Origin: Escherichia coli
GTDB taxonomy: Bacteria > Pseudomonadota > Gammaproteobacteria > Enterobacterales > Enterobacteriaceae
Strand: one strand, 5' to 3'
DNA length: 64,000 nucleotides
Assembly (NCBI RefSeq): GCF_024502345.1
Contig: NZ_JALDNN010000001.1
Shown here: positions 1 to 64,000 of the stretch, in pieces
How positions within the stretch are numbered: position 1 is the stretch's first letter
Layout of the letters: the number at the start of each line of letters is the position of its first letter
Notes under the pieces: generated by a model
Databases searched by the model: none
The model's input: the letters and a program-made list of their open reading frames with translations, nothing else
Told to the model about the DNA's origin: nothing
Position numbers and translations under genes: made by a program

Positions 1-2
1 GT

Positions 3-524
3 TTGCGGACTTCCATTCGCCTCAATGCTGCCAGCGTGACCTGCGCGTATCGTCGTGATGAAGTCAGTATGCCGGGCTCGCGCAAAGAGGTGGTCAATGC
101 GCGCGAGGAAGGTGTCGAGTTTCAGTTCAATGTTCAGCCGCAATATATCGCTTGTGACGAAGATGGGCGTTTAACTGCAGTGGGCCTGATTCGTACCGCC
201 ATGGGGGAGCCGGGGCCGGATGGTCGCCGTCGTCCTCGTCCGGTAGCGGGTTCAGAGTTTGAATTGCCCGCCGATGTTCTCATTATGGCCTTTGGTTTCC
301 AGGCGCATGCCATGCCGTGGTTGCAGGGCAGCGGAATTAAACTCGATAAATGGGGCCTGATTCAAACCGGTGACGTCGGGTATTTACCTACCCAGACGCA
401 TCTGAAAAAAGTCTTTGCTGGTGGGGATGCAGTTCATGGCGCGGATCTGGTTGTCACTGCCATGGCCGCAGGAAGGCAGGCGGCGCGCGATATGTTAACT
501 CTGTTTGATACGAAGGCATCGTGA
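3..524 (+). CDS. ygfT: 3' end of GltD-like NAD(P)H-dependent oxidoreductase (partial, start lies outside window)
   Basis: ORF 3..524 translation has FAD/NAD-binding C-terminal motifs ([25 protein letters not shown]); gene order matches the recalled reference arrangement next to ygfS. Confidence 0.75.
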
Positions 525-1012
525 TGAAATCGTTAATTATCGTTAATCCGGCTGACTGTATTGGCTGCCGTACTTGTGAAGTGGCCTGTGTGGTCGCTCA
601 CCCTTCAGAACAGGAGTTGAATGCCGATGTCTTTTTACCCCGGCTGAAGGTACAGCGACTGGACTGCATCAGTGCGCCGGTGATGTGCCATCAGTGTGAA
701 AACGCCCCTTGTGTTGGCGCTTGCCCCGTGGGGGCGCTGGCGATGGGCGAGCAGGTGGTGCAGACCAATTCTGCCCGTTGTATTGGCTGTCAGAGCTGTG
801 TCAGTGCGTGTCCGTTTGGGATGATCACCATTCAGTCGTTGCCGGGGGATACCCGGCAACAAATCGTGAAATGCGATCTCTGTGAACAGCGGGAAGAGGG
901 GCCAGCCTGCGTTGAATCTTGCCCGACACAGGCGCTGCAGTTGCTTACTGAAAGAGAACTCAGGCGAATCCGCCAGCAGCGTATTGTTGCCAGCGGTGAG
1001 AATCCTCTCTGA
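521..1012 (+). CDS. ygfS: 4Fe-4S ferredoxin-type electron transfer subunit
   Basis: 163 aa ORF with several CxxCxxCxxxCP clusters; start overlaps the ygfT stop. Confidence 0.8.
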
Positions 1013-1047
1013 AAGAAATCTCCGCGCTGAAAGGCGCGGAGAATCTA

Positions 1048-2415
1048 TTAGATTGCCCAACCACCCGCGTAAAATGCGACCAGTGCGGCAGTAATGATCA
1101 CCGTACCAATATTCAGCTTTTGCCATTCGCGTGCAAAGACGCGGCCTACGACCAGTGTCACAAAGCCCAGCATAATACCGGTAACGATATTACAAGTTAG
1201 AACGATGAACACGGCACACACCAGGCCAGCCATAGCGTCAATAAAATCATTGAAATCCAGCTTCGAGACGTTACTTAACATCAGCAAACCTACGTACATC
1301 AGAGCGGGTGCAGTGGCGTAACCAGGGATCAAAAATGACAGCGGTGATAAGAACAGAATCAGCAGGAATAACGCCCCCACTACGGTTGCGGTTAACCCTG
1401 TTTTACCCCCGGCGGCGGTTCCTGCCGCTGATTCGATATAAACCGCTGCGGGCGCTGCGCCCACCAGGCCGGAGAATATTGAACTTACTGAGTCACTGGT
1501 CAGGGCTTTGCCGCCGTTGATGATCTGGTTGTCTTTATCCAACAAATTCGCCTGACCGGCGACGGCACGGATGGTGCCAGTGGCGTCGAACACTGCGGTC
1601 ATCACCAATGCCAGTACACTCGGAAGTACAGTTGGCTGGAGTGCGCCCATAATATCGAGGCTAAAAATCAGAGACTTACCATCTTCGCCAGTCAGGCTTG
1701 GCATCGCCACCAGACCGTGGTATTTCACCGCTGGATCAAAGATTAAGCCGATGATCGAGATGGCAATAATCACCAACAAGATCCCGCCGGGTACGCGGCA
1801 CTTTTCCAGGCCGAAGATGACCGCCAGCCCCAGCAAGCTCATCATCACCGGGAAGGAGGTAAACGCACCGAGCGCCACTGGCAAGCCTTCAATCGGGTTT
1901 TTGATAACCATTCCCACACCGTTAGCAGCAATCAGCAGCAGAAACAGGCCGATACCGATACCTGTACCGTGAGCTATCCCCATCGGTAAATTACGTAAGA
2001 TCCAGGTACGCACCCCGGTTACGGAAATGGCGGTGAAGATGACGCCCATCAGAAAGACCGCGCCCAGTGCGACAGGAACGCTAATTTGTTGCCCGAGTAC
2101 CAGACTGAATGCGGTAAACGCCGTCAAGGAAATCGCGCAACCAATCGCCATTGGCAAATTGGCCCATAATCCCATCAGCAACGAGCCGAAGCCCGCGACC
2201 AGACAGGTGGCAACAAACACAGCTGCGGGAGGAAAACCTGCTTTGCCCAGCATTCCCGGAACGACGATAACGGAATAAACCATGGCCAGAAAGGTCGTTA
2301 AGCCAGCCAGTACTTCCTGACGAACAGTACTGCCACGAGCGGTAATTTTAAAATAATTATCCAGCGCGCCCTGTGGCTTTGGTGCGTCCGGTGTTTGTAG
2401 GATGTCTCCAGACAT
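1048..2415 (-). CDS. ghxQ: guanine/hypoxanthine permease (NCS2 family)
   Basis: 455 aa polytopic membrane ORF, N-terminus [45 protein letters not shown] typical of AzgA-like purine permeases. Confidence 0.85.
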
Positions 2416-2450
2416 AATGATGTCCTCACGAGGATGTAAAAGTTTTATTA

Positions 2451-3770
2451 TTAGTTGCGTTCGTACACCAGACGACCATCAACGTAGGTGCGGTAGATCG
2501 AACGGTCATCGCCCAACGTCATCATCACGAACAATTTGTCGACTAAAGAAACAGAGTTGTCATAGCGCAGCTGCTGTAGCGGAGTGGCGGTGGGTTCCAT
2601 CACCACGAAATCAGCCTCTTTGCCAGGTAAAAAGTTGCCAATCAAATCGTCAAGGCCCAGAGATTTCGCTCCGCCGAGCGTGGCCAGGTAAAACGCTTCA
2701 TATGCCGAGAGGCGATAGCCTTGTAATTGCAACACTTTGTAGGCTTCGTTCAGCGTTTGCAGCATGTTGAAAGTGGTTCCGGCACCGATATCCGTTCCCA
2801 TGCCCACTTTGACTTTCTTCTGCCATGCTTTTTTCAAGTTGAATAAGCCGCTGCCGAGGTAAAGGTTGGAGGTCGGACAGAAAGCAATGCTGGATTTGGT
2901 TTCGCTGAGACGATCCCACTCTTTTTCTTCGAGATGGACGCAGTGAGCAAAGACACAGTTTTTACCGGTCAGGCCGTACTGATGGTAAACATCCAGATAA
3001 CCATCATGGTCAGGATAAAGCGAGTTCACCCAGGCAATTTCATCTTTGTTTTCACAGAGATGGGTATGTACCCACGTATCCGGATATTCCTCTTTCAGGC
3101 GTTGCGCCATCGCCATCTGTTCAGGAGAAGAAGTAGGGGCGAAGCGTGGTGTAATCGCATATAGCAGACGACCATTTTTGTGCCAGCGTTCAATCAGTTC
3201 TTTGCTTTGGTGATAGCTGCTTTCGGCAGTGTCGAGCAGATAATCCGGTGCGTTACGGTCCATCATCACCTTACCGGCAATCATACGCATATTGATATGA
3301 CTGGCGGCTTCAAACAGCGCATCAACGGATTGCGGATGAACAGTGCCAAACACCAGCGCCGTGGTGGTTCCGTTACGTAAAAGCTGCTTGATGAAGAACG
3401 CCGACATTTCGCGGGCGTACTCTAAATCCTCATAACGCCGTTCAGTAGGGAAGGTGTGTTTATTCAACCACTCCAGCAATTGCTCACCATAGGCCCCCAC
3501 CATTTCACTTTGCGGATAATGGATATGTGTATCGACAAAGCCCGGTACTATCAGTTTGCCGCGATAGTCGCGCACGCGAATGGTGTCAGGAATTTGATGC
3601 TTTCCGTTTTCCCATTCGCCAAACCATTCCACTTTTCCCTGTTTAATGAGTAATAAACCATCCTCAATAAACCGCAGCGCAGAGGCAATCTCTTCCGGGT
3701 TATCGACCGTACGGGTGACATCAATAAAACTGCCTCGTACCGCTTTTAACGTGTGTTCTCCTGACATCAT
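2451..3770 (-). CDS. guaD: guanine deaminase
   Basis: ORF 2451..3890 trimmed to the ATGATG at 3770 ([11 protein letters not shown]...); amidohydrolase metal-binding HxH motif ([12 protein letters not shown]); 439 aa. Confidence 0.85.
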
Positions 3771-3784
3771 TGACTCCTTTACTG

Positions 3785-5185
3785 TTAATCCATCTCTTCC
3801 GCTGAGGTAATACCAGGCAGAACGTTTTCCTGTCGGTAGCCACCAGGGAGGATAATATTTAATAAAATCGCAGTTAACCCGCCAGCACAAATAGGGTTTT
3901 CAACTAATACATAAATAGAGGCTGGCAATATTTTAAAAATTTCGGGATCGTAGGAGACGCCAAGCCCTAAACCTAAAGAAGTGGCGACAATAAGTGTTTC
4001 ACGCCGCTTTAATCCGTTGGTGATGATGATGCGAATCCCAGCGATGGCAATCATGGAAAACATCAACGTCATTGCGCCTCCCAGAACTGCCGAGGGAATG
4101 GTCGTGAAGAAGCCGCCAATCATCGGAAATAAGCCGAGGATAACCAGCATTACCGCGATGGTTCGCCCGACATAACGTGAAGCGACGCCAGTCATCTGAA
4201 TAACCCCATTATTTTGCGCAAACGTGGTTAATGGTAATGAACCGACAGCGGAGGCGATAACAGAAACCAGACCATCTGCCAGCACGCCGCCTTTCAGTCG
4301 GGACTGATACTCTTCCCCCTGAATGGGGCGGCGGGAAACCATTGCCGTGGCGGTGATATCGCCGACTGCTTCCAGCACGCTAAGCAGATAAATCGTGCCA
4401 ACCACCAGGAACTGATGGAAGCTAAAACTAAAGCCGTATTTGAACGGATGCGGGATGGTGATTAACGGCAAATTGCGCATACTGCTGAAATCCACCATGC
4501 CCAGGCATAACGATGCGATATAGCCGACACATAGCCCAATGGCGATCCCTCCCATGCGTAGCAACGGACTGCGACAGCAGTTAAAGCCGATCACCACAAT
4601 TAAAACCAATAAACCAACGCCGAGATGTTCGTAATTGCCGAACGTACCGCTGCTTTTGGCTGCAAATCCTCCACCAAAATCGATAATGCCGACTTTAATC
4701 AGGCTTAAGCCGATCATCAGTACCACAATACCGCTGACGGTAGGCGTAATAACCCGACGTAAATAGGGCAAGATAAATGAAGATCCGACAACCAGAAATG
4801 CGCCAACGAAGGAGACGCCGAGAAGCGACGACATGATTAACTCTTCGTGAAAACCGTCGCTTTTCATGCTGCTGCCCAGCGCAATCATGACCGTAACAAA
4901 TGAAAAATTGACTGACTGAATTGAGAGTAGGCCAGAACCGACGATGCCGTAGCGGTTTACTTGTAACCAGGTACCAATACCAGAGGCGATCATCGCCATA
5001 GAAACAAGATAGGCGGTTGTTTCAGCGGAAAGCTGTAAGGCCGCACCCACGATTAACACGGGGGTTACCATCGGAACGAAAATTGCCAACAGATGGGTAA
5101 TGGCACCAACGAGAGCCTGATGAAAGGGAGGGCGATCCTCCAGTTCAAATATAAGGTCAGAACCTGCATGGTTTATATCAGACAT
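3785..5185 (-). CDS. xanQ: xanthine permease (NCS2 family)
   Basis: ORF 3785..5242 trimmed to internal Met (MSDINHAGSDLIFELEDRPPFHQAL...); 466 aa membrane protein. Confidence 0.85.
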   Translation of the reverse strand: MSDINHAGSDLIFELEDRPPFHQALVGAITHLLAIFVPMVTPVLIVGAALQLSAETTAYLVSMAMIASGIGTWLQVNRYGIVGSGLLSIQSVNFSFVTVMIALGSSMKSDGFHEELIMSSLLGVSFVGAFLVVGSSFILPYLRRVITPTVSGIVVLMIGLSLIKVGIIDFGGGFAAKSSGTFGNYEHLGVGLLVLIVVIGFNCCRSPLLRMGGIAIGLCVGYIASLCLGMVDFSSMRNLPLITIPHPFKYGFSFSFHQFLVVGTIYLLSVLEAVGDITATAMVSRRPIQGEEYQSRLKGGVLADGLVSVIASAVGSLPLTTFAQNNGVIQMTGVASRYVGRTIAVMLVILGLFPMIGGFFTTIPSAVLGGAMTLMFSMIAIAGIRIIITNGLKRRETLIVATSLGLGLGVSYDPEIFKILPASIYVLVENPICAGGLTAILLNIILPGGYRQENVLPGITSAEEMD

Positions 5186-5304
5186 CCCTTCACTCCTTTT
5201 AAAGTAAATTTGATCATCTGAATTAGTAAAATAAATTCCCACGAATTTGGGGCGCAGGACGCCTTGAGAACGGCTTATCTCATTTTCGCAGTCACTATTT
5301 AGTC

Positions 5305-5340
5305 ATCGTCCAAACAGAGAAACAGGCCGCCGAAGCGGCC
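5305..5340 (-). terminator. putative intrinsic terminator downstream of xdhD
   Basis: GC stem GGCCGCTTCGGCGGCC (5325..5340) followed on the minus strand by a T-rich tract (TGTTTCTCTGTTTGG). Confidence 0.4.
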
Positions 5341-5349
5341 ATTTATTAT

Positions 5350-8220
5350 TTATATCTTTTCCAGCGCGGTGAGTATTTTCTCCGGTGTGAAATGCCATTC
5401 GCGTAACCAGATGCCGCATGCATCGTGAATTGCGGTAGCAATCGCCGGAGCTGCGCCATTTACACCGATTTCCGAGATCGATTTCGCCCCGAACGGGCCG
5501 ACTTTATCGTCGCTCGGCACCAGCACTGCGCGGAAATCACGCGGAATGTCACCAATTTTCGGTGCGCCGTAGCTGCGTAAATCACGCGTTAACGGGTGAC
5601 CTTCGGCGTCATAAATGATCTCTTCGCTCATACTGTGGCCGATAGCTCGCAGGGTAGCACCGTAGATTTGTCCCAATGCTAATTCCGGGTTGACCGGTGT
5701 ACCGCAGTCCAGCAAGGCGTAGAATTTATCCAGGCGGATTTCACCCGTACGCGTGTTGACGGCAACTTCAGCGAAGTTTGCGCCATACGGGAAGGCGAAA
5801 TCAGGCGTGATATAACTGCCAGTTCCCACCAGTGAACCAAAGCCGGTGCCGGTTTCGCCTTTATGAGCAATATCCCCGAAGCTGACTTCGCCTTTCTTGC
5901 CGCGCACGACGCCCGGCGTTGCCAGTTGAACATCTGCCACTGCCTCACCCAACATTTGCGCGCCGTGGAACAGAATTTTCTCCCGCAGATTTTCCGCTGC
6001 CAAACGCGCCGCGTTACCTGAGAAGCAAGTACCGGACGAGGCATATGCGCCTTTATCAAACAACGCATGATCGGTATCACCGGAGATAACATGCACGTCC
6101 TGCGGTGGGCAGTGCAGCACTTCTGCTGCCAGTTTCGTCACTACAGTATCCAGACCAGTACCAATATCCGCACCGCCAGAATGAACGATAAAGGTGCCGT
6201 CCGATTCCAGTTTGATCATGCAGTTAGCCTGATCGATATCCGGGATACCCGATTTCTGCATGATAATGGCGACGCCGCGACCGATGTGCCAGTCACCATT
6301 TTGCGGTTTCGGTGACGACCATTGGATCATCTCGCGACCCTGACGCAGGATCTCTTCCAGTGCACAGCTGGCGGCGGAAGGAACGGAGGTCGGCGCTTTA
6401 CCTTCACCGATTGCACCGAGAATTTTCAGCTCTTGCCCTTCGTGTACCCGGTTACGTTCGATAATTTCCAGTTGGTCGATCTGTAACTGTTCAGCCAGTT
6501 CCGCTAATGCCATGGTGATAGCGAAGTTACCTTTCGGTGCGCCATAACCCTGATAAGCACCATTTGGGCAAATGTTGCTGTAGTAGGTGGTGACCTGGAA
6601 ATCGACGTTATCGCACGGATATAACGGCAGCGACAGCGCCGGTCCGTTACACGGTACGGTGAGTGAGTGGTTGCCGTAAGGGCCAGTGTTGGCGCGGAAA
6701 TCCATCTTCACTGCCGTCAGGCGACCATCTTTTTTCGCTCCCAGTTTGACGGTGACTTTCGCGACGTGACGAGAGGTGTTAGCAATAAACTCTTCTTCAC
6801 GGGTGTAGCGGAACAGGACCGGACGCCCGGTCACGCAGGTTGCCCAGGCGCACACTTCTTCCAGCAGGATGTCCTGTTTGGAACCAAAACCGCCGCCAAC
6901 TCGTTCTTTAATGACATGAACTTTATGCTGTTTCATGCCCACGAGGCGCGCGACCTGGCGGCGTAAGTGCCATGGTACCTGGGTGGAGGCGTGGATAACC
7001 AGACGATCGCCGTCCATACGAGTAAAGCAGATATGTGTTTCAGTCGGGCACTGCTGCGCTTGCGTTGAGTTATAGGTTCGCTCAATGATCACATCGGCAT
7101 CGGCAAAGCCTTTGTCCATATCGCCAATATGACCATGAATACTGGCGGCGATATTTTTGCGTGGACGAGAACCGATCGGGAAGTTGATGATCATATGCTC
7201 GCCGCGCTGGGCTGCATGGCTGTTATCGTCTTCCAGAGTATCTGGCGCACCAGCAACATACACAACCGGTTCATCGTGCACGACAGGCGCATCTTCCGCC
7301 ATTGCTTCGTCGATCGACATTACCGGTTTAAGCACTTCATATTCAACGTCGATGAGCTTCAATGCTTCAAGCGCAATTTCTTCACTTTCAGCGACGACCG
7401 CAGCAACACGATCGCCGACGTGACGCATTTTCTTGCCGAACATACGGCGGTCAAGCGGTGACGGTTCCGGTGCGCTCTGCCCCCCCGGGGTATAGTAGAT
7501 ATCCGGGCAATTCAGATGAGTAATAACGTGAACGACGCCCGGTAAGGCTTCAGCTTTGCTGACATCCAGATGAGTAATCAGTGCGTGAGCGTGTGGGCTA
7601 CGTAACATTTTAATGACGCAGGCGTCAGCCGTTACGCGGTCTTCAACATAGCAGGGCTTCGCCTGCACCATTTTTGCGGCATCAGTTTTAGGATAATGCT
7701 TACCAATGACTTCAAGGTCGTCACGGAAAGTCGGAGCGATATCAATGGTGGCCTGCGGATTATTTTTACGTGCAACCGCCAGTTCAATGACCTGATAGTA
7801 TTGTTGCCAGCCTGCATCGCGGCTGAACAAACCAGAAAGCGCGTCGTCGATCTCTTCGCGGGTAGGTGCGGCGATGCGATCGAGAAGATCGGTGATAATC
7901 AGAGCCGCAGCTGGATCGTTATAACCAGACTGCACCACGCCAACATCAACCATTGCCTGTTGAACCAGACTTAACTCGTTCCATTTGCCCAGAGATTCTG
8001 CGGTACGAATATCTGCCTTCTCTAACTGTGCGGCAATAAGCAAGGACGCGTTAACGATATTACCGTTAAAGATAATTGCGTCAGAACCGGCAAACCCGAA
8101 GCCATCATCACTGTTGCGTACAGAGTGCATTCCCATGTTAAACAACAGCTTTTGCACGTTTTCGCCTAGATTAACGGTTAGCTCCTGAGGCGCGCCATTT
8201 AAAGTAAAGTGGATGATCAT
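5350..8220 (-). CDS. xdhD: molybdopterin-dependent hydroxylase (xanthine dehydrogenase family) with N-terminal Fe-S domain
   Basis: 956 aa ORF; aldehyde oxidase/xanthine dehydrogenase molybdopterin-binding domain motifs (GGGFGSK, GTGLDTV). Confidence 0.85.
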   Translation of the reverse strand: MIIHFTLNGAPQELTVNLGENVQKLLFNMGMHSVRNSDDGFGFAGSDAIIFNGNIVNASLLIAAQLEKADIRTAESLGKWNELSLVQQAMVDVGVVQSGYNDPAAALIITDLLDRIAAPTREEIDDALSGLFSRDAGWQQYYQVIELAVARKNNPQATIDIAPTFRDDLEVIGKHYPKTDAAKMVQAKPCYVEDRVTADACVIKMLRSPHAHALITHLDVSKAEALPGVVHVITHLNCPDIYYTPGGQSAPEPSPLDRRMFGKKMRHVGDRVAAVVAESEEIALEALKLIDVEYEVLKPVMSIDEAMAEDAPVVHDEPVVYVAGAPDTLEDDNSHAAQRGEHMIINFPIGSRPRKNIAASIHGHIGDMDKGFADADVIIERTYNSTQAQQCPTETHICFTRMDGDRLVIHASTQVPWHLRRQVARLVGMKQHKVHVIKERVGGGFGSKQDILLEEVCAWATCVTGRPVLFRYTREEEFIANTSRHVAKVTVKLGAKKDGRLTAVKMDFRANTGPYGNHSLTVPCNGPALSLPLYPCDNVDFQVTTYYSNICPNGAYQGYGAPKGNFAITMALAELAEQLQIDQLEIIERNRVHEGQELKILGAIGEGKAPTSVPSAASCALEEILRQGREMIQWSSPKPQNGDWHIGRGVAIIMQKSGIPDIDQANCMIKLESDGTFIVHSGGADIGTGLDTVVTKLAAEVLHCPPQDVHVISGDTDHALFDKGAYASSGTCFSGNAARLAAENLREKILFHGAQMLGEAVADVQLATPGVVRGKKGEVSFGDIAHKGETGTGFGSLVGTGSYITPDFAFPYGANFAEVAVNTRTGEIRLDKFYALLDCGTPVNPELALGQIYGATLRAIGHSMSEEIIYDAEGHPLTRDLRSYGAPKIGDIPRDFRAVLVPSDDKVGPFGAKSISEIGVNGAAPAIATAIHDACGIWLREWHFTPEKILTALEKI

Positions 8221-8996
8221 ACGGCTTCCTCCCCAGCCTGTTGGCAGTCGGCATACAGGTCGGCTACCAGAACTCCCGTGATATAGCGTTTATAGGCCAC
8301 GCTGCCCCGCAAATCTTCCTGCGGGAAAATGGCGTTGGCGACAGCCTGTTCAAGTGCATTGCCTTCCAGATTTTGTTTTTCGACATCGTGCAGACGCAGT
8401 GCTTTACTGGCGACGCCATCCAGCGCAATTCGCATACCGTCGTGGTCTGTCATTGCAACGGCTGCCGTCACGACGGTTAAACCTGCCTGAGAACGGCTAA
8501 TTTTGCGGGTCGCACAGGTGCGATACGGATCTTTAATGATAATTTCGGTTAGCAGGCGATCGCATGGGCAGGTCAGGTAGTCCTCGATTGACAGCGTTTC
8601 GCCGTTGCCAAAAACCAGTTCAGCATCCAGTGCCAGCAGGACGGGAAGCAGCACCGACTCTTCCTGCCGGGCGGCGATTTCACCACCAATGGTCGACTGA
8701 TTACGAACATGGCGTGAGTAAACAAAACCGAGGGCTTCACGCAGCGCTGCAGGAATAAATCGCGCATCACGCAGTGGCTGCAAGCGAGACATTGCGCCAA
8801 TCCGCAGTGCACCGTTATCCCAGTCAACCCAGTCCAGTTCCAGATCCTGTAAGGAAATGGCAATCTTTTTATCGGTACGGGTTGGTGTAGCATTGAGTTT
8901 GCTGCCCCCGGCGAACCAGACGGCTTCATCTTGGTAGCGGCGCTTCAGTTCCAGCGCCTGTTCGACAGAGTCGGGCCTGAAAAATTGTTCAATCAT
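8217..8996 (-). CDS. ygfM: FAD-binding subunit of molybdopterin hydroxylase (CoxM/XdhB-like)
   Basis: 259 aa ORF; stop overlaps the xdhD start (translational coupling). Confidence 0.8.
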   Translation of the reverse strand: MIEQFFRPDSVEQALELKRRYQDEAVWFAGGSKLNATPTRTDKKIAISLQDLELDWVDWDNGALRIGAMSRLQPLRDARFIPAALREALGFVYSRHVRNQSTIGGEIAARQEESVLLPVLLALDAELVFGNGETLSIEDYLTCPCDRLLTEIIIKDPYRTCATRKISRSQAGLTVVTAAVAMTDHDGMRIALDGVASKALRLHDVEKQNLEGNALEQAVANAIFPQEDLRGSVAYKRYITGVLVADLYADCQQAGEEAV

Positions 8997-9046
8997 CTTC
9001 TTTCCTTATTTAACCCTCTTCCCTGCGGGAAGAGGGCATCTGTCAT

Positions 9047-10375
9047 TTATGCCAGCGCATCCATCCGACGCCACATACTGGCAGCGGCTTTTCTGGCTTG
9101 TGCATAAATGGAATCGCAATCGAAGTTAAACTGACGGTCTTCATAGACCATCACACCATTGACCATTACGCTGTGAACGCTGCCTGAGCCCATACCGAAA
9201 GCGATATGCCCGGCGATATTGTCTGCCAGCAGCGGCGTCGGCGAGTTGTAATCGCAAATGGTTAAATCAGCTTTGTAACCGGCTTCCAGAAGCCCAAATT
9301 TCGCGCCAAAGTTGCGGCTCATCAGTTCGTTACCGTTAGTCAGGGCTTTGGCAAAACTGTCAGGCCACAGCGGATCACCCGCATCGCGATGTTTAAAGAA
9401 GGCAAATTTCATCTCTTCAAACATGTCCGAACCAATGCCGTCCGTTCCCAACGCCAGATTGCGGATGTCGCTAAGGTGATGGTTGTAGCCGACATGGTTG
9501 TTCATGTTTGAACGGGCGTTATGCACCAGGAACGCATCGCGCTGATTGAGTAGGGCGATGTCATCTTTCGACAAGTACAGCCCATGAGCGACCAGCGTTT
9601 TGCTGTCGATGAGATCGAATTGCGCCAGTCGTGCCAGCAGGTCTTTGCCGTACCAGTGGTGACTGTAGGAAACGTCGTAAAGGTCTTCCGCAGCGTGAAT
9701 ATGCAAACCACGGCCTGTGGCTTTCACGGCTTCACGCAGCATCTCCAGACCGGCATCCGGCACGGTAAACGGCGCGTGAGCACCGATATGTGCTTCCACC
9801 AGATACGGCTCGCTTGTCGCTTTCTTCGCCTCATCAATCAAACGGGCGAAACGGATGTTTTCTTCTACACCTTCCTGCAACTCTTTGATGCCGTTGTTAC
9901 GGTCAGTAGTTTCAAAACAGGTCATTGCGCGCAGGCCAACTTTTAAAAATGCGTCGCGCAATGTGGAGAGCGACCCGCCGATATACGCCGGAGAGGCATG
10001 GTGATCGATAACCGATGTACATCCGCTCTTAATCGCTTCCAGGGAACAAATCAGTCCGCTGTAATAGAGCGACTCTTCATCAAGGGCGCGATCGAGCCGC
10101 CACCAGAGATTTTTCAGCGTTGAGATGAAATCCGGGCAGGGGGCGATGTTTGCCATAATTCCGCGGGAAAGCCCCGAGTAAAAATGGTTGTGCGAGCAGA
10201 CAATTCCCGGCATCACAATCCGACCATGCATCTCTTTGTAGCTGGCATCGGGGTCGCGTTGCGTCAGGGCATCGCCGATAGCGACAATCACGTCATTTTC
10301 GATAGCGATATCAACGCCTTCCTGTACTTTCGCCGGGTGTAACTGCACTGCGGTGACATTCTTCAGAATCAACAT
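9047..10375 (-). CDS. ssnA: amidohydrolase-family protein (putative aminohydrolase)
   Basis: ORF 9047..10441 trimmed to MLILKNVTAVQLHP...; 442 aa; amidohydrolase HxH motif (VCSHNHFY). Confidence 0.8.
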   Translation of the reverse strand: MLILKNVTAVQLHPAKVQEGVDIAIENDVIVAIGDALTQRDPDASYKEMHGRIVMPGIVCSHNHFYSGLSRGIMANIAPCPDFISTLKNLWWRLDRALDEESLYYSGLICSLEAIKSGCTSVIDHHASPAYIGGSLSTLRDAFLKVGLRAMTCFETTDRNNGIKELQEGVEENIRFARLIDEAKKATSEPYLVEAHIGAHAPFTVPDAGLEMLREAVKATGRGLHIHAAEDLYDVSYSHHWYGKDLLARLAQFDLIDSKTLVAHGLYLSKDDIALLNQRDAFLVHNARSNMNNHVGYNHHLSDIRNLALGTDGIGSDMFEEMKFAFFKHRDAGDPLWPDSFAKALTNGNELMSRNFGAKFGLLEAGYKADLTICDYNSPTPLLADNIAGHIAFGMGSGSVHSVMVNGVMVYEDRQFNFDCDSIYAQARKAAASMWRRMDALA

Positions 10376-10377
10376 GA

Positions 10378-13300
10378 TTACACCTCCACGCGGCCCAGCA
10401 GATAATGATGATGCTGGTGGACATGGCTGATGATGCGGCACATATCGTTCAGCTCCGGTGGTACGTTGTTAAACTGACCTTCGCTGTCGATGTTTAACAC
10501 CCAGCTTTGGTTATTCAGACGTACTCGTACCCGGCAATCTTCCACAAGGAAGCCTGGGTTGCTGCTGTTATCAAAGTCTTGCGCCAGGCTGAAGACGGTG
10601 ATTTTGTCTTTGTATGGTTTACCGTTCCACGGACAGAACTGAGCGCAGTTGCCGCATTCGTTACAGTAAGCGTCGAGGTGCAGCGTCTGGAATCTATTCT
10701 GGAAGCCAGGGACTGCAATGGAGACGTTGGCGCGGTTCGGGCAGACATCCACGCACTTGCTGCAAACGTAGTTACATTCAAGGCAGCGAGCAGCTTCCTG
10801 CGCGACAAACGCATCACGATCGTCACTGTTCACCAGCGTGATAGAGATATCGCCTTTACGTTGATAGATTTCCGCCGGATTGACGTTGTTCCAGTATTTA
10901 TTGTTCTGGTGGGAACGGATATTTTCCCGACTAAGGATGGCATCGGTCGCCCGACGCGCGGTTCCGACAGCAGCGACAATGGAGGATGGTCCGCGCTGTA
11001 CGTCGCCGATCATAAAGACGTCAGTCAGACGAGTTTCGCCATTATGGTCGACGTCTGGCCAGCCGTTTTTGTCCAGCGGTACGCCCATCGCATTCAGGGC
11101 TTCAGTATCCTGCTGTTCACCGATGGCGGTGATCAGACTGTCTACATGCAGTGTTACTGTTTCGTTGGTTTCAACCGGACGGCGACGACCTTTCTCATCG
11201 GGTTCGCCAAGCGACATAACGCGCAAGGTTAAGGTGCCATCAGCATCGAAACATTCCGGATTATTCAGGAAACGGAACTCCACGCCGTCGTGCAACGCTT
11301 CTTCATACTCTTCGCGCCATGCGGGCATCTCTTGCAGTGAACGACGGTAAACGATCGTTGCTTTTTCTACGCCTGGAACGCGTAACGCCGCACGAGCGCA
11401 GTCCATTGCGGTGTTACCCGCCCCGACAACGACCACATGTTTGCCCAGCTTGAGCGCTGTACCCTTGTTGTATTCACGCAGGAAGGGGAGTGATTTCCAG
11501 ACATTTTGGTTGTCGCCCGCCAGTTTCACACCGCTATTTTTATCAGTGCCGGTGGCAATCAGAACATAGTGGAAGCCCTGATTTTTTAACTGTTCAACGG
11601 TCAAATCGGGTGAGCAGCCATACTCAAATTTCACGCCGTGAGCGGCAACAAAATCGATATCGTGCTGAATTAACTCTGCAGGAATACGGAACTGAGGGAT
11701 GATATTTTTCACCACGCCGCCCGCATTGGCTTCGCGTTCAAACAGCGTAACCGGATGGCCCGCTCTGGCAAGGAAGTAACCTGCAGCCAGACCCGCCGGA
11801 CCTGCACCAATCACTGCAACCGGATGGCGTGAACCAGAACCGGCTGGTTTGTGCCAGCGTTGCTTATATTCATCCCAACCTTTTTCCAGCGCGACTTTTT
11901 TCAGTTCGCGGATATTCAGTGCACTGTCGTAATCCAGGCGGGTACAGTTGTATTGGCACTGGTGATCGCAAATATGACCGGTAATGGCGGGCAGGGCGTT
12001 GCGTTGGTAGATAAGTTCCAGCGCGTCGGCATAGCGGTGTTCGCCAAGCAGACGGATGTATTCCGGAATATCTTGCTTGATCGCGCAGGCAGTAACACAG
12101 GGGGCAACGTAGCAGTCGGTCAGCGGCAGGTCTTCTGCCACTTCAATACGCTCTTCTGGCTTCCAGTGTTTCTGGGTGTATTCCATGGTTAGCGCGTCTG
12201 CTGCCAGTCTGTTCAGTCGTTCGACGTCAACATGGTCAAGTCCCCAGGCGTCGGAGCCTTCCAGCTCGCGCATGCAGGCACTTAAACGCAGATAGCCACC
12301 AGGTTTCAGCAGGTCGGTTGCCATAGTAATAGGGCGAATACCTGTATCAAAAATATCGCGGATAGTCAGCTGACTGGCACCACCGGAATAAGAAATGGGC
12401 AGTTTGCCGTCAAAGGCGCGAGAGAGAACTGCTGCAACATTGATGGAGAGCGGGAACAGCGCACGGCCTGACATATACATCTCTTCACCAGGCAGTGCGC
12501 CTTTATTGTTGATGGTGCCGAGAGTGTTAGTCAGTTTTACGCCAAAGCCGAGTGATTTTTCTTTTGCCAGTGCCATCAGGCGTTCCAGCATTTCCAGTGC
12601 TTGCGTCAGCTTGAGGTCGTGATCAAATGACTCTTCTTTTAAGCCTATGTAACCGAAACCGCAGACATCGAGGATCTCACGAACACGCGCGTACCCCAGT
12701 AAGGTCGGGTTGAGTTTCACAAAGGTGTTGAGCCCTTTTTCTTCCAGCATGTAGCGGCAAATGGCTTCGATTTCATGCGGAGGACAGCCGTGCATGGTGG
12801 AGAGGGTGACGCCCTGCACCATACTGGTGGGGATGCGAGCGGGTAAGGCTTGCAAGCTTTCGCGTTTTTCCTGCAATCCGTGGCGGGCTAAAAATGCGTC
12901 ATCCTGGAGTAATTTATTCAGCGTATCGCGATATTGCGCGAATTTCGGATGGTCAGATGCGTCCATCATATTGTCGATGAACTGTTGCATCGGCGGTTGC
13001 TTAATACCTTCAAGGTTGTAACCGACGCTCATATTAAAGATGAACGATTTACCGGAATCAGAAGGCTGGAACATCGCTTCGAGAAGGTGCAGGGCAAACC
13101 AGGCTTTGAGGTATTCATCCCAGGCTTTAAGCAGGGTAAATTCGGTAGACCATTCGGTGTTAAAGCACTCGTCTTCGGCATCGATACAGGGCTTTTCCAG
13201 CTCCAGGCGGTCAAGAATTTGGACGGTTTTTAGTTCGATGAAGCGTCCGCCAGTCAGCCAGGAAGTGACAATATTTTGCGCGAGCTGCGTGTGCGGGCCA

Positions 13301-13476
13301 GCGGCAGGGCCGACGGGAGTGGCACAGGTTTCACCGAAGACGCTAACAGTTTTACCTTTTACAGGTGAGTAAAACTGTTGCTCGGGAATACCAAAGATTG
13401 AGCGTTGTTGTTGGTATTCATCAAATATGCGCGTCAAAAGTTCCTCAAACGGAATGGGACGCATAATATCCCCCAT
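10378..13476 (-). CDS. ygfK: large Fe-S/FAD oxidoreductase (GltD-like domain fused to a dihydropyrimidine dehydrogenase-like domain)
   Basis: 1032 aa ORF; nucleotide-binding GAGPAG motif and C-terminal cysteine clusters; stop immediately precedes ssnA. Confidence 0.85.
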   Translation of the reverse strand: MGDIMRPIPFEELLTRIFDEYQQQRSIFGIPEQQFYSPVKGKTVSVFGETCATPVGPAAGPHTQLAQNIVTSWLTGGRFIELKTVQILDRLELEKPCIDAEDECFNTEWSTEFTLLKAWDEYLKAWFALHLLEAMFQPSDSGKSFIFNMSVGYNLEGIKQPPMQQFIDNMMDASDHPKFAQYRDTLNKLLQDDAFLARHGLQEKRESLQALPARIPTSMVQGVTLSTMHGCPPHEIEAICRYMLEEKGLNTFVKLNPTLLGYARVREILDVCGFGYIGLKEESFDHDLKLTQALEMLERLMALAKEKSLGFGVKLTNTLGTINNKGALPGEEMYMSGRALFPLSINVAAVLSRAFDGKLPISYSGGASQLTIRDIFDTGIRPITMATDLLKPGGYLRLSACMRELEGSDAWGLDHVDVERLNRLAADALTMEYTQKHWKPEERIEVAEDLPLTDCYVAPCVTACAIKQDIPEYIRLLGEHRYADALELIYQRNALPAITGHICDHQCQYNCTRLDYDSALNIRELKKVALEKGWDEYKQRWHKPAGSGSRHPVAVIGAGPAGLAAGYFLARAGHPVTLFEREANAGGVVKNIIPQFRIPAELIQHDIDFVAAHGVKFEYGCSPDLTVEQLKNQGFHYVLIATGTDKNSGVKLAGDNQNVWKSLPFLREYNKGTALKLGKHVVVVGAGNTAMDCARAALRVPGVEKATIVYRRSLQEMPAWREEYEEALHDGVEFRFLNNPECFDADGTLTLRVMSLGEPDEKGRRRPVETNETVTLHVDSLITAIGEQQDTEALNAMGVPLDKNGWPDVDHNGETRLTDVFMIGDVQRGPSSIVAAVGTARRATDAILSRENIRSHQNNKYWNNVNPAEIYQRKGDISITLVNSDDRDAFVAQEAARCLECNYVCSKCVDVCPNRANVSIAVPGFQNRFQTLHLDAYCNECGNCAQFCPWNGKPYKDKITVFSLAQDFDNSSNPGFLVEDCRVRVRLNNQSWVLNIDSEGQFNNVPPELNDMCRIISHVHQHHHYLLGRVEV

Positions 13477-13558
13477 AACCCTCTCCTTAGCTTATACAGA
13501 TATCATTGAGTGACCGGTGTTGAGAAATCCGGTGGTTTAGGGGGATAGAGCAACAATC

Positions 13559-13574
13559 GCACCACTCTTGCCAG
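13559..13574 (-). promoter_or_regulatory. candidate sigma-54 (-24/-12) promoter upstream of ygfK
   Basis: minus-strand sequence CTGGCAAGAGTGGTGC: GG and GC dinucleotides at the canonical 10-nt spacing; about 85 bp upstream of the ygfK start. Confidence 0.3.
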
Positions 13575-13797
13575 GTTTGGCGGGAAATATAAAAAAATGT
13601 GAGGCGGCTCGAAACTTAAGGGCTTTTTGTGAATGAACTCACAGGTGCTAAATGAGAATTAAAATCACTCCTGAAAATTATTATTGCCAGCCCATTTATC
13701 ACTTTTTCTCTTTTCTCAAAATCAGTGATTCCTTATCATTATGATAAAGAGTGCCGGAAGGATTAAATATTTGAACGCAATCGTTTAACTACGTTTT

Positions 13798-14376
13798 CTA
13801 AATTTCTGTATACCTTTTCTTCGCTGTAATAAAGTCGTCCGGAGTATCAATATCTAAAATTATTTCTGCATTTTCTATTTCGACGGAATAATGATCTCCC
13901 ATAAGGAGTGCCTGACGCATATTGGTGACATTGGGTCGCTGGATTGCCTGCATCAGGCATGGTTTTGACACTAAAATCGGATGGCCGGGGATGCCATTAT
14001 GGAGTGGCAGTATTGCGCCATCATTTCGTAACGACCAGATTTTTCTAAAAATATCGATGGTGAGGGTTGGCATGTCACCGTGGGTGAGAAAACAATGTTC
14101 TGTTTGCACCGCGGGTACTGCGGCCTTTACTGATGTTAGTAAACCCTGCGCATAATCTGGGTTGTGGATAATAGTGATATTGCTCTGGTTCGCATAACGT
14201 TCGTGCAGTTCATTACCACGATAGCCGGTGACTAAAATAATTCGGCTACAAAACTGCAACGCATTTTTGATACTTGTATCAAGAATTGTTCCCTGTTGCC
14301 AGGGTAACATCATTTTCCATTGCCCCATTCTTGATGATAATCCGGCAGCGGTAATTATACAGTCGATGGCTGACAT
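13798..14376 (-). CDS. mocA: molybdenum cofactor cytidylyltransferase
   Basis: 192 aa ORF; MobA-like nucleotidyltransferase N-terminus (IITAAGLSSRMG). Confidence 0.8.
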   Translation of the reverse strand: MSAIDCIITAAGLSSRMGQWKMMLPWQQGTILDTSIKNALQFCSRIILVTGYRGNELHERYANQSNITIIHNPDYAQGLLTSVKAAVPAVQTEHCFLTHGDMPTLTIDIFRKIWSLRNDGAILPLHNGIPGHPILVSKPCLMQAIQRPNVTNMRQALLMGDHYSVEIENAEIILDIDTPDDFITAKKRYTEI

Positions 14377-14478
14377 AGTGGTTCCATTATTTATAGGGGC
14401 TAATAACGCCTGATAATTGCGTTACTTCCTGATGCATTAAGTTGGGGATAATTTATCCCAGAGAGGTCATAAAGACTC

Positions 14479-15249
14479 GTGAAAAGTATAGTTGACCCAT
14501 CGGCATTAGTCATTGATTTAGGCGCGCAGAAACGTCCCACTGTGATTTCTGTTGTTGGTGCTGGGGGGAAAACCAGCTTGCTTTTTTGGCTGGCAGAACT
14601 GCTCCAGGCTAGCGGCAGGCGTGTGTTAATCACGACGACAACACATATGTTTATGCCAACGTCTCACTGGCCCGTGGTTTTCTGTCGTGATCCCGCCATG
14701 CTTCCTCATGCGTCTCTTACATCCCCCATTTCATTTTGTTTTCACAGCTGGAAAGCGAACCAGGGAAAAGTGCAGGGATTTACGCCAGAAGCGATTGATG
14801 CACTGGTGCAACGACCAGAGTGTGACGTAATTCTCATTGAAGCAGATGGCTCGCGTGGAATGCCGTTAAAAGCGCCTGATGAGCACGAACCTTGCATACC
14901 CAAAAGCAGTTGCTGCGTGATTGCTGTGATGGGAGGACATACTTTGGGCGCGAAAGTGAGCACAGAAAATGTCCATCGCTGGTCGCAGTTTGCTGATATT
15001 ACCGTGTTAACACCTGATGCAACCTTGCAACTGAGCGATCTCGTTGCGCTGGTTCGCCACCCTCAGGGGGCGTTTAAAAACGTACCGCAAGGTTGTCGGC
15101 GAGTCTGGTTCATTAACCGTTTTTCTCAATGTGAGAATGCGATTGCACAAAGCGAGCTCCTTCAACCGCTGCAACAACACGACGTAGAGGCAATCTGGCT
15201 GGGCGATATACAAGAACATCCTGCAATCGCGCGCAGATTTGTGAATTAG
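14479..15249 (+). CDS. yqeC: uncharacterized protein with P-loop-like N-terminus, possible selenium/molybdenum cofactor accessory factor
   Basis: 256 aa ORF with Walker-A-like motif (VVGAGGKTSL); divergent from mocA. Confidence 0.7.
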   Translation: MKSIVDPSALVIDLGAQKRPTVISVVGAGGKTSLLFWLAELLQASGRRVLITTTTHMFMPTSHWPVVFCRDPAMLPHASLTSPISFCFHSWKANQGKVQGFTPEAIDALVQRPECDVILIEADGSRGMPLKAPDEHEPCIPKSSCCVIAVMGGHTLGAKVSTENVHRWSQFADITVLTPDATLQLSDLVALVRHPQGAFKNVPQGCRRVWFINRFSQCENAIAQSELLQPLQQHDVEAIWLGDIQEHPAIARRFVN

Positions 15250-15296
15250 CGGCCCGGGTATTCCGGGTTACTGAAAGGATATCCATTGAGGTTGGT

Positions 15297-16922
15297 ATGA
15301 ATATTTTCACAGAGGCTGCAAAACTCGAAGAGCAAAATTGTCCGTTTGCGATGGCGCAAATTGTTGATAGCCGAGGCTCGACTCCCCGCCATTCTGCACA
15401 AATGTTAGTGCGCGCCGATGGTTCTATCGTCGGTACAATTGGTGGCGGAATGGTTGAGCGGAAGGTGATTGAAGAGTCACTTCAGGCATTGCAGGAACGT
15501 AAGCCGCGATTATTCCATGGACGTATGGCTCGTAACGGTGCGGATGCTGTCGGGTCAGATTGTGGAGGTGCAATGTCAGTATTTATCAGCGTCCATGGTA
15601 TGCGTCCACGTCTGGTGTTGATTGGCGCGGGGCATGTCAACCGGGCGATAGCCCAGAGTGCGGCGCTATTAGGATTTGATATTGCCGTTGCCGATATTTA
15701 TCGCGAAAGCCTCAATCCTGAACTATTCCCTCCATCAACCACGCTTCTCCATGCTGAGTCGTTTGGTGCAGCAGTGGAAGCACTGGATATTCGCCCTGAT
15801 AATTTTGTCCTGATTGCCACGAATAATCAGGATCGTGAAGCCCTCGACAAACTCATTGAACAGCCCATTGCATGGTTGGGGTTGCTGGCAAGTCGCCGCA
15901 AGGTTCAGCTTTTCCTGCGTCAATTGCGTGAGAAAGGCGTGGCTGAAGAACATATTGCCCGTTTACATGCGCCCGTTGGTTACAACATAGGTGCGGAAAC
16001 GCCGCAGGAGATCGCCATCAGCGTGCTGGCAGAAATATTACAGGTGAAAAATAACGCGCCGGGTGGGCTGATGATGAAACCTTCTCATCCTTCCGGACAC
16101 CAGCTGGTGGTGATTCGCGGTGCGGGAGATATCGCCAGTGGTGTGGCGCTACGTCTGTATCATGCGGGTTTTAAAGTGATCATGCTGGAAGTGGAAAAAC
16201 CGACAGTGATTCGTTGTACCGTGGCGTTTGCCCAGGCCGTGTTCGATGGCGAAATGACGGTCGAAGGCGTCACTGCTCGCCTGGCAACCAGCTCTGCGGA
16301 AGCGATGAAACTTACCGAACGCGGATTCATCCCTGTGATGGTAGATCCCGCCTGTTCATTGCTTGATGAACTGAAACCGCTTTGCGTGGTGGACGCTATT
16401 CTGGCGAAACAGAATTTGGGAACGCGGGCAGATATGGCACCAGTAACAATCGCGCTTGGGCCGGGCTTTACTGCAGGGAAGGATTGTCATGCGGTAATTG
16501 AAACAAATCGCGGGCACTGGCTCGGTCAGGTGATTTACTCTGGTTGTGCGCAGGAGAATACCGGTGTTCCTGGCAATATTATGGGGCATACCACCCGACG
16601 GGTGATCCGTGCTCCTGCTGCAGGCATTATGCGATCCAACGTGAAATTAGGCGATCTGGTGAAAGAGGGCGATGTGATTGCCTGGATTGGTGAGCATGAA
16701 ATTAAAGCACCGTTGACGGGGATGGTGCGTGGCTTGTTGAACGACGGCCTGGCAGTGGTCGGTGGTTTTAAAATTGGTGATATCGATCCTCGTGGTGAAA
16801 CGGCTGATTTCACCAGTGTTTCTGATAAAGCCCGGGCGATTGGCGGCGGCGTACTTGAGGCGTTAATGATGTTGATGCATCAGGGCGTGAAAGCGACAAA
16901 AGAAGTGCTGGAAGTGGCTTAA
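15297..16922 (+). CDS. yqeB: XdhC/CoxI-family molybdenum hydroxylase accessory protein
   Basis: 541 aa ORF; XdhC-CoxI family-like N-terminus and Rossmann-like region. Confidence 0.8.
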   Translation: MNIFTEAAKLEEQNCPFAMAQIVDSRGSTPRHSAQMLVRADGSIVGTIGGGMVERKVIEESLQALQERKPRLFHGRMARNGADAVGSDCGGAMSVFISVHGMRPRLVLIGAGHVNRAIAQSAALLGFDIAVADIYRESLNPELFPPSTTLLHAESFGAAVEALDIRPDNFVLIATNNQDREALDKLIEQPIAWLGLLASRRKVQLFLRQLREKGVAEEHIARLHAPVGYNIGAETPQEIAISVLAEILQVKNNAPGGLMMKPSHPSGHQLVVIRGAGDIASGVALRLYHAGFKVIMLEVEKPTVIRCTVAFAQAVFDGEMTVEGVTARLATSSAEAMKLTERGFIPVMVDPACSLLDELKPLCVVDAILAKQNLGTRADMAPVTIALGPGFTAGKDCHAVIETNRGHWLGQVIYSGCAQENTGVPGNIMGHTTRRVIRAPAAGIMRSNVKLGDLVKEGDVIAWIGEHEIKAPLTGMVRGLLNDGLAVVGGFKIGDIDPRGETADFTSVSDKARAIGGGVLEALMMLMHQGVKATKEVLEVA

Positions 16923-16962
16923 ATGAAAATGGCCGGATGGTATTACCCCCCCGGCCTTAAAA

Positions 16963-17895
16963 TTACTGACAAATCACCGTTCCGGTTTTGCCTTCAATCC
17001 CTTCTTTCGCTTTGCTCAATACGGTAATCAGTGCTTCACGACCTGCGCGAGAGCGAGCAAACGAGGCGGCAGCTTCCACTTTAGGCAGCATAGAACCTTT
17101 CGCAAAATGACCTTCTTCGATAAAGCGTTCAGCATCACTTAATGACAGGCGATCGAGCCACTGTTCATTCTCTTTACCGAAGTTAATGGCCACTTTTTCT
17201 ACCGCAGTCAGAATGATCAGCATATCGGCATCAATCATTTCTGCTAAACGGGCGCTGGCCCAGTCTTTATCGATAACCGCGCTGGCACCACGCAGATGGT
17301 TACCTTCACGAATAACAGGAATACCACCACCGCCAACGGTGATCACCACCTGGCCTGCATCTACCAGAGCTTTAACCGTTTCTTTTTCAATAATATCAAC
17401 CGGTTTTGGCGAGGCAACAACACGGCGATAGCCGCGACCAGCATCTTCTTTCAGAGTGTAACCCTGTTTTGTCAGTTGCTCTGCTTCTTGCTCGGTAAAG
17501 AACGAACCGATCGGCTTGGTCGGGTTGAGGAATGCCGGATCGTTAGCGTCGACTTCGACCTGAGTAACCAGCGTTGCTACCGGTTTATTAATGCCCCGAG
17601 AAAGCAGTTCTTCTCTTAAGGCGTTTTGTAGATCGTAACCAATATAACCCTGGCTTAAGGCAACGCAGACAGACATCGGCAGCATTGGCGAGTGCGCTTC
17701 AGTTTTTGCAGCAGCTTCAAAGGCCTGGTTAATCATGCCCACCTGCGGCCCGTTACCATGAGTGACGATAACTTCATGTCCTTGGGCAATTAAATCAACA
17801 ATTGCCTGAGAAGTAATTTTTACCGCTTTCATTTGTCCGGCCAGGTCATCGCCCAGCGCATTCCCGCCCAGGGCGAGAACAATTTTCTTACTCAT
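16963..17895 (-). CDS. yqeA: carbamate kinase-like protein
   Basis: 310 aa ORF with the amino-acid kinase fold N-terminus (KIVLALGGNALG). Confidence 0.8.
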   Translation of the reverse strand: MSKKIVLALGGNALGDDLAGQMKAVKITSQAIVDLIAQGHEVIVTHGNGPQVGMINQAFEAAAKTEAHSPMLPMSVCVALSQGYIGYDLQNALREELLSRGINKPVATLVTQVEVDANDPAFLNPTKPIGSFFTEQEAEQLTKQGYTLKEDAGRGYRRVVASPKPVDIIEKETVKALVDAGQVVITVGGGGIPVIREGNHLRGASAVIDKDWASARLAEMIDADMLIILTAVEKVAINFGKENEQWLDRLSLSDAERFIEEGHFAKGSMLPKVEAAASFARSRAGREALITVLSKAKEGIEGKTGTVICQ

Positions 17896-17942
17896 TTTTC
17901 CTCACTCATCATTCTTGATTGTGTATAGATCCCTGACAGTGG

Positions 17943-19328
17943 TTAGAGCACGGGAGGGACAAACGGTTTGCGTCGCAGGAAACGACCTCGCCCGGCTTTG
18001 CCTGTAAAGGTGCCGTCACAGAAAATCGTTTCACCACGGGATAAGGTTCTGACAATCGCGCCCTGACAGGTAAAACCCTCCCATGGCGAGTAGTCGGCGT
18101 TGTCGTGGAGATGGCGATGCTGAATTTGTTGGCTCTGACGTGGGTCGATAATCACCACGTCGCCATCGGAACCGGGCGCTAATAATCCTTTTTGCGGCCA
18201 CAGGCCAAACAGCCTGGCGGGCATTGCGCTGGTTAATTCAACAAAGCGTTCCGGTGTTATACGTCCCGTCATCACGCCACTGGAAAACAGTAACTGCATG
18301 CGGTTTTCCACACCGGGTAAGCCATTTGGGCAGCGACTGAAATCGCCTTTAGAAATTTGCAGGCGTTGAGCCATCGAGAAGGTGCAGTGATCGGTCGCCA
18401 CCACGTCAATCGCACCATCGCTGATGCCACACCACAGTTTGTCCTGCTCGCGTACGTTACGCAGCGGTGGGCTAAGAATGAACTTCATGCCATCTTCTGT
18501 ATCGTAACTGCGTTCGTCCAACAGGAGATATTGTGGGCAGGTTTCAACCCAGACTGGCTGGTGATTCGCACGGGCAAGACGCAGATAATCCAGACCTAAG
18601 CCGTTAGACAGGTGCACGATATAGAGCGGGGCGTTACCGGCAATTTGTGCCAGGTTAATCATGCGGGCGATGGCTTCCGCTTCGCATTCCAGAGGGCGAC
18701 TCAAGGCATGATAGCGCGGCGCGGTTAACCCTGCGGCGATAAATTCCGCCCGCTTGCTGGCGATAGCCGCATCATTTTCCGGGTGCACGGTGGTCAGCGC
18801 GCCGGATTCATGCAGACGGCGTAATGCCTGCAAAACCTCGTCATCGTTGAGTTTGTATTGATAGGTTAAATAGAGTTTAAAACTGCTCAGTCCTTCCTCG
18901 ACCATCATCGGGATTTCGTCGAGGATTGCGTGATTAATGTGCTGGATCACACCGTGAAAGCTGTAATCGATGACCGCTTTATGGGCGGCATAACCACGAT
19001 AAACCTCCAGTTGATGGCGTAACCGACAGCCGTTTGGGCCAAATCCCATATGGTCAATAATGGTTGTTGTACCGCCACACGCAGCTGCGCGGGTACCGGT
19101 AAAAAAATCATCACAACTGCGCGCGATGCCGACATCAATATTGAAATGCGTATGGACATCCACGCCGCCAGGGAAAACGTAACAGCCAGTGGCATCAATT
19201 TCTTCATACGGGAGCTGCGGCGAAATATTGTTGCCCAACTGGCGAACAATCCCGCTTTCAATCAGCAAATCCTGTTTGGCTTGTCCATCTGCGTTAACGA
19301 CAGTGCCGTTTTTGATCAATACGCGCAT
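17943..19328 (-). CDS. hyuA: D-phenylhydantoinase / dihydropyrimidinase-like cyclic amidohydrolase
   Basis: ORF 17943..19340 trimmed to MRVLIKNGTVVNADG...; 461 aa; metal-binding HxH (VDVHTHF). Confidence 0.85.
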   Translation of the reverse strand: MRVLIKNGTVVNADGQAKQDLLIESGIVRQLGNNISPQLPYEEIDATGCYVFPGGVDVHTHFNIDVGIARSCDDFFTGTRAAACGGTTTIIDHMGFGPNGCRLRHQLEVYRGYAAHKAVIDYSFHGVIQHINHAILDEIPMMVEEGLSSFKLYLTYQYKLNDDEVLQALRRLHESGALTTVHPENDAAIASKRAEFIAAGLTAPRYHALSRPLECEAEAIARMINLAQIAGNAPLYIVHLSNGLGLDYLRLARANHQPVWVETCPQYLLLDERSYDTEDGMKFILSPPLRNVREQDKLWCGISDGAIDVVATDHCTFSMAQRLQISKGDFSRCPNGLPGVENRMQLLFSSGVMTGRITPERFVELTSAMPARLFGLWPQKGLLAPGSDGDVVIIDPRQSQQIQHRHLHDNADYSPWEGFTCQGAIVRTLSRGETIFCDGTFTGKAGRGRFLRRKPFVPPVL

Positions 19329-19380
19329 AGCAAACTCCAAAAACCCTCCGGCGAACCGGAGGGGAATAAGTGAAGAGTAA

Positions 19381-20592
19381 TTACTCTGTTGCCAGCCAGC
19401 TTAACGGGATTGCAGCGTACATCGCGGCACAGGTCACCAGGTGAGATTTCCAGGTTTTTTCGTTAGGTGCATGCGCTTCAGGTTCTTTACCCGGGCCAAA
19501 GCCGATCACCGGAATGCCGTGACGGCCCATGATAGATACGCCGTTAGTTGAGAAGGTCCACTTATCAACAACCGGCGCTTTGCCAAACAGCCCTTCGTAG
19601 GCATTCACCAGTGCTTTAACGGTGAAGTGATCTTCTTCCACTTTCCAGGTCGGGAAGTAGCATTCGGTTGGGTAAACCAGGCCAGTCCAGGACGGACGGT
19701 CGTAGTTGTACATAGAAACAACCGCGTTAGCTTTCTGTACTGCAGGCAGGGCGCGGATTTCGTCCAGCGCGCCTTCCCAGGTTTCGCCCCAGGTCAGACG
19801 GCGGTCAATAGAGACGGCGCAGCTATCTGCTACAGCGCAACGGCTTGGGGATGTGAAGAAGATTTCAGAAACGGTGAGGGTGCCTTTGCCGAGGAATTCG
19901 TCATAACCCAGACGTTGGGAGAGTTCTTGTAATTCGCCAAGAATCGGACCCATTTTGAAAATGGCGTTGTCACCGCGTTCTGGCGCAGAACCGTGGCAGC
20001 TAACACCCTGAACATCAATACGAATTTCCATACGACCGCGCTGACCACGGTATACCTGGCAGTCGGTTGGTTCGGTACTGACCACAAATTCCGGGCGAAT
20101 GCCGGATTGTTCAATAATGTACTGCCAGCACAGACCGTCGCAGTCTTCTTCCTGCACAGTACCGGTAACCAGCAGGGTATATTCATCTTCCAGACCGAGG
20201 TCTTTAATGATTTTACCGGCATAAACCATAGATGCCATGCCGCCTTCCTGGTCGGAAGTACCGCGACCACCGATCAGCTCATCAGTTTCCATGCCTTCGT
20301 ACGGATCGAAGTCCCAGTTTTTGATGTTGCCAATGCCGACGGTATCGATATGAGCGTCCATTGCCACCAGACGCGGGCCGTGGCCGATATAACCGAGAAC
20401 GTTACCCATCGGGTCGATTTCAACTTTATCGAAGCCGACTTTTTCCATCTCTTCTTTAATACGATGTACTACGCGTTTCTCGTCGCAGCTTTCACTGGGA
20501 ATAGCAACCATGTCGCGCAGGAAGCGAGTCATATCCGCCTGGTAATCTTTTGCTTTTTCAAGAATCAGTTTGAATGGAATATTCTTAGCCAT
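19381..20592 (-). CDS. ygeY: M20-family peptidase / amidohydrolase
   Basis: 403 aa ORF; ArgE/DapE-like metallopeptidase motifs. Confidence 0.8.
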
Positions 20593-20649
20593 TATTTTTC
20601 TCCAGATTTTTTACTCCCCGTTTTGCAGGGAGCAGTTCCAATAGGGTGA

Positions 20650-21846
20650 TTAAGGTGCTACAGCGTGTTTGCCTTCCCAGACAACTTCGCGGTAGTGCTT
20701 CACGTCGGTGTCGCCTTCAGTGCTGATAACCAGCACTACGGCATCTTTGTTCAGCGCCAGTTTTTCCATCAGGCTTTGACGTTGCGGGTGATAATGAACC
20801 GCCGCGAGAACGCCCAAACCGACAGCGCCGGATTCACCGGAGATGATGCGCGGGTCGTTGCCGTACGGATTACCCAGCACGCGCATACCTAATGCGGCAA
20901 CGCTGTCCTGGCAGGAGATGAATTGGGTGGCGCAGTTACGTAGGATTTCCCAGCCCAGCGGGTTAGGTTCGCCACAGGCCAGGCCCGCCATGATGGTGGC
21001 CATATCACCGCCAACGTTGACGATGTCGCCTTTGACGCCGGAGCGATAAATACAGTCAGCTTTGTCAGGTTCAACAATAATGCTATGCAGATTTTGCGGG
21101 CTGTAGACGTCGACCAGATAACCCAGCACACCACCGGCCATTGCACCGACACCAGCTTGCAGCAGAACGTGCGTCGGGGTTACGCCCATTTCACGCATTT
21201 GCTCGACGGCTTCATCTGCCAGGGTTGCGTAGCCTTGCATGATCCAGGATGGGATTTTGGTGTAACCTTCCCATGCCGTGTCCTGTACTACTTCCCAGCC
21301 GTGCTGCTGCGCGTGTTGCATGGTCAGGCGAACGGTATCGTCATAGTTCATATCCGTGACGATGCACTCGGCACCGAGGTTCAGAATGGCGTCAACGCGT
21401 TCCTGAGCAGAACCTTTCGGCATGTAAATCACCGCATTCTGTCCGAGTTGCTGCGCTGCCCACGCCACACCGCGCCCGTGGTTGCCGTCGGTGGTGGTGG
21501 CGAAAGTCATTTTTTCGCCGATGGCATTTTTCAGGTGCTCAAATGACAGCGTTTCGATATCAAGATGATATTTTTCACACAATAATTGAGCGATAGCGTA
21601 CGCACCGCCGAGCATTTTGAAGGCGTTCAGACCGAATCGTTTTGATTCGTCTTTGACAAGAATTTTCTTCACACCAAAAAGGTTTGCGAGATCGTCCAGC
21701 GCACAAAGCGGTGTTGGGCGATAACCAGCTATTTTCTGGTGGAACTGGCGCGCCAGTTTGGCCTGGCTTTGCGAAAAGAGCGGTGATGTTTCGCCGTTGA
21801 AAAATTTGTTATCGGCGATATCAATCTTCAATGAGAAAACGGACAT
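20650..21846 (-). CDS. dpaL: 2,3-diaminopropionate ammonia-lyase (PLP-dependent)
   Basis: 398 aa ORF; PLP fold-type II features; synonym ygeX. Confidence 0.85.
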   Translation of the reverse strand: MSVFSLKIDIADNKFFNGETSPLFSQSQAKLARQFHQKIAGYRPTPLCALDDLANLFGVKKILVKDESKRFGLNAFKMLGGAYAIAQLLCEKYHLDIETLSFEHLKNAIGEKMTFATTTDGNHGRGVAWAAQQLGQNAVIYMPKGSAQERVDAILNLGAECIVTDMNYDDTVRLTMQHAQQHGWEVVQDTAWEGYTKIPSWIMQGYATLADEAVEQMREMGVTPTHVLLQAGVGAMAGGVLGYLVDVYSPQNLHSIIVEPDKADCIYRSGVKGDIVNVGGDMATIMAGLACGEPNPLGWEILRNCATQFISCQDSVAALGMRVLGNPYGNDPRIISGESGAVGLGVLAAVHYHPQRQSLMEKLALNKDAVVLVISTEGDTDVKHYREVVWEGKHAVAP

Positions 21847-21903
21847 ATCCTATCCTTTTGGCCTCTGGAAATAGAGGGCCGACCAGCTGATCGGCCCGAG
21901 GGG

Positions 21904-23094
21904 TTATTTCACGCGTTCTTGCGCTTCTTTCAGCAGTTGCTCGAGCAGTGCACCTGGTTTGGCGTATTTACGGGACAGGATCATCGCGGCGATGATATAA
22001 GGCTTCCAGCTGGCTTCTTTGTAGGTAGCGATACGGTATTTTTCGAATACGCCTTCAGTCACTTCACCTTCTTTGCAGGATACGCCGCTGATATCAGCTG
22101 GCAGGCAGTGCATGTACAGGGCTTCGCCATCACGGGTCAGTTCCATCATCTCTTCAGTACAATGCCAGTCTTTGTGTTGCGCGTTCTGTGCCAGACACTG
22201 TTTTTCCAGTGCTTTTAAGCCTTCGTGGTCGTTCGCACGCAGCAATTCAGTACGCTCTTCCATCACTTTGTAAGGTGCCCATGACTTCGGATAAACGATG
22301 TCTGCATCTTTGAACGCTTCTTCCATGCTGGTGACCTGACGGAAGCTACCGCCAGATGCTTTAGCATTGTTTTTCGCCACTTCAACCACATCCGGGATCA
22401 GGTCGTAGCCTTCCGGATGGGCCAGGGTGACATCCATACCGAAGCGAGTCATCAGACCGATGATGCCTTGTGGTACAGAGAGCGGTTTGCCATAGCTTGG
22501 AGAGTAGGCCCAGGTCATGGCGATTTTTTTACCTTTCAGGTTTTCCAGTGAACCAAAGTGTTCACGTAACCACGCGAGGTCAGCCATTGACTGAGTCGGG
22601 TGGTCAATATCGCATTGCAGGTTCACTAAAGCCGGACGCTGTGGCAGTACACCCTGCTTGTAACCGTCATCAAGTGCAGCGCCAACTTCACGCATATAGG
22701 CGTTGCCTGCGCCCAGATACATATCGTCGCGAATACCAATAGCGTCGGCGCAGAAGGAGATCATATTGGCGGTTTCACGCACGGTTTCGCCGTGAGCGAT
22801 TTGTGATTTGCCTTCGTCGAGATCTTGTTGTGCAAGGCCGAGCAGGTTAAGCGCGGAAGCATAAGAGAAGCGGGTACGGGTGGAGTTGTCGCGGAATACG
22901 GAAATACCTAATCCACTATTAAAGACTTTGGTTGAGATGTTTTCAGCACGCAGTGCTTTTAATGCTGCGGCAACGTCCAGTACTTGTTTCAGTTCATCTG
23001 GCGTCTGTTCCCACGTTAACAAAAAATCTTTCTCGTGAAGGTGAGAGGTCAGCGAATTGATATCCTTAATCAGCTCATTAACAGTTTTCATCAT
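21904..23094 (-). CDS. ygeW: transcarbamylase-family protein (ornithine/aspartate carbamoyltransferase-like)
   Basis: 396 aa ORF; carbamoyl-phosphate-binding STRTR motif. Confidence 0.8.
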   Translation of the reverse strand: MMKTVNELIKDINSLTSHLHEKDFLLTWEQTPDELKQVLDVAAALKALRAENISTKVFNSGLGISVFRDNSTRTRFSYASALNLLGLAQQDLDEGKSQIAHGETVRETANMISFCADAIGIRDDMYLGAGNAYMREVGAALDDGYKQGVLPQRPALVNLQCDIDHPTQSMADLAWLREHFGSLENLKGKKIAMTWAYSPSYGKPLSVPQGIIGLMTRFGMDVTLAHPEGYDLIPDVVEVAKNNAKASGGSFRQVTSMEEAFKDADIVYPKSWAPYKVMEERTELLRANDHEGLKALEKQCLAQNAQHKDWHCTEEMMELTRDGEALYMHCLPADISGVSCKEGEVTEGVFEKYRIATYKEASWKPYIIAAMILSRKYAKPGALLEQLLKEAQERVK

Positions 23095-23184
23095 AAAGTC
23101 CCGGTAGTGGAATGACAGGCAAAGTGGTTTATTTCACTGTGACTTGCCAAAGTGATTGGTGTTTTCACAGCTATACCTGGGACT

Positions 23185-23200
23185 AACAATAAGTGTGCCA
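23185..23200 (-). promoter_or_regulatory. weak candidate sigma-54 promoter upstream of ygeW
   Basis: minus-strand sequence TGGCACACTTATTGTT: perfect -24 TGGCAC, but the -12 element is TTGT rather than TTGC; about 100 bp upstream of the ygeW start. Confidence 0.2.
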
Positions 23201-23569
23201 GAATTATCCGCGCGGCTGCAAAAGACTAATTTGACGGATAATGTGTGGGGTTGATCACAAATTGATGCCAGCTTCTGGTTGTTTGTAAAATACGAAAACG
23301 TTTGGCTTTTTTTATCGCGTTATTTATTTGCTGCTAAGTATCAGAAATAAGATAAAGGGGCAGGCTATCTCTCTTCAGTTTGATAAACTCACCGCCGTAA
23401 TTCTCATATTGATATAGAAATGTGATATCTCTTCCATAATTTCATTAGAAAATGATAAAAATCTTATGTTTTTATCAAAGCCAATTTCGCCTGAGTTAAT
23501 ATCATCATGATCTGTGAACCATCAACGTCTTCAATGATCGACTTTTAAGTAAGTCTGGAAGGTAAAGCT

Positions 23570-25348
23570 ATGGAGCTTGCTACTACGCAGTCAGTATTGA
23601 TGCAAATTCAACCGACAATTCAGCGTTTTGCCAGAATGCTTGCCAGCGTTTTGCAGCTTGAGGTTGAGATCGTTGATGAAAACTTGTGTCGCGTCGCCGG
23701 AACGGGCGCGTATGGGAAGTTTCTTGGTCGCCAGTTGAGCGGCAACTCACGCCTGCTCCGCCACGTCCTGGAAACGAAAACTGAAAAAGTTGTGACACAG
23801 TCTCGCTTCGATCCCCTTTGCGAAGGTTGCGATAGTAAAGAAAATTGCCGCGAAAAAGCATTTCTGGGTACGCCTGTCATTTTACAGGATCGTTGTGTTG
23901 GGGTGATAAGTTTGATTGCCGTTACCCACGAGCAACAAGAGCATATCAGTGATAATTTACGCGAATTTTCTGATTATGTTCGCCATATATCCACCATTTT
24001 TGTTTCGAAACTTCTGGAGGATCAGGGGCCAGGAGATAACATCAGTAAAATATTCGCGACCATGATCGATAATATGGATCAGGGCGTATTAGTTGTTGAT
24101 GATGAAAGTCGGGTTCAGTTTGTTAATCAGACTGCCTTAAAAACACTTGGTGTTGTACAAAATAATATTATTGGGAAACCTATCCGTTTCAGACCATTAA
24201 CATTTGAGAGTAATTTTACTCATGGACATATGCAGCATATTGTTTCGTGGGACGATAAAAGTGAATTAATCATTGGTCAATTGCATAACATTCAGGGCCG
24301 ACAATTATTTTTAATGGCATTTCACCAATCGCATACCAGTTTTTCTGTAGCAAATGCACCTGATGAACCACATATTGAACAATTGGTTGGCGAGTGCCGT
24401 GTTATGCGGCAATTAAAACGACTCATTAGCCGTATTGCACCCAGCCCATCCAGCGTTATGGTGGTTGGTGAAAGTGGCACGGGTAAAGAAGTCGTCGCCC
24501 GAGCAATCCATAAGTTGAGCGGAAGACGGAATAAACCCTTTATTGCTATCAACTGTGCCGCGATTCCGGAGCAGCTTCTGGAAAGCGAACTGTTCGGTTA
24601 TGTTAAAGGCGCATTTACTGGCGCTTCTGCCAACGGTAAAACAGGGTTGATTCAGGCGGCGAATACGGGCACGCTGTTTCTCGATGAAATAGGTGATATG
24701 CCATTAATGTTGCAGGCTAAATTACTGCGCGCTATTGAGGCGCGTGAAATTCTGCCGATTGGTGCCAGTAGCCCAATACAAGTCGACATTCGCATCATTT
24801 CTGCAACTAATCAGAATTTGGCCCAGTTCATTGCCGAAGGTAAATTCCGCGAAGATCTCTTCTACCGACTTAATGTTATCCCGATAACTCTGCCACCGCT
24901 GCGTGAACGTCAGGAAGATATTGAACTATTGGTGCATTACTTTTTACATCTGCATACCCGTCGTCTGGGATCGGTTTATCCTGGCATTGCTCCCGATGTC
25001 GTCGAAATATTGCGTAAGCATCGTTGGCCCGGAAACCTGCGCGAGTTAAGCAATTTGATGGAATATCTGGTTAACGTAGTTCCTTCAGGTGAAGTTATCG
25101 ACAGCACGCTATTGCCGCCAAATCTGCTGAATAATGGCACAACGGAGCAAAGTGATGTAACAGAGGTCAGTGAGGCGCACCTGTCACTCGATGATGCGGG
25201 CGGCACGGCGCTGGAGGAGATGGAAAAGCAAATGATCCGCGAGGCGCTTTCACGTCATAACAGCAAGAAGCAAGTTGCTGATGAACTGGGCATCGGCATT
25301 GCTACGCTCTATCGCAAGATTAAGAAATATGAGTTGTTAAACACATAA
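23570..25348 (+). CDS. ygeV: sigma-54-dependent transcriptional activator (bacterial enhancer-binding protein)
   Basis: 592 aa ORF; AAA+ sigma-54 interaction domain with Walker A (GESGTGKE) and GAFTGA motif; C-terminal Fis-type HTH. Confidence 0.85.
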   Translation: MELATTQSVLMQIQPTIQRFARMLASVLQLEVEIVDENLCRVAGTGAYGKFLGRQLSGNSRLLRHVLETKTEKVVTQSRFDPLCEGCDSKENCREKAFLGTPVILQDRCVGVISLIAVTHEQQEHISDNLREFSDYVRHISTIFVSKLLEDQGPGDNISKIFATMIDNMDQGVLVVDDESRVQFVNQTALKTLGVVQNNIIGKPIRFRPLTFESNFTHGHMQHIVSWDDKSELIIGQLHNIQGRQLFLMAFHQSHTSFSVANAPDEPHIEQLVGECRVMRQLKRLISRIAPSPSSVMVVGESGTGKEVVARAIHKLSGRRNKPFIAINCAAIPEQLLESELFGYVKGAFTGASANGKTGLIQAANTGTLFLDEIGDMPLMLQAKLLRAIEAREILPIGASSPIQVDIRIISATNQNLAQFIAEGKFREDLFYRLNVIPITLPPLRERQEDIELLVHYFLHLHTRRLGSVYPGIAPDVVEILRKHRWPGNLRELSNLMEYLVNVVPSGEVIDSTLLPPNLLNNGTTEQSDVTEVSEAHLSLDDAGGTALEEMEKQMIREALSRHNSKKQVADELGIGIATLYRKIKKYELLNT

Positions 25349-25357
25349 CCTCAGTGA

Positions 25358-25381
25358 ATCCGGCCTGAATTCAGGCCGGAT
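25358..25381. terminator. bidirectional stem-loop between convergent ygeV and xdhC
   Basis: perfect inverted repeat ATCCGGCCTGAATTCAGGCCGGAT in the 39-bp gap between the two stop codons. Confidence 0.5.
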
Positions 25382-25387
25382 ATCCTT

Positions 25388-25867
25388 TTACTTCGTTTTC
25401 TCGCAATCCAGAACTGTATTTACAATCATCTGATACCCCGTGCAGCGACAAAGATTTCCCGCCAGTCCGCGACGAATTTCCGTAATGGTTAATGGCTTCT
25501 CGCGTGGTTTCGCCAGCATTGCCGTGGTAGCCATAATCAGGCCAGGCGTACAAAACCCGCACTGCACTGCGCCGGATTTCGCATAAGCCTGCTGAACATG
25601 AGAAAGTTTTCCGCCTTTCGCTTCACCTTCCAGCGTGCGGATCTCTTTTCCTTCAGCCCAGGCGGCAAGGTATAAGCAACTGTCTATTGCTGTGCCGTCG
25701 ACCAACACCGTACAGGCACCACATTCACCCACGCAGCACCCTTGTTTGACACTTAGCAGTCCTTGTTCGCGGAGTAATTCCGAGAGCGGCGTGCCTGGTG
25801 CGGCGTGAAGCTGAAAAGGCATCCCGTTAATGGTGCATTCGATGGTAATTGTTTCGCTGTGATTCAT
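25388..25867 (-). CDS. xdhC: xanthine dehydrogenase 2Fe-2S subunit
   Basis: 159 aa ORF; ferredoxin-like cysteine clusters ([16 protein letters not shown]). Confidence 0.85.
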
Positions 25868-26742
25868 TGCAATTTTCCCCCCGCCGCGGCGACGGCTTCG
25901 CTAATCACTTTTTTGGTCATCGTCTGGATGAGATGCAGACGAAACTCTTTACTGGCCCGCCATGAAGAACGCGGGGCGACATCTTGCAGGACAGATTCGC
26001 TGATAGCTTCCAGCGTTTGCAGGTTTAATGGCGCATTTTGTGCAGTCTGTTCGGCATGTTGGCAGCGAATCGGCGTTGGCGCGGCAACACCAAATGCCAG
26101 GCGTAATTCGCTGAAATTGTCGTTATCCAGTCGGCAATGTGCGGCGCAGCCAATCGTTGAAATATCCATTGCGTCGCGCATGGCATATTTAAAATGCGCG
26201 CTGCCCGCGTGTTCTTTCGGCTGTGGCGGAAAATGAAAGGCGACGAGGATTTCGTCATGCTCAAGAGACACTTTGCCCGGCCCGGTGTGAAAGCCATTAA
26301 TCGGGACGAAACGAACACCGCGCGGGGAGTGGATCTCCAGTTTCGCGTCATAAATTAGCGTTGGCGTGGCAGAATCTGCGCTGGTGGCACCGTTGCAAAT
26401 ATTTCCACCGTAGGTAGCGACGTTACGGATCTGCGGTCCAGCAATGGACGTGGCCGCAGCACATAACGCCGGGAGATGACGTTGAGTTATAGGATCTTCT
26501 ATTAGCTGGGTAAATGTCGTTGCAGAGCCGATACGTAGCGAGCCATCTTCCGCCAGCGTAATTCCCCGCAGCTCCGCCAGATTATGAATATCAACAATAT
26601 GGCGATAACGGTCATTGTGATGGTGGAGCTGAATCAGTACGTCAGTGCCACCGGCGAGCAGTTTGGCCTGCGGGTTGTCAGCCAGCAGGTTGATGGCATC
26701 GGCAAGGGTTGCTGCGCGATGGTAAGAAGCAAAATCAAACAT
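25864..26742 (-). CDS. xdhB: xanthine dehydrogenase FAD-binding subunit
   Basis: 292 aa ORF; stop overlaps the xdhC start. Confidence 0.85.
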
Positions 26743-26752
26743 GATGTTATCC

Positions 26753-29011
26753 TCAAATCAATCCTGCCAGATGGAACTCTTCATATAACCGTTTTGGCGT
26801 CAGCGGCAGTGTATTGATTGCAACACCGGTAGCCATCTTCACCGCGTTACGAATAGCAGCGGCAACAGGAATTATTGGTGGCTCACCCAGTGACTTATGT
26901 CCGTATGCGGATTGCGGCTCATTGATTTCGACGAACGCGCTTTCCAGTTGTGGCAGATCCGGCATGGTCGGCATTTTGTAATCCAGCAGATTGGGGTTAC
27001 GGACCACGCCGCTTTTAGCATCGATGATCATCTCTTCAAATAGCGCCCAGCCAATGCCCATTCCCATTCCGCCGTGTACCTGACCTTCTGCCAGCAGTGG
27101 ATTAAGAATATGCCCTGAATCATGAACGTTGAGGATGCGGTTGATGGTGACTTTGCACAGCGCAATATCGACCGTCAGATCAACAAAGGTACAGCCAAAC
27201 GCCGGTGGGTTAGTGGTGGTTTTGATGGAGCTTTCAGCAGAGAGCTGCCCGCCGCGTTCAGGGTGGTAGAAAGCGTCCATCGCCAAATCTTTTAACGACA
27301 TTAACGGCTCTTCCGGTCGTTCAACCAGCACGATATGGCCTTTTATCAGGGTCAGATTCATCGCTGACTGATGTAGCATGACTGCGGCGTGAGCGATGAT
27401 TTTCTCTTTTAATAATAGTGCCGCACTGCGCAGCGCAGGCGCGGCAACATAGCTCTGGCGTGAGGCAAATGCGCCGGGATCGAACGGCGTAACGTCGGTA
27501 TCTTGAGTTGAAATAACGCGAACGTCGCTGACCGGAACCCCCACGGTTTCTGCCACCATTTGCGAGAAGACGGTGTCGGCACCCTGACCGATTTCCGTCG
27601 CGCCGCTTTGCACGTTGATGGTTCCATCCTGATTCATCAGAAGGCGCGCGCCTGCTATTTCTACGCCGACAGGCCAGGTGTTAGAGGTGTAGCTAAAACA
27701 GGCGACGCCAACGCCGCGGCGCAAATTGCCTTGCTGGTTCTGGCATTCTGCACGGCGTTTTTCCCATTCAAAGATTTTCCGGCCTTTTTCAAGACACTCC
27801 GGCAACCCTGCGCTGTAAATACGTTTGCCCGTGAGCGGATTAGCATCTCCTTCGCGGGCGGCGTTGCGTAAACGAATTTCAACAGGATCAATACCTAACG
27901 CTGTCGCGGCGTCATCAAGCATAGACTCAACGGCAAATACGACTTGTGGCGCGCCATAACCACGCATCGCACCAGCCGAGGGGAGGTTGGTATAGCAGGT
28001 CTTTGAACTGTAAGCGTAGGCACAACGAGGATAAAGGTAAGCGACTTTATTCCCCCCCGCAGAAGCGATGGAGTGCCCGTGAGATGCATAAGCGCCGGTG
28101 TTAGACAGAACATCCAGACTATAACCTTTCAATGTTCCGTCGCGGTTCACGCCCATTTGCCCGTCAATGGTAAAAGCGTGGCGGGTACGGGTTGCGAGGA
28201 AACACTCTTCACGGCTAAGGGAAACTTTCACCGGAATGCCGCCAAGCTTGCTGGTCAGGAATGCCGCCATTGGCTCTTCCAGTACATCCTGTTTATTACC
28301 AAAACCGCCACCGACAAATGGTTTGATGACTCGTACGCATGACCAGGGAATATCCAGCGCCTGACCAACCACGCGGCGAACAATGTGCGGGATCTGGGTG
28401 CTGGAAACGATGGTAATTCGCGAGTCATCCTCCATCCACGCCAGCGATGTTACGCTTTCCATGTGACAATGTTGAATAACGGGGGTCTGATAGTGCCCCT
28501 GTACCTGGTAGTCGGCGGCATCGATTGTTTGTTGGACATTACCCGTCGACATCGTGCTTTGTTTCAGTAAATTGCCACCGTTATGGATTGGTGCAGCGTC
28601 TTCTGCCAGCGCCGCTTCTGGCGTGGTGATAACGGGTAATTCTTGCCACTCAATGCTGACCAATTGCGCCGCTTTTTCTGCCGTGAGTTCATCGCGGGCC
28701 ACGACGATGGCAACGGCGTCACCATGATGACGAACATGGCGAGTTAGCAGTGCGCGATCGGCGGTATCGCGCTTGTTTTCGTCAAGTGTCCAGGCATGCC
28801 CAGCTGTAGCGAATGGAATATCAGGCACATCTTCCCAGGTAAAAATCGCCAGTACGCCCGGCAAACTTCTGGCTTGTTCATCATTAATACTTACGGCATA
28901 ACCATGTGCGATAGGGCTACGTACATATTTCGCATAACACATGCCCGCCATAACATAATCGTCAGTATATCGTGCCCGCCCGGTGACCTTAGCAATGGCA
29001 TCGACGCGCAT
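26753..29011 (-). CDS. xdhA: xanthine dehydrogenase molybdopterin-binding subunit
   Basis: ORF 26753..29050 trimmed to MRVDAIAKVTGRARY...; 752 aa; molybdopterin hydroxylase motifs (GGGFGNK). Confidence 0.85.
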   Translation of the reverse strand: MRVDAIAKVTGRARYTDDYVMAGMCYAKYVRSPIAHGYAVSINDEQARSLPGVLAIFTWEDVPDIPFATAGHAWTLDENKRDTADRALLTRHVRHHGDAVAIVVARDELTAEKAAQLVSIEWQELPVITTPEAALAEDAAPIHNGGNLLKQSTMSTGNVQQTIDAADYQVQGHYQTPVIQHCHMESVTSLAWMEDDSRITIVSSTQIPHIVRRVVGQALDIPWSCVRVIKPFVGGGFGNKQDVLEEPMAAFLTSKLGGIPVKVSLSREECFLATRTRHAFTIDGQMGVNRDGTLKGYSLDVLSNTGAYASHGHSIASAGGNKVAYLYPRCAYAYSSKTCYTNLPSAGAMRGYGAPQVVFAVESMLDDAATALGIDPVEIRLRNAAREGDANPLTGKRIYSAGLPECLEKGRKIFEWEKRRAECQNQQGNLRRGVGVACFSYTSNTWPVGVEIAGARLLMNQDGTINVQSGATEIGQGADTVFSQMVAETVGVPVSDVRVISTQDTDVTPFDPGAFASRQSYVAAPALRSAALLLKEKIIAHAAVMLHQSAMNLTLIKGHIVLVERPEEPLMSLKDLAMDAFYHPERGGQLSAESSIKTTTNPPAFGCTFVDLTVDIALCKVTINRILNVHDSGHILNPLLAEGQVHGGMGMGIGWALFEEMIIDAKSGVVRNPNLLDYKMPTMPDLPQLESAFVEINEPQSAYGHKSLGEPPIIPVAAAIRNAVKMATGVAINTLPLTPKRLYEEFHLAGLI

Positions 29012-29105
29012 GCATGATTCACCCGTAGCGGTTGCTTCCCGCGCTTCCATAGAAATCCCCTCGATTTGAACATTTGGTTCTTATGGCAAAGATTTAGTCT
29101 AAGCA

Positions 29106-29122
29106 GGCAAGATTTACGCCAG
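29106..29122 (-). promoter_or_regulatory. candidate sigma-54 (-24/-12) promoter upstream of xdhABC
   Basis: minus-strand sequence CTGGCGTAAATCTTGCC: matches YTGGCACG-N4-TTGCW at the GG and TTGC core positions; about 95 bp upstream of the xdhA start. Confidence 0.35.
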
Positions 29123-29464
29123 AAACGACGATAAGCGTTAGGGGAGGTAGGAAGTGTGATGACGTTAAAAAAACACAGATATGATACGAAACAGGACTCT
29201 GAATAGGGGCAGTGATACGTATCAATATGAGTGGCGATAAAATCAATGTGATAAATTGGGATTATTACGCATCAGGATGGGAAATAGGGTAAAAAGTCAG
29301 GAACTTCGATACCTCTACAGCGAATATTTTGCTGATGATACTTCCCTTTGCCAAATGAAATTAACCTCTTTCTCTATTACCACGTTTTTCCAGAAGCAAG
29401 AGATTGGGTATCAAGAGGCTGGCTGCTATGATAAGGCGTCTTGTTTTTTAAGCGAGGAAAGATT

Positions 29465-30220
29465 TTGAGTGCGGGACGCCTGAATAAAAAATCTCTGGGT
29501 ATCGTGATGTTGTTATCGGTTGGACTGCTTTTGGCGGGCTGTTCGGGTAGCAAATCATCCGATACAGGAACGTATTCCGGCTCCGTTTACACCGTGAAAC
29601 GGGGGGATACGCTATATCGTATTTCGCGCACCACGGGAACCAGCGTAAAAGAACTGGCGCGACTGAACGGCATTTCCCCCCCTTACACCATTGAAGTTGG
29701 TCAGAAACTAAAACTGGGTGGGGCGAAAAGTAGCAGTAGTACACGTAAATCAACCGCCAAATCAACGACCAAAACCGCATCGGTTACACCGTCATCAGCG
29801 GTACCGAAATCTTCCTGGCCGCCAGTAGGGCAACGTTGTTGGTTATGGCCAACGACAGGGAAAGTTATCATGCCGTATTCGACAGCAGATGGCGGCAATA
29901 AAGGGATTGATATCTCAGCTCCACGGGGTACACCTATTTACGCCGCGGGTGCAGGAAAGGTGGTGTATGTGGGCAACCAGCTGCGTGGCTACGGTAATCT
30001 CATCATGATTAAACACAGTGAAGATTACATTACGGCTTACGCCCATAATGACACGATGCTGGTAAATAATGGGCAAAGCGTGAAGGCTGGGCAAAAAATC
30101 GCCACTATGGGGAGCACGGATGCGGCATCTGTTCGCCTGCATTTCCAGATTCGTTACCGTGCAACGGCAATTGATCCGCTACGTTACTTGCCGCCGCAGG
30201 GCAGCAAGCCAAAATGCTGA
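29465..30220 (+). CDS. ygeR: LysM-domain / M23-peptidase-family lipoprotein
   Basis: lipobox LLAGCSG after a signal peptide, LysM motif (YTVKRGDTLYRISRTTG) and C-terminal M23 domain; the ORF track starts at TTG 29441, a TTG at 29465 is the more likely start. Confidence 0.8.
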   Translation: MSAGRLNKKSLGIVMLLSVGLLLAGCSGSKSSDTGTYSGSVYTVKRGDTLYRISRTTGTSVKELARLNGISPPYTIEVGQKLKLGGAKSSSSTRKSTAKSTTKTASVTPSSAVPKSSWPPVGQRCWLWPTTGKVIMPYSTADGGNKGIDISAPRGTPIYAAGAGKVVYVGNQLRGYGNLIMIKHSEDYITAYAHNDTMLVNNGQSVKAGQKIATMGSTDAASVRLHFQIRYRATAIDPLRYLPPQGSKPKC

Positions 30221-30298
30221 TGGCGAATTAATCAGCAGTCAGCAGCGCGGCACTTGCTAAGGAGAGCGTAAGGTTTATAATGCCTTACGCATCTCGAA

Positions 30299-30372
30299 GC
30301 GGGCGTAGTTCAATGGTAGAACGAGAGCTTCCCAAGCTCTATACGAGGGTTCGATTCCCTTCGCCCGCTCCA
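30299..30372 (+). tRNA. glyU: tRNA-Gly (anticodon CCC)
   Basis: 74-nt sequence GCGGGCGTAGTTCAATGGTAGAACGAGAGCTTCCCAAGCTCTATACGAGGGTTCGATTCCCTTCGCCCGCTCCA with cloverleaf and CCC anticodon. Confidence 0.95.
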
Positions 30373-30563
30373 ATTTATCTTCACCTGATCAATCTGCCAT
30401 TTTTGCTGTATCTGATTTTCTATATTATCTTAATTCAATCGCTTCAGGCTTTTCGCAATCGCTGTAACACTTCCCCATTTTTTTGTAAATAAAAAGCGTT
30501 TACGCAATGCAATCCTTTTGTAACAACCCAGGTAAAACACCTTATTTTCAAGTTGTTAAATAA

Positions 30564-31139
30564 GTGGTTATCTACGCTTTTAACAAACGATTGATGGAAT
30601 ATTTTATGAAAGGGAAATCTGCATTAACTCTTCTGCTCGCTGGTATATTTTCGTGCGGCACATGCCAGGCGACAGGGGCAGAAGTGACGAGTGAATCTGT
30701 ATTTAACATTCTTAATTCCACGGGGCAGCAACAGATAAAAGTTATTTATCGTTAAATCCAGATAAGTACCCTAATTATCGTCTTCTGATTCACTCAGCCA
30801 AATTAAAAAATGAAATAAAGAGCCACTATACCAAAGACGAAATTCAAGGGTTGTTAACATTAACAGAAAACACACGAAAGTTAACGTTGACGGAGAAACC
30901 CTGGGGAACATTTATTCTTGCTTCTACTTTCGAAGATGACAAAACAGCGGCAGAAACCCACTATGATGGTGTCTGGCTGAGGGATAGTTTATGGGGCTAT
31001 ATGGCATTAGTATCAGATCAGGGAAATAGTGTAGCCGCAAAAAAGGTTCTGCTCACCCTGTGGGATTATATGTCTACGCCCGACCAGATTAAGCGGATGC
31101 AGGACGTCATTAGCAACCCCAAACGACTGGATGGAGTTC
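30564..31139 (+). pseudogene. frameshifted, 3'-truncated island gene remnant (signal-peptide protein, possibly ygeP/ygeQ-like), cut by the IS3 end
   Basis: two ORFs in different frames (30564..30755 with a signal peptide; 30851..31156) in AT-rich DNA next to glyU; the second ORF runs into the IS3 terminal repeat at 31140. Confidence 0.4.
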
Positions 31140-31169
31140 TGATCCTACCCACGTAATATGGACACAGGC

Positions 31170-32036
31170 CTAAGCGAGGTTCTGGTTTTCAAATTGTTCC
31201 GGACTGAGGCCGCCACACCAACTGTGCCGCCGCCACCGATTGTAATCACATTCGATATAATTAAACACCGTTGCCCGCATTATTTCCCGGCTGATAAAGT
31301 GTTCTCCATGGATACATTCCACTTTCAGCGAATGAAAGAAGCTTTCCACGCAGGCATTATCGTAGCAGCAACCTTTTGCGCTCATACTTCCACGCAGATT
31401 ATGCCGCTTCAGTTGCGCCTGATAATCTGCTGAACAGTACTGGCCTCCACGGTCCGTGTGAACGATAACGTTCCGGGGCCTCTTACGCCGCCACAGCGCC
31501 ATCTGCAGGGCATCGCAGGCCAGTTGCGCCGTCATGCGTGGCGACATTGACCAGCCAATAACGGCACGTGACCACAGGTCAATGACCACTGCCAGATACA
31601 GCCAGCCTTCATCTGTACGTAAGTACGTGATGTCTCCTGCCCACTTCTGGTTCGGGCCACTGGCGTAAAAATCCTGCTCCAACAGATTTTCTGACACAGG
31701 CAGGCCGTGTGCGCGGTAGCTGACCGGGCTGAACTTCCGGGAGGCCTTTGCCCTCAGTCCCTGACGGCGCAGGCTTGCCGCCACGGTTTTTACGTTAAAG
31801 GGGTAACCCTGAGCACGCAGTTCATCCGTCAGGCGTGGGGCACCGTAACGCTGTTTTGACCGGGTAAAAGCCGCGAGGACAACGCTGTCGCAGTGTTGGC
31901 GGAACTGCTGACGCGTGCTTATCCTTGTCCGCCGCTGACACCACGTATACCAGCCGCTGCGGGCCACCCGGAGCACGCGGCACATTGCTTTGATGCTGAA
32001 CTCAGCCTGATGTTTTTCAATAAAGACATACTTCAT
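31170..32036 (-). CDS. insF: IS3 transposase OrfB (DDE integrase domain)
   Basis: 288 aa ORF matching IS3 InsF ([32 protein letters not shown]...). Confidence 0.9.
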
Positions 32037-32062
32037 TTCAGGCGCTTCGCGAAGTATGTCGC

Positions 32063-33283
32063 TGTAGATTCAATTGGTCAACGCAACAGTTATGTGAAAA
32101 CATGGGGTTGCGGAGGTTTTTTGAATGAGACGAACATTTACAGCAGAGGAAAAAGCCTCTGTTTTTGAACTATGGAAGAACGGAACAGGCTTCAGTGAAA
32201 TAGCGAATATCCTGGGTTCAAAACCCGGAACGATCTTCACTATGTTAAGGGATACTGGCGGCATAAAACCCCATGAGCGTAAGCGGGCTGTAGCTCACCT
32301 GACACTGTCTGAGCGCGAGGAGATACGAGCTGGTTTGTCAGCCAAAATGAGCATTCGTGCGATAGCTACTGCGCTGAATCGCAGTCCTTCGACGATCTCA
32401 CGTGAAGTTCAGCGTAATCGGGGCAGACGCTATTACAAAGCTGTTGATGCTAATAACCGAGCCAACAGAATGGCGAAAAGGCCAAAACCGTGCTTACTGG
32501 ATCAAAATTTACCATTGCGAAAGCTTGTTCTGGAAAAGCTGGAGATGAAATGGTCTCCAGAGCAAATATCAGGATGGTTAAGGCGAACAAAACCACGTCA
32601 AAAAACGCTGCGAATATCACCTGAGACAATTTATAAAACGCTGTACTTTCGTAGCCGTGAAGCGCTACACCACCTGAATATACAGCATCTGCGACGGTCG
32701 CATAGCCTTCGCCATGGCAGGCGTCATACCCGCAAAGGCGAAAGAGGTACGATTAACATAGTGAACGGAACACCAATTCACGAACGTTCCCGAAATATCG
32801 ATAACAGACGCTCTCTGGGGCATTGGGAGGGCGATTTAGTCTCAGGTACAAAAAACTCTCATATAGCCACACTTGTAGACCGAAAATCACGTTATACGAT
32901 CATCCTTAGACTCAGGGGCAAAGATTCTGTCTCAGTAAATCAGGCTCTTACCGACAAATTCCTGAGTTTACCGTCAGAACTCAGAAAATCACTGACATGG
33001 GACAGAGGAATGGAACTGGCCAGACATCTAGAATTTACTGTCAGCACCGGCGTTAAAGTTTACTTCTGCGATCCTCAGAGTCCTTGGCAGCGGGGAACAA
33101 ATGAGAACACAAATGGGCTAATTCGGCAGTACTTTCCTAAAAAGACATGTCTTGCCCAATATACTCAACATGAACTAGATCTGGTTGCTGCTCAGCTAAA
33201 CAACAGACCGAGAAAGACACTGAAGTTCAAAACACCGAAAGAGATAATTGAAAGGGGTGTTGCATTGACAGATTGAATCTACA
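32063..33283 (+). mobile_element. IS30 insertion sequence (1221 bp) with 2-bp GC target-site duplication
   Basis: terminal repeats TGTAGATTCAATTGGTCAACGC (32063) and its complement ending ...GATTGAATCTACA (33283); flanking GC at 32061..32062 and 33284..33285. Confidence 0.9.
32125..33276 (+). CDS. insI: IS30 transposase
   Basis: 383 aa ORF (MRRTFTAEEKASVFELWKNGTGFSEIANILG...), DDE transposase. Confidence 0.9.
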   Translation: MRRTFTAEEKASVFELWKNGTGFSEIANILGSKPGTIFTMLRDTGGIKPHERKRAVAHLTLSEREEIRAGLSAKMSIRAIATALNRSPSTISREVQRNRGRRYYKAVDANNRANRMAKRPKPCLLDQNLPLRKLVLEKLEMKWSPEQISGWLRRTKPRQKTLRISPETIYKTLYFRSREALHHLNIQHLRRSHSLRHGRRHTRKGERGTINIVNGTPIHERSRNIDNRRSLGHWEGDLVSGTKNSHIATLVDRKSRYTIILRLRGKDSVSVNQALTDKFLSLPSELRKSLTWDRGMELARHLEFTVSTGVKVYFCDPQSPWQRGTNENTNGLIRQYFPKKTCLAQYTQHELDLVAAQLNNRPRKTLKFKTPKEIIERGVALTD

Positions 33284-33555
33284 GCGGCCTTTTGGAGGAT
33301 AGCCAGCTCTTCATCCCGTTCTGCCAGCTGGCGTTTGAGACGTGCAATCTCGGTAGACATCTCCAGTTCACGTTCAGAAGACGTCTGCTGATTTTGCTGT
33401 TTACTGCGCCAGTTGTAGAGCTGTGATTCATACAGGCTGAGTTCACGGGCTGCGGCAGTAACACCGATGCGTTCAGCAAGCTTCAGGGCTTCACTGCGAA
33501 ATTCAGGCGAATGCTGTTTACGGGGTTTTTTACTGGTTGATACTGTTTTTGTCAT
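33284..33555 (-). pseudogene. insE: IS3 OrfA (InsE), 3'-disrupted by the IS30 insertion
   Basis: translation MTKTVSTSKKPRKQHSPEFRSEALKLAERIGV...AILQKAA, then reading continues into the IS30 end. Confidence 0.7.
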
Positions 33556-33620
33556 GTGAGTCACCTCTGACTGAGAGTTTACTCACTTAGCCGCGTGTCC
33601 ACTATTGCTGGGTAAGATCA

Positions 33621-34231
33621 TAGATGCTACGGATATCCATATCCAGAACTTCAGCAATCTGATATGGATTATAACCAGAAACCATATACCCCATTATGGT
33701 GAATTCCATCTGAGTTAATGTGTTACCTCTGGTAAATGATAAATAACGACCAATAAATAGTTGTCTGATCTTTTCATTGGCAACATCAAGACCATCATCA
33801 TTATATATGACAGCAGATATTGCTGAGTTGTGTTTTCGCCAGTAATTAGCTAACGATTGCATATTGCGGTCGCTGACTAAAACAATCCCCATGTCAGTAC
33901 TTGCAAGATAGTCAATCCAGTCTTTTTCAAGGAATAGACGTAAAAAACTTACTGAAAAATCGACAAAAATATATCCGCTTAATCTCGCATTGTGGTTTTT
34001 AGTTAAGATACCTTCTACCACACCACGATTAAAATATGAACTTTCTTCGGGCCACATACAAAAACACGAGTTTGCGCAGTACTGCAAACGCGGTGACTCT
34101 TCTGGCATTATTTGGCAATGCATTGAGCAACTATTGCATGTAAGACTTTTATAACGACTACAAAGCCCCATGTTAAGAACCTCCCTATCCGTATATAATT
34201 GCATAATTTCATTGGTGATTGATGATGTCAA
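33621..34231 (-). pseudogene. LuxR-type HTH regulator (yqeH-like), C-terminally truncated by the IS3 insertion
   Basis: ORF 33602..34231 has a GerE/LuxR-like HTH at its C-terminus (LTQMEFTIMGYMVSGYNPYQIAEVLDMDIRSI); its last 6 codons and stop are supplied by IS3 sequence. Confidence 0.5.
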
Positions 34232-34630
34232 TACACCATGATTTTGTAATTTTGCTGGGAAAAATTGCGATTAATCTGTATTTGCTATAATTCTGATTAA
34301 GACATTTTAAAATGCATTTCTCGTTATTAAATATGATTATGTTTCACTGATTTAATCTTACCTGGTTGAGGGTGGTTCAGATAACTATCTCATGGTATGA
34401 GAATATCTATATCGCAAATTGTTTTTGAATGACCAGAAGATATCTTGCGAATCTAAGTTATGCATCTTAAATGGTCTTATTTAAGATGTTCAGATCTCTT
34501 TGTGTGTTTAACTAACTGATAATACTAGGATATGATGAGAGAAGTGATAGGGCGGAATAATAACGAATGAACATTATGAAAACTGGAATGGTTCAAAATT
34601 GTAGCAATTTTGAACCATTCACAATGGATA

Positions 34631-34864
34631 TCAGCTAAAGAACATTACCGATACGCACAGGATACCCACGATCAGCGTAATCAGATTTCCGATGGAACGC
34701 CAGGGTTTAAGCGCCGGGATCAGATACGTTGACAACGTAGGCATGATGAAAAGTATCATGGCAATGAGCGGGCCGCTGATCGCGTAAATCATCGAAATCG
34801 CGTTCGGGTTAATGCAACAAACAATGAAGGTGATCAGCGATACCAACATAATTGATAGTGCGCG
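34631..34864 (-). pseudogene. 3' fragment of a membrane transporter gene (yqeG-like), 5' part replaced by the IS903-family element
   Basis: 78 codons of hydrophobic C-terminal sequence ending at a stop codon; the reading frame upstream runs straight into the IS terminal repeat. Confidence 0.5.
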
Positions 34865-35922
34865 GGGCTTTGTTGAATAAATCGAACTTTTGCTGAGTTG
34901 AAGGATCAGATCACGTATCTTCCCGACAACGCAGACCGTTCCGTGGCAAAGCAAAAGTTCAAAATCACCAACTGGCCCACCTACAATAAAGCCCTCATCA
35001 ACCGTGGCTCCATAACTTTCTGGCTGGATGATGAAGCTATTCAGGCCTGGTATGAGTCAGCAACACCTTCTTCACGAGGCAGACCTCAGCGCTATTCTGA
35101 CCTTGCCATCACGACTGTGCTGGTCATTAAACGCGTATTCAGGCTGACCCTGCGCGCTGCGCAGGGCTTTATTGATTCCATTTTTTCTCTGATGAACGTT
35201 CCGCTACGCTGCCCGGATTACAGCTGTGTCAGCAGGCGGGCAAAGTCGGTTAATGTCAGTTTCAAAACGCCCACCCGGGGTGAAATCGCACACCTGGTAA
35301 TTGATTCCACCGGGCTGAAGGTCTTCGGTGAAGGCGAGTGGAAAGTCAAAAAGCATGGCCAGGAACGCCGCCGTATCTGGCGTAAGCTGCATCTCGCCGT
35401 TGACAGTAAAACACATGAAATCATCTGCGCTGACCTGTCGCTGAACAACGTTACGGACTCAGAGGCCTTCCCCGGGTTAATCCGGCAAACCCACCGGAAA
35501 ATCAGGTCAGCCGCCGCCGATGGCGCTTACGATACCCGGCTATGTCACGATGAACTGCGGCGTAAGAAAATCAGCGCGCTTATCCCTCCCCGAAAAGGTG
35601 CGGGTTACTGGCCCGGTGAATATGCAGACCGTAACCGTGCAGTGGCTAATCAGCGAATGACCGGGAGTAATGCGCGGTGGAAATGGACAACAGATTACAA
35701 CCGTCGCTCGATAGCGGAAACGGCGATGTACCGGGTAAAACAGCTGTTCGGGGGTTCACTGACACTGCGTGACTACGATGGTCAGGTTGCAGAGGCTATG
35801 GCCCTGGTACGAGCGCTGAACAAAATGACGAAAGCAGGTATGCCTGAAAGCGTGCGTATTGCCTGAAAACACAACCCGCTACGGGGGAGACTTACCCGAA
35901 ATCTGATTTATTCAACAAAGCC
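34865..35922 (+). mobile_element. IS903-group (IS5 family) insertion sequence, 1058 bp, no target-site duplication
   Basis: 18-bp terminal inverted repeats GGCTTTGTTGAATAAATC at both ends (34865 and, as complement, ending 35922); flanking 9-mers differ (TAGTGGCGG vs CATTCTTCT). Confidence 0.9.
34898..35866 (+). CDS. IS903-family DDE transposase
   Basis: 322 aa ORF containing ...AADGAYDTRLCHDELRRKKISALIPPRKGAGYWPGEY...; the true start may be an internal Met. Confidence 0.85.
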   Translation: MKDQITYLPDNADRSVAKQKFKITNWPTYNKALINRGSITFWLDDEAIQAWYESATPSSRGRPQRYSDLAITTVLVIKRVFRLTLRAAQGFIDSIFSLMNVPLRCPDYSCVSRRAKSVNVSFKTPTRGEIAHLVIDSTGLKVFGEGEWKVKKHGQERRRIWRKLHLAVDSKTHEIICADLSLNNVTDSEAFPGLIRQTHRKIRSAAADGAYDTRLCHDELRRKKISALIPPRKGAGYWPGEYADRNRAVANQRMTGSNARWKWTTDYNRRSIAETAMYRVKQLFGGSLTLRDYDGQVAEAMALVRALNKMTKAGMPESVRIA

Positions 35923-35942
35923 CATTCTTCTTACTTTTATGA

Positions 35943-35966
35943 CCCTGCCGCATGGCAGGGTTTTTT
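35943..35966 (+). terminator. intrinsic terminator, presumably the remnant 3' end of the deleted upstream gene (kduD in the reference arrangement)
   Basis: stem CCCTGCCGCATGGCAGGG followed by TTTTTT, 20 bp after the IS right end. Confidence 0.5.
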
Positions 35967-36133
35967 ATATCTGTAGATCATCATAATCCATATCATGGTT
36001 ATGAAATAATCCATATCAATTATCAATTAATGAACTTTATGAATTTTATCTGCTGTAAAATTAGGTGATTAATAATAATATCAATAATTCAACTTAATTT
36101 GAAAATTGGAATATCCATCACATAACGACATGT

Positions 36134-36194
36134 CGTAGCAATTTAATCCATATTTATGCTGTTTCCGACCTGACACCTGTGTGAGTTGTTCACG
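36134..36194 (+). promoter_or_regulatory. araE promoter region with AraC-type and CRP-type binding sites
   Basis: TAGCAATTTAATCCATA resembles the araI1 half-site TAGCATTTTTATCCATA; TGTGAGTTGTTCACG matches the CRP consensus TGTGA-N6-TCACA; 40 to 100 bp upstream of araE. Confidence 0.45.
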
Positions 36195-36231
36195 TATTTT
36201 TTCACTATGTCTTACTCTCTGCTGGCAGGAA

Positions 36232-37653
36232 AAAATGGTTACTATCAATACGGAATCTGCTTTAACGCCACGTTCTTTGCGGGATACGCGGCGTATGAAT
36301 ATGTTTGTTTCGGTAGCTGCTGCGGTCGCAGGATTGTTATTTGGTCTTGATATCGGCGTAATCGCCGGAGCGTTGCCGTTCATTACCGATCACTTTGTGC
36401 TGACCAGTCGTTTGCAGGAATGGGTGGTTAGTAGCATGATGCTCGGTGCAGCAATTGGTGCGCTGTTTAATGGTTGGCTGTCGTTCCGCCTGGGGCGTAA
36501 ATACAGCCTGATGGCGGGGGCCATCCTGTTTGTACTCGGTTCTATAGGGTCCGCTTTTGCGACCAGCGTAGAGATGTTAATCGCCGCTCGTGTGGTGCTG
36601 GGCATTGCTGTCGGGATCGCGTCTTACACCGCTCCTCTGTATCTTTCTGAAATGGCAAGTGAAAACGTTCGCGGTAAGATGATCAGTATGTACCAGTTGA
36701 TGGTCACACTCGGCATCGTGCTGGCGTTTTTATCCGATACAGCGTTCAGTTATAGCGGTAACTGGCGCGCAATGTTGGGGGTTCTTGCTTTACCAGCAGT
36801 TCTGCTGATTATTCTGGTGGTCTTCCTGCCAAATAGCCCGCGCTGGCTGGCGGAAAAGGGGCGTCATATTGAGGCGGAAGAAGTATTGCGTATGCTGCGC
36901 GATACGTCGGAAAAAGCGCGAGAAGAACTCAACGAAATTCGTGAAAGCCTGAAGTTAAAACAGGGCGGTTGGGCACTGTTTAAGATCAACCGTAACGTCC
37001 GTCGTGCTGTGTTTCTCGGTATGTTGTTGCAGGCGATGCAGCAGTTTACCGGTATGAACATCATCATGTACTACGCGCCGCGTATCTTCAAAATGGCGGG
37101 CTTTACGACCACAGAACAACAGATGATTGCGACTCTGGTCGTAGGGCTGACCTTTATGTTCGCCACCTTTATTGCGGTGTTTACGGTAGATAAAGCAGGG
37201 CGTAAACCGGCTCTGAAAATTGGTTTCAGCGTGATGGCGTTAGGCACTCTGGTGCTGGGCTATTGCCTGATGCAGTTTGATAACGGTACGGCTTCCAGTG
37301 GCTTGTCCTGGCTCTCTGTTGGCATGACGATGATGTGTATTGCCGGTTATGCGATGAGCGCCGCGCCAGTGGTGTGGATCCTGTGCTCTGAAATTCAGCC
37401 GCTGAAATGCCGCGATTTCGGTATTACCTGTTCGACCACCACGAACTGGGTGTCGAATATGATTATCGGCGCGACCTTCCTGACGCTGCTCGACAGCATT
37501 GGCGCTGCCGGTACGTTCTGGCTCTACACTGCGCTGAACATTGCGTTTGTGGGCATCACTTTCTGGCTCATTCCGGAAACCAAAAATGTCACGCTGGAAC
37601 ATATCGAACGCAAACTGATGGCAGGCGAGAAGTTGAGAAATATCGGCATCTGA
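36232..37653 (+). CDS. araE: arabinose:H+ symporter (MFS sugar porter)
   Basis: 472 aa; [50 protein letters not shown]...; the ORF track's extended start 36181 is rejected. Confidence 0.9.
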
Positions 37654-37659
37654 TTTCAC

Positions 37660-37691
37660 GGGCCGGATGTGCTGTACATCCGGCCCTTTTT
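37660..37691 (+). terminator. intrinsic terminator of araE
   Basis: GGGCCGGATGT-loop-ACATCCGGCCC followed by TTTTTT immediately after the araE stop. Confidence 0.6.
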
Positions 37692-37781
37692 TCGTTAATA
37701 GAGATCGGGCACTTGGCCGTTGAGGCGTTTGTCTCGTTCCTTATTCAGCCTTGTTGCGGTAACACACATCAGGAGAGAGGA

Positions 37782-38474
37782 ATGAAAACAATTGGTTTGC
37801 TGGGAGGAATGAGCTGGGAATCCACCATTCCTTACTATCGTTTGATAAATGAAGGCATTAAACAGCGGCTTGGTGGGCTTCACTCTGCGCAAGTGCTGCT
37901 ACATAGCGTCGATTTTCATGAAATAGAAGAGTGCCAGCGTCGCGGGGAATGGGATAAAACCGGGGACATTCTGGCTGAGGCGGCGCTTGGCTTACAGCGG
38001 GCGGGCGCAGAAGGTATTGTGTTATGTACCAATACGATGCATAAAGTGGCGGATGCCATTGAGTCACGTTGCACTCTGCCTTTCTTACACATTGCGGATG
38101 CCACCGGACGTGCAATTACCGGGGCCGGAATGACTCGTGTGGCGCTGCTGGGTACGCGTTACACCATGGAACAGGATTTTTATCGCGGGCGGCTGACGGA
38201 ACAATTTTCCATCAATTGTCTTATTCCTGAAGCGGATGAACGGGCGAAGATTAATCAGATTATTTTTGAAGAACTGTGTCTGGGGCAATTCACCGAAGCG
38301 TCACGCACTTATTATGCGCAAGTGATTGCTCGCCTGGCAGAACAGGGGGCGCAGGGTGTCATTTTTGGCTGCACAGAGATTGGTTTACTGGTGCCAGAAG
38401 AGCGCAGTGTTCTGCCTGTGTTTGATACTGCGGCGATCCATGCCGAGGATGCTGTCGCTTTTATGCTGTCGTAG
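37782..38474 (+). CDS. ygeA: Asp/Glu/hydantoin racemase-family protein
   Basis: 230 aa from the ATG at 37782 ([23 protein letters not shown]...), preceded by a GGAGAGAGG ribosome-binding site; the longer ORF from 37407 is a frame run-through. Confidence 0.85.
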
Positions 38475-39396
38475 CTGACGACAGAATAGCGTCAAGAGAA
38501 GTGACCAGTTTCGGTAATCCCGCTTGTAAATGCTCACTAAACGCCTGCACCAGCGCTGATGACGGGCGATGCAGAGGGCGGATCAGGCTGACGGTAAACG
38601 GAACCGCAATACTGAACCGCCGCACCACTAAACCGCTTGCCGCATAATCCAGTGCGGTGAGCGGGTTAACCACCGAAACACCTACCCCCGTCCGTACCAT
38701 TGCGCACACTGACGCGGCGCTGTGGGTTTCTACGATCATGCGTCGTTTAACCTGATGTTCAGTAAATAGCTGATCCAGCAACTGGCGATAGCTGTCAGTA
38801 CGGGAAAGGCTGATGTAGTTCTCACCCTGAAAATCATCCGGCGTTAATACCTTTTTTACCGCCAGCGGATGACCCGGAGGTAACACACACACTTCATCTA
38901 AAGAGAGTAATTCAGTACGTTCTGTTCCCGCAGGCGTATGGAGTGTCTCAGTGAGTCCTAAATCATGACGCTGTGCCGAGAGCCACTCTTCAAGTAGCGG
39001 TGATTCCTGGGGCACAATATTTAAGCTGACATCGGGATAACGTGCCAGAAAGGGTTGCAGGAGCTGCGGTAAAAAAGATTGCGAAAAGACCGGCAGGCAG
39101 GCAATAGACAGTTCTCCCTGGCGAAACTCGCGCAGACTTTCTGCGGCGCTGACAATGCGATCCAGTCCGTACCAGGATCGTTGCACTTCTTCAAACAGAC
39201 GCAGTCCTTGCACGGTAGGATGTAATCGTCCACGTACGCGCTCAAACAATTTCAGCCCGATCACCTTCTCAAAGCGCGCCAGTTCGCGGCTGACGGTTGG
39301 CTGTGAGGTGTGTAGCAGGTGTGCTGCCTCAGTCAGGCTTCCGGCGGTCATTACCGCATGAAAAATTTCAATATGACGTAAGTTAACGGCGGCCAT
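38461..39396 (-). CDS. lysR: LysR-family transcriptional activator of lysA
   Basis: 311 aa; N-terminal HTH ([43 protein letters not shown]); divergent from lysA. Confidence 0.9.
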
Positions 39397-39517
39397 TAGC
39401 GCTCTCTCGCAATCCGGTAATCCATATCATTTTTGCATAGACTCGACATAAATCGATATTTTTTATTCTTTTTATGATGTGGCGTAATCATAAAAAAGCA
39501 CTCATCTGGAGTTTGTT

Positions 39518-40780
39518 ATGCCACATTCACTGTTCAGCACCGATACCGATCTCACCGCCGAAAATCTGCTGCGTTTGCCCGCTGAATTTGGCTGCCCGGT
39601 GTGGGTCTACGATGCGCAAATTATTCGTCGGCAGATTGCAGCGCTGAAACAGTTTGATGTGGTGCGCTTTGCACAGAAAGCCTGTTCCAATATTCATATT
39701 TTGCGATTAATGCGTGAGCAGGGCGTGAAAGTGGATTCCGTCTCGTTAGGCGAAATAGAGCGTGCGTTGGCGGCGGGTTACAATCCGCAAACGCACCCCG
39801 ATGATATTGTTTTTACGGCAGATGTTATCGATCAGGCGACGCTTGAACGCGTCAGTGAATTGCAAATTCCGGTGAATGCGGGTTCTGTTGATATGCTCGA
39901 CCAACTGGGCCAGGTTTCGCCAGGGCATCGGGTATGGCTGCGCGTTAACCCGGGGTTTGGTCACGGACATAGCCAAAAAACCAATACCGGTGGCGAAAAC
40001 AGCAAGCACGGTATCTGGTACACCGATCTGCCCGCCGCACTGGACGTGATACAACGTCATCATCTGCAGCTGGTCGGCATTCACATGCACATTGGTTCTG
40101 GCGTTGATTATGCCCATCTGGAACAGGTGTGTGGTGCTATGGTACGTCAGGTCATCGAATTCGGTCAGGATTTACAGGCTATTTCTGCAGGCGGTGGGCT
40201 TTCTATTCCTTATCAACAGGGTGAAGAGGCGGTTGATACCGAGCATTATTATGGTCTGTGGAATGCCGCGCGTCAGCAAATCGCCCGCCATTTGGGCCAC
40301 CCTGTGAAACTGGAAATTGAACCGGGTCGCTTTCTGGTAGCGCAGTCTGGCGTGTTAATTACTCAGGTGCGGAGCGTCAAACAAATGGGTAGCCGCCACT
40401 TTGTGCTGGTTGATGCCGGGTTCAACGATCTGATGCGCCCGGCAATGTACGGTAGTTACCACCATATCAGTGCCCTGGCAGCTGATGGTCGTTCTCTGGA
40501 ACACGCGCCAACGGTGGAAACCGTCGTCGCCGGGCCATTATGTGAATCGGGCGATGTCTTTACCCAGCAGGAAGGGGGAAATGTTGAAACCCGCGCCTTG
40601 CCGGAAGTGAAGGCGGGTGATTATCTGGTACTGCATGATACAGGGGCATATGGCGCATCAATGTCATCCAACTACAACAGCCGTCCGCTGTTACCAGAAG
40701 TTCTGTTTGATAATGGTCAGGCGCGGTTGATTCGCCGTCGCCAGACCATCGAAGAATTACTGGCGCTGGAATTGCTTTAA
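39518..40780 (+). CDS. lysA: diaminopimelate decarboxylase
   Basis: 420 aa PLP-dependent decarboxylase (fold-type III). Confidence 0.9.
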   Translation: MPHSLFSTDTDLTAENLLRLPAEFGCPVWVYDAQIIRRQIAALKQFDVVRFAQKACSNIHILRLMREQGVKVDSVSLGEIERALAAGYNPQTHPDDIVFTADVIDQATLERVSELQIPVNAGSVDMLDQLGQVSPGHRVWLRVNPGFGHGHSQKTNTGGENSKHGIWYTDLPAALDVIQRHHLQLVGIHMHIGSGVDYAHLEQVCGAMVRQVIEFGQDLQAISAGGGLSIPYQQGEEAVDTEHYYGLWNAARQQIARHLGHPVKLEIEPGRFLVAQSGVLITQVRSVKQMGSRHFVLVDAGFNDLMRPAMYGSYHHISALAADGRSLEHAPTVETVVAGPLCESGDVFTQQEGGNVETRALPEVKAGDYLVLHDTGAYGASMSSNYNSRPLLPEVLFDNGQARLIRRRQTIEELLALELL

Positions 40781-40786
40781 CTGCGG

Positions 40787-41818
40787 TTAGTCGCTGGTTG
40801 CATGATGACTGGCCTCCAGCGACGGAGTTGACACTGAATGGCGACGTACCAGCGTCGGACTAAAGACATTAGTGATTTCCGGGAGAGGGCGATTATCCGC
40901 CAGCGCCAAAGCCAGTTCGGCAGCCTGGGTCGCCATCGTCACGATTGGGTAACGCACGGTGGTCAGGCGCGGGCGCACATAGCGTGACACCAGCACATCA
41001 TCAAAGCCAATTAACGAAATTTCGCCCGGTACATCAATACCATTATCATTGAGAACGCCCATCGCACCCGCCGCCATTGAATCGTTATAACAGGCTACCG
41101 CAGTGAAATTTCTTCCTCGTCCCAAAAGCTCGGTCATTGCCTGTTCGCCGCCGCTTTCGTCTGGTTCGCCAAATGTCACCAGCCGATCATTGGCCGGAAT
41201 ACCACTTTCAGCAAGGGCATCGTAATACCCTTGCAGACGATCTTCGGCGTCAGAAATAGAGTGGTTAGAGCACAGATAACCAATGCGGGTATGACCTTGC
41301 TGAATTAAATGACGCGTTGCCAGCCAGGCACCGTAACGATCGTCAAGAGCAATACAACGGTTTTCAAAGCCAGGCAGGATACGGTTGATCAGCACCATAC
41401 CGGGCATTTGTTTCATTAATGAGGCTAAATCGGCATCCGGGATCATTTTGGCATGGACGACCAACGCAGCACAGCGATGGCGGATCAGTTGCTCAATAGC
41501 CTGACGCTCTTTTTGTTCGTTGTGGTAACCGTTGCCAATCAATAAGAAATTACCGGTGTGATAAGCCACCTGTTCGACCGCTTTCACCATTGCACCGAAA
41601 AACGGATCGGAAACATCACCAACGACCAGACCGACCGTTTCAGTGGTCTGCTGCGCCAGCGCACGGGCGTTGGCGTTCGGGTGATAGCTAAGAGACTCCA
41701 TTGCACTATGCACAGCCAGCCGGGACGCTTCGCTGGCTTTGGGTGAATTATTAATGACGCGGGAAACGGTGGCGACTGAAACGCCTGCCAGTCGGGCTAC
41801 ATCCTTTATGGTCGCCAT
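40787..41818 (-). CDS. galR: galactose repressor (LacI family)
   Basis: 343 aa; N-terminal HTH MATIKDVARLAGVSVATVSRVINN. Confidence 0.9.
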   Translation of the reverse strand: MATIKDVARLAGVSVATVSRVINNSPKASEASRLAVHSAMESLSYHPNANARALAQQTTETVGLVVGDVSDPFFGAMVKAVEQVAYHTGNFLLIGNGYHNEQKERQAIEQLIRHRCAALVVHAKMIPDADLASLMKQMPGMVLINRILPGFENRCIALDDRYGAWLATRHLIQQGHTRIGYLCSNHSISDAEDRLQGYYDALAESGIPANDRLVTFGEPDESGGEQAMTELLGRGRNFTAVACYNDSMAAGAMGVLNDNGIDVPGEISLIGFDDVLVSRYVRPRLTTVRYPIVTMATQAAELALALADNRPLPEITNVFSPTLVRRHSVSTPSLEASHHATSD

Positions 41819-42031
41819 GAAAATACCTTAGTGGGTAAACGCTTACATTCTTTCAGTGTTACGGAAAACGCCCGTTGGTTCAAGGGGCGGCGTGTTTTCA
41901 TCGTGGGAATGTGAGCCAAACGCAAATAAGTAAGACAAAAAAAGAGATTGCAAACCTTTGGTTACACTTTGCGAAACGCTGTTGCGATTGACCGCTGGTG
42001 GCGTTTGGCTTCAGGTTGCTAAAGTGGTGAT

Positions 42032-42114
42032 CCCAGAGGTATTGATAGGTGAAGTCAACTTCGGGTTGAGCACATGAATTACACCAGCCTGCGCAGATGC
42101 GCAGGTTTTTTTTT
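42032..42114 (+). ncRNA. omrB: small regulatory RNA OmrB
   Basis: CCCAGAGGTATTGATAGGTGAAGTCAACTTCGGG...CCTGCGCAGATGCGCAGG followed by a T-run; shares conserved 5' and 3' ends with the adjacent OmrA copy. Confidence 0.85.
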
Positions 42115-42228
42115 GCCGGTCATCAAACTGTAACAGTAACCGACAATTTACACACCTCGTTGCATTTCCCTTCATTCCTTTGCGTTTTCTCGCTGGCGAA
42201 GAGTCGTCGTGCAGACCACAATCAAGAT

Positions 42229-42316
42229 CCCAGAGGTATTGATTGGTGAGATTATTCGGTACGCTCTTCGTACCCTGTCTCTTGCACCAACCTGCGCGGA
42301 TGCGCAGGTTTTTTTT
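42229..42316 (+). ncRNA. omrA: small regulatory RNA OmrA
   Basis: CCCAGAGGTATTGATTGGTGAGATTATTCGGTACGC...CCTGCGCGGATGCGCAGG followed by a T-run; terminator hairpin plus poly-U. Confidence 0.85.
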
Positions 42317-42382
42317 CGCACCTAATTTACTGTCGCTCGCGTTCTTTATCTCGTGTAATCTCCCTCCATTCGCTTTTACTGA

Positions 42383-45749
<3,367 letters not shown>

Positions 45750-45755
45750 TATTTA

Positions 45756-45777
45756 ACGCCGGTTTTAACCGGCGTTA
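45756..45777. terminator. bidirectional stem-loop between convergent lplT and tas
   Basis: inverted repeat AACGCCGGTTTTAACCGGCGTT. Confidence 0.5.
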
Positions 45778-45780
45778 ATC

Positions 45781-46821
45781 TTATGGTGCCGGATAAGTAT
45801 AAACCTGATGCACCGCTTCAATTTCAGCTAATACGTCTTCGCTTAACTCCAGATGCAAACTTTCGATGTTAGTTTTCAGCTGATCCATCGTGGTTGCGCC
45901 CAGCAGAGTGCTGGCAACAAACGGTTGACGGCGTACAAACGCGAGCGCCATCTGAGCAGGGTCCAGGCCATGACGTCTGGCGATATCAACATACGCCGCG
46001 ACGGCTTTTTGCGTTTGCTCACCGCTATAGCGGGTGAACCGACTAAAGAGCGTATTACGTGCGCCAGCGGGTTTTGCACCATTGAGATATTTCCCGGTCA
46101 GCGTGCCGAAACCCAGGCACGAATAGGCCAGCAGTTCGACCCCTTCATACTGGCTGACTTCTGCCAGACCTACTTCAAAACTGCGGTTTAACAGACTGTA
46201 AGGGTTCTGAATGGTGACAATACGCGGCAGATCGTGTTTGTCCGCCAGATGCAGGTAGCGCATTACGCCAAATGCAGTTTCGTTCGACACGCCGATATAA
46301 CGAATTTTTCCCGCGCGTTGGTACTCTGCCAGTGCGTCCAGCGTATCCAGCAGCGAAACCGCAGGCGCAGAATCCGTCCAGCTATAACCGAGTTTGCCGA
46401 AGCAGTTGGTCGGGCGCTGCGGCCAGTGCACCTGATAAAGATCGAGGTAATCAGTCTGTAGGCGCTTGAGGCTGTCATGCAGCGCTTCGCGGATATTCTT
46501 CCGATCCAGCGCCTGATCCGGGCGGATGCCCTTGTCATTATTGCGCGACGGTCCGCTCACTTTGGAGGCGATAATTAACTTTTCGCGGCTGCCATGTTTC
46601 GCCAGCCAGTTGCCGACGTAGGTTTCGGTTAACCCTTGCGTTTCGGGGCGCGGAGGTACTGGGTACATTTCGGCAACGTCGATAAGGTTAATGCCCTGAG
46701 CGACGGCATAGTCGAGTTGTGCGTGGGCGTCGGCTTCGCTGTTCTGTTCACCAAACGTCATCGTGCCAAGCCCCAGCGTGCTGACTTCCAGCGAACTGTG
46801 GGGTATACGGTGATATTGCAT
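45781..46821 (-). CDS. tas: aldo-keto reductase
   Basis: 346 aa; AKR family. Confidence 0.9.
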   Translation of the reverse strand: MQYHRIPHSSLEVSTLGLGTMTFGEQNSEADAHAQLDYAVAQGINLIDVAEMYPVPPRPETQGLTETYVGNWLAKHGSREKLIIASKVSGPSRNNDKGIRPDQALDRKNIREALHDSLKRLQTDYLDLYQVHWPQRPTNCFGKLGYSWTDSAPAVSLLDTLDALAEYQRAGKIRYIGVSNETAFGVMRYLHLADKHDLPRIVTIQNPYSLLNRSFEVGLAEVSQYEGVELLAYSCLGFGTLTGKYLNGAKPAGARNTLFSRFTRYSGEQTQKAVAAYVDIARRHGLDPAQMALAFVRRQPFVASTLLGATTMDQLKTNIESLHLELSEDVLAEIEAVHQVYTYPAP

Positions 46822-46928
46822 AGCCGTTTCCTTTTTATAATCACGACATAAGGAATATAAAAATGGCAGAGGGAAGGGAAAAGGGAAAGAGAAAAATCTT
46901 AAGGCCAGCCGGATGCTGACCTTATTTG

Positions 46929-47147
46929 TTAACGTTCAATAATTTGCGAAACATCATCACGGTTAATTTGCATCGCGTTACCTTGCTGATCGTGATAACT
47001 CACCAGCCCGGTATCATCATCAATTTCAGGTTTTCCATCGGTCAAAATCATACGGCCATCTTTGGTCGCCATGACGTAATCACTGGAACACCCGGAAACA
47101 GCAAACGCCAGTCCGACTGCAGAAATTATTACTGCCCATTTTTTCAT
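46929..47147 (-). CDS. ygdR: small lipoprotein
   Basis: 72 aa; signal peptide with lipobox (AVSGCSS). Confidence 0.85.
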
Positions 47148-47284
47148 CCGGTTATCCTCATTTGGCCTACCTATGATAATAGTCTGTTTATAAACCGACG
47201 TTATATATCTTGAAAGCAGGAAAATCTTAAACTGTGAGGGTAAAAGGAGTGAGTACGCCCTCCCGCAGGAGAGCGTACGGAGTA

Positions 47285-47998
47285 TCAGAGCGGATTCTTT
47301 TTGTTGCGAATCAAGTTGAGGCTTTCAACCGCAATAGAGAAGAACATCGCGAAGTAGATGTAACCTTTCGGTACGTGGATGTCGAAACTTTCCAGAATCA
47401 GGGTAAAGCCCACCAGAATCAGGAAAGAGAGCGCCAGCATTTTTACCGAAGGATGGCGTTCGACAAAATCACCAATCGAGCGCGCGGCGAACATCATCAC
47501 GCCTACGGCAATCACCACGGCTGCCATCATAATAAACAGGTGATCTGACAGACCCACAGCCGTAATCACCGAGTCGAGGCTAAAGATAATATCCAGCAGC
47601 ATAATCTGCACGATAGCGCCGAGGAATGATGAAACGCGTGTTTTCAGCCCTTCTTCTTCACCTTCAATGGATTCGTGGATTTCCTTGCTGGCTTTCCAGA
47701 TAAGGAACAAGCCACCCAGAAGCAGAATCAAATCACGGGCAGAAATTTCCTGACTGAATATTGTAAAAAGCGGATTTGTCAGGCGCGTAACCCAGGCGAT
47801 TGATGCCAGCAGCGCCAGACGCATAACCATGGCTCCCGCCAACCCCAGACGGCGCGCATGAGCACGTTGTGCTGTGGGAAGCTTTGCCACCACCAGAGAA
47901 AGGAAAATAATATTGTCGATCCCAAGAACGATCTCCAGCAGCGTCAGCGTACCGAGCGCAAGCCAGGCGTTAGGATCGGTTATCCATGCAAATAACAT
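47285..47998 (-). CDS. ygdQ: TerC-family inner membrane protein
   Basis: 237 aa polytopic membrane ORF. Confidence 0.85.
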
Positions 47999-48066
47999 CT
48001 AAAAAGCCCTGCCAAAAAAATGAAGCGGTAATTATATGCCCGGAAAGCGGCAGGTCAAAGCGATGG

Positions 48067-48756
48067 CTACTGGATCAGAAAATGACGGGCCAGTAGTGCA
48101 CTGGTGAAATTCTTCTTCAAATAAAAGCCGCGTGGCAGCGTCAGAATCCGTTCGCCCCGGGCACCAATGGCTTCGGTAAGCGCTTTCGCATTCGCTGCTT
48201 TCGGTCTTATCTGTAAATATTCCCCGTGACGAGCGGTGATCCGCTCAACCTGACCGAGAACAATCATATCCATTAATTCTTCCCAGTCTTCGCGTAGCTG
48301 TCGGTCTTCCTCTTCATTCGGGCTCCACAGCAACGGGGATCCTACGCGACGCTGCGCCAGCGGGATGCTGCGCTCGCCTTCAACCGGTATCCACAGTACG
48401 CGTTTGAGCTTGTGGCGCACGTGGCTGGTTTCCCAGGTCACCCCGCTATTACCCGTTAACGGGGCAACACAAACGAATGTTGTTTCCAGCGGACGACCAA
48501 GACTATCCACAGGGATAGTTTTAAGTTCCACGCCCAGAGCGGCAAAATCTTGCTCAGGTTTACTCCCTGCGCTGGCACCTAGCCAGATCTCCAGTAACAC
48601 GCCAATCCAGCCCTTATCGCGTTTTAAATTCTCTGGCGTAACCAGCCCGGCAAGTGCCGCCAGTTCTCCCAATGTATAACCAGAAAGTTGCTGTGCTTGC
48701 GCTAACAACTGTTCTTCAGTTTCGGGAGGAGAGAGCAGTGGGCGAGGTTGGGACAT
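48067..48756 (-). CDS. mutH: methyl-directed mismatch repair endonuclease
   Basis: 229 aa; [33 protein letters not shown]... Confidence 0.9.
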
Positions 48757-48944
48757 GTCATGATACCTTGATTAAAAAACAAACAGCAATTATGTGCCGA
48801 ATATTCGCAGTGTAACTTTTTCCACATGTGTTGTTCAATTCTCTGATTTATATTGCTTTTTAGGCTGCCGGTAATCGAGTTGCGCAACACTGCAATAGGT
48901 TTTCCAAATCTGGTCACTGAAAATAAACAGGATCTTACACCATG

Positions 48945-49269
48945 TTATCCACAGAAAGCTGGGATAACTGTGAAAAACCTCCACTACTGTTTCCATTTAC
49001 AGCCTTGACGTGCGATGAAACTCCAGTTTTTAGTGGTTCAGTGCTTAACTTAGTGGCACATTCTGTGGATAAATACGGCATTGGTTGATCTTTCGCCAAC
49101 CCGTAAATGAGAGGTGTGACCTGGGTCACGAATTACTCTTTTTCATTACTCAAATTACATGTAATGCATTGACTAATAATGAATATTTTAAAATGTCTAT
49201 ATCGGGTTTATTCAGAATGCTCCGGGTTTTCCCGTAGTAATTCCGTAGTTCTTCACAACTCTATCCACA
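48945..49269. promoter_or_regulatory. DnaA-box cluster consistent with the DARS2 DnaA-reactivating sequence
   Basis: perfect TTATCCACA on the plus strand (48945..48953), perfect TTATCCACA on the minus strand (49064..49072) and CTATCCACA (49261..49269) within an AT-rich 684-bp non-coding gap between mutH and rppH. Confidence 0.45.
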
Positions 49270-49440
49270 GAAAAGGTGAATAAAAACGGCTATTCACCCC
49301 TTCCTCTGTTTATAACTCTGCACATAACTGTGAGTTATTCAATTGTTATTAGTGTGTAATGCCCTGCAGAGAGTGGTTTACCGTCTTCCTGGAGTATGAA
49401 ACAATCATTCGTATATAAAGCTTTATTTTGAGGTAGTCCG

Positions 49441-49971
49441 GTGATTGATGACGATGGCTACCGCCCAAACGTAGGTATCGTGATTTGTAATCGCCAGGGG
49501 CAGGTAATGTGGGCCCGGCGATTTGGTCAGCACTCCTGGCAATTTCCGCAAGGCGGAATCAACCCCGGAGAATCCGCAGAGCAGGCGATGTACCGTGAAT
49601 TGTTTGAAGAAGTAGGATTAAGCCGCAAAGACGTTCGAATCCTTGCTTCAACGCGTAACTGGTTGCGCTACAAATTACCGAAACGTTTGGTGCGTTGGGA
49701 CACGAAGCCGGTTTGTATCGGCCAAAAACAAAAATGGTTTCTCTTGCAGCTGGTAAGCGGCGATGCAGAAATCAATATGCAAACCAGCAGTACACCAGAG
49801 TTTGACGGCTGGCGATGGGTAAGTTACTGGTATCCGGTCAGACAGGTGGTGTCATTTAAACGTGATGTCTACCGTAGGGTAATGAAAGAGTTCGCGAGTG
49901 TGGTGATGTCACTGCAGGAAAATACGCCAAAACCACAAAACGCATCTGCTTATCGACGTAAAAGAGGTTAA
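49441..49971 (+). CDS. rppH: RNA pyrophosphohydrolase (Nudix)
   Basis: 176 aa, GTG start ([14 protein letters not shown]...); Nudix box [22 protein letters not shown]. Confidence 0.9.
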
Positions 49972-49983
49972 GTCACGCCAATT

Positions 49984-52230
49984 ATGCTCACTCGCCTGCG
50001 CGAAATAGTCGAAAAGGTAGCCAGCGCACCACGCCTGAATGAGGCGTTAAATATTCTGGTTACCGACATCTGTCTTGCGATGGATACCGAGGTCTGTTCG
50101 GTCTACCTGGCCGATCATGATCGACGTTGTTACTACCTGATGGCGACCCGGGGGCTGAAAAAACCACGCGGTCGCACTGTAACGCTCGCGTTTGATGAAG
50201 GGATCGTCGGCCTGGTTGGCAGGCTGGCGGAACCGATAAACCTTGCAGATGCGCAAAAGCACCCCAGCTTCAAATACATCCCCTCCGTAAAAGAAGAACG
50301 TTTCCGCGCGTTTTTAGGCGTACCAATTATTCAACGTCGCCAGTTGCTTGGTGTACTGGTGGTACAGCAACGAGAGTTGCGCCAGTATGACGAAAGTGAA
50401 GAATCCTTCCTGGTGACGCTTGCCACCCAGATGGCAGCTATTCTTTCTCAGTCGCAGTTGACTGCCTTGTTTGGGCAATATCGCCAGACGCGAATCCGCG
50501 CATTACCGGCAGCACCTGGTGTGGCGATTGCCGAAGGCTGGCAGGATGCCACGTTACCTTTAATGGAACAGGTGTATCAGGCATCAACGCTGGATCCGGC
50601 TCTGGAACGCGAACGACTGACCGGGGCGCTGGAAGAAGCGGCAAACGAGTTTCGCCGCTACAGCAAACGCTTTGCCGCCGGAGCACAAAAAGAAACGGCG
50701 GCTATTTTCGATCTTTACTCGCACCTACTTTCGGACACCCGGCTGCGTCGCGAATTGTTTGCCGAGGTTGATAAAGGCTCGGTGGCAGAGTGGGCGGTAA
50801 AAACGGTCATTGAAAAATTTGCCGAACAGTTTGCCGCGCTAAGCGATAACTATCTCAAAGAGCGGGCTGGCGATTTACGTGCGCTGGGTCAGCGATTGCT
50901 GTTTCATCTTGATGACGCTAATCAAGGGCCGAACGCCTGGCCGGAACGTTTCATTCTGGTGGCAGATGAACTGTCAGCGACAACTCTTGCTGAGCTGCCC
51001 CAGGATCGCTTAGTCGGTGTTGTCGTGCGAGATGGCGCAGCCAACTCCCATGCTGCGATCATGGTACGTGCGCTGGGGATCCCTACCGTGATGGGCGCGG
51101 ATATTCAGCCTTCGGTGCTGCATCGTAGGACGCTGATCGTTGATGGCTATCGCGGTGAATTGCTGGTCGATCCGGAGCCGGTACTGCTGCAAGAATATCA
51201 GCGGCTAATTAGTGAAGAGATTGAGCTTAGCCGTCTGGCGGAAGATGACGTCAATTTACCCGCGCAGTTAAAAAGCGGTGAGCGTATAAAAGTCATGCTC
51301 AATGCTGGTTTAAGCCCGGAACATGAAGAAAAACTGGGCAGCCGTATTGATGGCATCGGTCTTTATCGCACTGAAATCCCATTCATGCTGCAAAGTGGTT
51401 TCCCGTCGGAAGAAGAACAGGTGGCGCAGTATCAGGGGATGCTGCAAATGTTCAATGATAAACCCGTCACCTTGCGTACGCTGGATGTCGGAGCAGATAA
51501 GCAGCTGCCTTACATGCCGATCAGCGAAGAGAATCCATGCCTGGGTTGGCGTGGGATTCGCATTACGCTCGATCAGCCGGAGATCTTCTTGATCCAGGTG
51601 CGGGCGATGCTGCGTGCTAATGCCGCTACGGGCAACCTGAATATTCTGTTGCCGATGGTCACAAGCCTCGATGAAGTTGATGAAGCACGCCGCCTGATTG
51701 AACGTGCCGGACGTGAAGTCGAGGAGATGATCGGTTACGAAATTCCCAAACCACGTATCGGCATCATGCTGGAAGTGCCGTCAATGGTATTTATGCTGCC
51801 GCATCTGGCAAAGCGGGTCGATTTCATCTCTGTTGGCACCAACGATCTGACTCAATACATTCTGGCCGTTGATCGCAACAATACCCGGGTGGCGAACATT
51901 TATGACAGTCTTCATCCTGCAATGTTACGAGCTCTGGCGATGATCGCCCGGGAAGCGGAAATACATGGTATCGATCTCCGTTTGTGCGGTGAAATGGCGG
52001 GCGATCCCATGTGCGTGGCAATCCTCATTGGGCTTGGGTATCGCCATCTGTCTATGAACGGACGTTCTGTAGCGCGGGTAAAATACCTGCTGCGGCGCAT
52101 TGATTTTGCCGAAGCAGAAAATCTTGCGCAGCGTAGTCTGGAAGCGCAACTGGCGACCGAAGTTCGCCATCAGGTTGCAGCCTTTATGGAGCGTCGCGGC
52201 ATGGGCGGGCTGATTCGCGGAGGGTTATAG
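49984..52230 (+). CDS. ptsP: nitrogen-PTS enzyme I (GAF domain-containing)
   Basis: 748 aa; N-terminal GAF domain, C-terminal PEP-utilizing enzyme domain. Confidence 0.9.
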   Translation: MLTRLREIVEKVASAPRLNEALNILVTDICLAMDTEVCSVYLADHDRRCYYLMATRGLKKPRGRTVTLAFDEGIVGLVGRLAEPINLADAQKHPSFKYIPSVKEERFRAFLGVPIIQRRQLLGVLVVQQRELRQYDESEESFLVTLATQMAAILSQSQLTALFGQYRQTRIRALPAAPGVAIAEGWQDATLPLMEQVYQASTLDPALERERLTGALEEAANEFRRYSKRFAAGAQKETAAIFDLYSHLLSDTRLRRELFAEVDKGSVAEWAVKTVIEKFAEQFAALSDNYLKERAGDLRALGQRLLFHLDDANQGPNAWPERFILVADELSATTLAELPQDRLVGVVVRDGAANSHAAIMVRALGIPTVMGADIQPSVLHRRTLIVDGYRGELLVDPEPVLLQEYQRLISEEIELSRLAEDDVNLPAQLKSGERIKVMLNAGLSPEHEEKLGSRIDGIGLYRTEIPFMLQSGFPSEEEQVAQYQGMLQMFNDKPVTLRTLDVGADKQLPYMPISEENPCLGWRGIRITLDQPEIFLIQVRAMLRANAATGNLNILLPMVTSLDEVDEARRLIERAGREVEEMIGYEIPKPRIGIMLEVPSMVFMLPHLAKRVDFISVGTNDLTQYILAVDRNNTRVANIYDSLHPAMLRALAMIAREAEIHGIDLRLCGEMAGDPMCVAILIGLGYRHLSMNGRSVARVKYLLRRIDFAEAENLAQRSLEAQLATEVRHQVAAFMERRGMGGLIRGGL

Positions 52231-52380
52231 CGCGGATCATATACATATCTTTTAACGGTATTCGGCAACTAGCCAGGTCCCCTTGTGCTATTATTCGCAC
52301 CTTTGGAGCGCCTGAAACCTGCGGCGCGCATTTCAATCGCTGTTCTCTTTCAGCGAAATAACAAGAACTTGTGGTGACAG

Positions 52381-53256
52381 ATGACCAGTAGCTATCTGCA
52401 TTTTCCGGAGTTTGATCCGGTCATTTTCTCAATAGGACCCGTGGCGCTTCACTGGTACGGCCTGATGTATCTGGTGGGTTTCATTTTTGCAATGTGGCTG
52501 GCAACACGACGGGCGAATCGTCCGGGCAGCGGCTGGACCAAAAATGAAGTTGAAAACTTACTCTATGCGGGCTTCCTCGGCGTCTTCCTCGGGGGACGTA
52601 TTGGTTATGTTCTGTTCTACAATTTCCCGCAGTTTATGGCCGATCCGCTGTATCTGTTCCGTGTCTGGGACGGCGGCATGTCTTTCCACGGCGGCCTGAT
52701 TGGCGTTATCGTGGTGATGATTATCTTTGCCCGCCGTACTAAACGTTCCTTCTTCCAGGTTTCTGATTTTATCGCACCACTCATTCCGTTTGGTCTTGGT
52801 GCCGGGCGTCTGGGCAACTTTATTAACGGTGAATTGTGGGGCCGCGTTGACCCGAACTTCCCGTTTGCCATGCTGTTCCCAGGCTCCCGTACAGAAGATA
52901 TTTTGCTGCTGCAAACCAACCCGCAGTGGCAATCCATTTTCGACACTTACGGTGTGCTGCCGCGCCACCCATCACAGCTTTACGAGCTGCTGCTGGAAGG
53001 TGTGGTGCTGTTTATTATTCTCAACCTGTATATTCGTAAACCGCGCCCAATGGGAGCTGTCTCTGGCTTGTTCCTGATTGGCTACGGCGCGTTTCGCATC
53101 ATTGTTGAGTTTTTCCGCCAGCCCGACGCGCAGTTTACCGGTGCCTGGGTGCAGTACATCAGCATGGGGCAAATTCTTTCCATCCCGATGATTGTCGCGG
53201 GTGTGATCATGATGGTCTGGGCATATCGTCGCAGCCCACAGCAACACGTTTCCTGA
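52381..53256 (+). CDS. lgt: prolipoprotein diacylglyceryl transferase
   Basis: 291 aa membrane protein. Confidence 0.9.
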
Positions 53257-53262
53257 GGAACC

Positions 53263-54057
53263 ATGAAACAGTATTTAGAACTGATGCAAAAAGTGCTCGA
53301 CGAAGGCACACAGAAAAACGACCGTACCGGAACCGGAACGCTTTCCATTTTTGGTCATCAGATGCGTTTTAACCTGCAGGATGGATTCCCGCTGGTGACA
53401 ACTAAACGTTGCCACCTGCGTTCCATCATCCATGAACTGCTGTGGTTTCTGCAGGGCGACACTAACATTGCTTATCTACACGAAAACAATGTCACCATCT
53501 GGGACGAATGGGCCGATGAAAACGGCGACCTCGGGCCAGTGTATGGTAAACAGTGGCGCGCCTGGCCAACGCCGGATGGTCGTCATATTGACCAGATCAC
53601 TACGGTACTGAACCAGCTGAAAAACGACCCGGATTCGCGCCGCATTATTGTTTCAGCGTGGAACGTAGGCGAACTGGATAAAATGGCGCTGGCACCGTGC
53701 CATGCGTTCTTCCAGTTCTATGTGGCAGACGGCAAACTCTCTTGCCAGCTTTATCAGCGCTCCTGTGACGTTTTCCTCGGCCTGCCGTTTAACATTGCCA
53801 GCTACGCGTTACTGGTGCATATGATGGCGCAGCAGTGTGATCTGGAAGTGGGCGATTTTGTCTGGACGGGGGGCGACACGCACCTGTACAGCAATCATAT
53901 GGATCAAACTCATCTGCAATTAAGCCGCGAACCGCGTCCGCTGCCGAAGTTGATTATCAAACGTAAACCCGAATCCATCTTCGACTACCGTTTCGAAGAC
54001 TTTGAGATTGAAGGCTACGATCCACATCCGGGCATTAAAGCGCCGGTGGCTATCTAA
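53263..54057 (+). CDS. thyA: thymidylate synthase
   Basis: 264 aa; [38 protein letters not shown]...; active-site region [10 protein letters not shown]. Confidence 0.95.
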
Positions 54058-54078
54058 TTACGAAACATCCTGCCAGAG

Positions 54079-54106
54079 CCGACGCCAGTGTGCGTCGGTT
54101 TTTTTT
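54079..54106 (+). terminator. intrinsic terminator after thyA
   Basis: stem CCGACGCCAGTGTGCGTCGG followed by TTTTTTTT. Confidence 0.6.
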
Positions 54107-54241
54107 ACCCTCCGTTAAATTCTTCGAGACGCCTTCCCGAAATTTTGCAACGTCCTGCAACGGCGTAAATAGTCCGGAAGATGCGCCGAAGAAATAGAAA
54201 CTGGCCCTCGTCTTTTTTTCTCCTCGCTCCATACTGCCGGC

Positions 54242-54712
54242 ATGAAAACACAACGTGGTTATACGCTGATTGAAACGCTGGTCGCGATGCTGATTTTGGT
54301 CATGCTAAGCGCAAGTGGACTCTATGGCTGGCAATACTGGCAGCAGTCGCAACGGCTATGGCAAACCGCCAGCCAGGCGCGGGACTATTTGCTCTATTTA
54401 CGTGAAGATGCCAACTGGCATAACCGCGACCACAGTATCAGCGTTATCAGGGAGGGGACGTTATGGTGCCTTGTGAGTTCCGCTGCTGGGGCCAATACCT
54501 GTCATGGCAGTTCACCATTGGTCTTTGTGCCACGCTGGCCCGAAGTCGAAATGAGCGACCTGACACCTTCGCTTGCTTTCTTTGGCCTGCGCAATACCGC
54601 ATGGGCCGGGCATATTCGCTTCAAAAACTCAACGGGCGAGTGGTGGCTGGTGGTTTCGCCGTGGGGAAGACTCCGGCTTTGTCAGCAAGGAGAAACAGAA
54701 GGATGCCTGTAA
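54242..54712 (+). CDS. ppdA: prepilin-type N-terminal cleavage/methylation domain protein
   Basis: 156 aa; N-terminal [13 protein letters not shown] pseudopilin leader motif. Confidence 0.85.
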
Positions 54713-55266
54713 AAGAGCAAGGTTTTTCTCTGCTGGAAGTGTTGATTGCTATGGCGATCAGTAGCGTATTGTTGCTGGGGGCTGCACGCTTTCTGCCTGC
54801 GTTACAGCGTGAAAGTTTAACGAGCACCCGTAAGCTGGCGCTGGAAGATGAAATCTGGCTGCGGGTATTTACCGTCGCGAAGCATCTCCAGAGGGCGGGT
54901 TATTGTCATGGCAGCTGTACCGGCGAAGGGCTGGAAATTGTCGGACAGGGTGACTGTATCATTGTGCAGTGGGATGCGAACAGTAACGGTATCTGGGATC
55001 GCGAACCGGTAAAAGAGTCTGACCAGATTGGATTTCGTCTGAAGGAGCATGTGCTGGAAACGCTACGCGGTGCGACATCCTGTGAAGGTAAGGGCTGGGA
55101 TAAAGTCACTAATCCGGATGCCATCATTATCGACACTTTTCAGGTCGTACGTCAGGATGTCAGCGGCTTCTCGCCGGTGTTGACGGTTAATATGCGTGCT
55201 GCCAGTAAGTCTGAACCGCAAACCGTGGTGGATGCCAGCTATAGCGTGACAGGATTCAACCTGTGA
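54703..55266 (+). CDS. ppdB: prepilin-type N-terminal cleavage/methylation domain protein
   Basis: 187 aa from the internal ATG at 54703 ([21 protein letters not shown]...); the ORF track start 54463 is rejected. Confidence 0.85.
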
Positions 55267-55670
55267 ACCGCGAAAAAGGTGTTTCGTCACTGGCTCTGGT
55301 CCTGATGCTGCTGGTTTTGGGTAGCTTGCTATTGCAAGGAATGAGTCAGCAGGATCGCAGTTTTGCCTCTCGCGTGAGCATGGAAAGTCAGTCATTGCGC
55401 CGCCAGGCCATCGTTCAGTCGGCGCTGGCGTGGGGAAAAATGCACTCCTGGCAGACGCAGCCAGCAGTTCAGTGCTCGCAGTACGCTGGAACCGATGCCC
55501 AGGTTTGTTTGCGTTTACTGGCAGATAATGAAGCCTTATTGATTGCCGGTTATGAAGGCGTTTCGTTGTGGCGAACAGGCGAAGTCATTGATGGAAAAAT
55601 TGTTTTTTCGCCACGCGGCTGGAGCGATTTTTGTCCGCTGAAAGAGGGGGCATTATGTCAGCTTCCCTGA
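55263..55670 (+). CDS. ygdB: small exported protein co-located with the ppd genes
   Basis: 135 aa, GTG start; hydrophobic N-terminal segment. Confidence 0.8.
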
Positions 55671-55978
55671 AGAATCAACAAGGCTTTAGCCTGCCGGAGG
55701 TAATGGTTGCGATGGTGCTGATGGTGATGATTGTCACTGCGTTATCGGGTATCCAGCGAACATTAATGAACAGTCTCGCCAGCAGAAACCAGTACCAACA
55801 GCTCTGGCGGCATGGTTGGCAGCAAACGCAACTGCGCGCGATTTCGCCACCTGCCAACTGGCAGGTCAACCGAATGCAGACATCGCAGGCGGGATGTGTC
55901 AGCATCAGCGTTACGCTAGTTTCACCCGGGGGCAGAGAAGGCGAGATGACCCGCCTGCATTGCCCGAATCGTCAGTAG
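55655..55978 (+). CDS. ppdC: prepilin-type N-terminal cleavage/methylation domain protein
   Basis: 107 aa from the ATG at 55655 ([21 protein letters not shown]...). Confidence 0.8.
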
Positions 55979-55990
55979 TCAGGAGCCGCT

Positions 55991-58900
55991 ATGTTAAGGG
56001 TCTACCATTCCAATCGTCTGGACGTGCTGGAAGCGTTGATGGAGTTTATTGTCGAACGCGAACGGCTGGACGATCCTTTCGAACCAGAGATGATTCTGGT
56101 GCAAAGTACCGGTATGGCGCAGTGGCTGCAAATGACCCTGTCGCAAAAGTTTGGTATTGCGGCAAACATTGATTTTCCGCTGCCAGCGAGCTTTATCTGG
56201 GATATGTTCGTCCGGGTGTTACCGGAAATCCCCAAAGAGAGCGCCTTTAACAAACAGAGCATGAGCTGGAAACTGATGACTCTGCTGCCGCAATTGCTGG
56301 AGCGCGAAGACTTTACCCTGTTGCGGCATTATCTGACTGACGATAGCGACAAGCGAAAACTGTTCCAGCTTTCCTCAAAAGCGGCGGACCTGTTTGACCA
56401 GTATCTGGTCTATCGTCCGGACTGGCTGGCACAGTGGGAAACAGGACATTTGGTTGAAGGGCTGGGAGAAGCACAGGCCTGGCAAGCCCCGTTGTGGAAG
56501 GCGCTGGTGGAATATACCCATCAACTCGGGCAACCGCGCTGGCACCGCGCCAATCTCTATCAGCGCTTTATCGAAACGCTGGAGTCCGCGACGACCTGCC
56601 CGCCGGGGTTACCTTCGCGCGTCTTTATATGCGGTATTTCCGCGTTACCGCCTGTTTATCTCCAGGCGCTACAGGCGCTGGGTAAACATATTGAAATCCA
56701 TCTCCTGTTTACCAACCCCTGCCGTTATTACTGGGGCGATATTAAAGATCCTGCTTATCTGGCGAAACTGCTGACTCGTCAGCGTCGACACAGTTTTGAA
56801 GATCGCGAATTGCCGCTATTTCGCGATAGCGAAAATGCCGGACAGCTCTTTAACAGCGATGGTGAACAGGATGTCGGCAACCCGCTGCTGGCCTCATGGG
56901 GGAAGCTTGGGCGCGACTACATTTATCTCCTTTCTGACCTGGAGAGCAGCCAGGAGCTGGACGCTTTTGTCGATGTGACGCCAGATAACCTGCTGCATAA
57001 CATTCAGTCTGACATTCTGGAACTGGAAAACCGCGCCGTTGCGGGTGTGAACATCGAAGAGTTTTCCCGTAGCGATAACAAACGCCCGCTTGATCCACTG
57101 GATAGCAGTATCACATTCCACGTTTGCCATAGCCCGCAGCGTGAAGTTGAAGTTTTACACGATCGCTTGCTGGCGATGCTGGAGGAAGACCCGACACTTA
57201 CTCCGCGCGACATCATCGTGATGGTGGCTGATATCGACAGCTACAGTCCGTTTATTCAGGCAGTGTTTGGTAGCGCACCTGCGGATCGTTACCTGCCTTA
57301 CGCCATTTCCGACCGTCGTGCGCGGCAGTCACATCCGGTACTGGAAGCGTTTATCAGCCTGTTATCACTGCCTGACAGTCGCTTTGTGTCAGAGGATGTG
57401 CTGGCGCTGCTGGATGTGCCGGTGCTGGCGGCGCGGTTTGACATCACCGAAGAAGGGCTGCGTTATTTACGCCAGTGGGTCAACGAGTCCGGCATTCGTT
57501 GGGGGATAGATGACGACAACGTTCGCGAGCTGGAACTCCCCGCTACCGGTCAACACACCTGGCGGTTTGGCCTGACGCGCATGTTGCTGGGTTACGCGAT
57601 GGAGAGCGCGCAGGGCGAGTGGCAATCGGTTCTACCTTATGATGAATCGAGCGGCTTAATTGCAGAACTGGTGGGGCATCTGGCTTCCCTGCTAATGCAG
57701 CTAAACATCTGGCGTCGCGGGCTGGCACAGGAGCGTCCGCTAGAAGAGTGGTTGCCGGTTTGTCGCGATATGCTCAACGCCTTCTTCCTGCCGGATGCGG
57801 AAACCGAAGCGGCGATGACGCTGATCGAACAACAATGGCAGGCGATTATCGCCGAAGGTTTAGGTGCGCAGTATGGCGACGCGGTGCCGCTGTCACTATT
57901 GCGTGATGAACTGGCACAGCGTCTGGATCAAGAACGTATCAGCCAGCGTTTTCTCGCCGGACCGGTTAACATTTGTACTCTGATGCCAATGCGTTCAATT
58001 CCGTTCAAAGTGGTTTGCCTGCTGGGAATGAACGACGGCGTTTATCCACGTCAGCTTGCGCCATTGGGCTTTGACCTGATGAGCCAGAAACCGAAGCGTG
58101 GCGACCGTAGCCGTCGCGATGACGACCGCTACCTGTTCCTGGAAGCGTTAATTTCCGCGCAGCAAAAACTCTATATCAGCTATATCGGGCGTTCCATTCA
58201 GGATAACAGTGAACGTTTCCCGTCGGTACTGGTGCAGGAACTGATCGACTACATCGGGCAAAGTCATTATCTACCGGGCGATGAAGCGCTCAACTGTGAT
58301 GAAAGCGAGGCAAGGGTAAAAGCGCATCTTACTTGCCTCCATACCCGGATGCCGTTTGATCCGCAAAACTACCAGCCAGGCGAACGACAAAGCTATGCTC
58401 GTGAATGGCTACCTGCGGCCAGCCAGGCTGGTAAAGCACATTCTGAATTTGTTCAGCCGCTGCCGTTTACCTTACCGGAAACCGTGCCGCTGGAAACGCT
58501 ACAACGATTCTGGGCACATCCGGTGCGGGCGTTCTTCCAGATGCGTTTGCAGGTGAACTTCCGTACTGAAGACAGCGAAATCCCAGACACCGAGCCATTT
58601 ATTCTGGAAGGGCTTAGCCGTTATCAAATCAATCAGCAGTTATTGAATGCACTGGTTGAGCAGGATGATGCCGAACGCTTGTTCCGCCGCTTCCGGGCGG
58701 CAGGGGATTTACCGTATGGCGCTTTTGGTGAAATTTTCTGGGAAACACAGTGCCAGGAGATGCAGCAGCTTGCCGACAGAGTCATTGCCTGTCGCCAGCC
58801 TGGGCAGAGTATGGAAATTGATCTCGCCTGCAACGGTGTGCAGATAACTGGCTGGTTGCCGCAGGTGCAGCCGGATGGCCTGTTGCGCTGGCGTCCCTCT

Positions 58901-59359
58901 TTATTAAGTGTGGCGCAGGGAATGCAACTTTGGCTGGAACACCTTGTCTACTGTGCCAGCGGTGGTAATGGTGAAAGTCGCCTTTTTCTACGCAAAGACG
59001 GCGAGTGGCGTTTTCCGCCGCTTGCAGCCGAACAGGCTTTGCATTACCTCTCACAACTGATTGAGGGGTATCGTGAAGGGATGTCCGCGCCATTGCTGGT
59101 GTTACCTGAAAGTGGCGGCGCGTGGCTAAAAACCTGTTATGACGCGCAAAACGATGCCATGCTGGATGACGATTCCACGTTGCAAAAAGCCCGTACGAAA
59201 TTCCTTCAGGCTTACGAAGGCAACATGATGGTGCGTGGCGAAGGTGATGATATCTGGTATCAAAGGCTCTGGCGGCAATTAACACCAGAGACAATGGAGG
59301 CCATCGTTGAACAGTCGCAACGTTTCCTGTTACCGCTGTTTCGCTTTAATCAGTCATGA
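55991..59359 (+). CDS. recC: exodeoxyribonuclease V gamma subunit
   Basis: 1122 aa; MLRVYHSNRLDVLEALMEFIVERERLDDPFEPEMILVQSTGMAQWLQ... Confidence 0.95.
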   Translation: MLRVYHSNRLDVLEALMEFIVERERLDDPFEPEMILVQSTGMAQWLQMTLSQKFGIAANIDFPLPASFIWDMFVRVLPEIPKESAFNKQSMSWKLMTLLPQLLEREDFTLLRHYLTDDSDKRKLFQLSSKAADLFDQYLVYRPDWLAQWETGHLVEGLGEAQAWQAPLWKALVEYTHQLGQPRWHRANLYQRFIETLESATTCPPGLPSRVFICGISALPPVYLQALQALGKHIEIHLLFTNPCRYYWGDIKDPAYLAKLLTRQRRHSFEDRELPLFRDSENAGQLFNSDGEQDVGNPLLASWGKLGRDYIYLLSDLESSQELDAFVDVTPDNLLHNIQSDILELENRAVAGVNIEEFSRSDNKRPLDPLDSSITFHVCHSPQREVEVLHDRLLAMLEEDPTLTPRDIIVMVADIDSYSPFIQAVFGSAPADRYLPYAISDRRARQSHPVLEAFISLLSLPDSRFVSEDVLALLDVPVLAARFDITEEGLRYLRQWVNESGIRWGIDDDNVRELELPATGQHTWRFGLTRMLLGYAMESAQGEWQSVLPYDESSGLIAELVGHLASLLMQLNIWRRGLAQERPLEEWLPVCRDMLNAFFLPDAETEAAMTLIEQQWQAIIAEGLGAQYGDAVPLSLLRDELAQRLDQERISQRFLAGPVNICTLMPMRSIPFKVVCLLGMNDGVYPRQLAPLGFDLMSQKPKRGDRSRRDDDRYLFLEALISAQQKLYISYIGRSIQDNSERFPSVLVQELIDYIGQSHYLPGDEALNCDESEARVKAHLTCLHTRMPFDPQNYQPGERQSYAREWLPAASQAGKAHSEFVQPLPFTLPETVPLETLQRFWAHPVRAFFQMRLQVNFRTEDSEIPDTEPFILEGLSRYQINQQLLNALVEQDDAERLFRRFRAAGDLPYGAFGEIFWETQCQEMQQLADRVIACRQPGQSMEIDLACNGVQITGWLPQVQPDGLLRWRPSLLSVAQGMQLWLEHLVYCASGGNGESRLFLRKDGEWRFPPLAAEQALHYLSQLIEGYREGMSAPLLVLPESGGAWLKTCYDAQNDAMLDDDSTLQKARTKFLQAYEGNMMVRGEGDDIWYQRLWRQLTPETMEAIVEQSQRFLLPLFRFNQS

Positions 59360-59534
59360 GTGCTGTATAAAAATTGCGCAATCTATCCGCTTACTTTATG
59401 ATGCGCACCAGTCACGGACTGATGGTTATATAAACATAGGCTGACTCGTGCAGCACAAGATTAAATTCTGGCAGATGATTTGCGTTAACGTGTTGAATCT
59501 GGACAGAAAATTAAGTTGATTATGAGGTCCGTGA

Positions 59535-62423
59535 ATGCCCCGCAGCACCTGGTTCAAAGCATTATTGTTGTTAGTTGCCCTTTGGGCACCCTTAAGTCAG
59601 GCAGAAACGGGATGGCAGCCGATTCAGGAAACCATCCGTAAAAGTGATAAAGATAACCGCCAGTATCAGGCTATACGTCTGGATAACGGTATGGTGGTCT
59701 TGCTGGTTTCTGATCCGCAGGCAGTTAAATCGCTCTCGGCGCTGGTGGTGCCCGTTGGGTCGCTGGAAGATCCCGAGGCGTACCAGGGGCTGGCACATTA
59801 CCTTGAACATATGAGTCTGATGGGGTCGAAAAAGTACCCGCAGGCTGACAGTCTGGCCGAATATCTCAAAATGCACGGCGGTAGTCACAATGCCAGCACT
59901 GCGCCGTATCGCACGGCTTTCTATCTGGAAGTTGAGAACGACGCCTTGCCTGGTGCGGTAGACCGCCTGGCTGATGCTATTGCAGAACCCTTGCTCGACA
60001 AGAAATACGCCGAACGTGAGCGTAATGCAGTGAACGCTGAATTAACCATGGCGCGTACGCGTGACGGGATGCGCATGGCACAGGTCAGCGCAGAAACCAT
60101 TAACCCGGCACACCCCGGTTCAAAGTTTTCTGGTGGTAACCTCGAAACTTTAAGCGACAAACCTGGTAATCCGGTGCAGCAGGCGCTGAAAGATTTCCAC
60201 GAGAAGTACTATTCCGCCAATCTGATGAAGGCGGTTATTTACAGCAATAAACCGCTGCCGGAGTTGGCAAAAATGGCGGCGGACACCTTTGGTCGCGTGC
60301 CGAACAAAGAGAGCAAAAAACCGGAAATCACCGTGCCGGTAGTCACCGACGCGCAAAAGGGCATTATCATTCATTACGTCCCGGCGCTGCCGCGTAAAGT
60401 GTTGCGCGTAGAGTTTCGTATTGATAACAACTCGGCGAAATTCCGTAGCAAAACCGATGAATTGATTACCTATCTGATTGGTAATCGCAGCCCAGGTACA
60501 CTTTCCGACTGGCTGCAAAAGCAGGGATTAGTTGAGGGCATTAGCGCCAACTCCGATCCTATCGTCAACGGCAACAGCGGCGTATTAGCGATCTCTGCGT
60601 CTTTAACCGATAAAGGTCTGGCGAATCGCGATCAGGTTGTGGCGGCTATTTTTAGCTACCTCAATTTGTTACGTGAAAAAGGGATCGATAAACAATACTT
60701 CGATGAACTGGCGAATGTGCTGGATATCGACTTCCGTTATCCGTCAATCACCCGTGATATGGATTACGTCGAATGGCTGGCAGATACCATGATTCGCGTT
60801 CCTGTTGAGCATACGCTGGATGCAGTCAATATTGCCGATCGGTACGATGCTAAAGCAGTAAAGGAACGTCTGGCGATGATGACGCCGCAGAATGCGCGTA
60901 TCTGGTATATCAGCCCGAAAGAGCCGCACAACAAAACGGCTTACTTTGTCGATGCGCCGTATCAGGTCGATAAAATCAGCGCACAAACTTTCGCCGACTG
61001 GCAGAAAAAAGCCGCCGACATTGCGCTCTCTTTGCCAGAGCTTAACCCTTATATTCCTGACGATTTCTCGCTGATTAAGTCAGAGAAGAAATACGACCAT
61101 CCAGAGCTGATTGTTGATGAGTCGAATCTGCGCGTGGTGTATGCGCCAAGCCGTTATTTTTCCAGCGAACCCAAAGCTGATGTCAGCCTGATTTTGCGTA
61201 ATCCGAAAGCCATGGACAGCGCCAGCAATCAGGTGATGTTTGCGCTCAATGATTATCTCGCAGGGCTGGCGCTTGATCAGTTAAGCAACCAGGCGTCGGT
61301 TGGTGGCATAAGTTTTTCCACCAACGCTAACAACGGCCTTATGGTTAATGCTAATGGTTACACCCAGCGTCTGCCGCAGCTGTTCCAGGCATTGCTCGAG
61401 GGCTACTTTAACTATACCGCTACGGAAGATCAGCTTGAGCAGGCGAAGTCCTGGTATAACCAGATGATGGATTCCGCAGAAAAGGGTAAAGCGTTTGAGC
61501 AGGCGATTATGCCCGCGCAGATGCTCTCGCAAGTGCCGTACTTCTCGCGAGATGAACGGCGTAAAATTTTGCCCTCCATTACGTTGAAAGAGGTGCTGGC
61601 TTATCGCGACGCCTTAAAATCAGGGGCTCGACCAGAGTTTATGGTTATCGGCAACATGACCGAGGCCCAGGCAACAACGCTGGCACGCGATGTGCAAAAA
61701 CAGTTGGGCGCTGATGGTTCAGAGTGGTGTCGAAACAAAGATGTAGTGGTCGATAAAAAACAATCCGTCATCTTTGAAAAAGCTGGTAACAGCACCGACT
61801 CCGCACTGGCAGCGGTATTTGTACCGACTGGCTACGATGAATACACCAGCTCAGCCTATAGCTCTCTGTTGGGGCAGATCGTACAGCCGTGGTTCTACAA
61901 TCAGTTGCGTACTGAAGAACAATTGGGCTATGCCGTGTTTGCATTTCCAATGAGCGTGGGGCGTCAGTGGGGCATGGGCTTCCTTTTGCAAAGCAATGAT
62001 AAACAGCCTTCCTTCTTGTGGGAGCGTTACAAGGCGTTTTTCCCAACCGCAGAGGCAAAATTGCGGGCGATGAAGCCAGAAGAGTTTGCGCAAATCCAGC
62101 AGGCGGTAATTACCCAGATGCTGCAGGCACCGCAAACGCTCGGCGAAGAAGCATCGAAGTTAAGTAAAGATTTCGATCGCGGCAATATGCGCTTCGATTC
62201 GCGTGATAAAATCGTGGCCCAGATAAAACTGCTGACGCCGCAAAAACTTGCTGATTTCTTCCATCAGGCGGTGGTCGAGCCGCAAGGCATGGCTATTCTG
62301 TCGCAGATTTCCGGCAGCCAGAACGGGAAAGCCGAATATGTGCATCCTGAAGGCTGGAAAGTGTGGGAGAACGTCAGCGCGTTGCAGCAAACAATGCCCC
62401 TGATGAGTGAAAAGAATGAGTGA
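59535..62423 (+). CDS. ptrA: protease III (pitrilysin, M16 family)
   Basis: 962 aa; signal peptide and inverted zinc-binding HxxEH motif (HYLEHM). Confidence 0.95.
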   Translation: MPRSTWFKALLLLVALWAPLSQAETGWQPIQETIRKSDKDNRQYQAIRLDNGMVVLLVSDPQAVKSLSALVVPVGSLEDPEAYQGLAHYLEHMSLMGSKKYPQADSLAEYLKMHGGSHNASTAPYRTAFYLEVENDALPGAVDRLADAIAEPLLDKKYAERERNAVNAELTMARTRDGMRMAQVSAETINPAHPGSKFSGGNLETLSDKPGNPVQQALKDFHEKYYSANLMKAVIYSNKPLPELAKMAADTFGRVPNKESKKPEITVPVVTDAQKGIIIHYVPALPRKVLRVEFRIDNNSAKFRSKTDELITYLIGNRSPGTLSDWLQKQGLVEGISANSDPIVNGNSGVLAISASLTDKGLANRDQVVAAIFSYLNLLREKGIDKQYFDELANVLDIDFRYPSITRDMDYVEWLADTMIRVPVEHTLDAVNIADRYDAKAVKERLAMMTPQNARIWYISPKEPHNKTAYFVDAPYQVDKISAQTFADWQKKAADIALSLPELNPYIPDDFSLIKSEKKYDHPELIVDESNLRVVYAPSRYFSSEPKADVSLILRNPKAMDSASNQVMFALNDYLAGLALDQLSNQASVGGISFSTNANNGLMVNANGYTQRLPQLFQALLEGYFNYTATEDQLEQAKSWYNQMMDSAEKGKAFEQAIMPAQMLSQVPYFSRDERRKILPSITLKEVLAYRDALKSGARPEFMVIGNMTEAQATTLARDVQKQLGADGSEWCRNKDVVVDKKQSVIFEKAGNSTDSALAAVFVPTGYDEYTSSAYSSLLGQIVQPWFYNQLRTEEQLGYAVFAFPMSVGRQWGMGFLLQSNDKQPSFLWERYKAFFPTAEAKLRAMKPEEFAQIQQAVITQMLQAPQTLGEEASKLSKDFDRGNMRFDSRDKIVAQIKLLTPQKLADFFHQAVVEPQGMAILSQISGSQNGKAEYVHPEGWKVWENVSALQQTMPLMSEKNE

Positions 62424-64000
62424 TGTCGCCGAGACACTAGATCCTTTGCGCTTGCCCTTACAGGGCGAGCGCCTGATTGAAGCCTCTGCCGGCACAGGCA
62501 AAACCTTTACGATTGCAGCGCTCTATTTGCGCCTGTTACTTGGACTAGGCGGTTCCGCCGCCTTTCCCCGCCCGCTGACCGTTGAAGAACTGCTGGTGGT
62601 CACCTTTACCGAGGCTGCCACGGCAGAATTGCGCGGTCGTATCCGTAGCAATATCCACGAGTTGCGCATCGCCTGTCTGCGTGAAACCACCGACAATCCA
62701 CTGTACGAACGCCTGCTGGAAGAGATCGACGATAAAGCGCAAGCCGCGCAGTGGTTGTTGTTAGCCGAACGGCAGATGGACGAAGCGGCAGTCTTTACTA
62801 TTCACGGCTTTTGCCAGCGCATGCTCAACCTGAATGCCTTTGAATCCGGCATGCTGTTTGAGCAGCAGCTGATTGAAGATGAGTCTCTGCTACGCTACCA
62901 GGCCTGCGCCGATTTCTGGCGTCGCCACTGCTACCCGCTGCCGCGTGAAATAGCCCAGGTCGTCTTTGAAACCTGGGAAGGGCCGCAGGCGTTGCTGCGC
63001 GATATTAATCGTTATCTGCAAGGCGAAGCGCCGGTTATCAAAGCACCGCCGCCCGATGATGAAACGCTGGCTTCCCGCCACGCGCAAATTGTGGCGCGTA
63101 TTGATACGGTAAAACAGCAGTGGCGCGACGCAGTGGGTGAACTGGATGCGCTGATCGAATCTTCTGGTATTGATCGACGCAAGTTTAACCGTAGCAATCA
63201 GGCTAAATGGATCGACAAGATCAGCGCCTGGGCAGAAGAAGAGACCAACAGTTATCAGTTGCCAGAGTCGCTGGAAAAATTCTCCCAGCGTTTCTTAGAA
63301 GATCGCACGAAAGCCGGGGGGGAAACCCCGCGACATCCACTGTTTGAGGCGATCGATCAACTGCTTGCAGAACCATTGTCGATCCGCGATCTGGTGATCA
63401 CCCGCGCATTGGCTGAGATCCGCGAAACAGTAGCGCGTGAAAAACGCCGCCGTGGCGAATTGGGTTTTGATGACATGTTAAGTCGGCTCGATTCCGCGCT
63501 GCGTAGCGAAAGCGGTGAGGTGTTGGCAGCGGCGATCCGTACGCGATTCCCGGTGGCAATGATCGATGAATTTCAGGATACCGACCCCCAGCAGTACCGA
63601 ATTTTTCGCCGTATCTGGCACCATCAGCCGGAAACCGCATTGTTGCTGATTGGCGACCCGAAGCAGGCCATATATGCATTCCGGGGTGCGGATATCTTCA
63701 CTTATATGAAGGCGCGTAGCGAAGTTCACGCCCACTACACTTTAGACACCAACTGGCGTTCCGCACCAGGAATGGTGAACAGCGTGAATAAGCTTTTCAG
63801 CCAGACTGATGACGCGTTCATGTTTCGCGAAATACCGTTTATTCCAGTGAAATCAGCCGGGAAAAATCAGGCGTTACGTTTTGTATTTAAAGGTGAAACG
63901 CAGCCTGCGATGAAAATGTGGCTGATGGAAGGCGAAAGCTGCGGCGTTGGCGATTATCAAAGTACCATGGCGCAGGTATGTGCTGCGCAAATCCGCGACT
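62416..64000 (+). CDS. recB: exodeoxyribonuclease V beta subunit (5' part; continues beyond the window)
   Basis: ATG at 62416 overlapping the ptrA stop; translation MSDVAETLDPLRLPLQGERLIEASAGTGKTFTIAALYLRLLLG... with helicase Walker A motif. Confidence 0.95.
   Translation, partial: MSDVAETLDPLRLPLQGERLIEASAGTGKTFTIAALYLRLLLGLGGSAAFPRPLTVEELLVVTFTEAATAELRGRIRSNIHELRIACLRETTDNPLYERLLEEIDDKAQAAQWLLLAERQMDEAAVFTIHGFCQRMLNLNAFESGMLFEQQLIEDESLLRYQACADFWRRHCYPLPREIAQVVFETWEGPQALLRDINRYLQGEAPVIKAPPPDDETLASRHAQIVARIDTVKQQWRDAVGELDALIESSGIDRRKFNRSNQAKWIDKISAWAEEETNSYQLPESLEKFSQRFLEDRTKAGGETPRHPLFEAIDQLLAEPLSIRDLVITRALAEIRETVAREKRRRGELGFDDMLSRLDSALRSESGEVLAAAIRTRFPVAMIDEFQDTDPQQYRIFRRIWHHQPETALLLIGDPKQAIYAFRGADIFTYMKARSEVHAHYTLDTNWRSAPGMVNSVNKLFSQTDDAFMFREIPFIPVKSAGKNQALRFVFKGETQPAMKMWLMEGESCGVGDYQSTMAQVCAAQIRD

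Follow-up and report, generated by a model that had tools for sequence, protein, structure and literature searches.

A Conserved Stem-Loop between ssnA and ygfM at the Boundary of Two Enzyme Modules in the Uric-acid Operon of Escherichia coli

What a stable hairpin contributes to an operon when it lies in the only real gap between tightly packed genes is a question raised by the ygfK-ssnA-ygfM-xdhD operon of Escherichia coli. The operon is part of a reductive uric-acid degradation pathway in gut bacteria that has recently attracted attention, in which the XdhD-YgfM uric acid reductase complex converts uric acid to yanthine, while YgfK and SsnA together dearomatise yanthine reductively and couple this step to hydrolysis of the ring (PMC12507026). 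In the 64,000-nucleotide stretch of E. coli DNA analysed here ("the window"), which is ~99% identical to K-12 MG1655 in the reverse orientation, ygfK and ssnA lie 2 nt apart and there is a 4-nt overlap of ygfM with xdhD, so that the 50-nt spacer bearing the hairpin is the sole real gap in the operon. The hairpin lies exactly where the tightly coupled pair ygfK-ssnA gives way to another such pair, ygfM-xdhD, and the two pairs encode separate enzyme modules.

The RefSeq annotation holds no feature at the ssnA-ygfM hairpin, and among the literature mentioning ygfM no paper treating this junction was found. This instance is undescribed; its kind, a terminator-like stem-loop lacking a U tract, is well known.

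A Stable Hairpin in the Spacer

From the ssnA stop codon to the ygfM ATG the gap is exactly 50 nt, with both genes on the minus strand, and the junction is identical to positions 3020490-3020539 of K-12 MG1655. The features of the junction and of comparable gaps in the window are collected in Table 1. A preliminary description of the locus had placed a perfect 10-bp stem at 9014-9036 in this gap, and both its coordinates and its sequence prove exact: positions 9014-9023 (CCCTCTTCCC) and 9027-9036 (GGGAAGAGGG) enclose a 3-nt loop (TGC, 9024-9026). RNA structure prediction, suggested there as a check, adds a closing G.U pair (9037/9013) on the minus, or mRNA, strand to give 11 bp at -19.7 kcal/mol, with pair probabilities of 0.88-1.0 when the hairpin is folded inside 425 nt of mRNA context. 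Folding of the plus strand yields -17.7 kcal/mol; the sense and antisense energies are similar enough that energy does not separate the strand on which the hairpin acts.

Table 1. Features of the ssnA-ygfM junction, the operon modules, and other intercistronic hairpins, in window coordinates
Feature	Coordinates	Strand	Details and basis
Whole stem-loop, GCCCUCUUCCC-GCA-GGGAAGAGGGU	9013..9037	-	11 bp including outer G.U; fold and pair probabilities
5' arm in mRNA, pyrimidine-rich, G CCCUCUUCCC	9027..9037	-	begins 9 nt past ssnA stop
Loop, GCA in mRNA	9024..9026	-	free variation in E. coli alleles: GUA, GCU, UCA, UAA
3' arm in mRNA, purine-rich, GGGAAGAGGG U	9013..9023	-	ends 16 nt ahead of ygfM AUG
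ssnA stop codon UAA	9047..9049	-	gene calls
Likely ygfM Shine-Dalgarno AAGGA, 6 nt ahead of AUG	9003..9007	-	read from sequence; outside hairpin
ygfM start codon	8994..8996	-	gene calls
Upstream module ygfK-ssnA	9047..13476	-	gene calls; PMC12507026
Downstream module ygfM-xdhD	5350..8996	-	gene calls; PMC12507026
Terminator-like hairpin GGCCGC-UUCG-GCGGCC followed by UGUUUCUCUGUUUG, a U-rich tail, just past xdhD	5311..5340	-	hairpin search
GC-rich hairpin, yqeC-yqeB gap	15252-15268	+	shortly past upstream stop, ~50-nt gap
GC-rich hairpin CCCUCCGG-UUCG-CCGGAGGG followed by UUUUU, ygeY-hyuA gap	19339-19363	-	shortly past upstream stop
GC-rich hairpin, ygeX-ygeY gap	20614-20632	-	shortly past upstream stop, ~50-nt gap
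GC-rich hairpin, ygeW-ygeX gap	21876-21897	-	shortly past upstream stop, ~50-nt gap

Both the stability and the occurrence of this element are improbable by chance. With up to three mismatches tolerated, the hairpin pattern still occurs only once in the window, and none of 100 shuffles contains it. A search for perfect hairpins with stems of 10 bp or more gives 11 hits at 7 loci, as compared with 0.43 expected from dinucleotide shuffles, and the intergenic fold of the Escherichia alleles is 3.7-5 standard deviations better than dinucleotide shuffles of the same kind. Outside the stem, the likely Shine-Dalgarno (SD) sequence of ygfM is predicted to be mostly unpaired (accessibility 0.59), and its AGG is invariant in the junction alignment.

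Compensatory Change within Escherichia

The locus is present in 5177 of 5426 complete E. coli genomes, and two families of junction alleles account for all of these. The K-12-type junction is found in 3977 genomes, 3055 of them identical over 72 nt, and a second allele, characteristic of ST131, NC101, and related strains, is found in 1200, of which 1198 are identical over the same length. Members of both families fold, as judged from a sample of about 20 junction alleles out of the 5177 genomes. The second allele, CCCCUCUUCU(U)-UCA-(G)AGAAGAGGGG, folds as well as the K-12 type (-20.2 kcal/mol) and differs from it by replacement of the outer G.U with C-G, of one inner C-G with U-A, and of the innermost C-G with U.G. 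Among the other sampled alleles the changes are confined to the loop (GUA, GCU), convert the innermost pair to U-A (...CCU-UCA/UAA-AGG...), or, in one allele, convert a C-G to U.G. The allele of O157:H7, O55:H7, and O43 strains has lost a single G, which shortens the stem to 9 bp and leaves a 4-nt loop.

When 11 distinct Escherichia-type alleles are aligned without gaps, 93.9% of the cells pair. Shuffling lowers this figure to 88.1% (0 of 500 shuffles attain that of the real alignment), and displacement of the partners by 1-3 columns lowers it to 55-76%. Among these alleles, both members of the pair have changed at three positions of the stem. Judged from these substitutions, the hairpin is an illustration of how a structure can be kept up by compensatory evolution even within a single species.

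The spacer also contains a 17-codon open reading frame (MTDALFPQGRGLNKERR; window 8993-9046, minus strand) that in the K-12-type allele fills the gap exactly, its AUG directly following the ssnA UAA and its UGA overlapping the ygfM AUG (AUGA). As a conserved gene this candidate is rejected: the start is AUA in the second allele of 1200 genomes, the frame is broken by the 1-nt deletion of the O157/O55/O43 allele, and other genera have no AUG there. The frame is probably fortuitous. A separate observation concerns a 7.7-kb contig labelled Flavobacterium paronense (NZ_JAUFQN010000014.1), which is identical to the window over the 132-nt ssnA-ygfM junction stretch examined and which most likely represents E. 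coli contamination of a Flavobacterium assembly.

The Junction across Enterobacterial Genera

In most of the other enterobacterial lineages with an ssnA-ygfM junction, a stem-loop occupies the corresponding position, and although the stems differ in sequence they remain complementary. Examples include Citrobacter sp. R56 (CCCUCUCCU / AGGAGAGGG), three species of Atlantibacter together with one record labelled "C. freundii" (CGCCUCCCG / CGGGAGGCG), Trabulsiella (CCUCCCCGC / GCGGGGAGG), Pluralibacter (UUUCUCCCCC / GGGGGAGAAA), Yokenella (ACCUCCCCGC / GCGGGGAGGU), a K. oxytoca-like contig (CCCUCUUUC / GAAAGGGGG), [Enterobacter] lignolyticus (UUCUCCCCC / GGGGGAGAA), and Edwardsiella, which has a 14-bp GC stem. 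The geometry is also retained: in the lineages measured, the hairpin begins 6-9 nt past the ssnA stop and ends 15-18 nt ahead of the ygfM AUG, and in Edwardsiella it begins, as estimated by eye, about 10 nt past the stop.

In a covariance-model alignment of 24 sequences, 83.7% of the cells are paired, as compared with 69% after shuffling (0 of 500) and 53-64% with displaced partners; in 10 of 11 pairs both sides have changed. This alignment was fitted to the structure, yet a displacement by one column persists in its rows for Trabulsiella, Citrobacter R56, and Pluralibacter, a shift inherited from MAFFT cross-genus alignments in which some hairpins are one column out of register. Because of these misplaced rows, the cross-genus pair counts probably understate the pairing.

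Exceptions are found as well. In Klebsiella indica the stem is weak, with only 6 bp (z -1.3), and the hairpin of Citrobacter sp. MGH106 contains one C.A mismatch, from which it follows that the hairpin is not indispensable. The record labelled Citrobacter freundii M-21 (NZ_JAALBX010000005.1) has a junction and an SsnA C terminus of the Atlantibacter type, unlike other Citrobacter loci, and may be either a mislabelled record or a case in which the cluster has been transferred.

Rearranged Loci

Genomes in which the two modules have been separated provide a further view of which gene the stem-loop accompanies. The ygfK-ssnA unit stands alone and faces a convergent gene in Intestinirhabdus, Cedecea, K. 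michiganensis, and Kluyvera intermedia, and in these genomes ssnA is followed by a terminator-like hairpin. The U tracts after these hairpins are clear in K. michiganensis, where the terminator is AAACCGGCCUG-GCA-GGCCGGUUUUUUUU, and in Kluyvera intermedia; the U runs of Intestinirhabdus and Cedecea are weaker. A strong stem-loop is thus always present 3' of ssnA, whatever follows, and a U tract accompanies it only where the operon ends.

In Kluyvera, the copy of ygfM-xdhD lies directly past xdhABC with a 365-nt spacer between them and no ssnA cistron upstream, and an intact ygfK-ssnA ending in a canonical terminator is located elsewhere, an arrangement indicating that the cluster has been rearranged. 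By eye, ~45 nt of the 3' end of ssnA appear to survive in the spacer. The hairpin ahead of this ygfM is decayed, a stem of 5-6 bp around a loop of 11-13 nt, and folds no better than shuffled sequences. This decay, which represents one evolutionary event only, links the hairpin with the cistron upstream of it and not with ygfM. Likewise, the ygfM of Photobacterium has no hairpin.

Termination and Mapped 3' Ends

The E. coli hairpin resembles an intrinsic terminator in being a stable, GC-rich stem-loop (11 bp, -19.7 kcal/mol), the stems being of 9-11 bp and the loops of 3-5 nt, and in having orthologues that are terminator-like where ssnA ends its operon. It differs from one in what follows the stem. 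A terminator would be expected to have U at some 5 or more of the 8 positions past the stem, whereas the mRNA-strand tail here, UUAAAUAA, has it at 3, and a promoter/terminator scan makes no call at the hairpin. The preliminary description had already noted an A/T-rich tail that is not a clean U tract, and this reading is borne out. Orthologous tails contain 0-3 U of 8, with 4 in Edwardsiella only. In Atlantibacter, Trabulsiella, and Pluralibacter the tail has no U at all while the stem is conserved, so that termination cannot be the conserved function of the element.

The curated Term-seq data of Adams et al. 2021 (LB OD 0.4, LB OD 2.0, and M63 glucose) list no 3' end at K-12 3020300-3020699, a negative that is weak because these conditions do not induce the operon, and the TERMITe supplements contain no entry for the site. 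The same study reports an ORF-internal 3' end within xdhD in standard media (K-12 3022649; window about 6887, mRNA strand), which indicates that, under non-inducing conditions, RNA polymerase traverses the operon to some extent or starts inside it. A role for the hairpin as an intrinsic terminator in E. coli is not supported by these data; the true end of the operon is likely the hairpin just past xdhD (Table 1).

Known Classes of Element

Several other well defined classes can be set aside. A permissive Rfam scan (E up to 10) gives no match at the hairpin. A REP/BIME element or other dispersed repeat is rejected on copy number, as a 33-nt query (E up to 10) against 3977 genomes finds one place per genome (median 1, maximum 2). 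A bacterial SECIS element is likewise rejected, since ssnA ends in a true stop, UAA (UAG or UGA in some genera), at a conserved C terminus (...MDALA/N). Translational-coupling hairpins, like this one, lie where a ribosome that finishes at the upstream stop could reach them; unlike those that sequester the SD sequence, however, the ygfM SD and AUG are predicted to be accessible, lying 6-16 nt beyond the stem with an unpaired probability of about 0.6, so that this candidate too is rejected. Destruction of either arm in silico produces no consistent change in the accessibility of the ygfM ribosome-binding site (RBS) across the lineages measured.

A Proposed Protective Stem-Loop for the Upstream Module

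It is likely that the hairpin is a selectively maintained mRNA stem-loop and not a terminator. For its role, the reading favored here, to which we assign a probability of about 0.5, is that of a read-through 3'-end protective stem-loop that would stabilize the ygfK-ssnA segment of the transcript. As the hairpin has no U tract, RNA polymerase would read on into ygfM-xdhD; the downstream RNA would at times be cut by an endonuclease, or transcription would halt early inside ygfM-xdhD. PNPase and RNase II, degrading back in the 3'-to-5' direction, would then stall at the base of a hairpin of ~-20 kcal/mol situated 9 nt past the ssnA stop. The ygfK-ssnA segment would as a result outlive the ygfM-xdhD segment, allowing the cell to set the ratio of the two enzyme modules. 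Three features expected of such an element, a stable stem-loop directly past an open reading frame, the lack of a U-rich tail, and pairing kept in evolution, are observed at this junction.

Decay-barrier hairpins between cistrons are familiar from the stem-loop of the Rhodobacter capsulatus puf operon and from the REP hairpins between malE and malF. Like these, the ssnA-ygfM hairpin is located between cistrons, at a module boundary, where the upstream segment would live longer; unlike the malE-malF elements, it is single, short, and present in one copy per genome, and differential stability is here inferred. In its anatomy the hairpin corresponds to a class set out by Dar and Sorek 2018 (PMC6061677), stable E. 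coli stem-loops that lie directly past genes, have no U-rich tail, and halt PNPase and RNase II, in this way defining and guarding the 3' end. It shares with this class a GC-rich, terminator-sized stem-loop just past a coding region, with neither a U-rich tail nor an upstream A-tract; the class was defined by mapped steady-state 3' ends of transcription units, whereas the present example lies within an operon and is known from sequence and fold. If the hairpin sets relative mRNA lifetimes, it would be relevant to engineering or quantifying the uric-acid pathway.

Other Explanations

A role in translation, with the hairpin either insulating the ygfM RBS by locking away an anti-SD-like arm or acting as a barrier or hand-off for ribosomes finishing ssnA, is unlikely but accounts for several features. 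The spacing to both the ssnA stop and the ygfM AUG is constant within narrow limits in the lineages measured, and in nearly every lineage the 3' arm carries an SD-like core (GAGG, GGAG, AGGAG, GGAGG) with its complement in the 5' arm; in the Escherichia alleles, a freed 5' arm lowers RBS accessibility in silico from ~0.6-0.68 to 0.44-0.49. This effect is absent in Atlantibacter, Trabulsiella, and Pluralibacter, however, and the SD and AUG of ygfM lie outside the stem. The purine/pyrimidine asymmetry of the arms is, moreover, to be expected from compensatory transitions that pass through G.U intermediates, and any purine arm rich in G is likely, from its composition, to contain tetramers that look like an SD. 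A more specific version, in which a ribosome terminating on ssnA would melt the base of the hairpin and the SD-like 3' arm would retain the small subunit until it re-initiated at ygfM, 16 nt on, is very improbable. Were it correct, translation of ygfM-xdhD would depend on that of ssnA without classical SD sequestration, and hairpins of the CCCUC/GAGGG and CUCCC/GGGAG types (ygeX-ygeY, ygeY-hyuA) would form a module-boundary control set across the uric-acid cluster. It is doubtful, too, that the hairpin weakly terminates transcription or causes polymerase to pause after ssnA, either of which would lower transcription of ygfM-xdhD relative to ygfK-ssnA. The stem-loop has the geometry of a terminator and its E. 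coli tail begins with UU and is A/U-rich; the Edwardsiella version consists of an A-tract, a 14-bp stem, and UUUU, and the hairpin of the adjacent ygeY-hyuA gap is followed by UUUUU. Against this stand the poor U content of the tails and the missing Term-seq end discussed above, the latter a weak negative in an uninduced operon, and the partial terminator offered in the preliminary description is accordingly not sustained for E. coli.

The existence of genera with a stand-alone ygfK-ssnA ending in a real terminator suggests instead that the hairpin could be a near-neutral relic of an ssnA terminator whose U tract was lost when ygfK-ssnA joined ygfM-xdhD, a history with which the weak K. indica stem and the mismatch in Citrobacter MGH106 would agree. 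Compensatory double changes both within E. coli and between genera make such neutrality doubtful, as does the finding that all 5177 locus-bearing E. coli genomes fall in allele families whose sampled members fold, and the stand-alone terminators share no sequence with the hairpin. Protection might also be directed downstream. Stem-loops at 5' ends, such as that in the ompA leader, are protective structures, and the single-stranded A/U-rich flanks around the E. coli stem would suit an RNase E cut in the spacer after which the hairpin shields the 5' end of a processed ygfM-xdhD mRNA. These flanks are not conserved, however, the Kluyvera copy keeps ygfM-xdhD with a decayed hairpin, and the element tracks the 3' end of ssnA and not ygfM, which in Photobacterium has none, so that a 5'-end shield is very improbable. 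Least probable is an element acting in DNA, as a palindromic operator or a cruciform. The repeat is a perfect DNA palindrome with similar fold energies on both strands, but the arms, the loop sequence, and the loop length (3-5 nt) vary while only complementarity is kept. Several single-sided changes yield pairs that are G.U on the mRNA strand and would be A.C on the other, which is the case for most changes of this kind, and no promoter-like site lies nearby. Of the three options raised in the preliminary description, then, the RNA-level stabilizing or processing element fits the conserved pairing and the position, and neither the partial terminator, for E. coli, nor the protein-binding DNA site is supported.

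Other Hairpins and Repeats in the Window

GC-rich hairpins are found in four neighboring intercistronic gaps of ~50 nt as well (Table 1), which suggests that such elements are a routine part of how operons are built. The ssnA-ygfM hairpin is real, conserved, and an ordinary example of a common class. By its sequence, the ygeY-hyuA hairpin has the look of an internal attenuator or intrinsic terminator. No GC-rich hairpin is present in the hyuA-yqeA gap, and a CCCTC..GAGGG motif common to neighboring hairpins has only two occurrences in the window, which is not significant.

Two further regions of the window contain repeats of other kinds. The convergent yqeA/yqeB gap (window about 16930-16973; K-12 3012394-3012613) differs from that of K-12; BLAST leaves ~137 nt unaligned on the K-12 side and ~42 nt on that of the window. 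In K-12 this gap has, by eye, apparent REP-type palindromes with the hairpin GGCCGGGUGGGUAAUACCAUCCGGCC on either side of them as a direct repeat; the window strain, by comparison, has just one hairpin, which differs slightly. Of the perfect inverted repeats in the window, the longest is GAATGGTTCAAAATTG-TAG-CAATTTTGAACCATTC at 34586-34620, AT-rich and 16 bp in length, with a second, 10-bp inverted repeat close by at 34463-34488, and this region appears to be the degenerate ETT2 / ygeK-ygeL part of K-12.

Follow-up and report, generated by a model that had tools for sequence, protein, structure and literature searches.

The ygfK gene is the first gene of the ygfK-ssnA-ygfM-xdhD operon, in which ssnA, ygfM and xdhD follow it in this order, separated by gaps of 2 nt and 50 nt and then by a 4-nt overlap. 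The DNA analysed here (the window; one continuous stretch of 64 kb) is a segment of the Escherichia coli chromosome, in reversed orientation relative to K-12. The same-strand gene mocA lies 322 bp upstream of ygfK, and the mocA-ygfK intergenic region was found in 5161 of 5426 complete E. coli genomes. The operon encodes the enzymes of the first committed steps by which gut bacteria degrade uric acid reductively: XdhD-YgfM reduces urate to yanthine, and YgfK together with SsnA mediates dearomatisation and ring opening. Uric acid strongly induces ygfK, glucose slows the degradation of both urate and yanthine, and the pathway bears on hyperuricaemia and gout. The cluster also encodes YgeV, whose gene had been cited in a preliminary description of this DNA as making an enhancer-dependent promoter plausible; the PAS, Sigma54_activat (E 8e-71), AAA_lid_14 and HTH_8 domains that we find in the protein mark it as a true enhancer-binding protein. 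The coordinates of the features discussed below are collected in Table 1. The strain itself differs from K-12 elsewhere in the window. The sigma-54 sites of ygfK and ptrA (13557 and 61688) are 48.1 kb apart here and 59.2 kb apart in MG1655 coordinates (tables of Bonocora et al.), and therefore the two chromosomes differ by approximately 11 kb between xdhA and ptrA, an interval in which related strains carry remnants of the ETT2 type III secretion system.

Table 1 Features of the ygfK regulatory region and of related sites in the cluster (positions are those of the window)
Feature	Position	Strand	Remarks
ygfK coding sequence	10378..13476	-	ATG at 13476; 1032 aa; first gene of ygfK-ssnA-ygfM-xdhD
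ygfK Shine-Dalgarno sequence AAGGAGAG	13488..13481	-	
Short hairpin ACCGG-N11-CCGGT	13513..13533	-	close to the 5' end of the predicted leader; weak evidence
Predicted ygfK transcription start	13538	-	19 bp downstream of the motif centre (convention of Bonocora et al.); 62-nt leader
Best-supported ygfK sigma-54 promoter GTGGTGCGATTGTTGCT	13549..13565	-	-24 GG at 13563-13562, -12 GC at 13551-13550; corresponds to OS31 of Bonocora et al.
Sigma-54 register of the preliminary description and of Zhao et al. 2010, CTGGCAAGAGTGGTGC	13559..13574	-	overlaps the better-supported promoter
Conserved blocks TTAAGTTTCGA and CCTCACATTTTT	13619..13609 and 13604..13593	-	no known factor matched
CRP-type site TGTGA-N6-TCACA (exact)	13628..13643		centre ~97 bp before the predicted start; lies between palindrome and promoter
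Conserved block TGATTTTAATTCTCAT	13652..13667	-	centre 94-95 bp before the first base of the 17-mer; no known factor matched
Half-site-like block GATTTTGAGAAA	13712..13723	-	conserved; adjoins the palindrome
Perfect palindrome TTATCATAATGATAA (TTATCA-N3-TGATAA)	13733..13747		~183 bp upstream of the promoter, centre to centre; candidate upstream activating sequence
Palindrome copies at ygeW	23372-23386 and 23401-23415		178 and 207 bp before the sigma-54 motif of ygeW
ygeV	23570..25348	+	gene for a sigma-54 enhancer-binding protein in the cluster; candidate activator
Palindrome copy at xdhA	29240-29254		125 bp upstream of the xdhA motif; a related second site (~29217-29229) adjoins

Two earlier studies have placed ygfK under sigma-54. 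Bonocora et al. (2015; PMC4591121) described a sigma-54 ChIP-seq peak at this locus, OS31, with a FAT of 26 and flagged as 'predicted' in EcoCyc, and their data indicate that sigma-54 RNA polymerase occupies the OS31 site in vivo. The motif that MEME assigned to this peak, GTGGTGCGATTGTTGCT, lies 62 nt from ygfK; it is identical to 13565..13549 of the window and stands at the same 62-nt distance, so that OS31 and the promoter considered here are the same promoter at the same locus. The same authors cautioned that binding is no proof of a productive promoter and that many sigma-54 sites may never fire (PMC4591121). Zhao, Liu and Burgess (2010; PMC2831329) had previously included ygfK among 22 new candidates for the sigma-54 regulon; its microarray signal rose 2.1-fold on overexpression of sigma-54 and fell 2.4-fold in an rpoN deletion. 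The candidate ygfK promoter in Table 2 of that study, aaccTGGCAAGAGTGGTGCGATtgtt, was derived by motif finding on the microarray candidates and is the same register as that given in the preliminary description; for the Zhao gene set as a whole, Bonocora et al. reported no enriched sigma-54 motif. In vitro genomic SELEX for the RpoN holoenzyme lists the ygeV/ygeW site and does not list ygfK, and ygfK, ssnA, ygfM and xdhD are all members of the 'YgeV iModulon'. The sigma-54 promoter of ygfK is already published and is not new, and the version put forward in the preliminary description repeats the 2010 prediction. The claim that a sigma-54 promoter precedes ygfK stands, given the OS31 peak, the microarray data and the conserved motif described below; the exact assignment of the -24 and -12 elements does not, as it is off by 9 bp.

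Two overlapping registers upstream of ygfK satisfy the GG-GC spacing of exactly 10 nt. The -24 and -12 elements of the downstream one read TGGTGC-N5-TTGCT on the minus strand (13564..13549). The sequences were scored with a weight matrix built from the 135 ChIP-seq sigma-54 sites of Bonocora et al. (2015) minus the five that come from this cluster, i.e. from 130 sites. The downstream register scores 14.2 bits, which ranks fourth to fifth in the window and is close to the median of the 135 true sites (14.4 bits), and its fellow top-ranked matches in the window include the known xdhA, ygeW, ptrA and recC sites. The plus strand carries two further sigma-54-like motifs inside lysA, at 40098-40114 (CTGGCGTTGATTATGCC) and 40760-40776 (CTGGCGCTGGAATTGCT), with scores of 13.4 and 14.7 bits. 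Both are absent from the high-stringency ChIP list of Bonocora et al. and are either look-alikes or low-stringency sites; because they score highly and yet are missing from that list, a matrix score alone is no proof of binding. No sigma-70-like promoter was recognised on the ygfK strand of the intergenic region.

Our search of the literature found no mapped ygfK transcription start. Within the predicted leader (Table 1), the short hairpin has a consensus stem of 5 bp in 25 sequences, with one covarying pair, and a search of positions 13300-13900 with the Rfam covariance models gave no match at E <= 1. The Aeromonas and Edwardsiella loci have different 5' leader hairpins at the same place.

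The conservation of the region was assessed in 80 ygfK loci, one genome per species, from Escherichia, Citrobacter, Klebsiella, Kluyvera, Edwardsiella, Serratia, Morganella, Aeromonas, Photobacterium and beta-proteobacteria. For 79 of the 80 loci, the highest-scoring sigma-54 motif in the 400 bp preceding the gene reached 11.6-19.9 bits and was without exception in the downstream register; its distance from the ATG was 57-233 nt, or 57-129 nt if a single locus is set aside. The consensus of the orthologous motif is YTGG-YSYGAWTG-TTGCT, with T2, G3 and G4 as well as T13, T14, G15 and C16 invariant in 79/79, and a MAFFT map against 73 non-Escherichia sequences shows positions 13563..13549 to be conserved. 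Synteny with mocA is found in 49 of the 80 loci; the motif and the architecture upstream of it are kept also in the 31 loci that have another gene upstream.

One element of this architecture is the perfect palindrome TTATCA-N3-TGATAA; of 77 distinct upstream regions from orthologous loci, 75 contain it with at most two mismatches. The distances between the centres of palindrome and promoter fall into two main classes, 162-163 bp and 182-184 bp, which are two helical turns apart, and a test of helical phasing of these distances is only suggestive (Rayleigh p 0.02-0.1, 14 distance classes). Matches of the TTATCA-N3-TGATAA type are enriched in the window (14 found, 2.4 expected) and include copies upstream of the ygeW and xdhA sigma-54 promoters (Table 1). 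We did not find an operator of this sequence described in our literature search. A Fur-box reading of the palindrome was considered and rejected: the likeness is partial, and other genera follow TTATCA-N3-TGATA instead. Adjoining the palindrome is the half-site-like block, in whose place (GATTTTGAGAAA) the beta-proteobacterial loci have a second full palindrome. Three beta-proteobacterial MAGs (L062, L064 and L077; Rhodocyclaceae, Rhodoferax) show a sigma-54 motif and a double palindrome before ygfK, e.g. TTATCAAATTGATAG-N8-TATTGATTTGATAAG.

Between the palindrome and the promoter lie several further conserved elements. The CRP-type site is the sole exact match to TGTGA-N6-TCACA in the 64-kb window, and it is present with at most one mismatch in 42 of 77 orthologous regions, mostly from Enterobacterales; the in-register CRP-type sites stand at 70-72 bp, and those of Morganella at 82-83 bp. 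Upstream of the ygeW promoter there is a copy with one mismatch (23244-23259), and the literature mentions a Crp site for the ygeV-ygeW region. The block TGATTTTAATTCTCAT is retained with at most two mismatches in 46 of the 77 upstream regions, at a constant distance. Of the two blocks closest to the promoter (13593..13619), the CTCAC is at least 80% conserved; it precedes the 17-mer by 33-34 bp, also in most Aeromonas loci, and by 44 bp in the Photobacterium locus. Joined together, these two blocks (13613..13598) resemble a weak second CRP-like site, TTCGA-N6-TCACA. Visual inspection of both strands at 13590..13625 for the IHF consensus WATCAANNNNTTR gave no convincing match, and therefore we claim no IHF site at ygfK.

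The motif, the palindrome, the CRP-type site and the fixed distances between them are kept across several orders and two proteobacterial classes, which argues for selection on function; both the downstream -24/-12 register and the architecture upstream of it are under purifying selection across genera. The comparison also suggests that the regulatory module moves together with the ygfK gene cluster.

We propose with considerable confidence that ygfK-ssnA-ygfM-xdhD is transcribed from the sigma-54 promoter at 13564..13549, with an upstream scheme of the enhancer/CRP type. Sigma-54 RNA polymerase would form a closed complex at this promoter (13565..13549), which an enhancer-binding ATPase, most likely YgeV, would then open by ATP hydrolysis. 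YgeV would be bound at the palindrome and the neighbouring half-site, ~160-185 bp upstream, and the CRP-type site in the intervening loop DNA might introduce a bend and bring expression under catabolite control. Transcription would begin near 13538 and yield the 62-nt leader. The palindrome is a candidate YgeV enhancer because it is also found before the ygeW and xdhA sigma-54 promoters. More tentatively, TTATCA-N3-TGATAA, usually accompanied by a second copy or a half-site, could be the YgeV operator and constitute an enhancer code common to the cluster (ygfK, ygeW and xdhA) that travels with ygfK across gamma- and beta-proteobacteria; the CRP site at its fixed position may in that case act architecturally, as IHF does elsewhere. 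We regard this extension as a possibility somewhat short of an even chance.

Among the alternatives, the one that best withstands the evidence, though unlikely, is that the promoter is real and the activator is not YgeV, with the palindrome binding some other regulator, e.g. a purine- or metal-responsive repressor. The link between YgeV and ygfK is one that we infer, and ygeV adjoins ygfK in none of the 80 loci (a tblastn search with YgeV gave zero matches in them). In addition, a run of 10 bases (ATAATGATAA) is common to the A/T-rich palindrome and the Fur consensus, which speaks for another regulator. However, a palindrome of the same type stands before all three sigma-54 promoters of the cluster in the window, its distance of ~160-185 bp, in classes separated by 20-21 bp, is what enhancer sites typically show, and YgeV is the only enhancer-binding protein that the cluster encodes. 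Earlier work, as cited in the iModulon paper, found lower expression of ygfT in a ygeV mutant, which likewise speaks for YgeV.

It is highly improbable that the register of Zhao et al. and of the preliminary description is the functional one in E. coli, or that it serves as a second, mutually exclusive binding position. The letters of the motif CTGGCAAGAGTGGTGC were given correctly, its GG (13572-13571) and GC (13560-13559) do have the canonical 10-nt spacing, and its -24 half, CTGGCA, is a perfect match; 83 nt separate its 3' end from the ATG, close to the approximately 85 bp that had been stated. Moreover, it has been published as a candidate promoter (PMC2831329), and ChIP-verified sites with low scores do exist (OS32, 5.2 bits; OA08, 7.2 bits). 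The GTGC that was taken for its -12 element, however, is the tail of a -24 element: as the OS31 motif sits 9 bp downstream, the supposed -12 GC is formed by the last two bases of TGGTGC. Scoring with a weight matrix, which the preliminary description itself had named as a check, went against it, with 7.9-8.25 bits compared to 14.2 bits for the downstream register and a rank of 63-68 among the ~128,000 positions of the window. Only 2 of the 135 true sites score as low, which places the upstream register below the 5th percentile, and because it lies below 133 of the 135 it falls outside the score range of validated sites. The penalties of its 17-mer, CTGGCAAGAGTGGTGCG, arise from A at position 7, G at position 13 (G in 5/135 true sites) and G at position 17. 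The gap between the two registers narrows to 10.9 versus 12.0 bits when the matrix is built from intergenic sites only. The window contains 7 instances of TGGCA-N7-TGC, versus 4.4 +/- 2.1 in shuffles, and the motif as defined in the preliminary description is not above chance level.

The position of the ChIP peak and the comparative data also favour the register 9 bp downstream. The peak is offset by +18 from the centre of the downstream motif, which MEME selected, and by +27 from that of the upstream one. At 41 other intergenic sense sites the offset has a mean of +5.2 bp (downstream), a standard deviation of 5.6 and a maximum of +22; the value of +27 exceeds all 41, and that of +18 is in the upper tail, with 2/41 as large. 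Only 4 of 79 orthologous loci, all of them Escherichia-like, have a GG..GC equivalent to that of the upstream register, the median score of this register over the loci is -17.7 bits, and the MAFFT map shows no conservation at 13574..13566. The upstream TGGCA looks like a near-match confined to Escherichia, with no sign of selection. Our choice of register rests on sequence, conservation and the position of the ChIP peak, and all further comparisons refer to the promoter at 13564..13549.

That sigma-54 merely binds at this promoter, and that ygfK instead owes its expression to read-through from mocA or to a sigma-70 promoter that escaped recognition, is very remote: the caution of Bonocora et al., the only ~2-fold rpoN effects on the microarrays, and the same-strand position of mocA 322 bp upstream, with no intrinsic terminator predicted on that strand in the intergenic region, would allow it, but the motif and its architecture are conserved across orders even where mocA is not the upstream gene, the intergenic region yielded no sigma-70 candidate on the ygfK strand, and ygfK shares its regulation with the other genes of the cluster that sigma-54 drives.

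The sigma-54 promoter of ygfK closely resembles the two other sigma-54 promoters of the cluster, those of xdhA (OS29) and ygeW (OS30). All three score between 13.7 and 15.5 bits, are separated from the start codon by 80-84 nt and have sites like the palindrome 125-207 bp upstream, and ygeW, like ygfK, has a CRP-like site. They differ in the -24 element, which is TGGTGC at ygfK and TGGCAC or TGGCGT at the other two, and in the number and spacing of the upstream sites. The prpBCDE promoter of E. coli and Salmonella is dependent on sigma-54, PrpR, IHF and CRP. As an analogy only, ygfK shares with prpBCDE the character of a catabolic operon, the use of sigma-54 with a pathway-specific enhancer-binding protein, and an input from CRP, which is putative at ygfK; in contrast to prpBCDE, no IHF site was recognised at ygfK. 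A related arrangement has been predicted for the DioR sigma-54 regulon of Clostridiales, where sigma-54 together with an enhancer-binding protein of its own is assigned to homologues of ygeW-ygfK-ssnA-ygeY, dpaL and xdhC, among others (Nie et al. 2019; PMC6615313). That system belongs to another phylum and its activator bears another family name; the likeness to ygfK lies in the genes and in sigma-54.

The current analysis adds to the published promoter a decision, based on evidence of selection, between the two registers in the literature, and a testable candidate operator for the activator YgeV, which would be common to the sigma-54 promoters of the cluster. Knowledge of the exact promoter and enhancer would be useful for engineering the uric-acid pathway or for predicting its expression.

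Follow-up and report, generated by a model that had tools for sequence, protein, structure and literature searches.

How the ygfK-ssnA-ygfM-xdhD operon of Escherichia coli is switched on is a question of practical interest, as its products carry out the first steps of a recently described reductive degradation of uric acid by E. coli and other gut anaerobes, a pathway that bears on gout and hyperuricaemia and is already being engineered into probiotics. YgfK, the isoxanthine-reducing flavoenzyme of this pathway, carries Fe-S clusters. A 64,000-nucleotide stretch of E. coli DNA (hereafter the window) contains a perfect 15-bp palindrome between mocA and ygfK, for which an earlier note on the sequence had proposed a role as the operator of a dimeric regulator. 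The question raised by this locus is whether the palindrome is a regulatory site and, if so, which promoter and which protein it serves. The palindrome proves to be a real regulatory site, deeply conserved, with the sigma-54 promoter of ygfK approximately 200 bp downstream of it. Further, with a probability of roughly 0.8, we infer that it is the main upstream activating sequence at this promoter for YgeV, a predicted enhancer-binding protein encoded in the same locus.

Position and symmetry of the palindrome

The window matches E. coli DNA annotated with mocA and ygfK (99.4% identity by BLAST) and runs in the reverse orientation of K-12. It reads TTATCATTATGATAA at 13733..13747, where the earlier note had placed a perfect palindrome, with the symmetry arranged as 7-1-7 (the site in gene orientation is cTTTATCATAATGATAAGG; Table 1). 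The gene coordinates bear out the position described for it, some 50 bp past the end of mocA and 260 bp short of ygfK, as the palindrome lies 51 bp beyond the mocA stop and approximately 257–271 bp before the ygfK ATG on the minus strand. A second small palindrome had also been reported nearby, and this sequence, AATCAGTGATT, is indeed present, though one base away from the coordinates given for it (13720..13730 rather than 13721..13731).

Perfect symmetry of this kind is common in the window. Five perfect 7-1-7 palindromes occur in the 64 kb, which is about the chance level, and each spacer length from 0 to 5 yields between three and eight perfect palindromes. As 7-1-7 symmetry is not above chance, the case for a function rests on conservation instead. 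The divergent promoter region between mocA and yqeC contains another perfect 7-1-7 palindrome, GGGATAATTTATCCC (14445..14459), which served as a negative control. Already in cryptic Escherichia and Citrobacter it differs at one to three positions, and in more distant relatives it is missing; judged from these sequences, it is probably not a conserved operator.

Table 1 Features of the window that bear on the palindrome upstream of ygfK
Feature	Position	Strand	Remarks
ygfK	10378..13476	-	First gene of the regulated operon
Sigma-54 promoter GTGGTGCGATTGTTGCT of ygfK-ssnA-ygfM-xdhD	13549..13565	-	-24 GG, -12 GC; ChIP-seq (PMC4591121) and conservation
CRP-type core TGTGAATGAACTCACA	13628..13643		Perfect TGTGA-N6-TCACA; between palindrome and sigma-54 promoter
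Conserved block GAGTGATTTTAATTCTCATT (gene orientation)	13651..13670	-	Between activator site and promoter
Conserved element TTTTGAGAAA (gene orientation)	13712..13721	-	Adjoins AATCAGTGATT
Small palindrome AATCAGTGATT	13720..13730		Between palindrome and TTTTGAGAAA element
Proposed main activator site (UAS)	13733..13747	-	Conservation, spacing
Conserved core TATCA-N3-TGATA within TTATCATTATGATAA	13734..13746	-	Core match upstream of ygfK; 0 mismatches
mocA	13798..14376	-	
Core match TATCAAGATGATA	21558..21570		Perfect core within ygeX, about 280 nt from the start of the gene
Core match TATCAATATGAGA	23402..23414	-	1 mismatch; ygeW-ygeV intergenic, 214 bp upstream of ygeW sigma-54 promoter CTGGCACACTTATTGTT
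Core match TATCATCATGATC	23500..23512		1 mismatch; ygeW-ygeV intergenic, 57 bp before ygeV ATG
ygeV	23570..25348	+	PAS, Sigma54_activat, AAA_lid_14 and HTH_8 domains; proposed factor for the palindrome
Core match TATCACATTGATT	29241..29253	-	1 mismatch; 132 bp upstream of xdhA sigma-54 promoter
Core matches elsewhere	57352 and 60960		1 mismatch each; consistent with chance

Conservation across ygfK orthologs

A scan of a genome collection with the N-terminus of YgfK yielded 80 orthologous loci, including those of Escherichia, Citrobacter, Klebsiella, Raoultella, Kluyvera, Edwardsiella, Serratia, Morganella, Aeromonas, Photobacterium and some beta-proteobacteria. The core TATCA-N3-TGATA was perfect in 68 of the 81 ygfK upstream regions, whereas shuffled sequences gave 0.035, and the 13-bp core was retained in some 25 named genera of Gammaproteobacteria as well as in beta-proteobacterial MAGs. 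The check that the earlier note had suggested, a comparison of orthologous intergenic regions, therefore revealed strong conservation in relatives, not loss, and supports its proposal of an operator for a dimeric regulator. The palindrome hardly changes among E. coli variants, cryptic Escherichia and Citrobacter, a single difference at its outermost base in E. whittamii excepted, whereas the flank on its mocA side is variable. Degenerate sites with two mismatches precede the ygfK homologs of three loci (L058, L072 and L076), and no site was found upstream of ygfK in two others (L073 and L074). The notion that the palindrome is a functionless chance feature of AT-rich intergenic DNA would be in keeping with the number of 7-1-7 palindromes in the window and with the decay of its neighbour GGGATAATTTATCCC in close relatives, but it is practically eliminated by the frequency of perfect cores, by their fixed spacing from the promoter (see below) and by the invariance of the site in E. 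coli next to a flank that varies.

The extent of the conserved unit was narrower than the symmetry suggests. In a position profile of 64 distinct sites, selected for no more than one mismatch to the core, the half-sites were near-invariant, the spacer followed the pattern W-W-N, the preceding T was mostly kept and the following base was free. This profile defines the conserved unit as tTATCA-WWN-TGATA, so that the symmetric site itself is conserved but over 13–14 bp and not all of the 15 bp first taken as the operator; full 15-bp symmetry is confined to Escherichia, Citrobacter and Atlantibacter.

This distribution of conserved positions also bears on the identity of the bound factor. Operator consensuses (Fur, FNR, CRP, IHF, ArcA, PurR, NtrC, Zur, ModE, Nac, DnaA, H-NS, NagC/Mlc, ArgR and LexA) were scored against the palindrome, and only Fur rose above shuffled sequences. 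The E. coli site matches 13 of the 19 positions of the 19-bp Fur consensus, a score reached by 1% of shuffles of the 51-bp region, and it resembles the Fur box GATAATGATAATCATTATC in being AT-rich and in its GATAA/TTATC hexamers. A weak Fur box, or the operator of an AT-rich global regulator, would tie the operon of an Fe-S enzyme to iron status, and the Fe-S clusters of YgfK fit such a role. However, the Fur score falls to 9–12 of 19 in most orthologs while TATCA-N3-TGATA stays perfect, the half-sites are inverted relative to the 7-1-7 arrangement of Fur (TGATAAT-N-ATTATCA), and the core-flanking positions that a Fur box requires are not conserved. A text search of the literature returned no papers linking ygfK to Fur binding. 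Control through Fur or a similar global regulator is accordingly very improbable.

The element was retained with either of two upstream neighbours, a same-strand mocA or a divergent short yqeB, and thus belongs to the ygfK promoter and not to mocA. The same observation weighs against a role in RNA, namely a hairpin that ends or stabilises the mocA transcript. The palindrome does lie 51 bp past the mocA stop, and its RNA can fold into a stem of 9 bp around a UAA loop, but the stem is AT-rich with no U-run directly after it, its fold z-score is -1.8 and a terminator scan was negative at the palindrome. Furthermore, the element keeps a fixed distance from the ygfK promoter in many species that have no mocA upstream, and its spacer is free to vary while the half-sites are fixed, with no compensatory changes. 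An mRNA hairpin is consequently very improbable as well.

An expansion of the site was observed in E. coli strain 504838 (L088), where a tandem TGATAA-TGATAA-TGATAA, aligned to 13747..13752, adjoins the palindrome on the mocA side and supplies additional half-sites.

A sigma-54 promoter and its upstream elements

The palindrome had been described as lying in an AT-rich promoter region. It does lie in a promoter region, although the promoter that it serves is a sigma-54 promoter and not a generic AT-rich one. According to a sigma-54 ChIP-seq study (Bonocora et al. 2015; PMC4591121), the site GTGGTGCGATTGTTGCT lies 62 nt upstream of ygfK in E. coli, and further sigma-54 sites are located upstream of xdhA, ygeW and ygfT. 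As a simple sigma-54 consensus scan of the window proved too unspecific, these published sites were used instead. Nearly all of the 80 ortholog loci carry a sigma-54 promoter of the form TGGnnnGAWTGTTGCT about 75–145 bp before the start codon. From the position of the promoter in the window, transcription would begin near 13538, with the palindrome centred near -202. The distance from the start of the core downstream to the TGG of the promoter falls into two modes, 182–183 bp in 32 loci and 161–162 bp in 27 loci, with the window at 182 bp; the modes are 21 bp apart, equivalent to about two helical turns.

Classical sites for enhancer-binding proteins lie approximately 100–200 bp upstream of a -24/-12 promoter, often in multiple copies on one face of the helix, and act through DNA looping. 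NtrC binds TGCACC-N5-GGTGCA and NifA binds TGT-N10-ACA. The palindrome resembles the sites of NtrC at glnAp2, NifA, PspF, NorR and ZraR in its dyad symmetry, and these proteins share with YgeV a C-terminal Fis-type helix-turn-helix. In contrast to the NtrC and NifA sites, it has another sequence and more closely set half-sites (5-3-5), and its second site consists of one half only. Several further hallmarks of an upstream activating sequence were found at ygfK: a -24/-12 promoter downstream on the same strand, a site placed roughly 80–250 bp upstream of it, constrained spacing, an extra half-site in addition to dyad symmetry, and a gene for an HTH_8 enhancer-binding protein nearby.

The extra half-site, TGAGA (13714..13718), lies within the conserved TTTTGAGAAA element, 20 bp or about two helical turns downstream of the right half of the palindrome, and a TGAKA half-site occurs at +28/+29 from the core start in 66 of 76 loci. 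The TTTTGAGAAA element is probably a second, half-symmetric activator site. The small palindrome AATCAGTGATT, which, unlike the adjacent TTTTGAGAAA, is not kept as a palindrome beyond Escherichia, is probably an incidental spacer between the two conserved elements. Closer to the promoter, the block GAGTGATTTTAATTCTCATT was compared by eye with the IHF consensus and did not resemble it convincingly. The CRP-type core, which ygfK orthologs also retain, has its centre approximately 97.5 bp before the sigma-54 start. Glucose has been reported to slow uric-acid degradation, and a Crp site has been described in the ygeV-ygeW intergenic region; the CRP-type core may explain glucose repression of the ygfK operon.

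Together with a further conserved block, TTTTGAGAAAT, the GAGTGATTTTAATTCTCATT block and the CRP-type site suggest that several factors probably act upstream of ygfK. These blocks give some weight to the alternative that the palindrome is the conserved operator of another regulator at the ygfK sigma-54 promoter, either a repressor or a global factor, and that YgeV binds elsewhere. The evidence that bears on this alternative comes from the recurrence of the motif and from the genes with which it travels.

Recurrence of the motif at co-regulated promoters

A search with TCATNATGA as the motif gave only three matches in the window, one of them inside ygeR, and 12 of 100 shuffles did no worse; it was replaced by the phylogenetically derived core TATCA-N3-TGATA. 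With up to one mismatch, this core occurs seven times in the window versus 1.48 expected, and without mismatches twice versus 0.07 expected. Four of the seven matches precede sigma-54 promoters of this locus that were mapped by ChIP-seq, namely those of ygfK, ygeW (two matches) and xdhA; a fifth falls within ygeX and the remaining two lie elsewhere (Table 1). The site upstream of xdhA repeats the layout seen at ygfK, with a further TGATA half-site at +29. The copy within ygeX has no obvious promoter to serve, and the ygeX genes of the three ortholog clusters studied lack it; either it is coincidental or it may represent an internal site peculiar to E. coli.

Beyond the window, TATCAATATGAGA also occurs in K-12 between the divergent genes ygfT and uacT (L002:1161..1173), where the 13-mer plus the next A, TATCAATATGAGAA, is identical to the ygeW site. 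This copy is 123 bp upstream of a promoter-like sequence, TGGCAC-N5-GAGCA (L002:1284), that faces uacT and that was not found listed for uacT among the sigma-54 ChIP sites consulted (PMC4591121). A point against a common activator is that the spacings elsewhere in E. coli (123, 132 and 214 bp) do not share one helical phase with the 182 bp at ygfK. No copies of the motif were present in 22 kb of unrelated K-12 DNA.

The operons that carry the motif correspond to the published YgeV iModulon (PMC10602906; PMC12132413). No copy was found in the K-12 regions of ybiY, a listed member of the iModulon, or aegA, a gene linked to uric-acid use, and these are therefore probably not direct targets, or are targets via diverged sites. 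The presence of the motif upstream of xdhA, ygeW and ygfT/uacT leads us to propose that the whole purine and uric-acid catabolic locus is under one activator.

Two minor features were observed near these sites. Upstream of xdhA, TTGATACGTATCAC (29212..29225, minus strand) agrees with the FNR consensus TTGAT-N4-ATCAA in all but one of 10 positions and overlaps the +29 TGATA half-site of the activator site, making anaerobic control at xdhA possible. Between ygeW and ygeV, the repeat TGATAAAAA-N7-TTTTTATCA (23453..23477) faces outward and thus presents the same TGATA/TATCA half-sites in the opposite arrangement.

YgeV and its relatives

YgeV contains a PAS domain, a sigma-54-interaction AAA+ domain with its AAA lid and a Fis-type HTH_8 domain, an architecture that identifies it as a bacterial enhancer-binding protein, and it is the sole such protein identified in the locus. 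The literature treats it as a predicted sigma-54 activator to which an iModulon has been assigned on statistical grounds, and it has been renamed IsrR for an effect on EHEC virulence. No description of an E. coli YgeV binding site or of the palindrome was found in the searchable literature, and a literature search for ChIP or footprint data on YgeV likewise found none.

Orthologs of YgeV were sought among representatives clustered at 50% identity, as a word-indexed search returned near-identical E. coli proteins only. Three orthologs, with 53, 51 and 45% identity, were located in compact clusters (L089, L090 and L092) in which the motif occurs upstream of the ygeW and ygfK homologs and, in two of the three, upstream of xdh. 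In L090, the sites upstream of ygeW and xdh have TCTCA as their left half, while the site upstream of the ygfK homolog reads TCTCA-N3-TGAGA, and the half-site common to all three points to a single protein that recognises them. The clusters conserve no further DNA-binding regulator. The helix-turn-helix segment LGIGIATLYRKIKKY is nearly invariant among the YgeV orthologs, and its core, LGIGIATLYRK, recurs in many full-length relatives with 35–41% identity.

The association extends to more distant relatives. On a Firmicute-type contig, the gene for a YgeV homolog with 41% identity (P0138) is followed by three perfect TATCA-N3-TGATA sites, then by TTGGCACCGTAATTGCA, and then by dpaL, a peptidase gene and ridA. 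In contrast, the locus of another relative (P0130; L094) holds neither the motif nor the pathway genes, indicating that not all 40%-identical relatives belong to the regulon.

The motif thus travels with YgeV-family regulators in both Proteobacteria and Firmicutes, recurs at the promoters of the YgeV iModulon, lies at ygfK at a distance typical of enhancer-binding protein sites, and shows a common TCTCA variant across the L090 sites in clusters that lack any other conserved DNA-binding regulator. These observations argue against an operator for a different regulator, which we regard as unlikely despite the other conserved blocks upstream of ygfK, and favour YgeV as the protein that acts at the palindrome.

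A model for activation of the ygfK operon

The arrangement of the sites, read in the light of what is established for enhancer-binding proteins, suggests how YgeV may act on this promoter. The half-sites TTATCA and TGATAA would be contacted by a dimer of YgeV, whose C-terminal Fis-type helix-turn-helix would do the binding. The TGAGA half-site, 20 bp downstream and on the same face of the helix, would then help further subunits to join and form the active AAA+ ring. Looping of the DNA over about 175 bp, possibly aided by CRP at about -97, would bring the ring into contact with the closed complex of sigma-54 RNA polymerase at the promoter (13549..13565), where ATP would be used to open it. CRP at this position may in addition confer catabolite control, which would be consistent with the slower degradation of uric acid in the presence of glucose and with the Crp site between ygeV and ygeW.

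A possible recognition code shared with the Clostridium regulator DioR

A counterpart of this system has been predicted in Firmicutes, where the sigma-54 activator of a homologous Clostridium cluster is termed DioR (Nie et al. 2019, BMC Genomics; PMC6615313, supplementary table). The predicted DioR sites include ATTTATCAAAGTGATAAGT, ATTTATCATAATGATAAGG and TATTATCATTTTGATAATA, of which ATTTATCATAATGATAAGG lies upstream of ygeW-ygfK-ssnA-ygeY in C. botulinum, and C. difficile and C. ljungdahlii carry the variant TTCTCA-N3-TGAGAA (PMC6615313). Over a run of 17 bases the E. coli site and this C. botulinum prediction are identical. Both systems share the motif (A)TTATCA-N3-TGATAA with its TTCTCA/TGAGAA variant, its placement upstream of sigma-54 promoters, often in two or three copies, and a gene set comprising ygeW-ygfK-ssnA-ygeY, dpaL/ygeX, yqeC-ygfJ-yqeB and xdhABC. 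The sites reported here agree with the DioR consensus and lie at homologous genes (ygfK, ygeW, xdhA and ygfT/uacT in E. coli, and those of L089, L090 and L092). They differ in that the DioR sites are computational predictions in Firmicutes for a regulon whose function is listed as unknown (PMC6615313), and that study does not contain the E. coli site, the two-mode spacing, the extra TGAKA half-site or the link to YgeV. From the shared architecture, the shared regulon and one sampled homolog locus, we infer that YgeV and DioR may be orthologous.

The motif co-occurs with YgeV-family regulators in two phyla (Proteobacteria and Firmicutes). On a broader reading, the palindrome would be the DNA target of YgeV (IsrR), and a single module would comprise the regulator, its operator, the sigma-54 promoters and the genes of the reductive uric-acid pathway. 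Its recognition code, TTATCA-N3-TGATAA with a T(A/C)TCA switch, would then have been retained in both phyla. We lean slightly towards this broader reading, and horizontal transfer of the module as a unit is one possible explanation of the shared code.

The sigma-54 promoter of ygfK, the co-expression of these operons and the prediction of the motif for the Clostridium counterpart are already known, and the site of an enhancer-binding protein is a textbook element; given that element type and the earlier prediction, the present assignment is useful to the specialist and not surprising. Its main value lies in the access it offers to the control of reductive uric-acid breakdown in gut bacteria and to the actual YgeV/IsrR regulon. 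A defined site would allow a direct test of control by YgeV and the search for its regulon by motif, as well as reporters for the YgeV ligand and promoter edits that keep or remove native control. If the broader reading holds, scanning gut bacteria for the motif would be enough to define the YgeV regulon there, and would reveal whether YgeV acts directly on the EHEC virulence genes that it is reported to affect.

In its second base, the half-site varies between A and C by lineage (TATCA or TCTCA), both within Proteobacteria, where L090 has the C form, and within Clostridia (PMC6615313, supplement). This A/C switch could be matched with changes in the recognition helix to obtain a recognition code.

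Follow-up and report, generated by a model that had tools for sequence, protein, structure and literature searches.

A gene cluster around ygeV in Escherichia coli, very probably for the anaerobic breakdown of uric acid and under predicted sigma-54 control

What is degraded by the genes surrounding ygeV in Escherichia coli, and are these genes controlled as a set? Both questions concern a window of 64,000 nucleotides, i.e., the whole stretch of DNA that was analysed. Very probably, the cluster effects the anaerobic (reductive) breakdown of uric acid and other purines through the 2,8-dioxopurine pathway, with predicted control by YgeV and sigma-54; it is already known, the chemistry having been resolved in 2025. 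Positions 13798-29011 are E. coli chromosome, comprising mocA, yqeC-yqeB, yqeA-hyuA-ygeY-dpaL-ygeW, ygeV and xdhCBA. Of 5426 complete genomes, 5328 carried the block from mocA to xdhA with no less than 95% identity; it is core E. coli DNA. The window shared 99.7% DNA identity with annotated E. coli genomes, with gene set and order unchanged; xdhD, xanQ and ghxQ were intact, while the best-matching reference has frameshifts in all three, and the ETT2 island next to glyU was absent from this strain. Genes were identified with NCBIfam profiles at curated cut-offs, which the enzyme and accessory genes scanned exceeded, while YgeV reached no family cut-off. All genes named by the first-pass annotation were present and intact, as follows:

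5350-8220, minus strand: xdhD, Mo/Fe-S subunit, uric acid 6-dehydroxylase (2,8-dioxopurine dehydrogenase); TIGR03313, 2119 bits against a cut-off of 1102; function, PMC12507026
8217-8996, minus strand: ygfM, FAD subunit, XdhD partner; TIGR03312, 488 bits
9047-10375, minus strand: ssnA, amidohydrolase, opens pyrimidine ring of reduced 2,8-dioxopurine; TIGR03314 and PRK07203 above cut-off; function, PMC12507026
10378-13476, minus strand: ygfK, Fe-S flavoprotein, NAD(P)H:2,8-dioxopurine oxidoreductase; TIGR03315, 1779 bits; function, both 2025 studies
13798-14376, minus strand: mocA, molybdenum cofactor cytidylyltransferase; TIGR03310, 215 bits against 186
14479-15249, plus strand: yqeC, selenium cofactor trait marker; TIGR03172, 237 bits
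15297-16922, plus strand: yqeB, XdhC-family factor, selenium-dependent Moco maturation; TIGR03309, 417 bits
16963-17895, minus strand: yqeA (arcC), carbamate kinase, ATP from carbamoyl phosphate released by YgeW; TIGR00746, 386 bits against 358
17943-19328, minus strand: hyuA, hydantoinase; TIGR02033, 675 bits; function, PMC12507026
19381-20592, minus strand: ygeY, M20 hydrolase; TIGR03526, 722 bits; function, PMC12507026
20650-21846, minus strand: dpaL (ygeX), diaminopropionate ammonia-lyase; TIGR03528, 650 bits against 532
21904-23091, minus strand: ygeW, knotted carbamoyltransferase; PRK07200, 825 bits; function, 2025 studies
23570-25348, plus strand: ygeV (isrR), sigma-54 enhancer-binding protein; GAF, PAS, AAA+, HTH_8
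25388-25867, minus strand: xdhC, xanthine dehydrogenase; PRK09970, PRK09971 and PRK09908 (xdhA, xdhB, xdhC) all above cut-off
25864-26742, minus strand: xdhB, xanthine dehydrogenase
26753-29050, minus strand: xdhA, xanthine dehydrogenase

For xdhA, position 29011 is the K-12 start; an upstream ATG at 29050 and a conserved reading frame were seen in all aligned genera. The membership first proposed for 13798-29011 held insofar as every gene is real, while ssnA, ygfK, ygfM and xdhD lie outside it. Nor is the cluster co-oriented, as had been described: nine of the 12 genes, divided among three blocks, occupy the minus strand, with yqeC-yqeB and ygeV on the plus strand.

The many stop/start overlaps that had been reported, and taken to indicate translational coupling, came down to one among seven same-strand junctions within 13798-29011 (xdhB/xdhC, ATGA). 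There is a gap of 10 nt between xdhA and xdhB, and the other five junctions have gaps of 47-57 nt; beyond these coordinates, ygfM and xdhD overlap (ATGA) and ygfK and ssnA are 2 nt apart. G+C-rich hairpins occupied the ygeW/dpaL, dpaL/ygeY and ygeY/hyuA spacers, where stem sequence varied while the hairpin persisted in 14 genera; the ygeY/hyuA hairpin, for instance, was retained among the genera compared with differing stem sequences. The evidence for coupling fails on these spacer lengths and on the retention of the hairpins, which argues against coupling in the ygeW string. The hairpins may tune relative gene expression there. The hairpin between the convergent genes ygeV and xdhC is probably a bidirectional terminator.

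19344-19363, minus strand: ygeY/hyuA intercistronic hairpin, terminator-like, 8 bp stem then U5, z = -2.6
20612-20634, minus strand: dpaL/ygeY intercistronic hairpin, 9 bp stem, in most genera
21876-21897, minus strand: ygeW/dpaL intercistronic hairpin, -25.5 kcal/mol, z = -2.35, stem covarying across 14 genera
25358-25381, no strand: ygeV/xdhC convergent-gene palindromic hairpin, 10 bp stem, z = -5.5

The sequence shows the enzyme genes arranged as three or more operons: ygeW-dpaL-ygeY(-hyuA-yqeA), xdhABC and ygfK-ssnA-ygfM-xdhD. The following putative regulatory elements were located upstream of them:

13549-13564, minus strand: candidate sigma-54 promoter of ygfK-ssnA-ygfM-xdhD, TGGTGCGATTGTTGCT
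13628-13643, no strand: CRP-type site TGTGA-N6-TCACA, perfect match, between upstream activator site and ygfK promoter
13734-13746, no strand: predicted ygfK upstream activator palindrome, TATCATTATGATA, zero mismatches, some 200 bp ahead of the ygfK start site
13749-13731, minus strand: extended form of this palindrome, CTTTATCATAATGATAAGG
23185-23200, minus strand: predicted sigma-54 promoter of ygeW, TGGCACACTTATTGTT
23244-23259, no strand: CRP-like site TGTGATCAACCCCACA, one mismatch, some 77 bp ahead of the ygeW start site
23373-23427, no strand: predicted main activator block upstream of ygeW, with sites at 23402-23414 (TCTCATATTGATA), 23373-23385 and 23415-23427
23500-23512, no strand: further palindrome TATCATCATGATC, one mismatch, 58-70 bp ahead of the ygeV ATG
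29106-29121, minus strand: predicted sigma-54 promoter of xdhA, TGGCGTAAATCTTGCC, read directly from sequence
29241-29253 and 29220-29232, no strand: two predicted xdhA upstream activator palindromes, spaced 21 bp centre to centre, some 130-150 bp ahead of the start site

The ygeW, xdhA and ygfK operons were each preceded by a -24/-12 promoter that was invariant or nearly so across enterobacterial genera (alignments of 30, 11 and 9 taxa). At ygeW, TGGCA and TTATTGTTA were invariant in 30 taxa, with GT rather than GC as the -12 element; this TTGTT form recurred in L044 and L045, two distant loci, and by gSELEX sigma-54 RNA polymerase was found to bind between ygeV and ygeW (PMC8743547). The xdhA promoter retained TTCTGGCGTA and TTGCCT identically, with a spacer varying at two to three positions, in 10 informative other taxa spanning Escherichia, Citrobacter, K. 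indica, Atlantibacter, Yokenella and Trabulsiella. The form TGGTGYGAWTGTTGCT stood upstream of ygfK in eight other genera or species, and a related form in L044. No canonical sigma-54 promoter was found upstream of ygfT, though ygfT is reportedly ygeV-dependent.

A palindrome, TATCA-N3-TGATA, lay 130-250 bp upstream of each of the three promoters. With no more than one mismatch it occurred seven times in the window (1.38 expected), four of these in the three regulatory spacers. It had been spotted by eye in two regions; the enumeration, uacT-ygfT, distant-locus and DioR comparisons are independent of that. It ranked first of 308 palindromes enumerated without bias (Poisson p ~1e-5), being the only one in all three spacers; the uacT-ygfT spacer, which was not used in deriving it, carries TCTCATATTGATA; and it recurred in loci where the sensor is only 31-41% identical. 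Across 28 loci it was about 30 times denser in regulatory spacers, and higher still when locus-edge matches upstream of ygfK were counted as regulatory. The central ygeW site was present in 28 of 28 loci, mostly 208-213 bp from the -24 GG (measurable in 26), within a nearly invariant block (ATCACATTT..ATATCAATATGAkAAT..TTTATCA). The ygfK palindrome was conserved in about 23 of 28 loci and is nearly identical to a C. botulinum DioR site, ATTTATCATAATGATAAGG, while the xdhA pair conserved the pattern TATCAyAATGA ... TCATAWTGATA. Nearest ygeV, a GATGATAyTAaC block was conserved, and the palindrome there is a possible autoregulatory site.

At two promoters, those of ygfK and ygeW, a CRP-type site stood between palindrome and promoter. 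Equivalents of the ygfK site were also perfect in Serratia silvae and Enterobacteriaceae 89; that of ygeW conserved GTGA...CA, and a native Crp-binding site in the ygeV-ygeW spacer is mentioned in PMC12507026. CRP may thereby add catabolite control.

YgeV itself combines a GAF-PAS sensor, bearing a near-invariant CxxCx5C triad, with intact GAFTGA and Walker motifs. It would bind the palindromes as the orthologue of clostridial DioR, and activate sigma-54 RNA polymerase through DNA looping; as its signal, the likeliest candidate is a metabolite of the pathway, sensed through the GAF domain. Distant relatives always adjoined dpaL and/or ygeY. Purine-cluster genes form one YgeV iModulon (PMC10602906; gene list in PMC12132413), and together with the conserved promoters and common palindrome this speaks for shared rather than unrelated regulation. 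However, yqeA, mocA, yqeB and yqeC fall outside the iModulon and no palindrome was found for them, so that they may be regulated separately.

YgeV has also been tied to indole and LEE virulence genes (PMC9426417), a link that a purine-regulator model leaves unexplained. That YgeV acts chiefly in virulence, sensing indole as an orphan response regulator (IsrR) that lies beside purine genes incidentally, is improbable. Although ygeV was among the most indole-induced genes in EHEC, and double deletion of tnaA and isrR lowered LEE expression, the authors left direct LEE binding as an open question (PMC9426417), and YgeV has no receiver domain. The gene was divergent from ygeW-dpaL-ygeY-hyuA-yqeA in all of about 35 loci with upstream flank, from at least 15 genera (two truncated loci without upstream DNA were left out), and most such organisms lack LEE. 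Moreover, it is purine operons that the palindrome and sigma-54 promoters precede, and purine genes that make up the iModulon. The two roles are compatible, and the influence on virulence might be indirect or run through metabolism.

The chemistry of the purine pathway is known from the literature. The pathway is fed by XdhABC, which oxidises hypoxanthine and xanthine and thereby yields uric acid; XdhD-YgfM, which co-purify, remove the 6-oxo group to give 2,8-dioxopurine (PMC12507026), and YgfK reduces this with NAD(P)H, selenate not being needed (bioRxiv 10.1101/2025.04.24.650524). SsnA and then HyuA open both rings, the substrate of HyuA being ureidomethyl-hydantoin or 5-ureido-dihydrouracil and its product 2,3-diureidopropionate (PMC12507026). 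YgeW releases carbamoyl phosphate by phosphorolysis of one ureido group, although the two 2025 papers disagree as to which (PMC12507026; bioRxiv 10.1101/2025.04.24.650524), and YqeA uses it to make ATP, as demonstrated with YgeW (bioRxiv 10.1101/2025.04.24.650524). YgeY takes off the last ureido group, leaving 2,3-diaminopropionate, which DpaL converts to pyruvate and ammonia (PMC12507026). The molybdenum (and selenium) cofactor of the hydroxylases is matured by MocA together with YqeB and YqeC; a commentary on the pathway is available (PMC12990295).

The first-pass annotation was correct in its core inference that the genes form one route for the catabolism of a purine heterocycle, with a carbamoyltransferase, a carbamate kinase and a sigma-54 activator. 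It had the route end in carbamate and carbamoyl phosphate, whereas the latter is a side product of one step and the end is pyruvate and ammonia. Its remark that several members lack an assigned role still applies to the signal of YgeV and the chemistry of YqeB and YqeC; all others are now assigned. Overall, its observation was partly confirmed and its interpretation partly supported. Its view that the route is still undefined, for some purine- or pyrimidine-like heterocycle, draws on database names that stay vague ('putative selenate reductase subunit YgfK', 'D-phenylhydantoinase', 'YgeY family selenium metabolism-linked hydrolase'), and is very unlikely now that every enzyme has been assigned by Li et al. 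2025 (PMC12507026) and Liu et al. 2025 (bioRxiv 10.1101/2025.04.24.650524), two independent groups having rebuilt the steps with E. coli proteins and matching intermediates having been found in E. coli and C. sporogenes mutants. Least credible of all is the older annotation as a selenium-metabolism or selenate-reduction system, for the names Se_ygfK, Se_ssnA and selenium_YgeY came from co-occurrence with the selenium cofactor trait (PMC2276186), while YgfK acts on 2,8-dioxopurine, selenate does not stimulate it, and selenium comes in where SelD, YqeB and YqeC mature the molybdenum hydroxylases.

Reductive uric acid breakdown under YgeV can be set beside several known systems. The K-12 ygeV/xdh/ygf locus of the 2025 studies showed no substantive difference from the window. 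In Clostridia, the regulon predicted for DioR, one group of sigma-54 enhancer-binding proteins (Nie et al. 2019, PMC6615313), likewise takes in dpaL, ygeW-ygfK-ssnA-ygeY, yqeBC and xdh, with -24/-12 promoters and an upstream motif, TTATCA-N3-TGATAA, that was predicted independently in 2019. DioR (CBO2889, CD3186) was matched by targets, motif and promoter type rather than by protein sequence, and the GAF-type N-terminal domain of YgeV is common to the Firmicute and metagenome relatives examined. E. coli differs in the TTGT of the ygeW -12 element, in its interposed CRP-type sites at two promoters and in having no site at mocA, yqeB and yqeC. NorR, NifA, FhlA and Nlh2 share with YgeV an N-terminal GAF sensor, an AAA+ sigma-54 activator domain and a Fis-type HTH, whereas the near-invariant CxxCx5C loop and additional PAS domain are peculiar to the YgeV family. 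As in the arginine deiminase pathway, a phosphorolytic carbamoyltransferase is followed by carbamate kinase to yield substrate-level ATP, but from 2,3-diureidopropionate instead of citrulline, and YgeW belongs to a 'knotted' subfamily. Finally, the reductive pyrimidine (Pyd) pathway follows the same order, from reductive dearomatisation to cyclic amidohydrolase to ureido cleavage (PydA, PydB and PydC; here YgfK, then SsnA and HyuA, then YgeY or YgeW), while the present cluster acts on a purine after 6-dehydroxylation, handles two rings and two ureido groups, and needs a molybdenum hydroxylase run in reverse.

The cluster at 13798-29011 is real, conserved and co-regulated, but it is already known and biochemically explained. 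Matches of at least 95% identity to the interval were present in 5328 of 5426 complete E. coli genomes, the best of them at 99.7%. Genes were called by carrying over the RefSeq annotation of the best match and re-translating each gene in the window, which gave 12 intact genes within the interval. All of the genes listed in the first-pass annotation were found; the coordinates it had assigned to them were too narrow, since ssnA, ygfK, ygfM and xdhD fall outside. Its description of the cluster as co-oriented was not borne out for the block as a whole, in which three minus-strand strings are interrupted by the plus-strand pair yqeC-yqeB and by ygeV.

Gene content of the cluster and its left flank
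13798-29011, minus strand: mocA, yqeA (arcC), hyuA, ygeY, dpaL (ygeX), ygeW, xdhC, xdhB, xdhA
13798-29011, plus strand: yqeC, yqeB, ygeV
5350-13476, minus strand, immediately left of the interval: ygfK, ssnA, ygfM, xdhD
Farther left than ygfK-xdhD: xanQ, guaD, ghxQ, ygfS and the end of ygfT

The enzymes and accessory products of the cluster all reached their curated NCBIfam cut-offs. XdhD (TIGR03313, 2119 bits) and YgfM (TIGR03312, 488 bits) were both above threshold, giving the hydroxylase and its FAD subunit; YgfK (TIGR03315, 1779 bits) and SsnA (TIGR03314, 731 bits) are products of adjacent genes separated by 2 nt. The lower pathway was complete, with HyuA, YgeW, YqeA, YgeY and DpaL (YgeX) all exceeding their cut-offs (5/5). 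YqeB (TIGR03309) and YqeC (TIGR03172) also did so, close to a molybdenum hydroxylase, which is the marker for the selenium-dependent molybdenum hydroxylase trait of Haft and Self 2008; selD does not lie within the window. Many sigma-54 activator models in NCBIfam matched YgeV, none of them above its family cut-off.

The first-pass annotation had regarded the catabolic route as undefined. It has been solved, in the same form, by Li et al. 2025 (PMC12507026), using purified enzymes of E. coli and C. difficile, and by Liu et al. 2025 (bioRxiv 10.1101/2025.04.24.650524). According to both studies, XdhD-YgfM reduces uric acid to 2,8-dioxopurine ('yanthine'), YgfK uses NAD(P)H to reduce the ring, and both rings are opened by SsnA and HyuA to produce 2,3-diureidopropionate. 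YgeW then frees carbamoyl phosphate, from which YqeA makes ATP, YgeY takes off the second ureido group, and DpaL (YgeX) converts 2,3-diaminopropionate to pyruvate and ammonia. The prediction of purine catabolism yielding carbamoyl phosphate was therefore sound, while the end product is pyruvate and not carbamate. The two papers differ on the regiochemistry of YgeW, one having the 2-ureido group cleaved to give albizziin and the other 3-amino-2-ureidopropanoate as the product. XdhABC supplies the pathway by converting hypoxanthine and xanthine to uric acid. MocA, YqeB and YqeC serve in cofactor maturation; in C. sporogenes the molybdenum hydroxylases depend on SelD. Conversion of uric acid to pyruvate was demonstrated for the K-12 proteins (PMC12507026; Liu et al. 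2025), to which the proteins predicted from the window are near-identical. The pathway, already published, is relevant to urate clearance in the gut, gout and engineered uricolytic probiotics. With the chemistry known, the value that is left lies in regulation.

Many stop/start overlaps had been proposed within the gene strings, and translational coupling with them. Only one of the seven same-strand junctions in the interval overlaps (xdhB/xdhC, ATGA); the xdhA/xdhB gap is 10 nt and the remaining five are 47-57 nt. The left-hand operon contains one ATGA overlap (ygfM/xdhD) besides the 2 nt gap between ygfK and ssnA. Overlaps are rare, and translational coupling was the wrong interpretation. 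Four spacers carry G+C-rich hairpins.

9014-9036: hairpin in the ssnA/ygfM spacer
19344-19363: hairpin in the ygeY/hyuA spacer
20612-20634: hairpin in the dpaL/ygeY spacer
21876-21897: hairpin in the ygeW/dpaL spacer

Hairpins at the ygeW/dpaL, dpaL/ygeY and ygeY/hyuA junctions were retained in 14 other genera with different stem sequences. Such change of the stem while the hairpin is kept is covariation; it speaks for a role in the RNA, for instance in partial termination or in stabilising the transcript, and not for translational coupling. The hairpin preceding hyuA has U5 after it and resembles an internal terminator or attenuator.

Three features of the region were noted apart from the pathway. 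The reading frame 5' of the K-12 start of xdhA (29011) was maintained as far as an ATG at 29050, with codon-like variation in all genera aligned; because this frame is conserved, the 765-residue XdhA of RefSeq is favoured over the 752-residue K-12 form. Beside tRNA-Gly(CCC) (30299-30372), the ETT2 type III secretion island of many strains is absent from 30373-34300, and no complete genome gave a match that covered more than 68% of the 4.8 kb stretch at this site. OmrA and OmrB, tandem sRNA genes unrelated to the cluster, lie at 42032-42316 between galR and aas (Rfam RF00079, 86 and 97 bits).

Features in place of ETT2
Within 30373-34300: ygeQ fragment
31170-32036, minus strand: IS3-family transposase
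32125-33276, plus strand: IS30-family transposase
33602-34231, minus strand: EcpR-like regulator

YgeV combines a sigma-54 AAA+ domain (PF00158, 2e-70) with a Fis-type HTH (PF02954), and its AAA+ motifs are intact (GAFTGA; Walker A, GESGTGKE; Walker B, LFLDEIGDM), as expected of an activator. The N-terminus consists of GAF and PAS domains. No match to a receiver domain (REC, PF00072) was found in YgeV, and the label 'orphan response regulator' that has been attached to YgeV/IsrR does not fit its domain content for this reason. The name IsrR derives from the induction of ygeV by indole and its effect on LEE expression. A word-index protein search with the YgeV N-terminus gave mostly fragments; an exhaustive search sampled the broad sensor family as 864 representative clusters at 21-41% identity. 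Among 93 aligned family members, taken from 1.84 billion library proteins, C84, C87 and C93 were each retained in 92, and D36, T45, G46, P102 and G111 were likewise kept. The three cysteines form a Cys-x2-Cys-x5-Cys motif (residues 84-93; window 23819-23848) in the GAF domain, in the loop before strand 4. Neither a solved structure nor a described function was found for this loop; positioned over the GAF pocket, it could bind a metal or Fe-S centre, or form a redox-sensitive disulfide.

Regulation of the pathway genes is poorly understood according to the 2025 authors, who put a synthetic promoter in place of the ygeV-ygeW spacer; a site for sigma-54 RNA polymerase has been located in that spacer by gSELEX. 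With the YgeV sensor region as query, 39 loci were collected, which represent at least 15 genera of enterobacteria. ygeV was divergent from ygeW-dpaL-ygeY-hyuA-yqeA in all of the approximately 35 loci with upstream flank, two truncated loci being without upstream DNA. Alignment of the spacers across genera identified three conserved candidate -24/-12 promoters, in each of which the two elements are 10 nt apart.

23200-23185: ygeW sigma-54 promoter, TGGCAYnnTTATTGTTA, invariant in 30 taxa; -12 element TTGT, GG-N10-GT
29121-29106: xdhA sigma-54 promoter, TGGCGTAAnTCTTGCC, conserved across genera; GG-N10-GC
13564-13549: ygfK sigma-54 promoter, TGGTGYGAWTGTTGCT, conserved across genera; GG-N10-GC

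A scan of the whole window for the sigma-54 consensus was uninformative alone, with 59 matches where 45 were expected; it was only cross-genus conservation that picked out the three real candidates. The sigma-70 promoter scan gave no signal (18 sites, 19.4 expected), and the Rfam scan of the cluster detected no riboswitch or other known RNA.

Upstream of each of the three promoters there is a palindrome, TATCA-N3-TGATA, which is the putative operator of YgeV. With up to one mismatch it occurred seven times in the window against 1.38 expected, and four of the seven were within the regulatory spacers, which total 1.2 kb. Unbiased enumeration ranked it first of 308 palindromes (p ~1e-5), and it was the only one of these found in all three spacers; across 28 loci its density was at least 30 times higher in regulatory spacers. 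The distance from the main ygeW palindrome to the -24 element was nearly constant, mostly 208-213 bp. Three tests were independent of the initial noticing of the motif: the uacT-ygfT spacer, the distant sensor loci and the DioR sites. The uacT-ygfT spacer, outside the window in comparison locus L042, contains the identical TCTCATATTGATA seen in the ygeW spacer. Loci with sensors 31-41% identical to YgeV, including one from a Firmicute, had the palindrome before ygeW, ygfK, xdh or ygeY.

At ygfK and at ygeW a CRP-type site lies between palindrome and promoter, matching perfectly in the first case and with one mismatch in the second; these predicted sites agree with the glucose repression that has been reported and with the 'native Crp-binding site'. 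The promoters, shared operator, CRP sites and Cys-triad GAF sensor make the control circuit directly testable and, in our reading, explain its low, glucose-sensitive native expression.

The uacT-ygfT spacer (L042 7881-8315, just left of the window) also bears a TGGCAC-N5-GAGCA element (TGGCACTCCACGAGCAT) that faces uacT; no convincing, canonical sigma-54 promoter facing ygfT was seen in it. A passage in PMC10602906 cites lowered expression of ygfT in a ygeV mutant; this and the gSELEX site support a dependence of transcription on rpoN and on the activator only indirectly. Another perfect palindrome, TATCAAGATGATA, is located inside the dpaL coding sequence (21558-21570, codons YHLDIE). Its position is shared by Escherichia and Citrobacter and, with a single mismatch, by Raoultella, Klebsiella and Pluralibacter. 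Conservation of the coding sequence might account for it, or it might be an internal YgeV site.

The arrangement around ygeV varied among taxa. Placement of xdhCBA after ygeV was confined to Escherichia, Citrobacter, Atlantibacter, K. indica, Yokenella, Trabulsiella and one Pluralibacter, and yqeA was directly followed by a short XdhC-like gene and ygfK in the Klebsiella oxytoca group and in certain further taxa. In eight comparison loci (L026, L028-L030, L032, L035, L037 and L038, from the K. oxytoca group, Raoultella terrigena, Serratia silvae and others), yqeC and mocA were absent at this position, yqeB was replaced by the short XdhC-like gene, and xdhABC was not adjacent to ygeV. It follows that the accessory and xanthine dehydrogenase modules can be separated from the core unit of ygeV, ygeW-yqeA and ygfK.

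The more distant contexts of the sensor family bear on the effector. The entire uric-acid cluster is present in two; in four others, with 22-31% sensor identity, the sensor adjoins a true diaminopropionate ammonia-lyase, a YgeY-family hydrolase or both. All six informative contexts thus include dpaL and/or a YgeY-family M20 gene, as in a regulon of the DioR type, and dpaL and ygeY are the only partners kept everywhere by the sensor family. The predicted regulon of DioR in C. tetani consists of dpaL alone (Nie et al. 2019, PMC6615313). These family contexts, together with the dpaL-only regulon, suggest that a late intermediate, and not urate, may be the effector. A more specific proposal, that YgeV and DioR sense 2,3-diaminopropionate or its carbamoyl precursor and not urate, with the Cys loop as a second gate linked to anaerobiosis, is put forward tentatively and is on balance rather doubtful; if true, the TATCA-N3-TGATA operator and the Cys triad would be direct handles on YgeV.

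For DioR, a clostridial activator, the same motif has been predicted (Nie et al. 2019, PMC6615313). YgeV was likened to DioR by motif and regulon, rather than by sequence orthology to CBO2889 / CD3186. The DioR-type upstream motif, TTATCA-N3-TGATAA, was found before the target operons: the DioR site of C. botulinum is ATTTATCATAATGATAAGG, and the corresponding site upstream of E. coli ygfK is CTTTATCATAATGATAAGG.

Follow-up and report, generated by a model that had tools for sequence, protein, structure and literature searches.

The DNA between ygeW and ygeV, in the 64,000-nucleotide stretch of Escherichia coli DNA analysed here (the window), is an ordinary and incompletely mapped divergent sigma-54 control region of the gut uric-acid-degradation genes. 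We propose, as the explanation that probably fits it best, that YgeV binds TTATCA-N3-TGATAA sites, that the DNA would loop from there to the sigma-54 promoter of ygeW, and that the promoters carrying such sites would form one regulon. This conserved palindrome, and not the repeats to which an initial annotation had pointed, likely provides the YgeV binding sites, as judged from sequence comparison. The anaerobic urate-degrading genes of E. coli are under the control of this region. They have now been connected with uric-acid levels in the host and are targets of probiotic engineering, strain CBT2.0 having been obtained by exchanging part of the ygeV-ygeW spacer. The enzymes of the urate pathway have been worked out recently.

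The ygeW-ygeV spacer and its sigma-54 promoter

The intergenic DNA (23095-23569) is E. coli chromosome with 37% G+C and was matched in 5187 of 5426 complete E. coli genomes. All four features described by the initial annotation, including a sigma-54 motif and two inverted repeats, are present where it had placed them, and its gene identities are correct. The start of ygeW in RefSeq (23091) is one codon later than had been assumed, therefore the spacer spans 23092-23569. The gene heads the string ygeW-dpaL-ygeY-hyuA-arcC, probably driven by the sigma-54 promoter (Table 1). An Rfam search of 22900-23800 gave no match, the open reading frames of the spacer are short ones only (20-32 codons) without support as genes, and no conserved RNA structure was found in the ygeW 5' leader (four weak pairs, -0.7 kcal/mol). 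Scans for sigma-70 promoters (2 promoter-like sites vs 1.6 expected) and for terminators (1 terminator-like site vs 0.7 expected) were both at chance.

Table 1. Positions of genes, promoters and candidate elements, numbered along the window.
Feature	Position	Strand	Basis or details
ygeW, knotted carbamoyltransferase	21904..23091	-	RefSeq annotation of identical genome; Pfam OTCace_N, OTCace
ygeV (isrR), sigma-54 enhancer-binding protein	23570..25348	+	Pfam, motif positions
Sigma-54 promoter of ygeW	23184..23201	-	-24 TGGCAC (GG 23199/23198), -12 TTGT (G 23187, T 23186)
CRP-like site 1, TGTGG-GGTTGA-TCACA	23244..23259		9/10 core positions of TGTGA-N6-TCACA
Sigma-70-like match TTGATG-18-TAAAAT	23262-23291	+	directly precedes PurR-box-like palindrome
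PurR-box-like palindrome ACGAAAACGTTTGGCT	23292..23307		13/16 positions of ACGCAAACGTTTGCGT
Candidate YgeV site 0, TCTTCAGTTTGATAA	23372..23386		10/12; right half perfect, left half retains CA only
Candidate YgeV site 1, TTCTCATATTGATAT, putative main upstream activator site	23401..23415		10/12 match
GATAT...ATATC palindrome GATATAGAAATGTGATATC	23411..23429		spans site 1 right half and TGTGAT block
Conserved block AAATGTGATATCTCTTCCATAA	23418..23439		14/22 CRP consensus positions, 8/10 core
Perfect 9-bp inverted repeat TGATAAAAATCTTATGTTTTTATCA, 7-nt loop	23453..23477		sequence
Candidate YgeV site 2, ATATCATCATGATCT	23499..23513		9/12; TA-TATCAT conserved (alignment)
ygfK sigma-54 promoter	13550-13564	-	reference for ygfK site distance
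Perfect palindrome TTATCATTATGATAA upstream of ygfK	13733..13747		177.5 bp from GG of ygfK sigma-54 promoter
xdhA sigma-54 promoter	29107-29121	-	reference for xdhA site distances
Two sites upstream of xdhA	29219-29233 and 29240-29254		106.5 and 127.5 bp from xdhA GG

The motif facing ygeW reads TGGCACACTTATTGTT on the minus strand (23200..23185), in agreement with the initial annotation, and is a functional binding site. Strand, distance to ygeW and all 17 bases agree with OS30 (CTGGCACACTTATTGTT), a ChIP-seq sigma-54 site 80 nt before ygeW (Bonocora et al. 2015, PMC4591121), and the motif lies within an RpoN holoenzyme gSELEX peak at 3,004,270, in the ygeV/ygeW spacer (Shimada et al. 2021, PMC8743547). 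These published data show that sigma-54 RNA polymerase binds the ygeW promoter, which was already known before the present analysis; both studies mapped sigma-54 only and give neither activator sites nor comparative data. Transcription is predicted to start near 23174, some 83 nt ahead of the ygeW ATG. The -24 GG and the ten-base spacing are present, with T at 23186 where the sigma-54 consensus has C, so that the -12 element is GT instead of GC (TGGCACACTTATTGT). TGGCAC-N2-TTATTGTTA is invariant in an alignment of 12 enterobacterial genera. The motif had been called weak, which fits its low ChIP signal (score 3). Its non-canonical -12 TTGT, however, does not vary among the 12 genera and thus seems selected rather than decayed. 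In the window, TGGCAC-N5-TTGC with at most two mismatches is not enriched (102 observed vs 85 +/- 9); the reality of the motif rests on the published binding data and on conservation, not on the pattern match.

TTATCA-N3-TGATAA sites and the YgeV protein

The 12-genus alignment of the spacer consists of sharp conserved islands, the other columns being unalignable. Also, within E. coli, the 134 bp of the named elements contain 2 variable positions and the other 262 bp of the spacer 24 (p=0.002). Leaving the sigma-54 promoter aside, the repeats of the spacer could be functionless chance products of A+T-rich DNA, in line with its G+C content, with short inverted repeats near expectation and with the borderline probability of the 9-bp repeat (see below). 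The conserved islands, the depletion of polymorphisms, the fixed distances to the promoter and a motif common to four spacers beyond every shuffle already contradict this idea, and we regard it as highly improbable.

Three candidate YgeV sites lie in the spacer, and their distances are given here from the site centre to the -24 GG of ygeW. Site 1, at 209.5 bp and 162 bp before the ygeV ATG, keeps a distance of 209.5-212.5 bp in 11 of the 12 genera (200.5 bp in Scandinavium), and its orthologues match TTATCA-N3-TGATAA at 11-12 of 12 positions in 7 genera. Site 0 is at 180.5 bp; its CA-N3-TGATAA is invariant in the 12 genera, a match of at least 9/12 is found at 171.5-183.5 bp in 9 genera, and it stands 29 bp from site 1 in 8 genera and 28 bp in Cedecea. 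Site 2 lies 64 bp before the ygeV ATG, inverted with respect to site 1, and a scoring site occurs 61-68 bp before this ATG in E. coli, Intestinirhabdus, Pluralibacter, Cedecea and Enterobacter sp. Bisph1. The initial annotation had expected repeats 80-150 bp from the promoter; the conserved sites are found instead 180-310 bp from the -24 element. As it had supposed, the ygeV-proximal half of the spacer does carry conserved candidate regulator sites, in a placement compatible with autoregulation. Two points weigh against the YgeV looping explanation here: 180-234 bp is the long end for activator sites, and the E. coli ygeW sites are imperfect (10/12, 10/12 and 9/12) matches to an A+T-rich motif inside an A+T-rich spacer.

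The ygeW operon belongs to the YgeV iModulon, which consists of the operons of the ygeW, xdhA, ygfK and ygfT/uacT promoters; this membership and the YgeV requirement for urate use are indirect signs that ygeW transcription may depend on rpoN and the activator. In an unbiased k-mer comparison of these four sigma-54 spacers, TATCAATATGAG ranked first and was exact in three of them, and a 12-mer common to three spacers was reached in 0 of 1000 shuffles. The 15-mer of site 1 is found again between ygfT and uacT, and its 12-mer core recurs upstream of xdhA. A TTATCA-N3-TGATA site upstream of ygfK was found in 11 genera, 157.5 bp from the GG in 7 of them and 177.5 and 179.5 bp from it in E. coli and Citrobacter, the distance being unmeasurable in Atlantibacter and Intestinirhabdus. 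The two xdhA sites are invariant at TATCA-N-A-TGA and TCA-N3-TGATA in 4 genera, at 105.5-107.5 and 125.5-127.5 bp, and the rearranged xdh operon of Scandinavium is preceded by the same distance pair (106.5 and 126.5 bp). Site positions are thus fixed across genera though the intervening DNA is unalignable, and the core TCA-N3-TGA is kept in all 34 collected sites. E. coli sites with at least 10/12 matches number 5 in the 1.62 kb of the four spacers vs 41 in 250 kb of other E. coli DNA; in the other genera, sites with at least 11/12 number 21 in 0.30 Mb of orthologous loci vs 10 in 1.06 Mb of unrelated activator loci. For these genera, the YgeV orthologue search used the Enterobacter sp. Bisph1 protein as query, the E. 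coli query having given near-identical E. coli clusters only; a contig scan, dominated by matches to generic AAA+ peptide patterns, yielded one true orthologue, and the remaining loci served as negative control. The single ygfT/uacT site counts against the YgeV looping explanation, as it stands at non-integral helical turns from both promoters (16.6 and 11.3). No convincing sigma-54 promoter was found between the TTCTCAATGTGAGAA site at 15123 and yqeB.

Pfam matches (Sigma54_activat, 8e-71, AAA_lid_14, HTH_8 and PAS_8) give YgeV an N-terminal region with a PAS domain, a GAFTGA-bearing AAA+ domain and an HTH of the Fis type. With Walker A GESGTGK at residue 300 and GAFTGA at residue 347, YgeV carries all the parts of a sigma-54 activator. 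Its C-terminal LGIGIATLYRKI is common to the clostridial homologues, and the HTH sequence LGIGIATLYRK is identical in YgeV and in the homologues of Clostridium and Sedimentibacter, whose loci hold 8 and 4 motif sites, respectively, adjoining sigma-54 promoters. In Clostridiales, sites for such a homologue, DioR, were predicted upstream of dpaL, ygeW-ygfK-ssnA-ygeY and xdhABC, for example ATTTATCATAATGATAAGG (PMC6615313 Table S3). YgeV is required for urate use according to Iwadate and Kato 2019, as reported in a citing paper.

The assignment of the sites to YgeV rests on sequence, and a search of the literature found no EMSA, footprint or ChIP of YgeV on any DNA. The sites could also be real and bound by another protein, either Fur, whose box GATAATGATAATCATTATC shares ATAATGATAA with them and is matched by the ygfK site CATAATGATAAGGAATCAC at 13 of 19 positions (counted by hand), or another purine/urate regulator. 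We rejected Fur despite the shared word: the three central bases vary freely while the halves are fixed, as in a palindrome for a dimer and not in an array of Fur hexamers. Furthermore, the sites always precede sigma-54 promoters by 100-235 bp, they are accompanied by YgeV/DioR homologues of the same HTH in Enterobacterales, Clostridium and Sedimentibacter, and no further regulator gene is conserved in these loci. Another binding protein is therefore quite unlikely.

Inverted repeats, CRP-like and PurR-like elements

Both repeats noticed initially exist as described, the 9-bp one with its 7-nt loop and the GATAT/ATATC palindrome. They could themselves be the YgeV operators: the arms of the 9-bp repeat are unchanged in four divergent E. 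coli strains and include TGATAA and TTATCA, the words of the half-sites. Of 1000 dinucleotide-preserving shuffles of the region, 5.1% contain a perfect inverted repeat of at least 9 bp with a loop of at most 20, which makes the 9-bp repeat borderline with respect to chance (P=0.051). Since inverted repeats with 5-bp arms are common (19 observed vs 13.4 +/- 4.2 in shuffles), GATAT/ATATC is not above chance by itself. Among the 12 genera, only E. coli, Citrobacter, Atlantibacter and Trabulsiella retain the 9-bp repeat as such; it is lost in the eight others, which retain YgeV, the promoter and sites 0 and 1. Its arrangement, TGATA-N15-TATCA, is absent from the xdhA, ygfK and ygfT/uacT sigma-54 spacers and is unlike the DioR motif. 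Of the repeat, only ATCAA of the right arm is near-invariant in the alignment (at least 90%). In the palindrome, the left arm GATAT becomes GATAA or GATAG in other genera and the invariant bases are TCA-N3-TGA-A and TGTGAT, a conservation that departs from palindrome symmetry; by this pattern, it is not a unit in its own right. The reading of the repeats as operators then appears improbable. The 9-bp repeat amounts to one TGATAA and one TTATCA half-site, each isolated and pointing away from the other, and we infer that the repeats are by-products of a half-site array near the ygeV start. As ATCAA at 23474-23478 is nearly invariant, FNR (TTGAT-N4-ATCAA) was also considered; it was rejected, the partner half matching only 2-3 of 5 positions by hand.

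The left arm of the repeat, TGATAAAAA (23453-23461), may also be read as an extended -10 (TGnTAAAAA) toward ygeV. Under this reading the repeat would be part of a sigma-70 promoter of ygeV, with a class II CRP block AAATGTGAT...CA centred at 23428.5 and a start near 23468-23470; the right arm TTATCAA would lie just downstream, a place where YgeV, once bound, could act as a repressor. In its left half, the block (23418..23439) matches the CRP consensus AAATGTGAT at 9 of 9 positions, and its right half is weak; TGTGAT and CA do not vary, and the distance to the GG is 230-232 bp in 8 genera and 221 bp in Scandinavium. Block centre and inferred start are 39.5-41.5 bp apart, and TGnTAAA is 32 bp from TGTGA in the four genera that keep the repeat and 30 bp in Intestinirhabdus. 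In addition, ygeV is transcriptionally regulated, being indole-induced. Against it, the -10-like word is unrecognisable in Scandinavium, Pluralibacter, Cedecea and Serratia, and the element was absent from the output of the promoter scan. Moreover, TGTGATA also arises within genuine TTATCA-N3-TGATA sites if N3 ends in TG, hence the block, which otherwise reads as a second CRP-like site, may be a further YgeV half-site. We consider this promoter somewhat unlikely; it can coexist with YgeV binding and looping.

CRP recognises the consensus TGTGA-N6-TCACA. CRP-like site 1 is centred at 23251.5, 53 bp upstream of the -24 GG and close to -78 relative to the predicted start. All 12 genera keep TG-G...TCAC and a centre-to-GG distance of 53-54 bp, and the site is a candidate bending or catabolite-control element. 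The IHF consensus WATCAANNNNTTR at 8 or more of 9 specified positions had no match in the spacer. The PurR operator is a 16-bp palindrome with a central CG, ACGCAAACGTTTGCGT, and the PurR-box-like palindrome, 101 bp from the GG, is the sole such match in the 64-kb window; it stands at the same place only in E. coli, Citrobacter, Atlantibacter and Trabulsiella (4/12). Both elements are candidates by their match to a consensus and by conservation. ygeW is listed in a putative PurR cluster (PMC4576408), and PMC12507026 mentions a native Crp site in this spacer, replaced in strain CBT2.0, and reports that glucose represses urate degradation.

Proposed activation of ygeW and comparison with known systems

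In the explanation we favour, YgeV dimers would bind sites 0 and 1, about 205 and 234 bp upstream of the ygeW start, where the active oligomer would assemble. A DNA loop would then bring this oligomer onto the promoter-bound sigma-54, and the promoter would be opened with ATP. Looping may be assisted by a protein that bends the DNA at the conserved CRP-like site, roughly 78 bp before the start; such assistance would also explain the repression of urate degradation by glucose. The same type of site would serve the xdhA, ygfK and ygfT/uacT promoters, which would make up a single YgeV regulon for breaking down purines and urate anaerobically. Bound at site 2 and at the half-sites of the 9-bp repeat, which lie over the ygeV start or shortly ahead of it, YgeV probably limits its own synthesis, as the geometry suggests. 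The IsrR paper reports that ygeV is induced by indole and tied to LEE expression, a link that the YgeV looping explanation leaves unexplained.

A broader and tentative reading, which we find possible yet doubtful, is that the whole urate/purine module (activator, motif and promoter geometry) moved between Firmicutes and Enterobacterales. It combines several propositions that are equally doubtful when taken jointly: in Enterobacterales the main sites would be strictly phased on the helix, some 10, 15 and 20 turns away from the -24 (105.5-107.5, 157.5 and 209.5-212.5 bp), CRP, at a fixed 53-54 bp from the -24 GG, would replace IHF as the loop-forming protein, and the invariant -12 TTGT would be a selected feature tuning the ygeW promoter. 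If true, catabolite control would act directly on the looping step of a sigma-54 promoter. The candidate YgeV, CRP and PurR sites at four promoters can be mutated, making the question of gene activation experimentally simple, and they show which bases an engineered promoter swap removes.

The closest known system is DioR (Nie et al. 2019, PMC6615313). Its motif ATTTATCAnnnTGATAAnn is the same as the enterobacterial YgeV-candidate motif, its target genes are those found here (dpaL, ygeW-ygfK-ssnA-ygeY, xdhABC and yqeB/yqeC), and the placement agrees too, one site or several preceding a sigma-54 promoter by 100-250 bp; DioR and YgeV are 35-39% identical over their full length and share the LGIGIATLYRK helix. 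The prediction was confined to Clostridiales and listed no sites in E. coli. As a lesson for annotation, a motif predicted for a clostridial activator can be carried over to E. coli without change. The enterobacterial spacer adds CRP-like sites and, in one clade, PurR-like ones, while the accessible part of PMC6615313 describes none for DioR targets. Enterobacterales also differ in the ygeW -12, TTGT instead of TTGC, and in a common variant half-site, TTCTCA.

Two divergent sigma-54 systems offer further parallels. In prpR-prpBCDE of E. coli and Salmonella, the activator gene is likewise divergent from its sigma-54 target operon, and activator sites and CRP catabolite control are found in the shared spacer, comparable to the ygeW spacer candidates. 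PrpR sites and an IHF requirement have been shown experimentally there, whereas the ygeW-side sites are predicted from sequence and no IHF consensus was found. In norR-norVW, binding of NorR to its motif GT-N7-AC has been demonstrated experimentally; the motif differs from that of ygeW/ygeV and the distances are shorter. Like the ygeW/ygeV spacer, this divergent spacer holds several short palindromic activator sites, and they serve both sigma-54 activation and negative autoregulation, as we propose for ygeV.

The ygeW promoter and its surroundings

The sigma-54 promoter of ygeW is already known. The motif described in the initial annotation lies where it was placed, and published ChIP-seq, gSELEX and invariance across 12 genera establish it as real. 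Bonocora et al. (PMC4591121) report the ChIP-seq site OS30 (CTGGCACACTTATTGTT), whose peak score is low (3), at 80 nt before ygeW, and sites neighbouring it serve xdhA, ygfK and ygfT. Also, the ygeV/ygeW spacer carries an RpoN holoenzyme gSELEX peak (Shimada et al., PMC8743547), and the YgeV iModulon comprises xdhABC, ygeWXY-hyuA, ygfK-ssnA-ygfM-xdhD, ygfT and uacT (Lamoureux et al., PMC10602906). In an alignment of the spacer from E. coli, Citrobacter, Atlantibacter, Trabulsiella, Kluyvera, Raoultella, Intestinirhabdus, Scandinavium, Pluralibacter, Cedecea, Serratia and Enterobacter sp. Bisph1, TGGCAC-N2-TTATTGTTA is invariant, as is the T in place of the consensus C at -12. A loose TGGCAC-N5-TTGC match alone is uninformative within the window.

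The window is E. coli chromosome, and the 1.1 kb around the spacer is found at 95-100% identity in 5187 of 5426 complete E. coli genomes. Since the RefSeq start of ygeW is at 23091, the spacer spans 23092-23569 (37% G+C). YgeV combines a PAS segment and a Fis-type HTH with a Sigma54_activat AAA+ domain that carries the GAFTGA and Walker A motifs. A paper that renames the gene IsrR and demonstrates its induction by indole contains no binding data, and our literature search found no report of YgeV binding sites in E. coli.

Two side observations concern ygeW. In this strain the ygeW and ygfK sigma-54 motifs (13565-23184) stand 181 bp closer together than the K-12 coordinates of Bonocora et al. 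imply, with exact agreement for the xdhA distance, which suggests that an indel lies in the interval from ygfK to ygeW. In the ygeW leader, about 25 nt directly before the start codon (GCCnGTCATTCACnACCAGGA) are near-invariant in the 12 genera, exceeding the needs of a ribosome-binding site; no conserved RNA structure was predicted there.

Features of the ygeW/ygeV region and related motif copies
Feature	Position	Strand or orientation	Remark
Motif-variant palindrome TTCTCAATGTGAGAA	15123-15137		yqeC 3' end
Motif copy ATATCAAGATGATAT	21557-21571		within dpaL (ygeX) coding sequence
ygeW	start 23091	minus	knotted carbamoyltransferase (annotation)
ygeW leader	23092-23125	minus	
Sigma-54 motif	23185-23200	facing ygeW	
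CRP-like site 1	23244-23259		TGTGG-N6-TCACA
PurR-like box ACGAAAACGTTTGGCT	23292-23307		
Site 0	23372-23386		half-conserved copy of shared word
Site 1	23401-23415		copy of shared word
GATAT/ATATC palindrome	23411-23429		
CRP-like block 2, AAATGTGATATCTCTTCCATAA	23418-23439		
9-bp inverted repeat	23453-23477		
Site 2	23499-23513	inverted relative to site 1	second copy of shared word
ygeV		plus	sigma-54 interaction domain protein (annotation)
6-bp in-frame deletion near ygeV 5' end	23655-23660		E. coli O45:H2 strain FWSEC0003, window as reference
CTGGCACTCCACGAGCA, GG-N10-GC	16292-16308 of L002	facing uacT	sequence with the ygfT/uacT spacer, just outside the window

A shared palindrome proposed for YgeV

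We propose that the TTATCA-N3-TGATAA sites of E. coli and 11 other genera would belong to YgeV, a new assignment in which we infer all binding steps from comparative evidence. The motif emerged from a search for words common, on either strand, to four E. coli spacers with published ChIP sites, three of them inside the window and the fourth being ygfT/uacT. At each length from 11 to 16 the top shared word was centred on TATCAATATGAG; the ygeW/ygeV, xdhA and ygfT/uacT spacers contain it exactly, and upstream of ygfK it takes the form of a perfect palindrome, TTATCATTATGATAA. A 12-mer common to three spacers occurred in none of 1000 shuffled sets, where the longest was 11, seen once. At a threshold of 10 or more matching positions out of 12, the four spacers (1.62 kb) contain 5 sites and unrelated chromosomal DNA of E. 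coli (250 kb) contains 41. At 11 or more, orthologous loci (0.30 Mb) contain 21, almost all of them within ygeW/ygeV or ygfK spacers, and loci around unrelated sigma-54 activators (1.06 Mb) contain 10.

Across the 12 genera the spacer is mostly unalignable, with sharp conserved islands: the promoter; TG-G-N7-TCAC in CRP-like site 1; CA-N3-TGATAA at site 0; TT-TCA-N3-TGA-A followed by TGTGAT at site 1 and its flank; CATAaTT; ATCAA, the right arm of the 9-bp repeat; and TA-TATCAT, the left half of site 2. Site 1 is centred 209.5-212.5 bp from the -24 GG of ygeW in 11 genera (200.5 bp in Scandinavium), not at the 80-150 bp that the initial annotation gave as usual for such activators. Site 0 is 29 bp nearer the promoter than site 1 in the 9 scoring genera, except in Cedecea (28 bp). 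In 11 genera a TTATCA-N3-TGATA palindrome stands upstream of ygfK. Its distance from the GG, taken in nine of them, is precisely 157.5 bp in 7, 177.5 bp in E. coli and 179.5 bp in Citrobacter; of the other two, Atlantibacter and Intestinirhabdus, one has no promoter match and the other too little sequence. Four genera have a pair of sites at xdhA, one 105.5-107.5 bp and the other 125.5-127.5 bp from the GG, and Scandinavium, with a rearranged xdh operon after ygeV, keeps a sigma-54 promoter with a pair at 106.5 and 126.5 bp. TCA-N3-TGA is constant in all 34 collected sites, while the three central bases vary. Among four divergent E. coli strains, the named elements (134 bp) contain 2 variable positions and the remaining 262 bp of spacer contain 24 (Fisher p=0.002).

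All four items noted earlier in the spacer exist where they were placed, and the idea of regulator sites in the ygeV-proximal half, possibly for autoregulation, is reasonable, as conserved candidates are there; the units and distances then named are unsupported. No inverted repeat in the region is longer than the perfect 9-bp one, although one at least this long arises in 5.1% of 1000 dinucleotide-preserving shuffles. The number of 5-bp inverted repeats, of which GATAT/ATATC is one, is near expectation (19 vs 13.4 +/- 4.2). TGATA/TATCA pentamers in the spacer number 7 vs 1.7 expected. Two of these 7 form the arms of the 9-bp repeat, where they face outward 15 bp apart, an arrangement not seen at the other promoters, and the GATAT/ATATC palindrome overlaps both the right half of site 1 and the TGTGAT block. 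Both repeats are most plausibly by-products of an array of half-sites.

Other copies were observed outside the spacer. That in dpaL (10/12, strict core) may be a chance match or an internal site. The yqeC variant lies 174 bp before the yqeB ATG, and no convincing sigma-54 promoter was found between the two. In Cedecea, Serratia and Enterobacter sp. Bisph1 the similar CTCTCAAACTGAGAA precedes the yqeB/xdhC-like gene by ~70-105 bp. The uacT-facing CTGGCACTCCACGAGCA, ~70 nt before the uacT ATG and with the shared TTCTCATATTGATAT site 118.5 bp upstream, is missing among the published ChIP-seq table entries examined; uacT belongs to the YgeV iModulon.

CRP-like and PurR-like elements

CRP-like site 1 matches 9 of 10 CRP core positions, and its centre lies 53-54 bp from the GG in 12/12 genera. 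A 2025 paper (PMC12507026) places a native Crp site in this spacer and reports glucose repression of urate degradation; CRP is therefore proposed as the bending factor, which would bend the DNA for the long site-to-promoter loop. The IHF consensus was absent from the spacer. Block 2 is conserved, and its left half matches CRP perfectly. One possibility is that it serves as a class II CRP site for transcription of ygeV, in which case the left arm of the 9-bp repeat, TGATAAAAA, would be the extended -10 of the ygeV promoter; equally, it could be another YgeV half-site.

The PurR-like box agrees with 13 of 16 PurR operator positions, is the sole such match in 64 kb, and keeps its position in four genera only, those with xdhABC next to ygeV as well. 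A sigma-70-like match, TTGATG-18-TAAAAT, precedes it, and ygeW was included in a putative PurR cluster in an earlier computational study (PMC4576408). A candidate purine-repressor site in front of a purine-catabolism activator gene is counter-intuitive.

Relation to DioR and other YgeV homologues

A Citrobacter werkmanii locus encodes a YgeV paralogue, 38% identical and with a near-identical HTH (LGISIATLYRKI), and therefore a second family branch exists in Enterobacteriaceae, possibly with a related binding site.

Homologues from Clostridium and Sedimentibacter share 36-39% identity with YgeV, and the helix LGIGIATLYRK ends all three proteins, whereas unrelated activators differ there. The clostridial homologue DioR has as predicted activator targets dpaL-pyrC-argE, ygeW-ygfK-ssnA-ygeY, yqeB/yqeC and xdhABC, and its predicted sites (Table S3) include ATTTATCAAAGTGATAAGT, ATTTATCATAATGATAAGG, TATTATCATTTTGATAATA and similar sequences (Nie et al. 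2019, PMC6615313), the same motif as the E. coli TTATCA-N3-TGATAA sites. We found 8 and 4 candidate sites in the Clostridium and Sedimentibacter loci, respectively; three perfect ones stand ahead of TGGCACAAGTTTTGCT, and one precedes TGGCACACTTATTGCT, a near match to the E. coli ygeW promoter.

Follow-up and report, generated by a model that had tools for sequence, protein, structure and literature searches.

A sigma-54 promoter upstream of xdhABC in Escherichia coli and candidate enhancer sites for YgeV

A 17-base element upstream of xdhABC is a real sigma-54 promoter, and it is already known, having been published and confirmed between 2001 and 2015. EcoCyc records the same object as the sigma-54 promoter of xdhA in E. 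coli K-12; 17-mer, orientation, and downstream gene are all identical, and the promoter itself shows no difference. We analyzed it within a window of 64,000 nucleotides, which is the whole stretch of E. coli DNA under study. It is very probable that xdhABC is transcribed from this sigma-54-dependent promoter, with YgeV as the most likely activator acting through upstream dyads. Beyond the known K-12 promoter, the analysis adds a cross-genus footprint, candidate enhancer dyads, and a point on the xdhA start codon. Coordinates are collected in Table 1.

Sequence and published evidence for the xdhA promoter

Enhancer-dependent promoters hold RNA polymerase as a closed complex on a GG-N10-GC core, where it awaits an AAA+ activator. 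The initial annotation described a sigma-54 match facing xdhA, with the GG and GC pairs, the TTGC element, and the spacing in place, and the minus strand from 29122 to 29106 does read CTGGCGTAAATCTTGCC. This sequence has the form TGGC-N7-TTGC, with GG at 29120-29119 and GC at 29108-29107 (ten bases apart, the canonical sigma-54 spacing). It is located in the 390 nt that separate xdhA on the minus strand from actS/ygeR on the plus strand, and it is oriented toward xdhA. The window is E. coli chromosome, with the region matched in 5,411 of 5,426 complete genomes, and the 300 nt around the element are 100% identical to E. coli K-12 MG1655. The window is also 100% identical to strain RM8352 (locus L001) over a 601-base query; between ygfK and xdhA these two sequences differ in length by 181 bp (the offset changes from 8,899 to 9,080; window positions of about 10378-13476 were compared).

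A sigma-54 matrix was built from the 38 intergenic ChIP-seq motifs of Bonocora et al. (2015), minus the four of this cluster. The xdhA element scores 11.97 bits and ranks sixth among approximately 128,000 window positions. The element is within the span of known sites (7.9 to 20.9 bits) and under their median of 16.6 bits. Seven window positions score at least as high, compared to 7.07 expected from dinucleotide-preserving shuffles. The TGGC-N7-TTGC pattern occurs seven times in the window (4.64 expected), and the off-spacing control TGGC-N8-TTGC also gives seven matches (4.97 expected). Because matches across the window are no more frequent than chance, the promoter could not be established from sequence alone. 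At this score, approximately 0.02 chance sites are expected on the correct strand of the 390-nt intergenic region.

Published ChIP-seq sites (in ptrA and at ygeW, xdhA, and ygfK) account for four of the seven best matrix hits in the window, and the intragenic ptrA site is the best hit. A further published intragenic site lies in yqeC and faces yqeB. Upstream of ygfK there are two overlapping sigma-54-like motifs (13549-13574, minus strand); Bonocora et al. (2015; PMC4591121) chose GTGGTGCGATTGTTGCT, and Zhao et al. (2010; PMC2831329) chose CTGGCAAGAGTGGTGCG at 13558-13574, which scores 11.0 bits here. The ygfT site (OS32 of Bonocora et al.) is outside the window.

Published ChIP-seq, rpoN-dependent expression, and co-expression on identical DNA support the view, put forward in the initial annotation, that xdhABC has a sigma-54 promoter and is enhancer-dependent. 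The novelty that it implied did not hold, as the same site was predicted in 2001, stands in EcoCyc as experimentally confirmed, and appears in three genome-wide studies. Reitzer and Schneider (2001) are credited with the promoter by Lamoureux et al. (2023). Zhao, Liu and Burgess (NAR 2010; PMC2831329) listed xdhA among new sigma-54 regulon candidates and gave its site as tttcTGGCGTAAATCTTGCCTGctta at -110 to -93, which is the same site as here. In their microarrays xdhA mRNA followed the sigma-54 level in both directions, rising 4.9-fold upon sigma-54 induction and falling 2.1-fold in an rpoN mutant (PMC2831329). In Bonocora et al. (PLoS Genet 2015; PMC4591121), the identical 17-mer is the intergenic sense sigma-54 ChIP-seq site OS29 of K-12, with the peak centred on it, an 11-fold enrichment over threshold, a matrix score of 10.9, and a start predicted 84 nt before xdhA; it carries the flag "C" for experimentally confirmed in EcoCyc. 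On identical DNA, sigma-54 RNA polymerase is placed in vivo on a -24 element TGGCGT and a -12 element TTGC (PMC4591121). The wording in that study is "binding site" and not "promoter," since ChIP reports binding rather than transcription. Lamoureux et al. (2023) placed xdhABC within the 13-gene YgeV iModulon, a co-expression module. Genomic SELEX with sigma-54 holoenzyme alone, in vitro, detected the ygeV/ygeW spacer and did not detect the xdhA upstream region, which is consistent with a weaker site at xdhA.

The rule of Bonocora et al. (2015) places the predicted transcription start at 29095 and reproduces their 84-nt distance to the ATG at 29011. No mapped transcription start for xdhA was found in the accessible literature, and the K-12 RefSeq record has no regulatory feature annotated at the promoter site.

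Table 1. Promoter elements, candidate regulatory sites, and genes in the 64,000-nucleotide window.
Feature	Position	Strand	Basis or description
xdhA sigma-54 -24/-12 promoter element CTGGCGTAAATCTTGCC	29106..29122	minus	Sequence reading, matrix score, published identity
Predicted xdhA transcription start	29095	minus	12 nt past the C of the -12 GC, or 19 nt past the motif centre
xdhA, long form (765 aa)	26753..29050	minus	ATG 29050 after Shine-Dalgarno AGGGGA; RefSeq PGAP start
xdhB	25864..26742	minus	Operon member
xdhC	25388..25867	minus	Operon member
ygeV	23570..25348	plus	Sigma-54 activator gene, intact; Pfam scan, motif search, annotation
xdhA distal dyad TTATCACATTGATTT	29240..29254	minus	Centre -152; alignment block; 18.0 bits; candidate YgeV enhancer site
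xdhA proximal dyad GTATCAATATGAGTG	29219..29233	plus	Centre -131; alignment block; 19.6 bits
xdhA conserved element near -60 TTTTTTTAACGTCATCACACTTCC	29150..29173	minus	TCAC invariant at -64..-61; CRP-like half-site
ygeW sigma-54 promoter CTGGCACACTTATTGTT	23185..23201	minus	Matrix; Bonocora OS30; gSELEX
ygeW CRP-type element TGTGATCAACCCCACA	23242-23261	minus	Between dyads and promoter
ygeW dyad hit	23401-23415		17.3 bits; 234 nt upstream of ygeW sigma-54 start
ygeV-ygeW spacer dyad hit	23499-23513		13.8 bits; -332 relative to ygeW start
ygfK sigma-54 promoter GTGGTGCGATTGTTGCT	13549..13565	minus	12.0 bits; Bonocora OS31
ygfK CRP-type element TGTGAGTTCATTCACA	13628-13643	minus	Perfect; between dyads and promoter
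ygfK second dyad site	13713-13727		-182; 20 bp from the first
ygfK dyad hit, perfect dyad TTATCATAATGATAA	13733-13747		20.2 bits; 202 nt upstream of ygfK sigma-54 start
Intragenic sigma-54 site in ptrA CTGGCACGCGATGTGCA	61680-61696	plus	Bonocora IS33; 16.25 bits, best matrix hit in the window
Intragenic sigma-54 site in yqeC, facing yqeB TGAGCACGAACCTTGCA	14880-14896	plus	Bonocora IS34

Conservation upstream of xdhA and the start codon

Conservation of the motif is far beyond chance. A scan for XdhA in species-representative genomes gave 32 loci, 28 of which have usable upstream sequence, from 11 genera (Escherichia, Citrobacter, Kluyvera, Atlantibacter, Buttiauxella, Hafnia, Enterobacillus, Yokenella, Klebsiella indica, Trabulsiella, and Pluralibacter). 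For every one of the 28, the homologous motif is the top matrix hit in the 450 nt upstream of xdhA and lies 86-114 nt ahead of the position of the K-12 ATG. It scores 10.0-16.3 bits, and runner-up hits reach at most 8.8 bits. In the most distant genera (Buttiauxella, Hafnia, and Enterobacillus), the -12 element is TTGCT, which is nearer consensus and brings the score to 14.5-16.3 bits.

Approximately 290 nt of non-coding DNA upstream of xdhA was aligned for 18 non-redundant sequences from the 11 genera. Only four invariant runs of at least three bases are present: TGGCGT (-26 to -21) and TTGC (-15 to -12) in the promoter, TCAC (-64 to -61), and TGA (-129 to -127). Mean conservation is 1.00 in the promoter elements, 0.74 in the 5-nt spacer between them, and 0.51 in the other non-coding columns; the two elements are fixed while spacer and flanks drift. 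Of the checks proposed in the initial annotation, conservation of the motif came out in favor of the site, and matrix scoring gave a modest match, at chance frequency across the window.

Two start codons have been annotated for xdhA. The K-12 annotation begins at ATG 29011 (752 aa), and RefSeq PGAP begins at the in-frame ATG 29050. The upstream ATG is aligned and conserved across genera, whereas Trabulsiella, Buttiauxella, Hafnia, and Enterobacillus have CTG, TTG, or AAA at 29011. The gene as annotated in K-12 is thus probably 13 codons too short. From the last base of the motif there are 95 nt to ATG 29011 and 56 nt to ATG 29050; the distance of about 95 bp given in the initial annotation is correct for the K-12 start and does not apply to the conserved one.

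YgeV and the dyads shared by three promoters

The neighboring ygeV gene encodes a sigma-54 activator. As first annotated, it adjoins xdhC, with its end 39 nt from the xdhC end and the two genes convergent. Pfam domains in YgeV are PAS, Sigma54_activat (E = 2e-70), an AAA lid, and HTH_8, with a weak GAF-like N-terminus, and the GESGTGK (Walker A), GAFTGA, and DEI (Walker B) motifs are intact. No receiver domain was found in YgeV by Pfam scan. YgeV has a PAS domain in place of a receiver and its N-terminal region is uncharacterised, so that it is more likely a ligand-sensing activator, presumably controlled by its ligand, than a target of phosphorylation. In an mBio paper from 2022 the protein was renamed IsrR and termed an orphan response regulator. 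Proposed YgeV signals include urate or purines, indole, and ethanol stress. Liu et al. cite ygeV as needed for urate consumption.

The gene order of xdhABC, convergent ygeV, and divergent ygeW is retained in most genera. ygeV is adjacent in Escherichia, Citrobacter, Atlantibacter, Buttiauxella, Yokenella, Klebsiella indica, Trabulsiella, and Pluralibacter. Neither ygeV nor ygeW was found within 6 kb downstream in the 14-kb loci of Kluyvera (L009, L010, and L020), Hafnia (L015), and Enterobacillus (L017). In these five loci the cluster is arranged differently, and the sigma-54 promoter and dyads are retained upstream of xdhABC.

The two dyads upstream of the xdhA promoter are 21 bp apart and inverted relative to each other. 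In the alignment they form the blocks TATCAcaaTGA (centre -152) and TCAtatTGATA (centre -131), and the proximal one contains the invariant TGA. A 15-nt dyad matrix was made from 27 sites of other genera only, with the window excluded, and all 64 kb were scanned with it. The top five distinct sites are all upstream of the xdhA, ygfK, and ygeW sigma-54 promoters, and the ten best hits are all within the purine cluster at 13.7-29.3 kb. Five hits score at least 17 bits (0.09 expected), and ten score at least 13 bits (1.55 expected). Dyads at ygeW are at -234, -205, and -332, and the spacing within the pairs is 21 bp at xdhA, 29 bp at ygeW, and 20 bp at ygfK. The TATCA-N3-TGA dyads are probably the YgeV enhancer or operator, for which we propose them as candidates from their sequence and placement. 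No description of this dyad motif or of a YgeV operator was found in the searchable literature, and a literature search found no follow-up work on YgeV/IsrR binding sites. Separately, a dyad-like site, TTCTCACATTGAGAA, is present at 15123-15137 at the yqeC-yqeB junction.

The interval from dyads to promoter contains a third conserved element. At xdhA, the block near -60 (TTTTTTTAACGTCATCACACTTCC) matches the CRP 22-mer at 12 of 22 positions with a perfect right half when read by eye. It consists of the right half-site only (TTTTA-N6-TCACA), with an invariant A at the position of the A in the left TGTGA. ygeW and ygfK have full CRP cores (TGTGA-N6-TCACA), also read by eye, at about -77 and -97, respectively. 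A recent paper mentions that the ygeV-ygeW spacer contains a native Crp site and that glucose represses urate degradation, and a CRP-type element at all three promoters fits the reported repression.

Other identities for these elements were considered. The block near -60 is not a third YgeV dyad (-5.6 bits on the dyad matrix), nor is it an IHF site by consensus match; the IHF consensus WATCAANNNNTTR, with one mismatch or fewer, was not found in the interval between dyads and promoter at xdhA, ygeW, or ygfK, although IHF sites in this position are common without being obligatory. A known RNA family in the xdhA leader was likewise rejected, with no Rfam match at E <= 1. Upstream of ygeW, the stretch AGCCAAACGTTTTCGTA (23291-23307, minus strand), located between dyads and CRP site, shows strong conservation across genera. 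We take it to resemble the PurR operator (ACGCAAACGTTTGCGT), and a PurR-like site there would tie the cluster to purine-pool sensing.

The three control regions are similar. Like xdhA, ygeW and ygfK have a -24/-12 element with upstream TATCA-N3-TGA dyads (-130 to -235), a CRP-type element between dyads and promoter, and membership of the YgeV co-expression module. They differ in that the ygeW promoter is much nearer consensus (16.0 bits) and was detected by gSELEX, whereas the weaker xdhA promoter (12.0 bits) went undetected. The layout also resembles those of glnAp2 with NtrC and prpBCDE with PrpR, which share with xdhA and YgeV the GG-N10-GC core, an AAA+ activator that carries GAFTGA and a Fis-type helix-turn-helix, and dyads in pairs that lie more than 100 bp upstream and about two helical turns apart. 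Unlike these classical enhancer-dependent systems, YgeV lacks a receiver domain and has a PAS domain, and xdhA has no IHF consensus match.

Based on these features, the following mechanism is proposed. Polymerase bound at the -24/-12 element would stay in the closed state until ATP hydrolysis by an AAA+ activator remodels the complex. YgeV, whose gene lies just past xdhC, is the most likely activator. This choice, also made in the initial annotation, has indirect support in the YgeV iModulon and in the need for ygeV in urate consumption, and xdhA would depend directly on YgeV. YgeV would most likely bind the dyads at -152 and -131 through its Fis-type helix-turn-helix and contact the promoter by DNA looping. 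Transcription would then start near 29095 and translation at ATG 29050. With the same dyads at ygeW and ygfK, xanthine dehydrogenase and the anaerobic urate-degradation cluster may form one regulon, and the simplest reading would have YgeV activate all three promoters through the dyads. For the wider proposal, that the dyads are the YgeV operator and that xdhA, ygeW, and ygfK share one three-part control region made up of dyads, CRP-type element, and sigma-54 promoter, we consider the chances evenly balanced.

Alternative explanations and significance

Among the alternatives, the one that survives best is that the promoter is genuine and a different sigma-54 activator, such as NtrC, drives xdhA while the dyads bind another protein; we regard this as unlikely. 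The loci of Kluyvera, Hafnia, and Enterobacillus, which keep promoter and dyads in 14 kb that lack ygeV, speak for it, and no experiment on YgeV binding at xdhA or on dependence of xdhA on ygeV was found in the literature. However, the dyads are unlike the NtrC site, TGCACC-N5-GGTGCA, and the same dyads occur in the ygeV-ygeW spacer and at ygfK, where the cluster encoding YgeV has its two other sigma-54 promoters. Co-variation of xdhABC with those operons in the YgeV iModulon also argues for YgeV. NtrC does give a genomic SELEX peak at the xdhB/xdhC junction (Shimada et al., 2021; K-12 3,001,538, converted to window position ~25840), but this peak is 3.3 kb downstream of the xdhA promoter.

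It is more doubtful still that sigma-54 holoenzyme is merely poised at the site, or non-productive there, with xdhABC transcribed from an unrecognised sigma-70 promoter. ChIP detects binding and not firing, as the term "binding site" in Bonocora et al. (2015) reflects, and the YgeV module is nearly always silent in 1035 RNA-seq samples (Lamoureux et al., 2023); both would suit a poised complex. A sigma-70 promoter better than chance was not found in the xdhA intergenic region. The single weak sigma-70-like match there (29354-29326) equals chance expectation and is in non-conserved DNA, so we rejected it as the alternative promoter. Against a poised site, xdhA mRNA responds both ways to the sigma-54 level, and the element, the paired dyads, and the neighboring activator gene are conserved across 11 genera, which would be hard to explain for a dead site. 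A functionless chance resemblance to the consensus, which the shuffle-level frequency of equally good matches in the window might have suggested, is already refuted by ChIP-seq occupancy in vivo at the exact motif and by its invariance across 11 genera while flanks drift, and only 0.02 such sites are expected by chance at this position and orientation.

A sigma-54-dependent promoter with YgeV as its most likely activator therefore remains the preferred reading for xdhABC. Three parts of the analysis, all peripheral to the promoter itself, may be new: the candidate YgeV operator motif common to three promoters, the arrangement of dyads, CRP-type site, and sigma-54 promoter that they share, and the probably mis-annotated K-12 xdhA start codon.

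Gut bacteria degrade purines and urate anaerobically with the cluster of xdhABC, ygeWXY, and ygfK. Probiotic E. coli is being equipped with this cluster to lower uric acid in gout models, and engineers bypass its native control because that control is poorly understood and glucose-repressed. Once the arrangement of YgeV operator, CRP-type site, and sigma-54 promoter is defined, the natural regulation could be tested, and this would help settle the signal to which YgeV responds. If the proposed operator and three-part control region are correct, they would for the first time define by sequence the YgeV regulon that would govern anaerobic purine and urate breakdown in gut Enterobacteriaceae.
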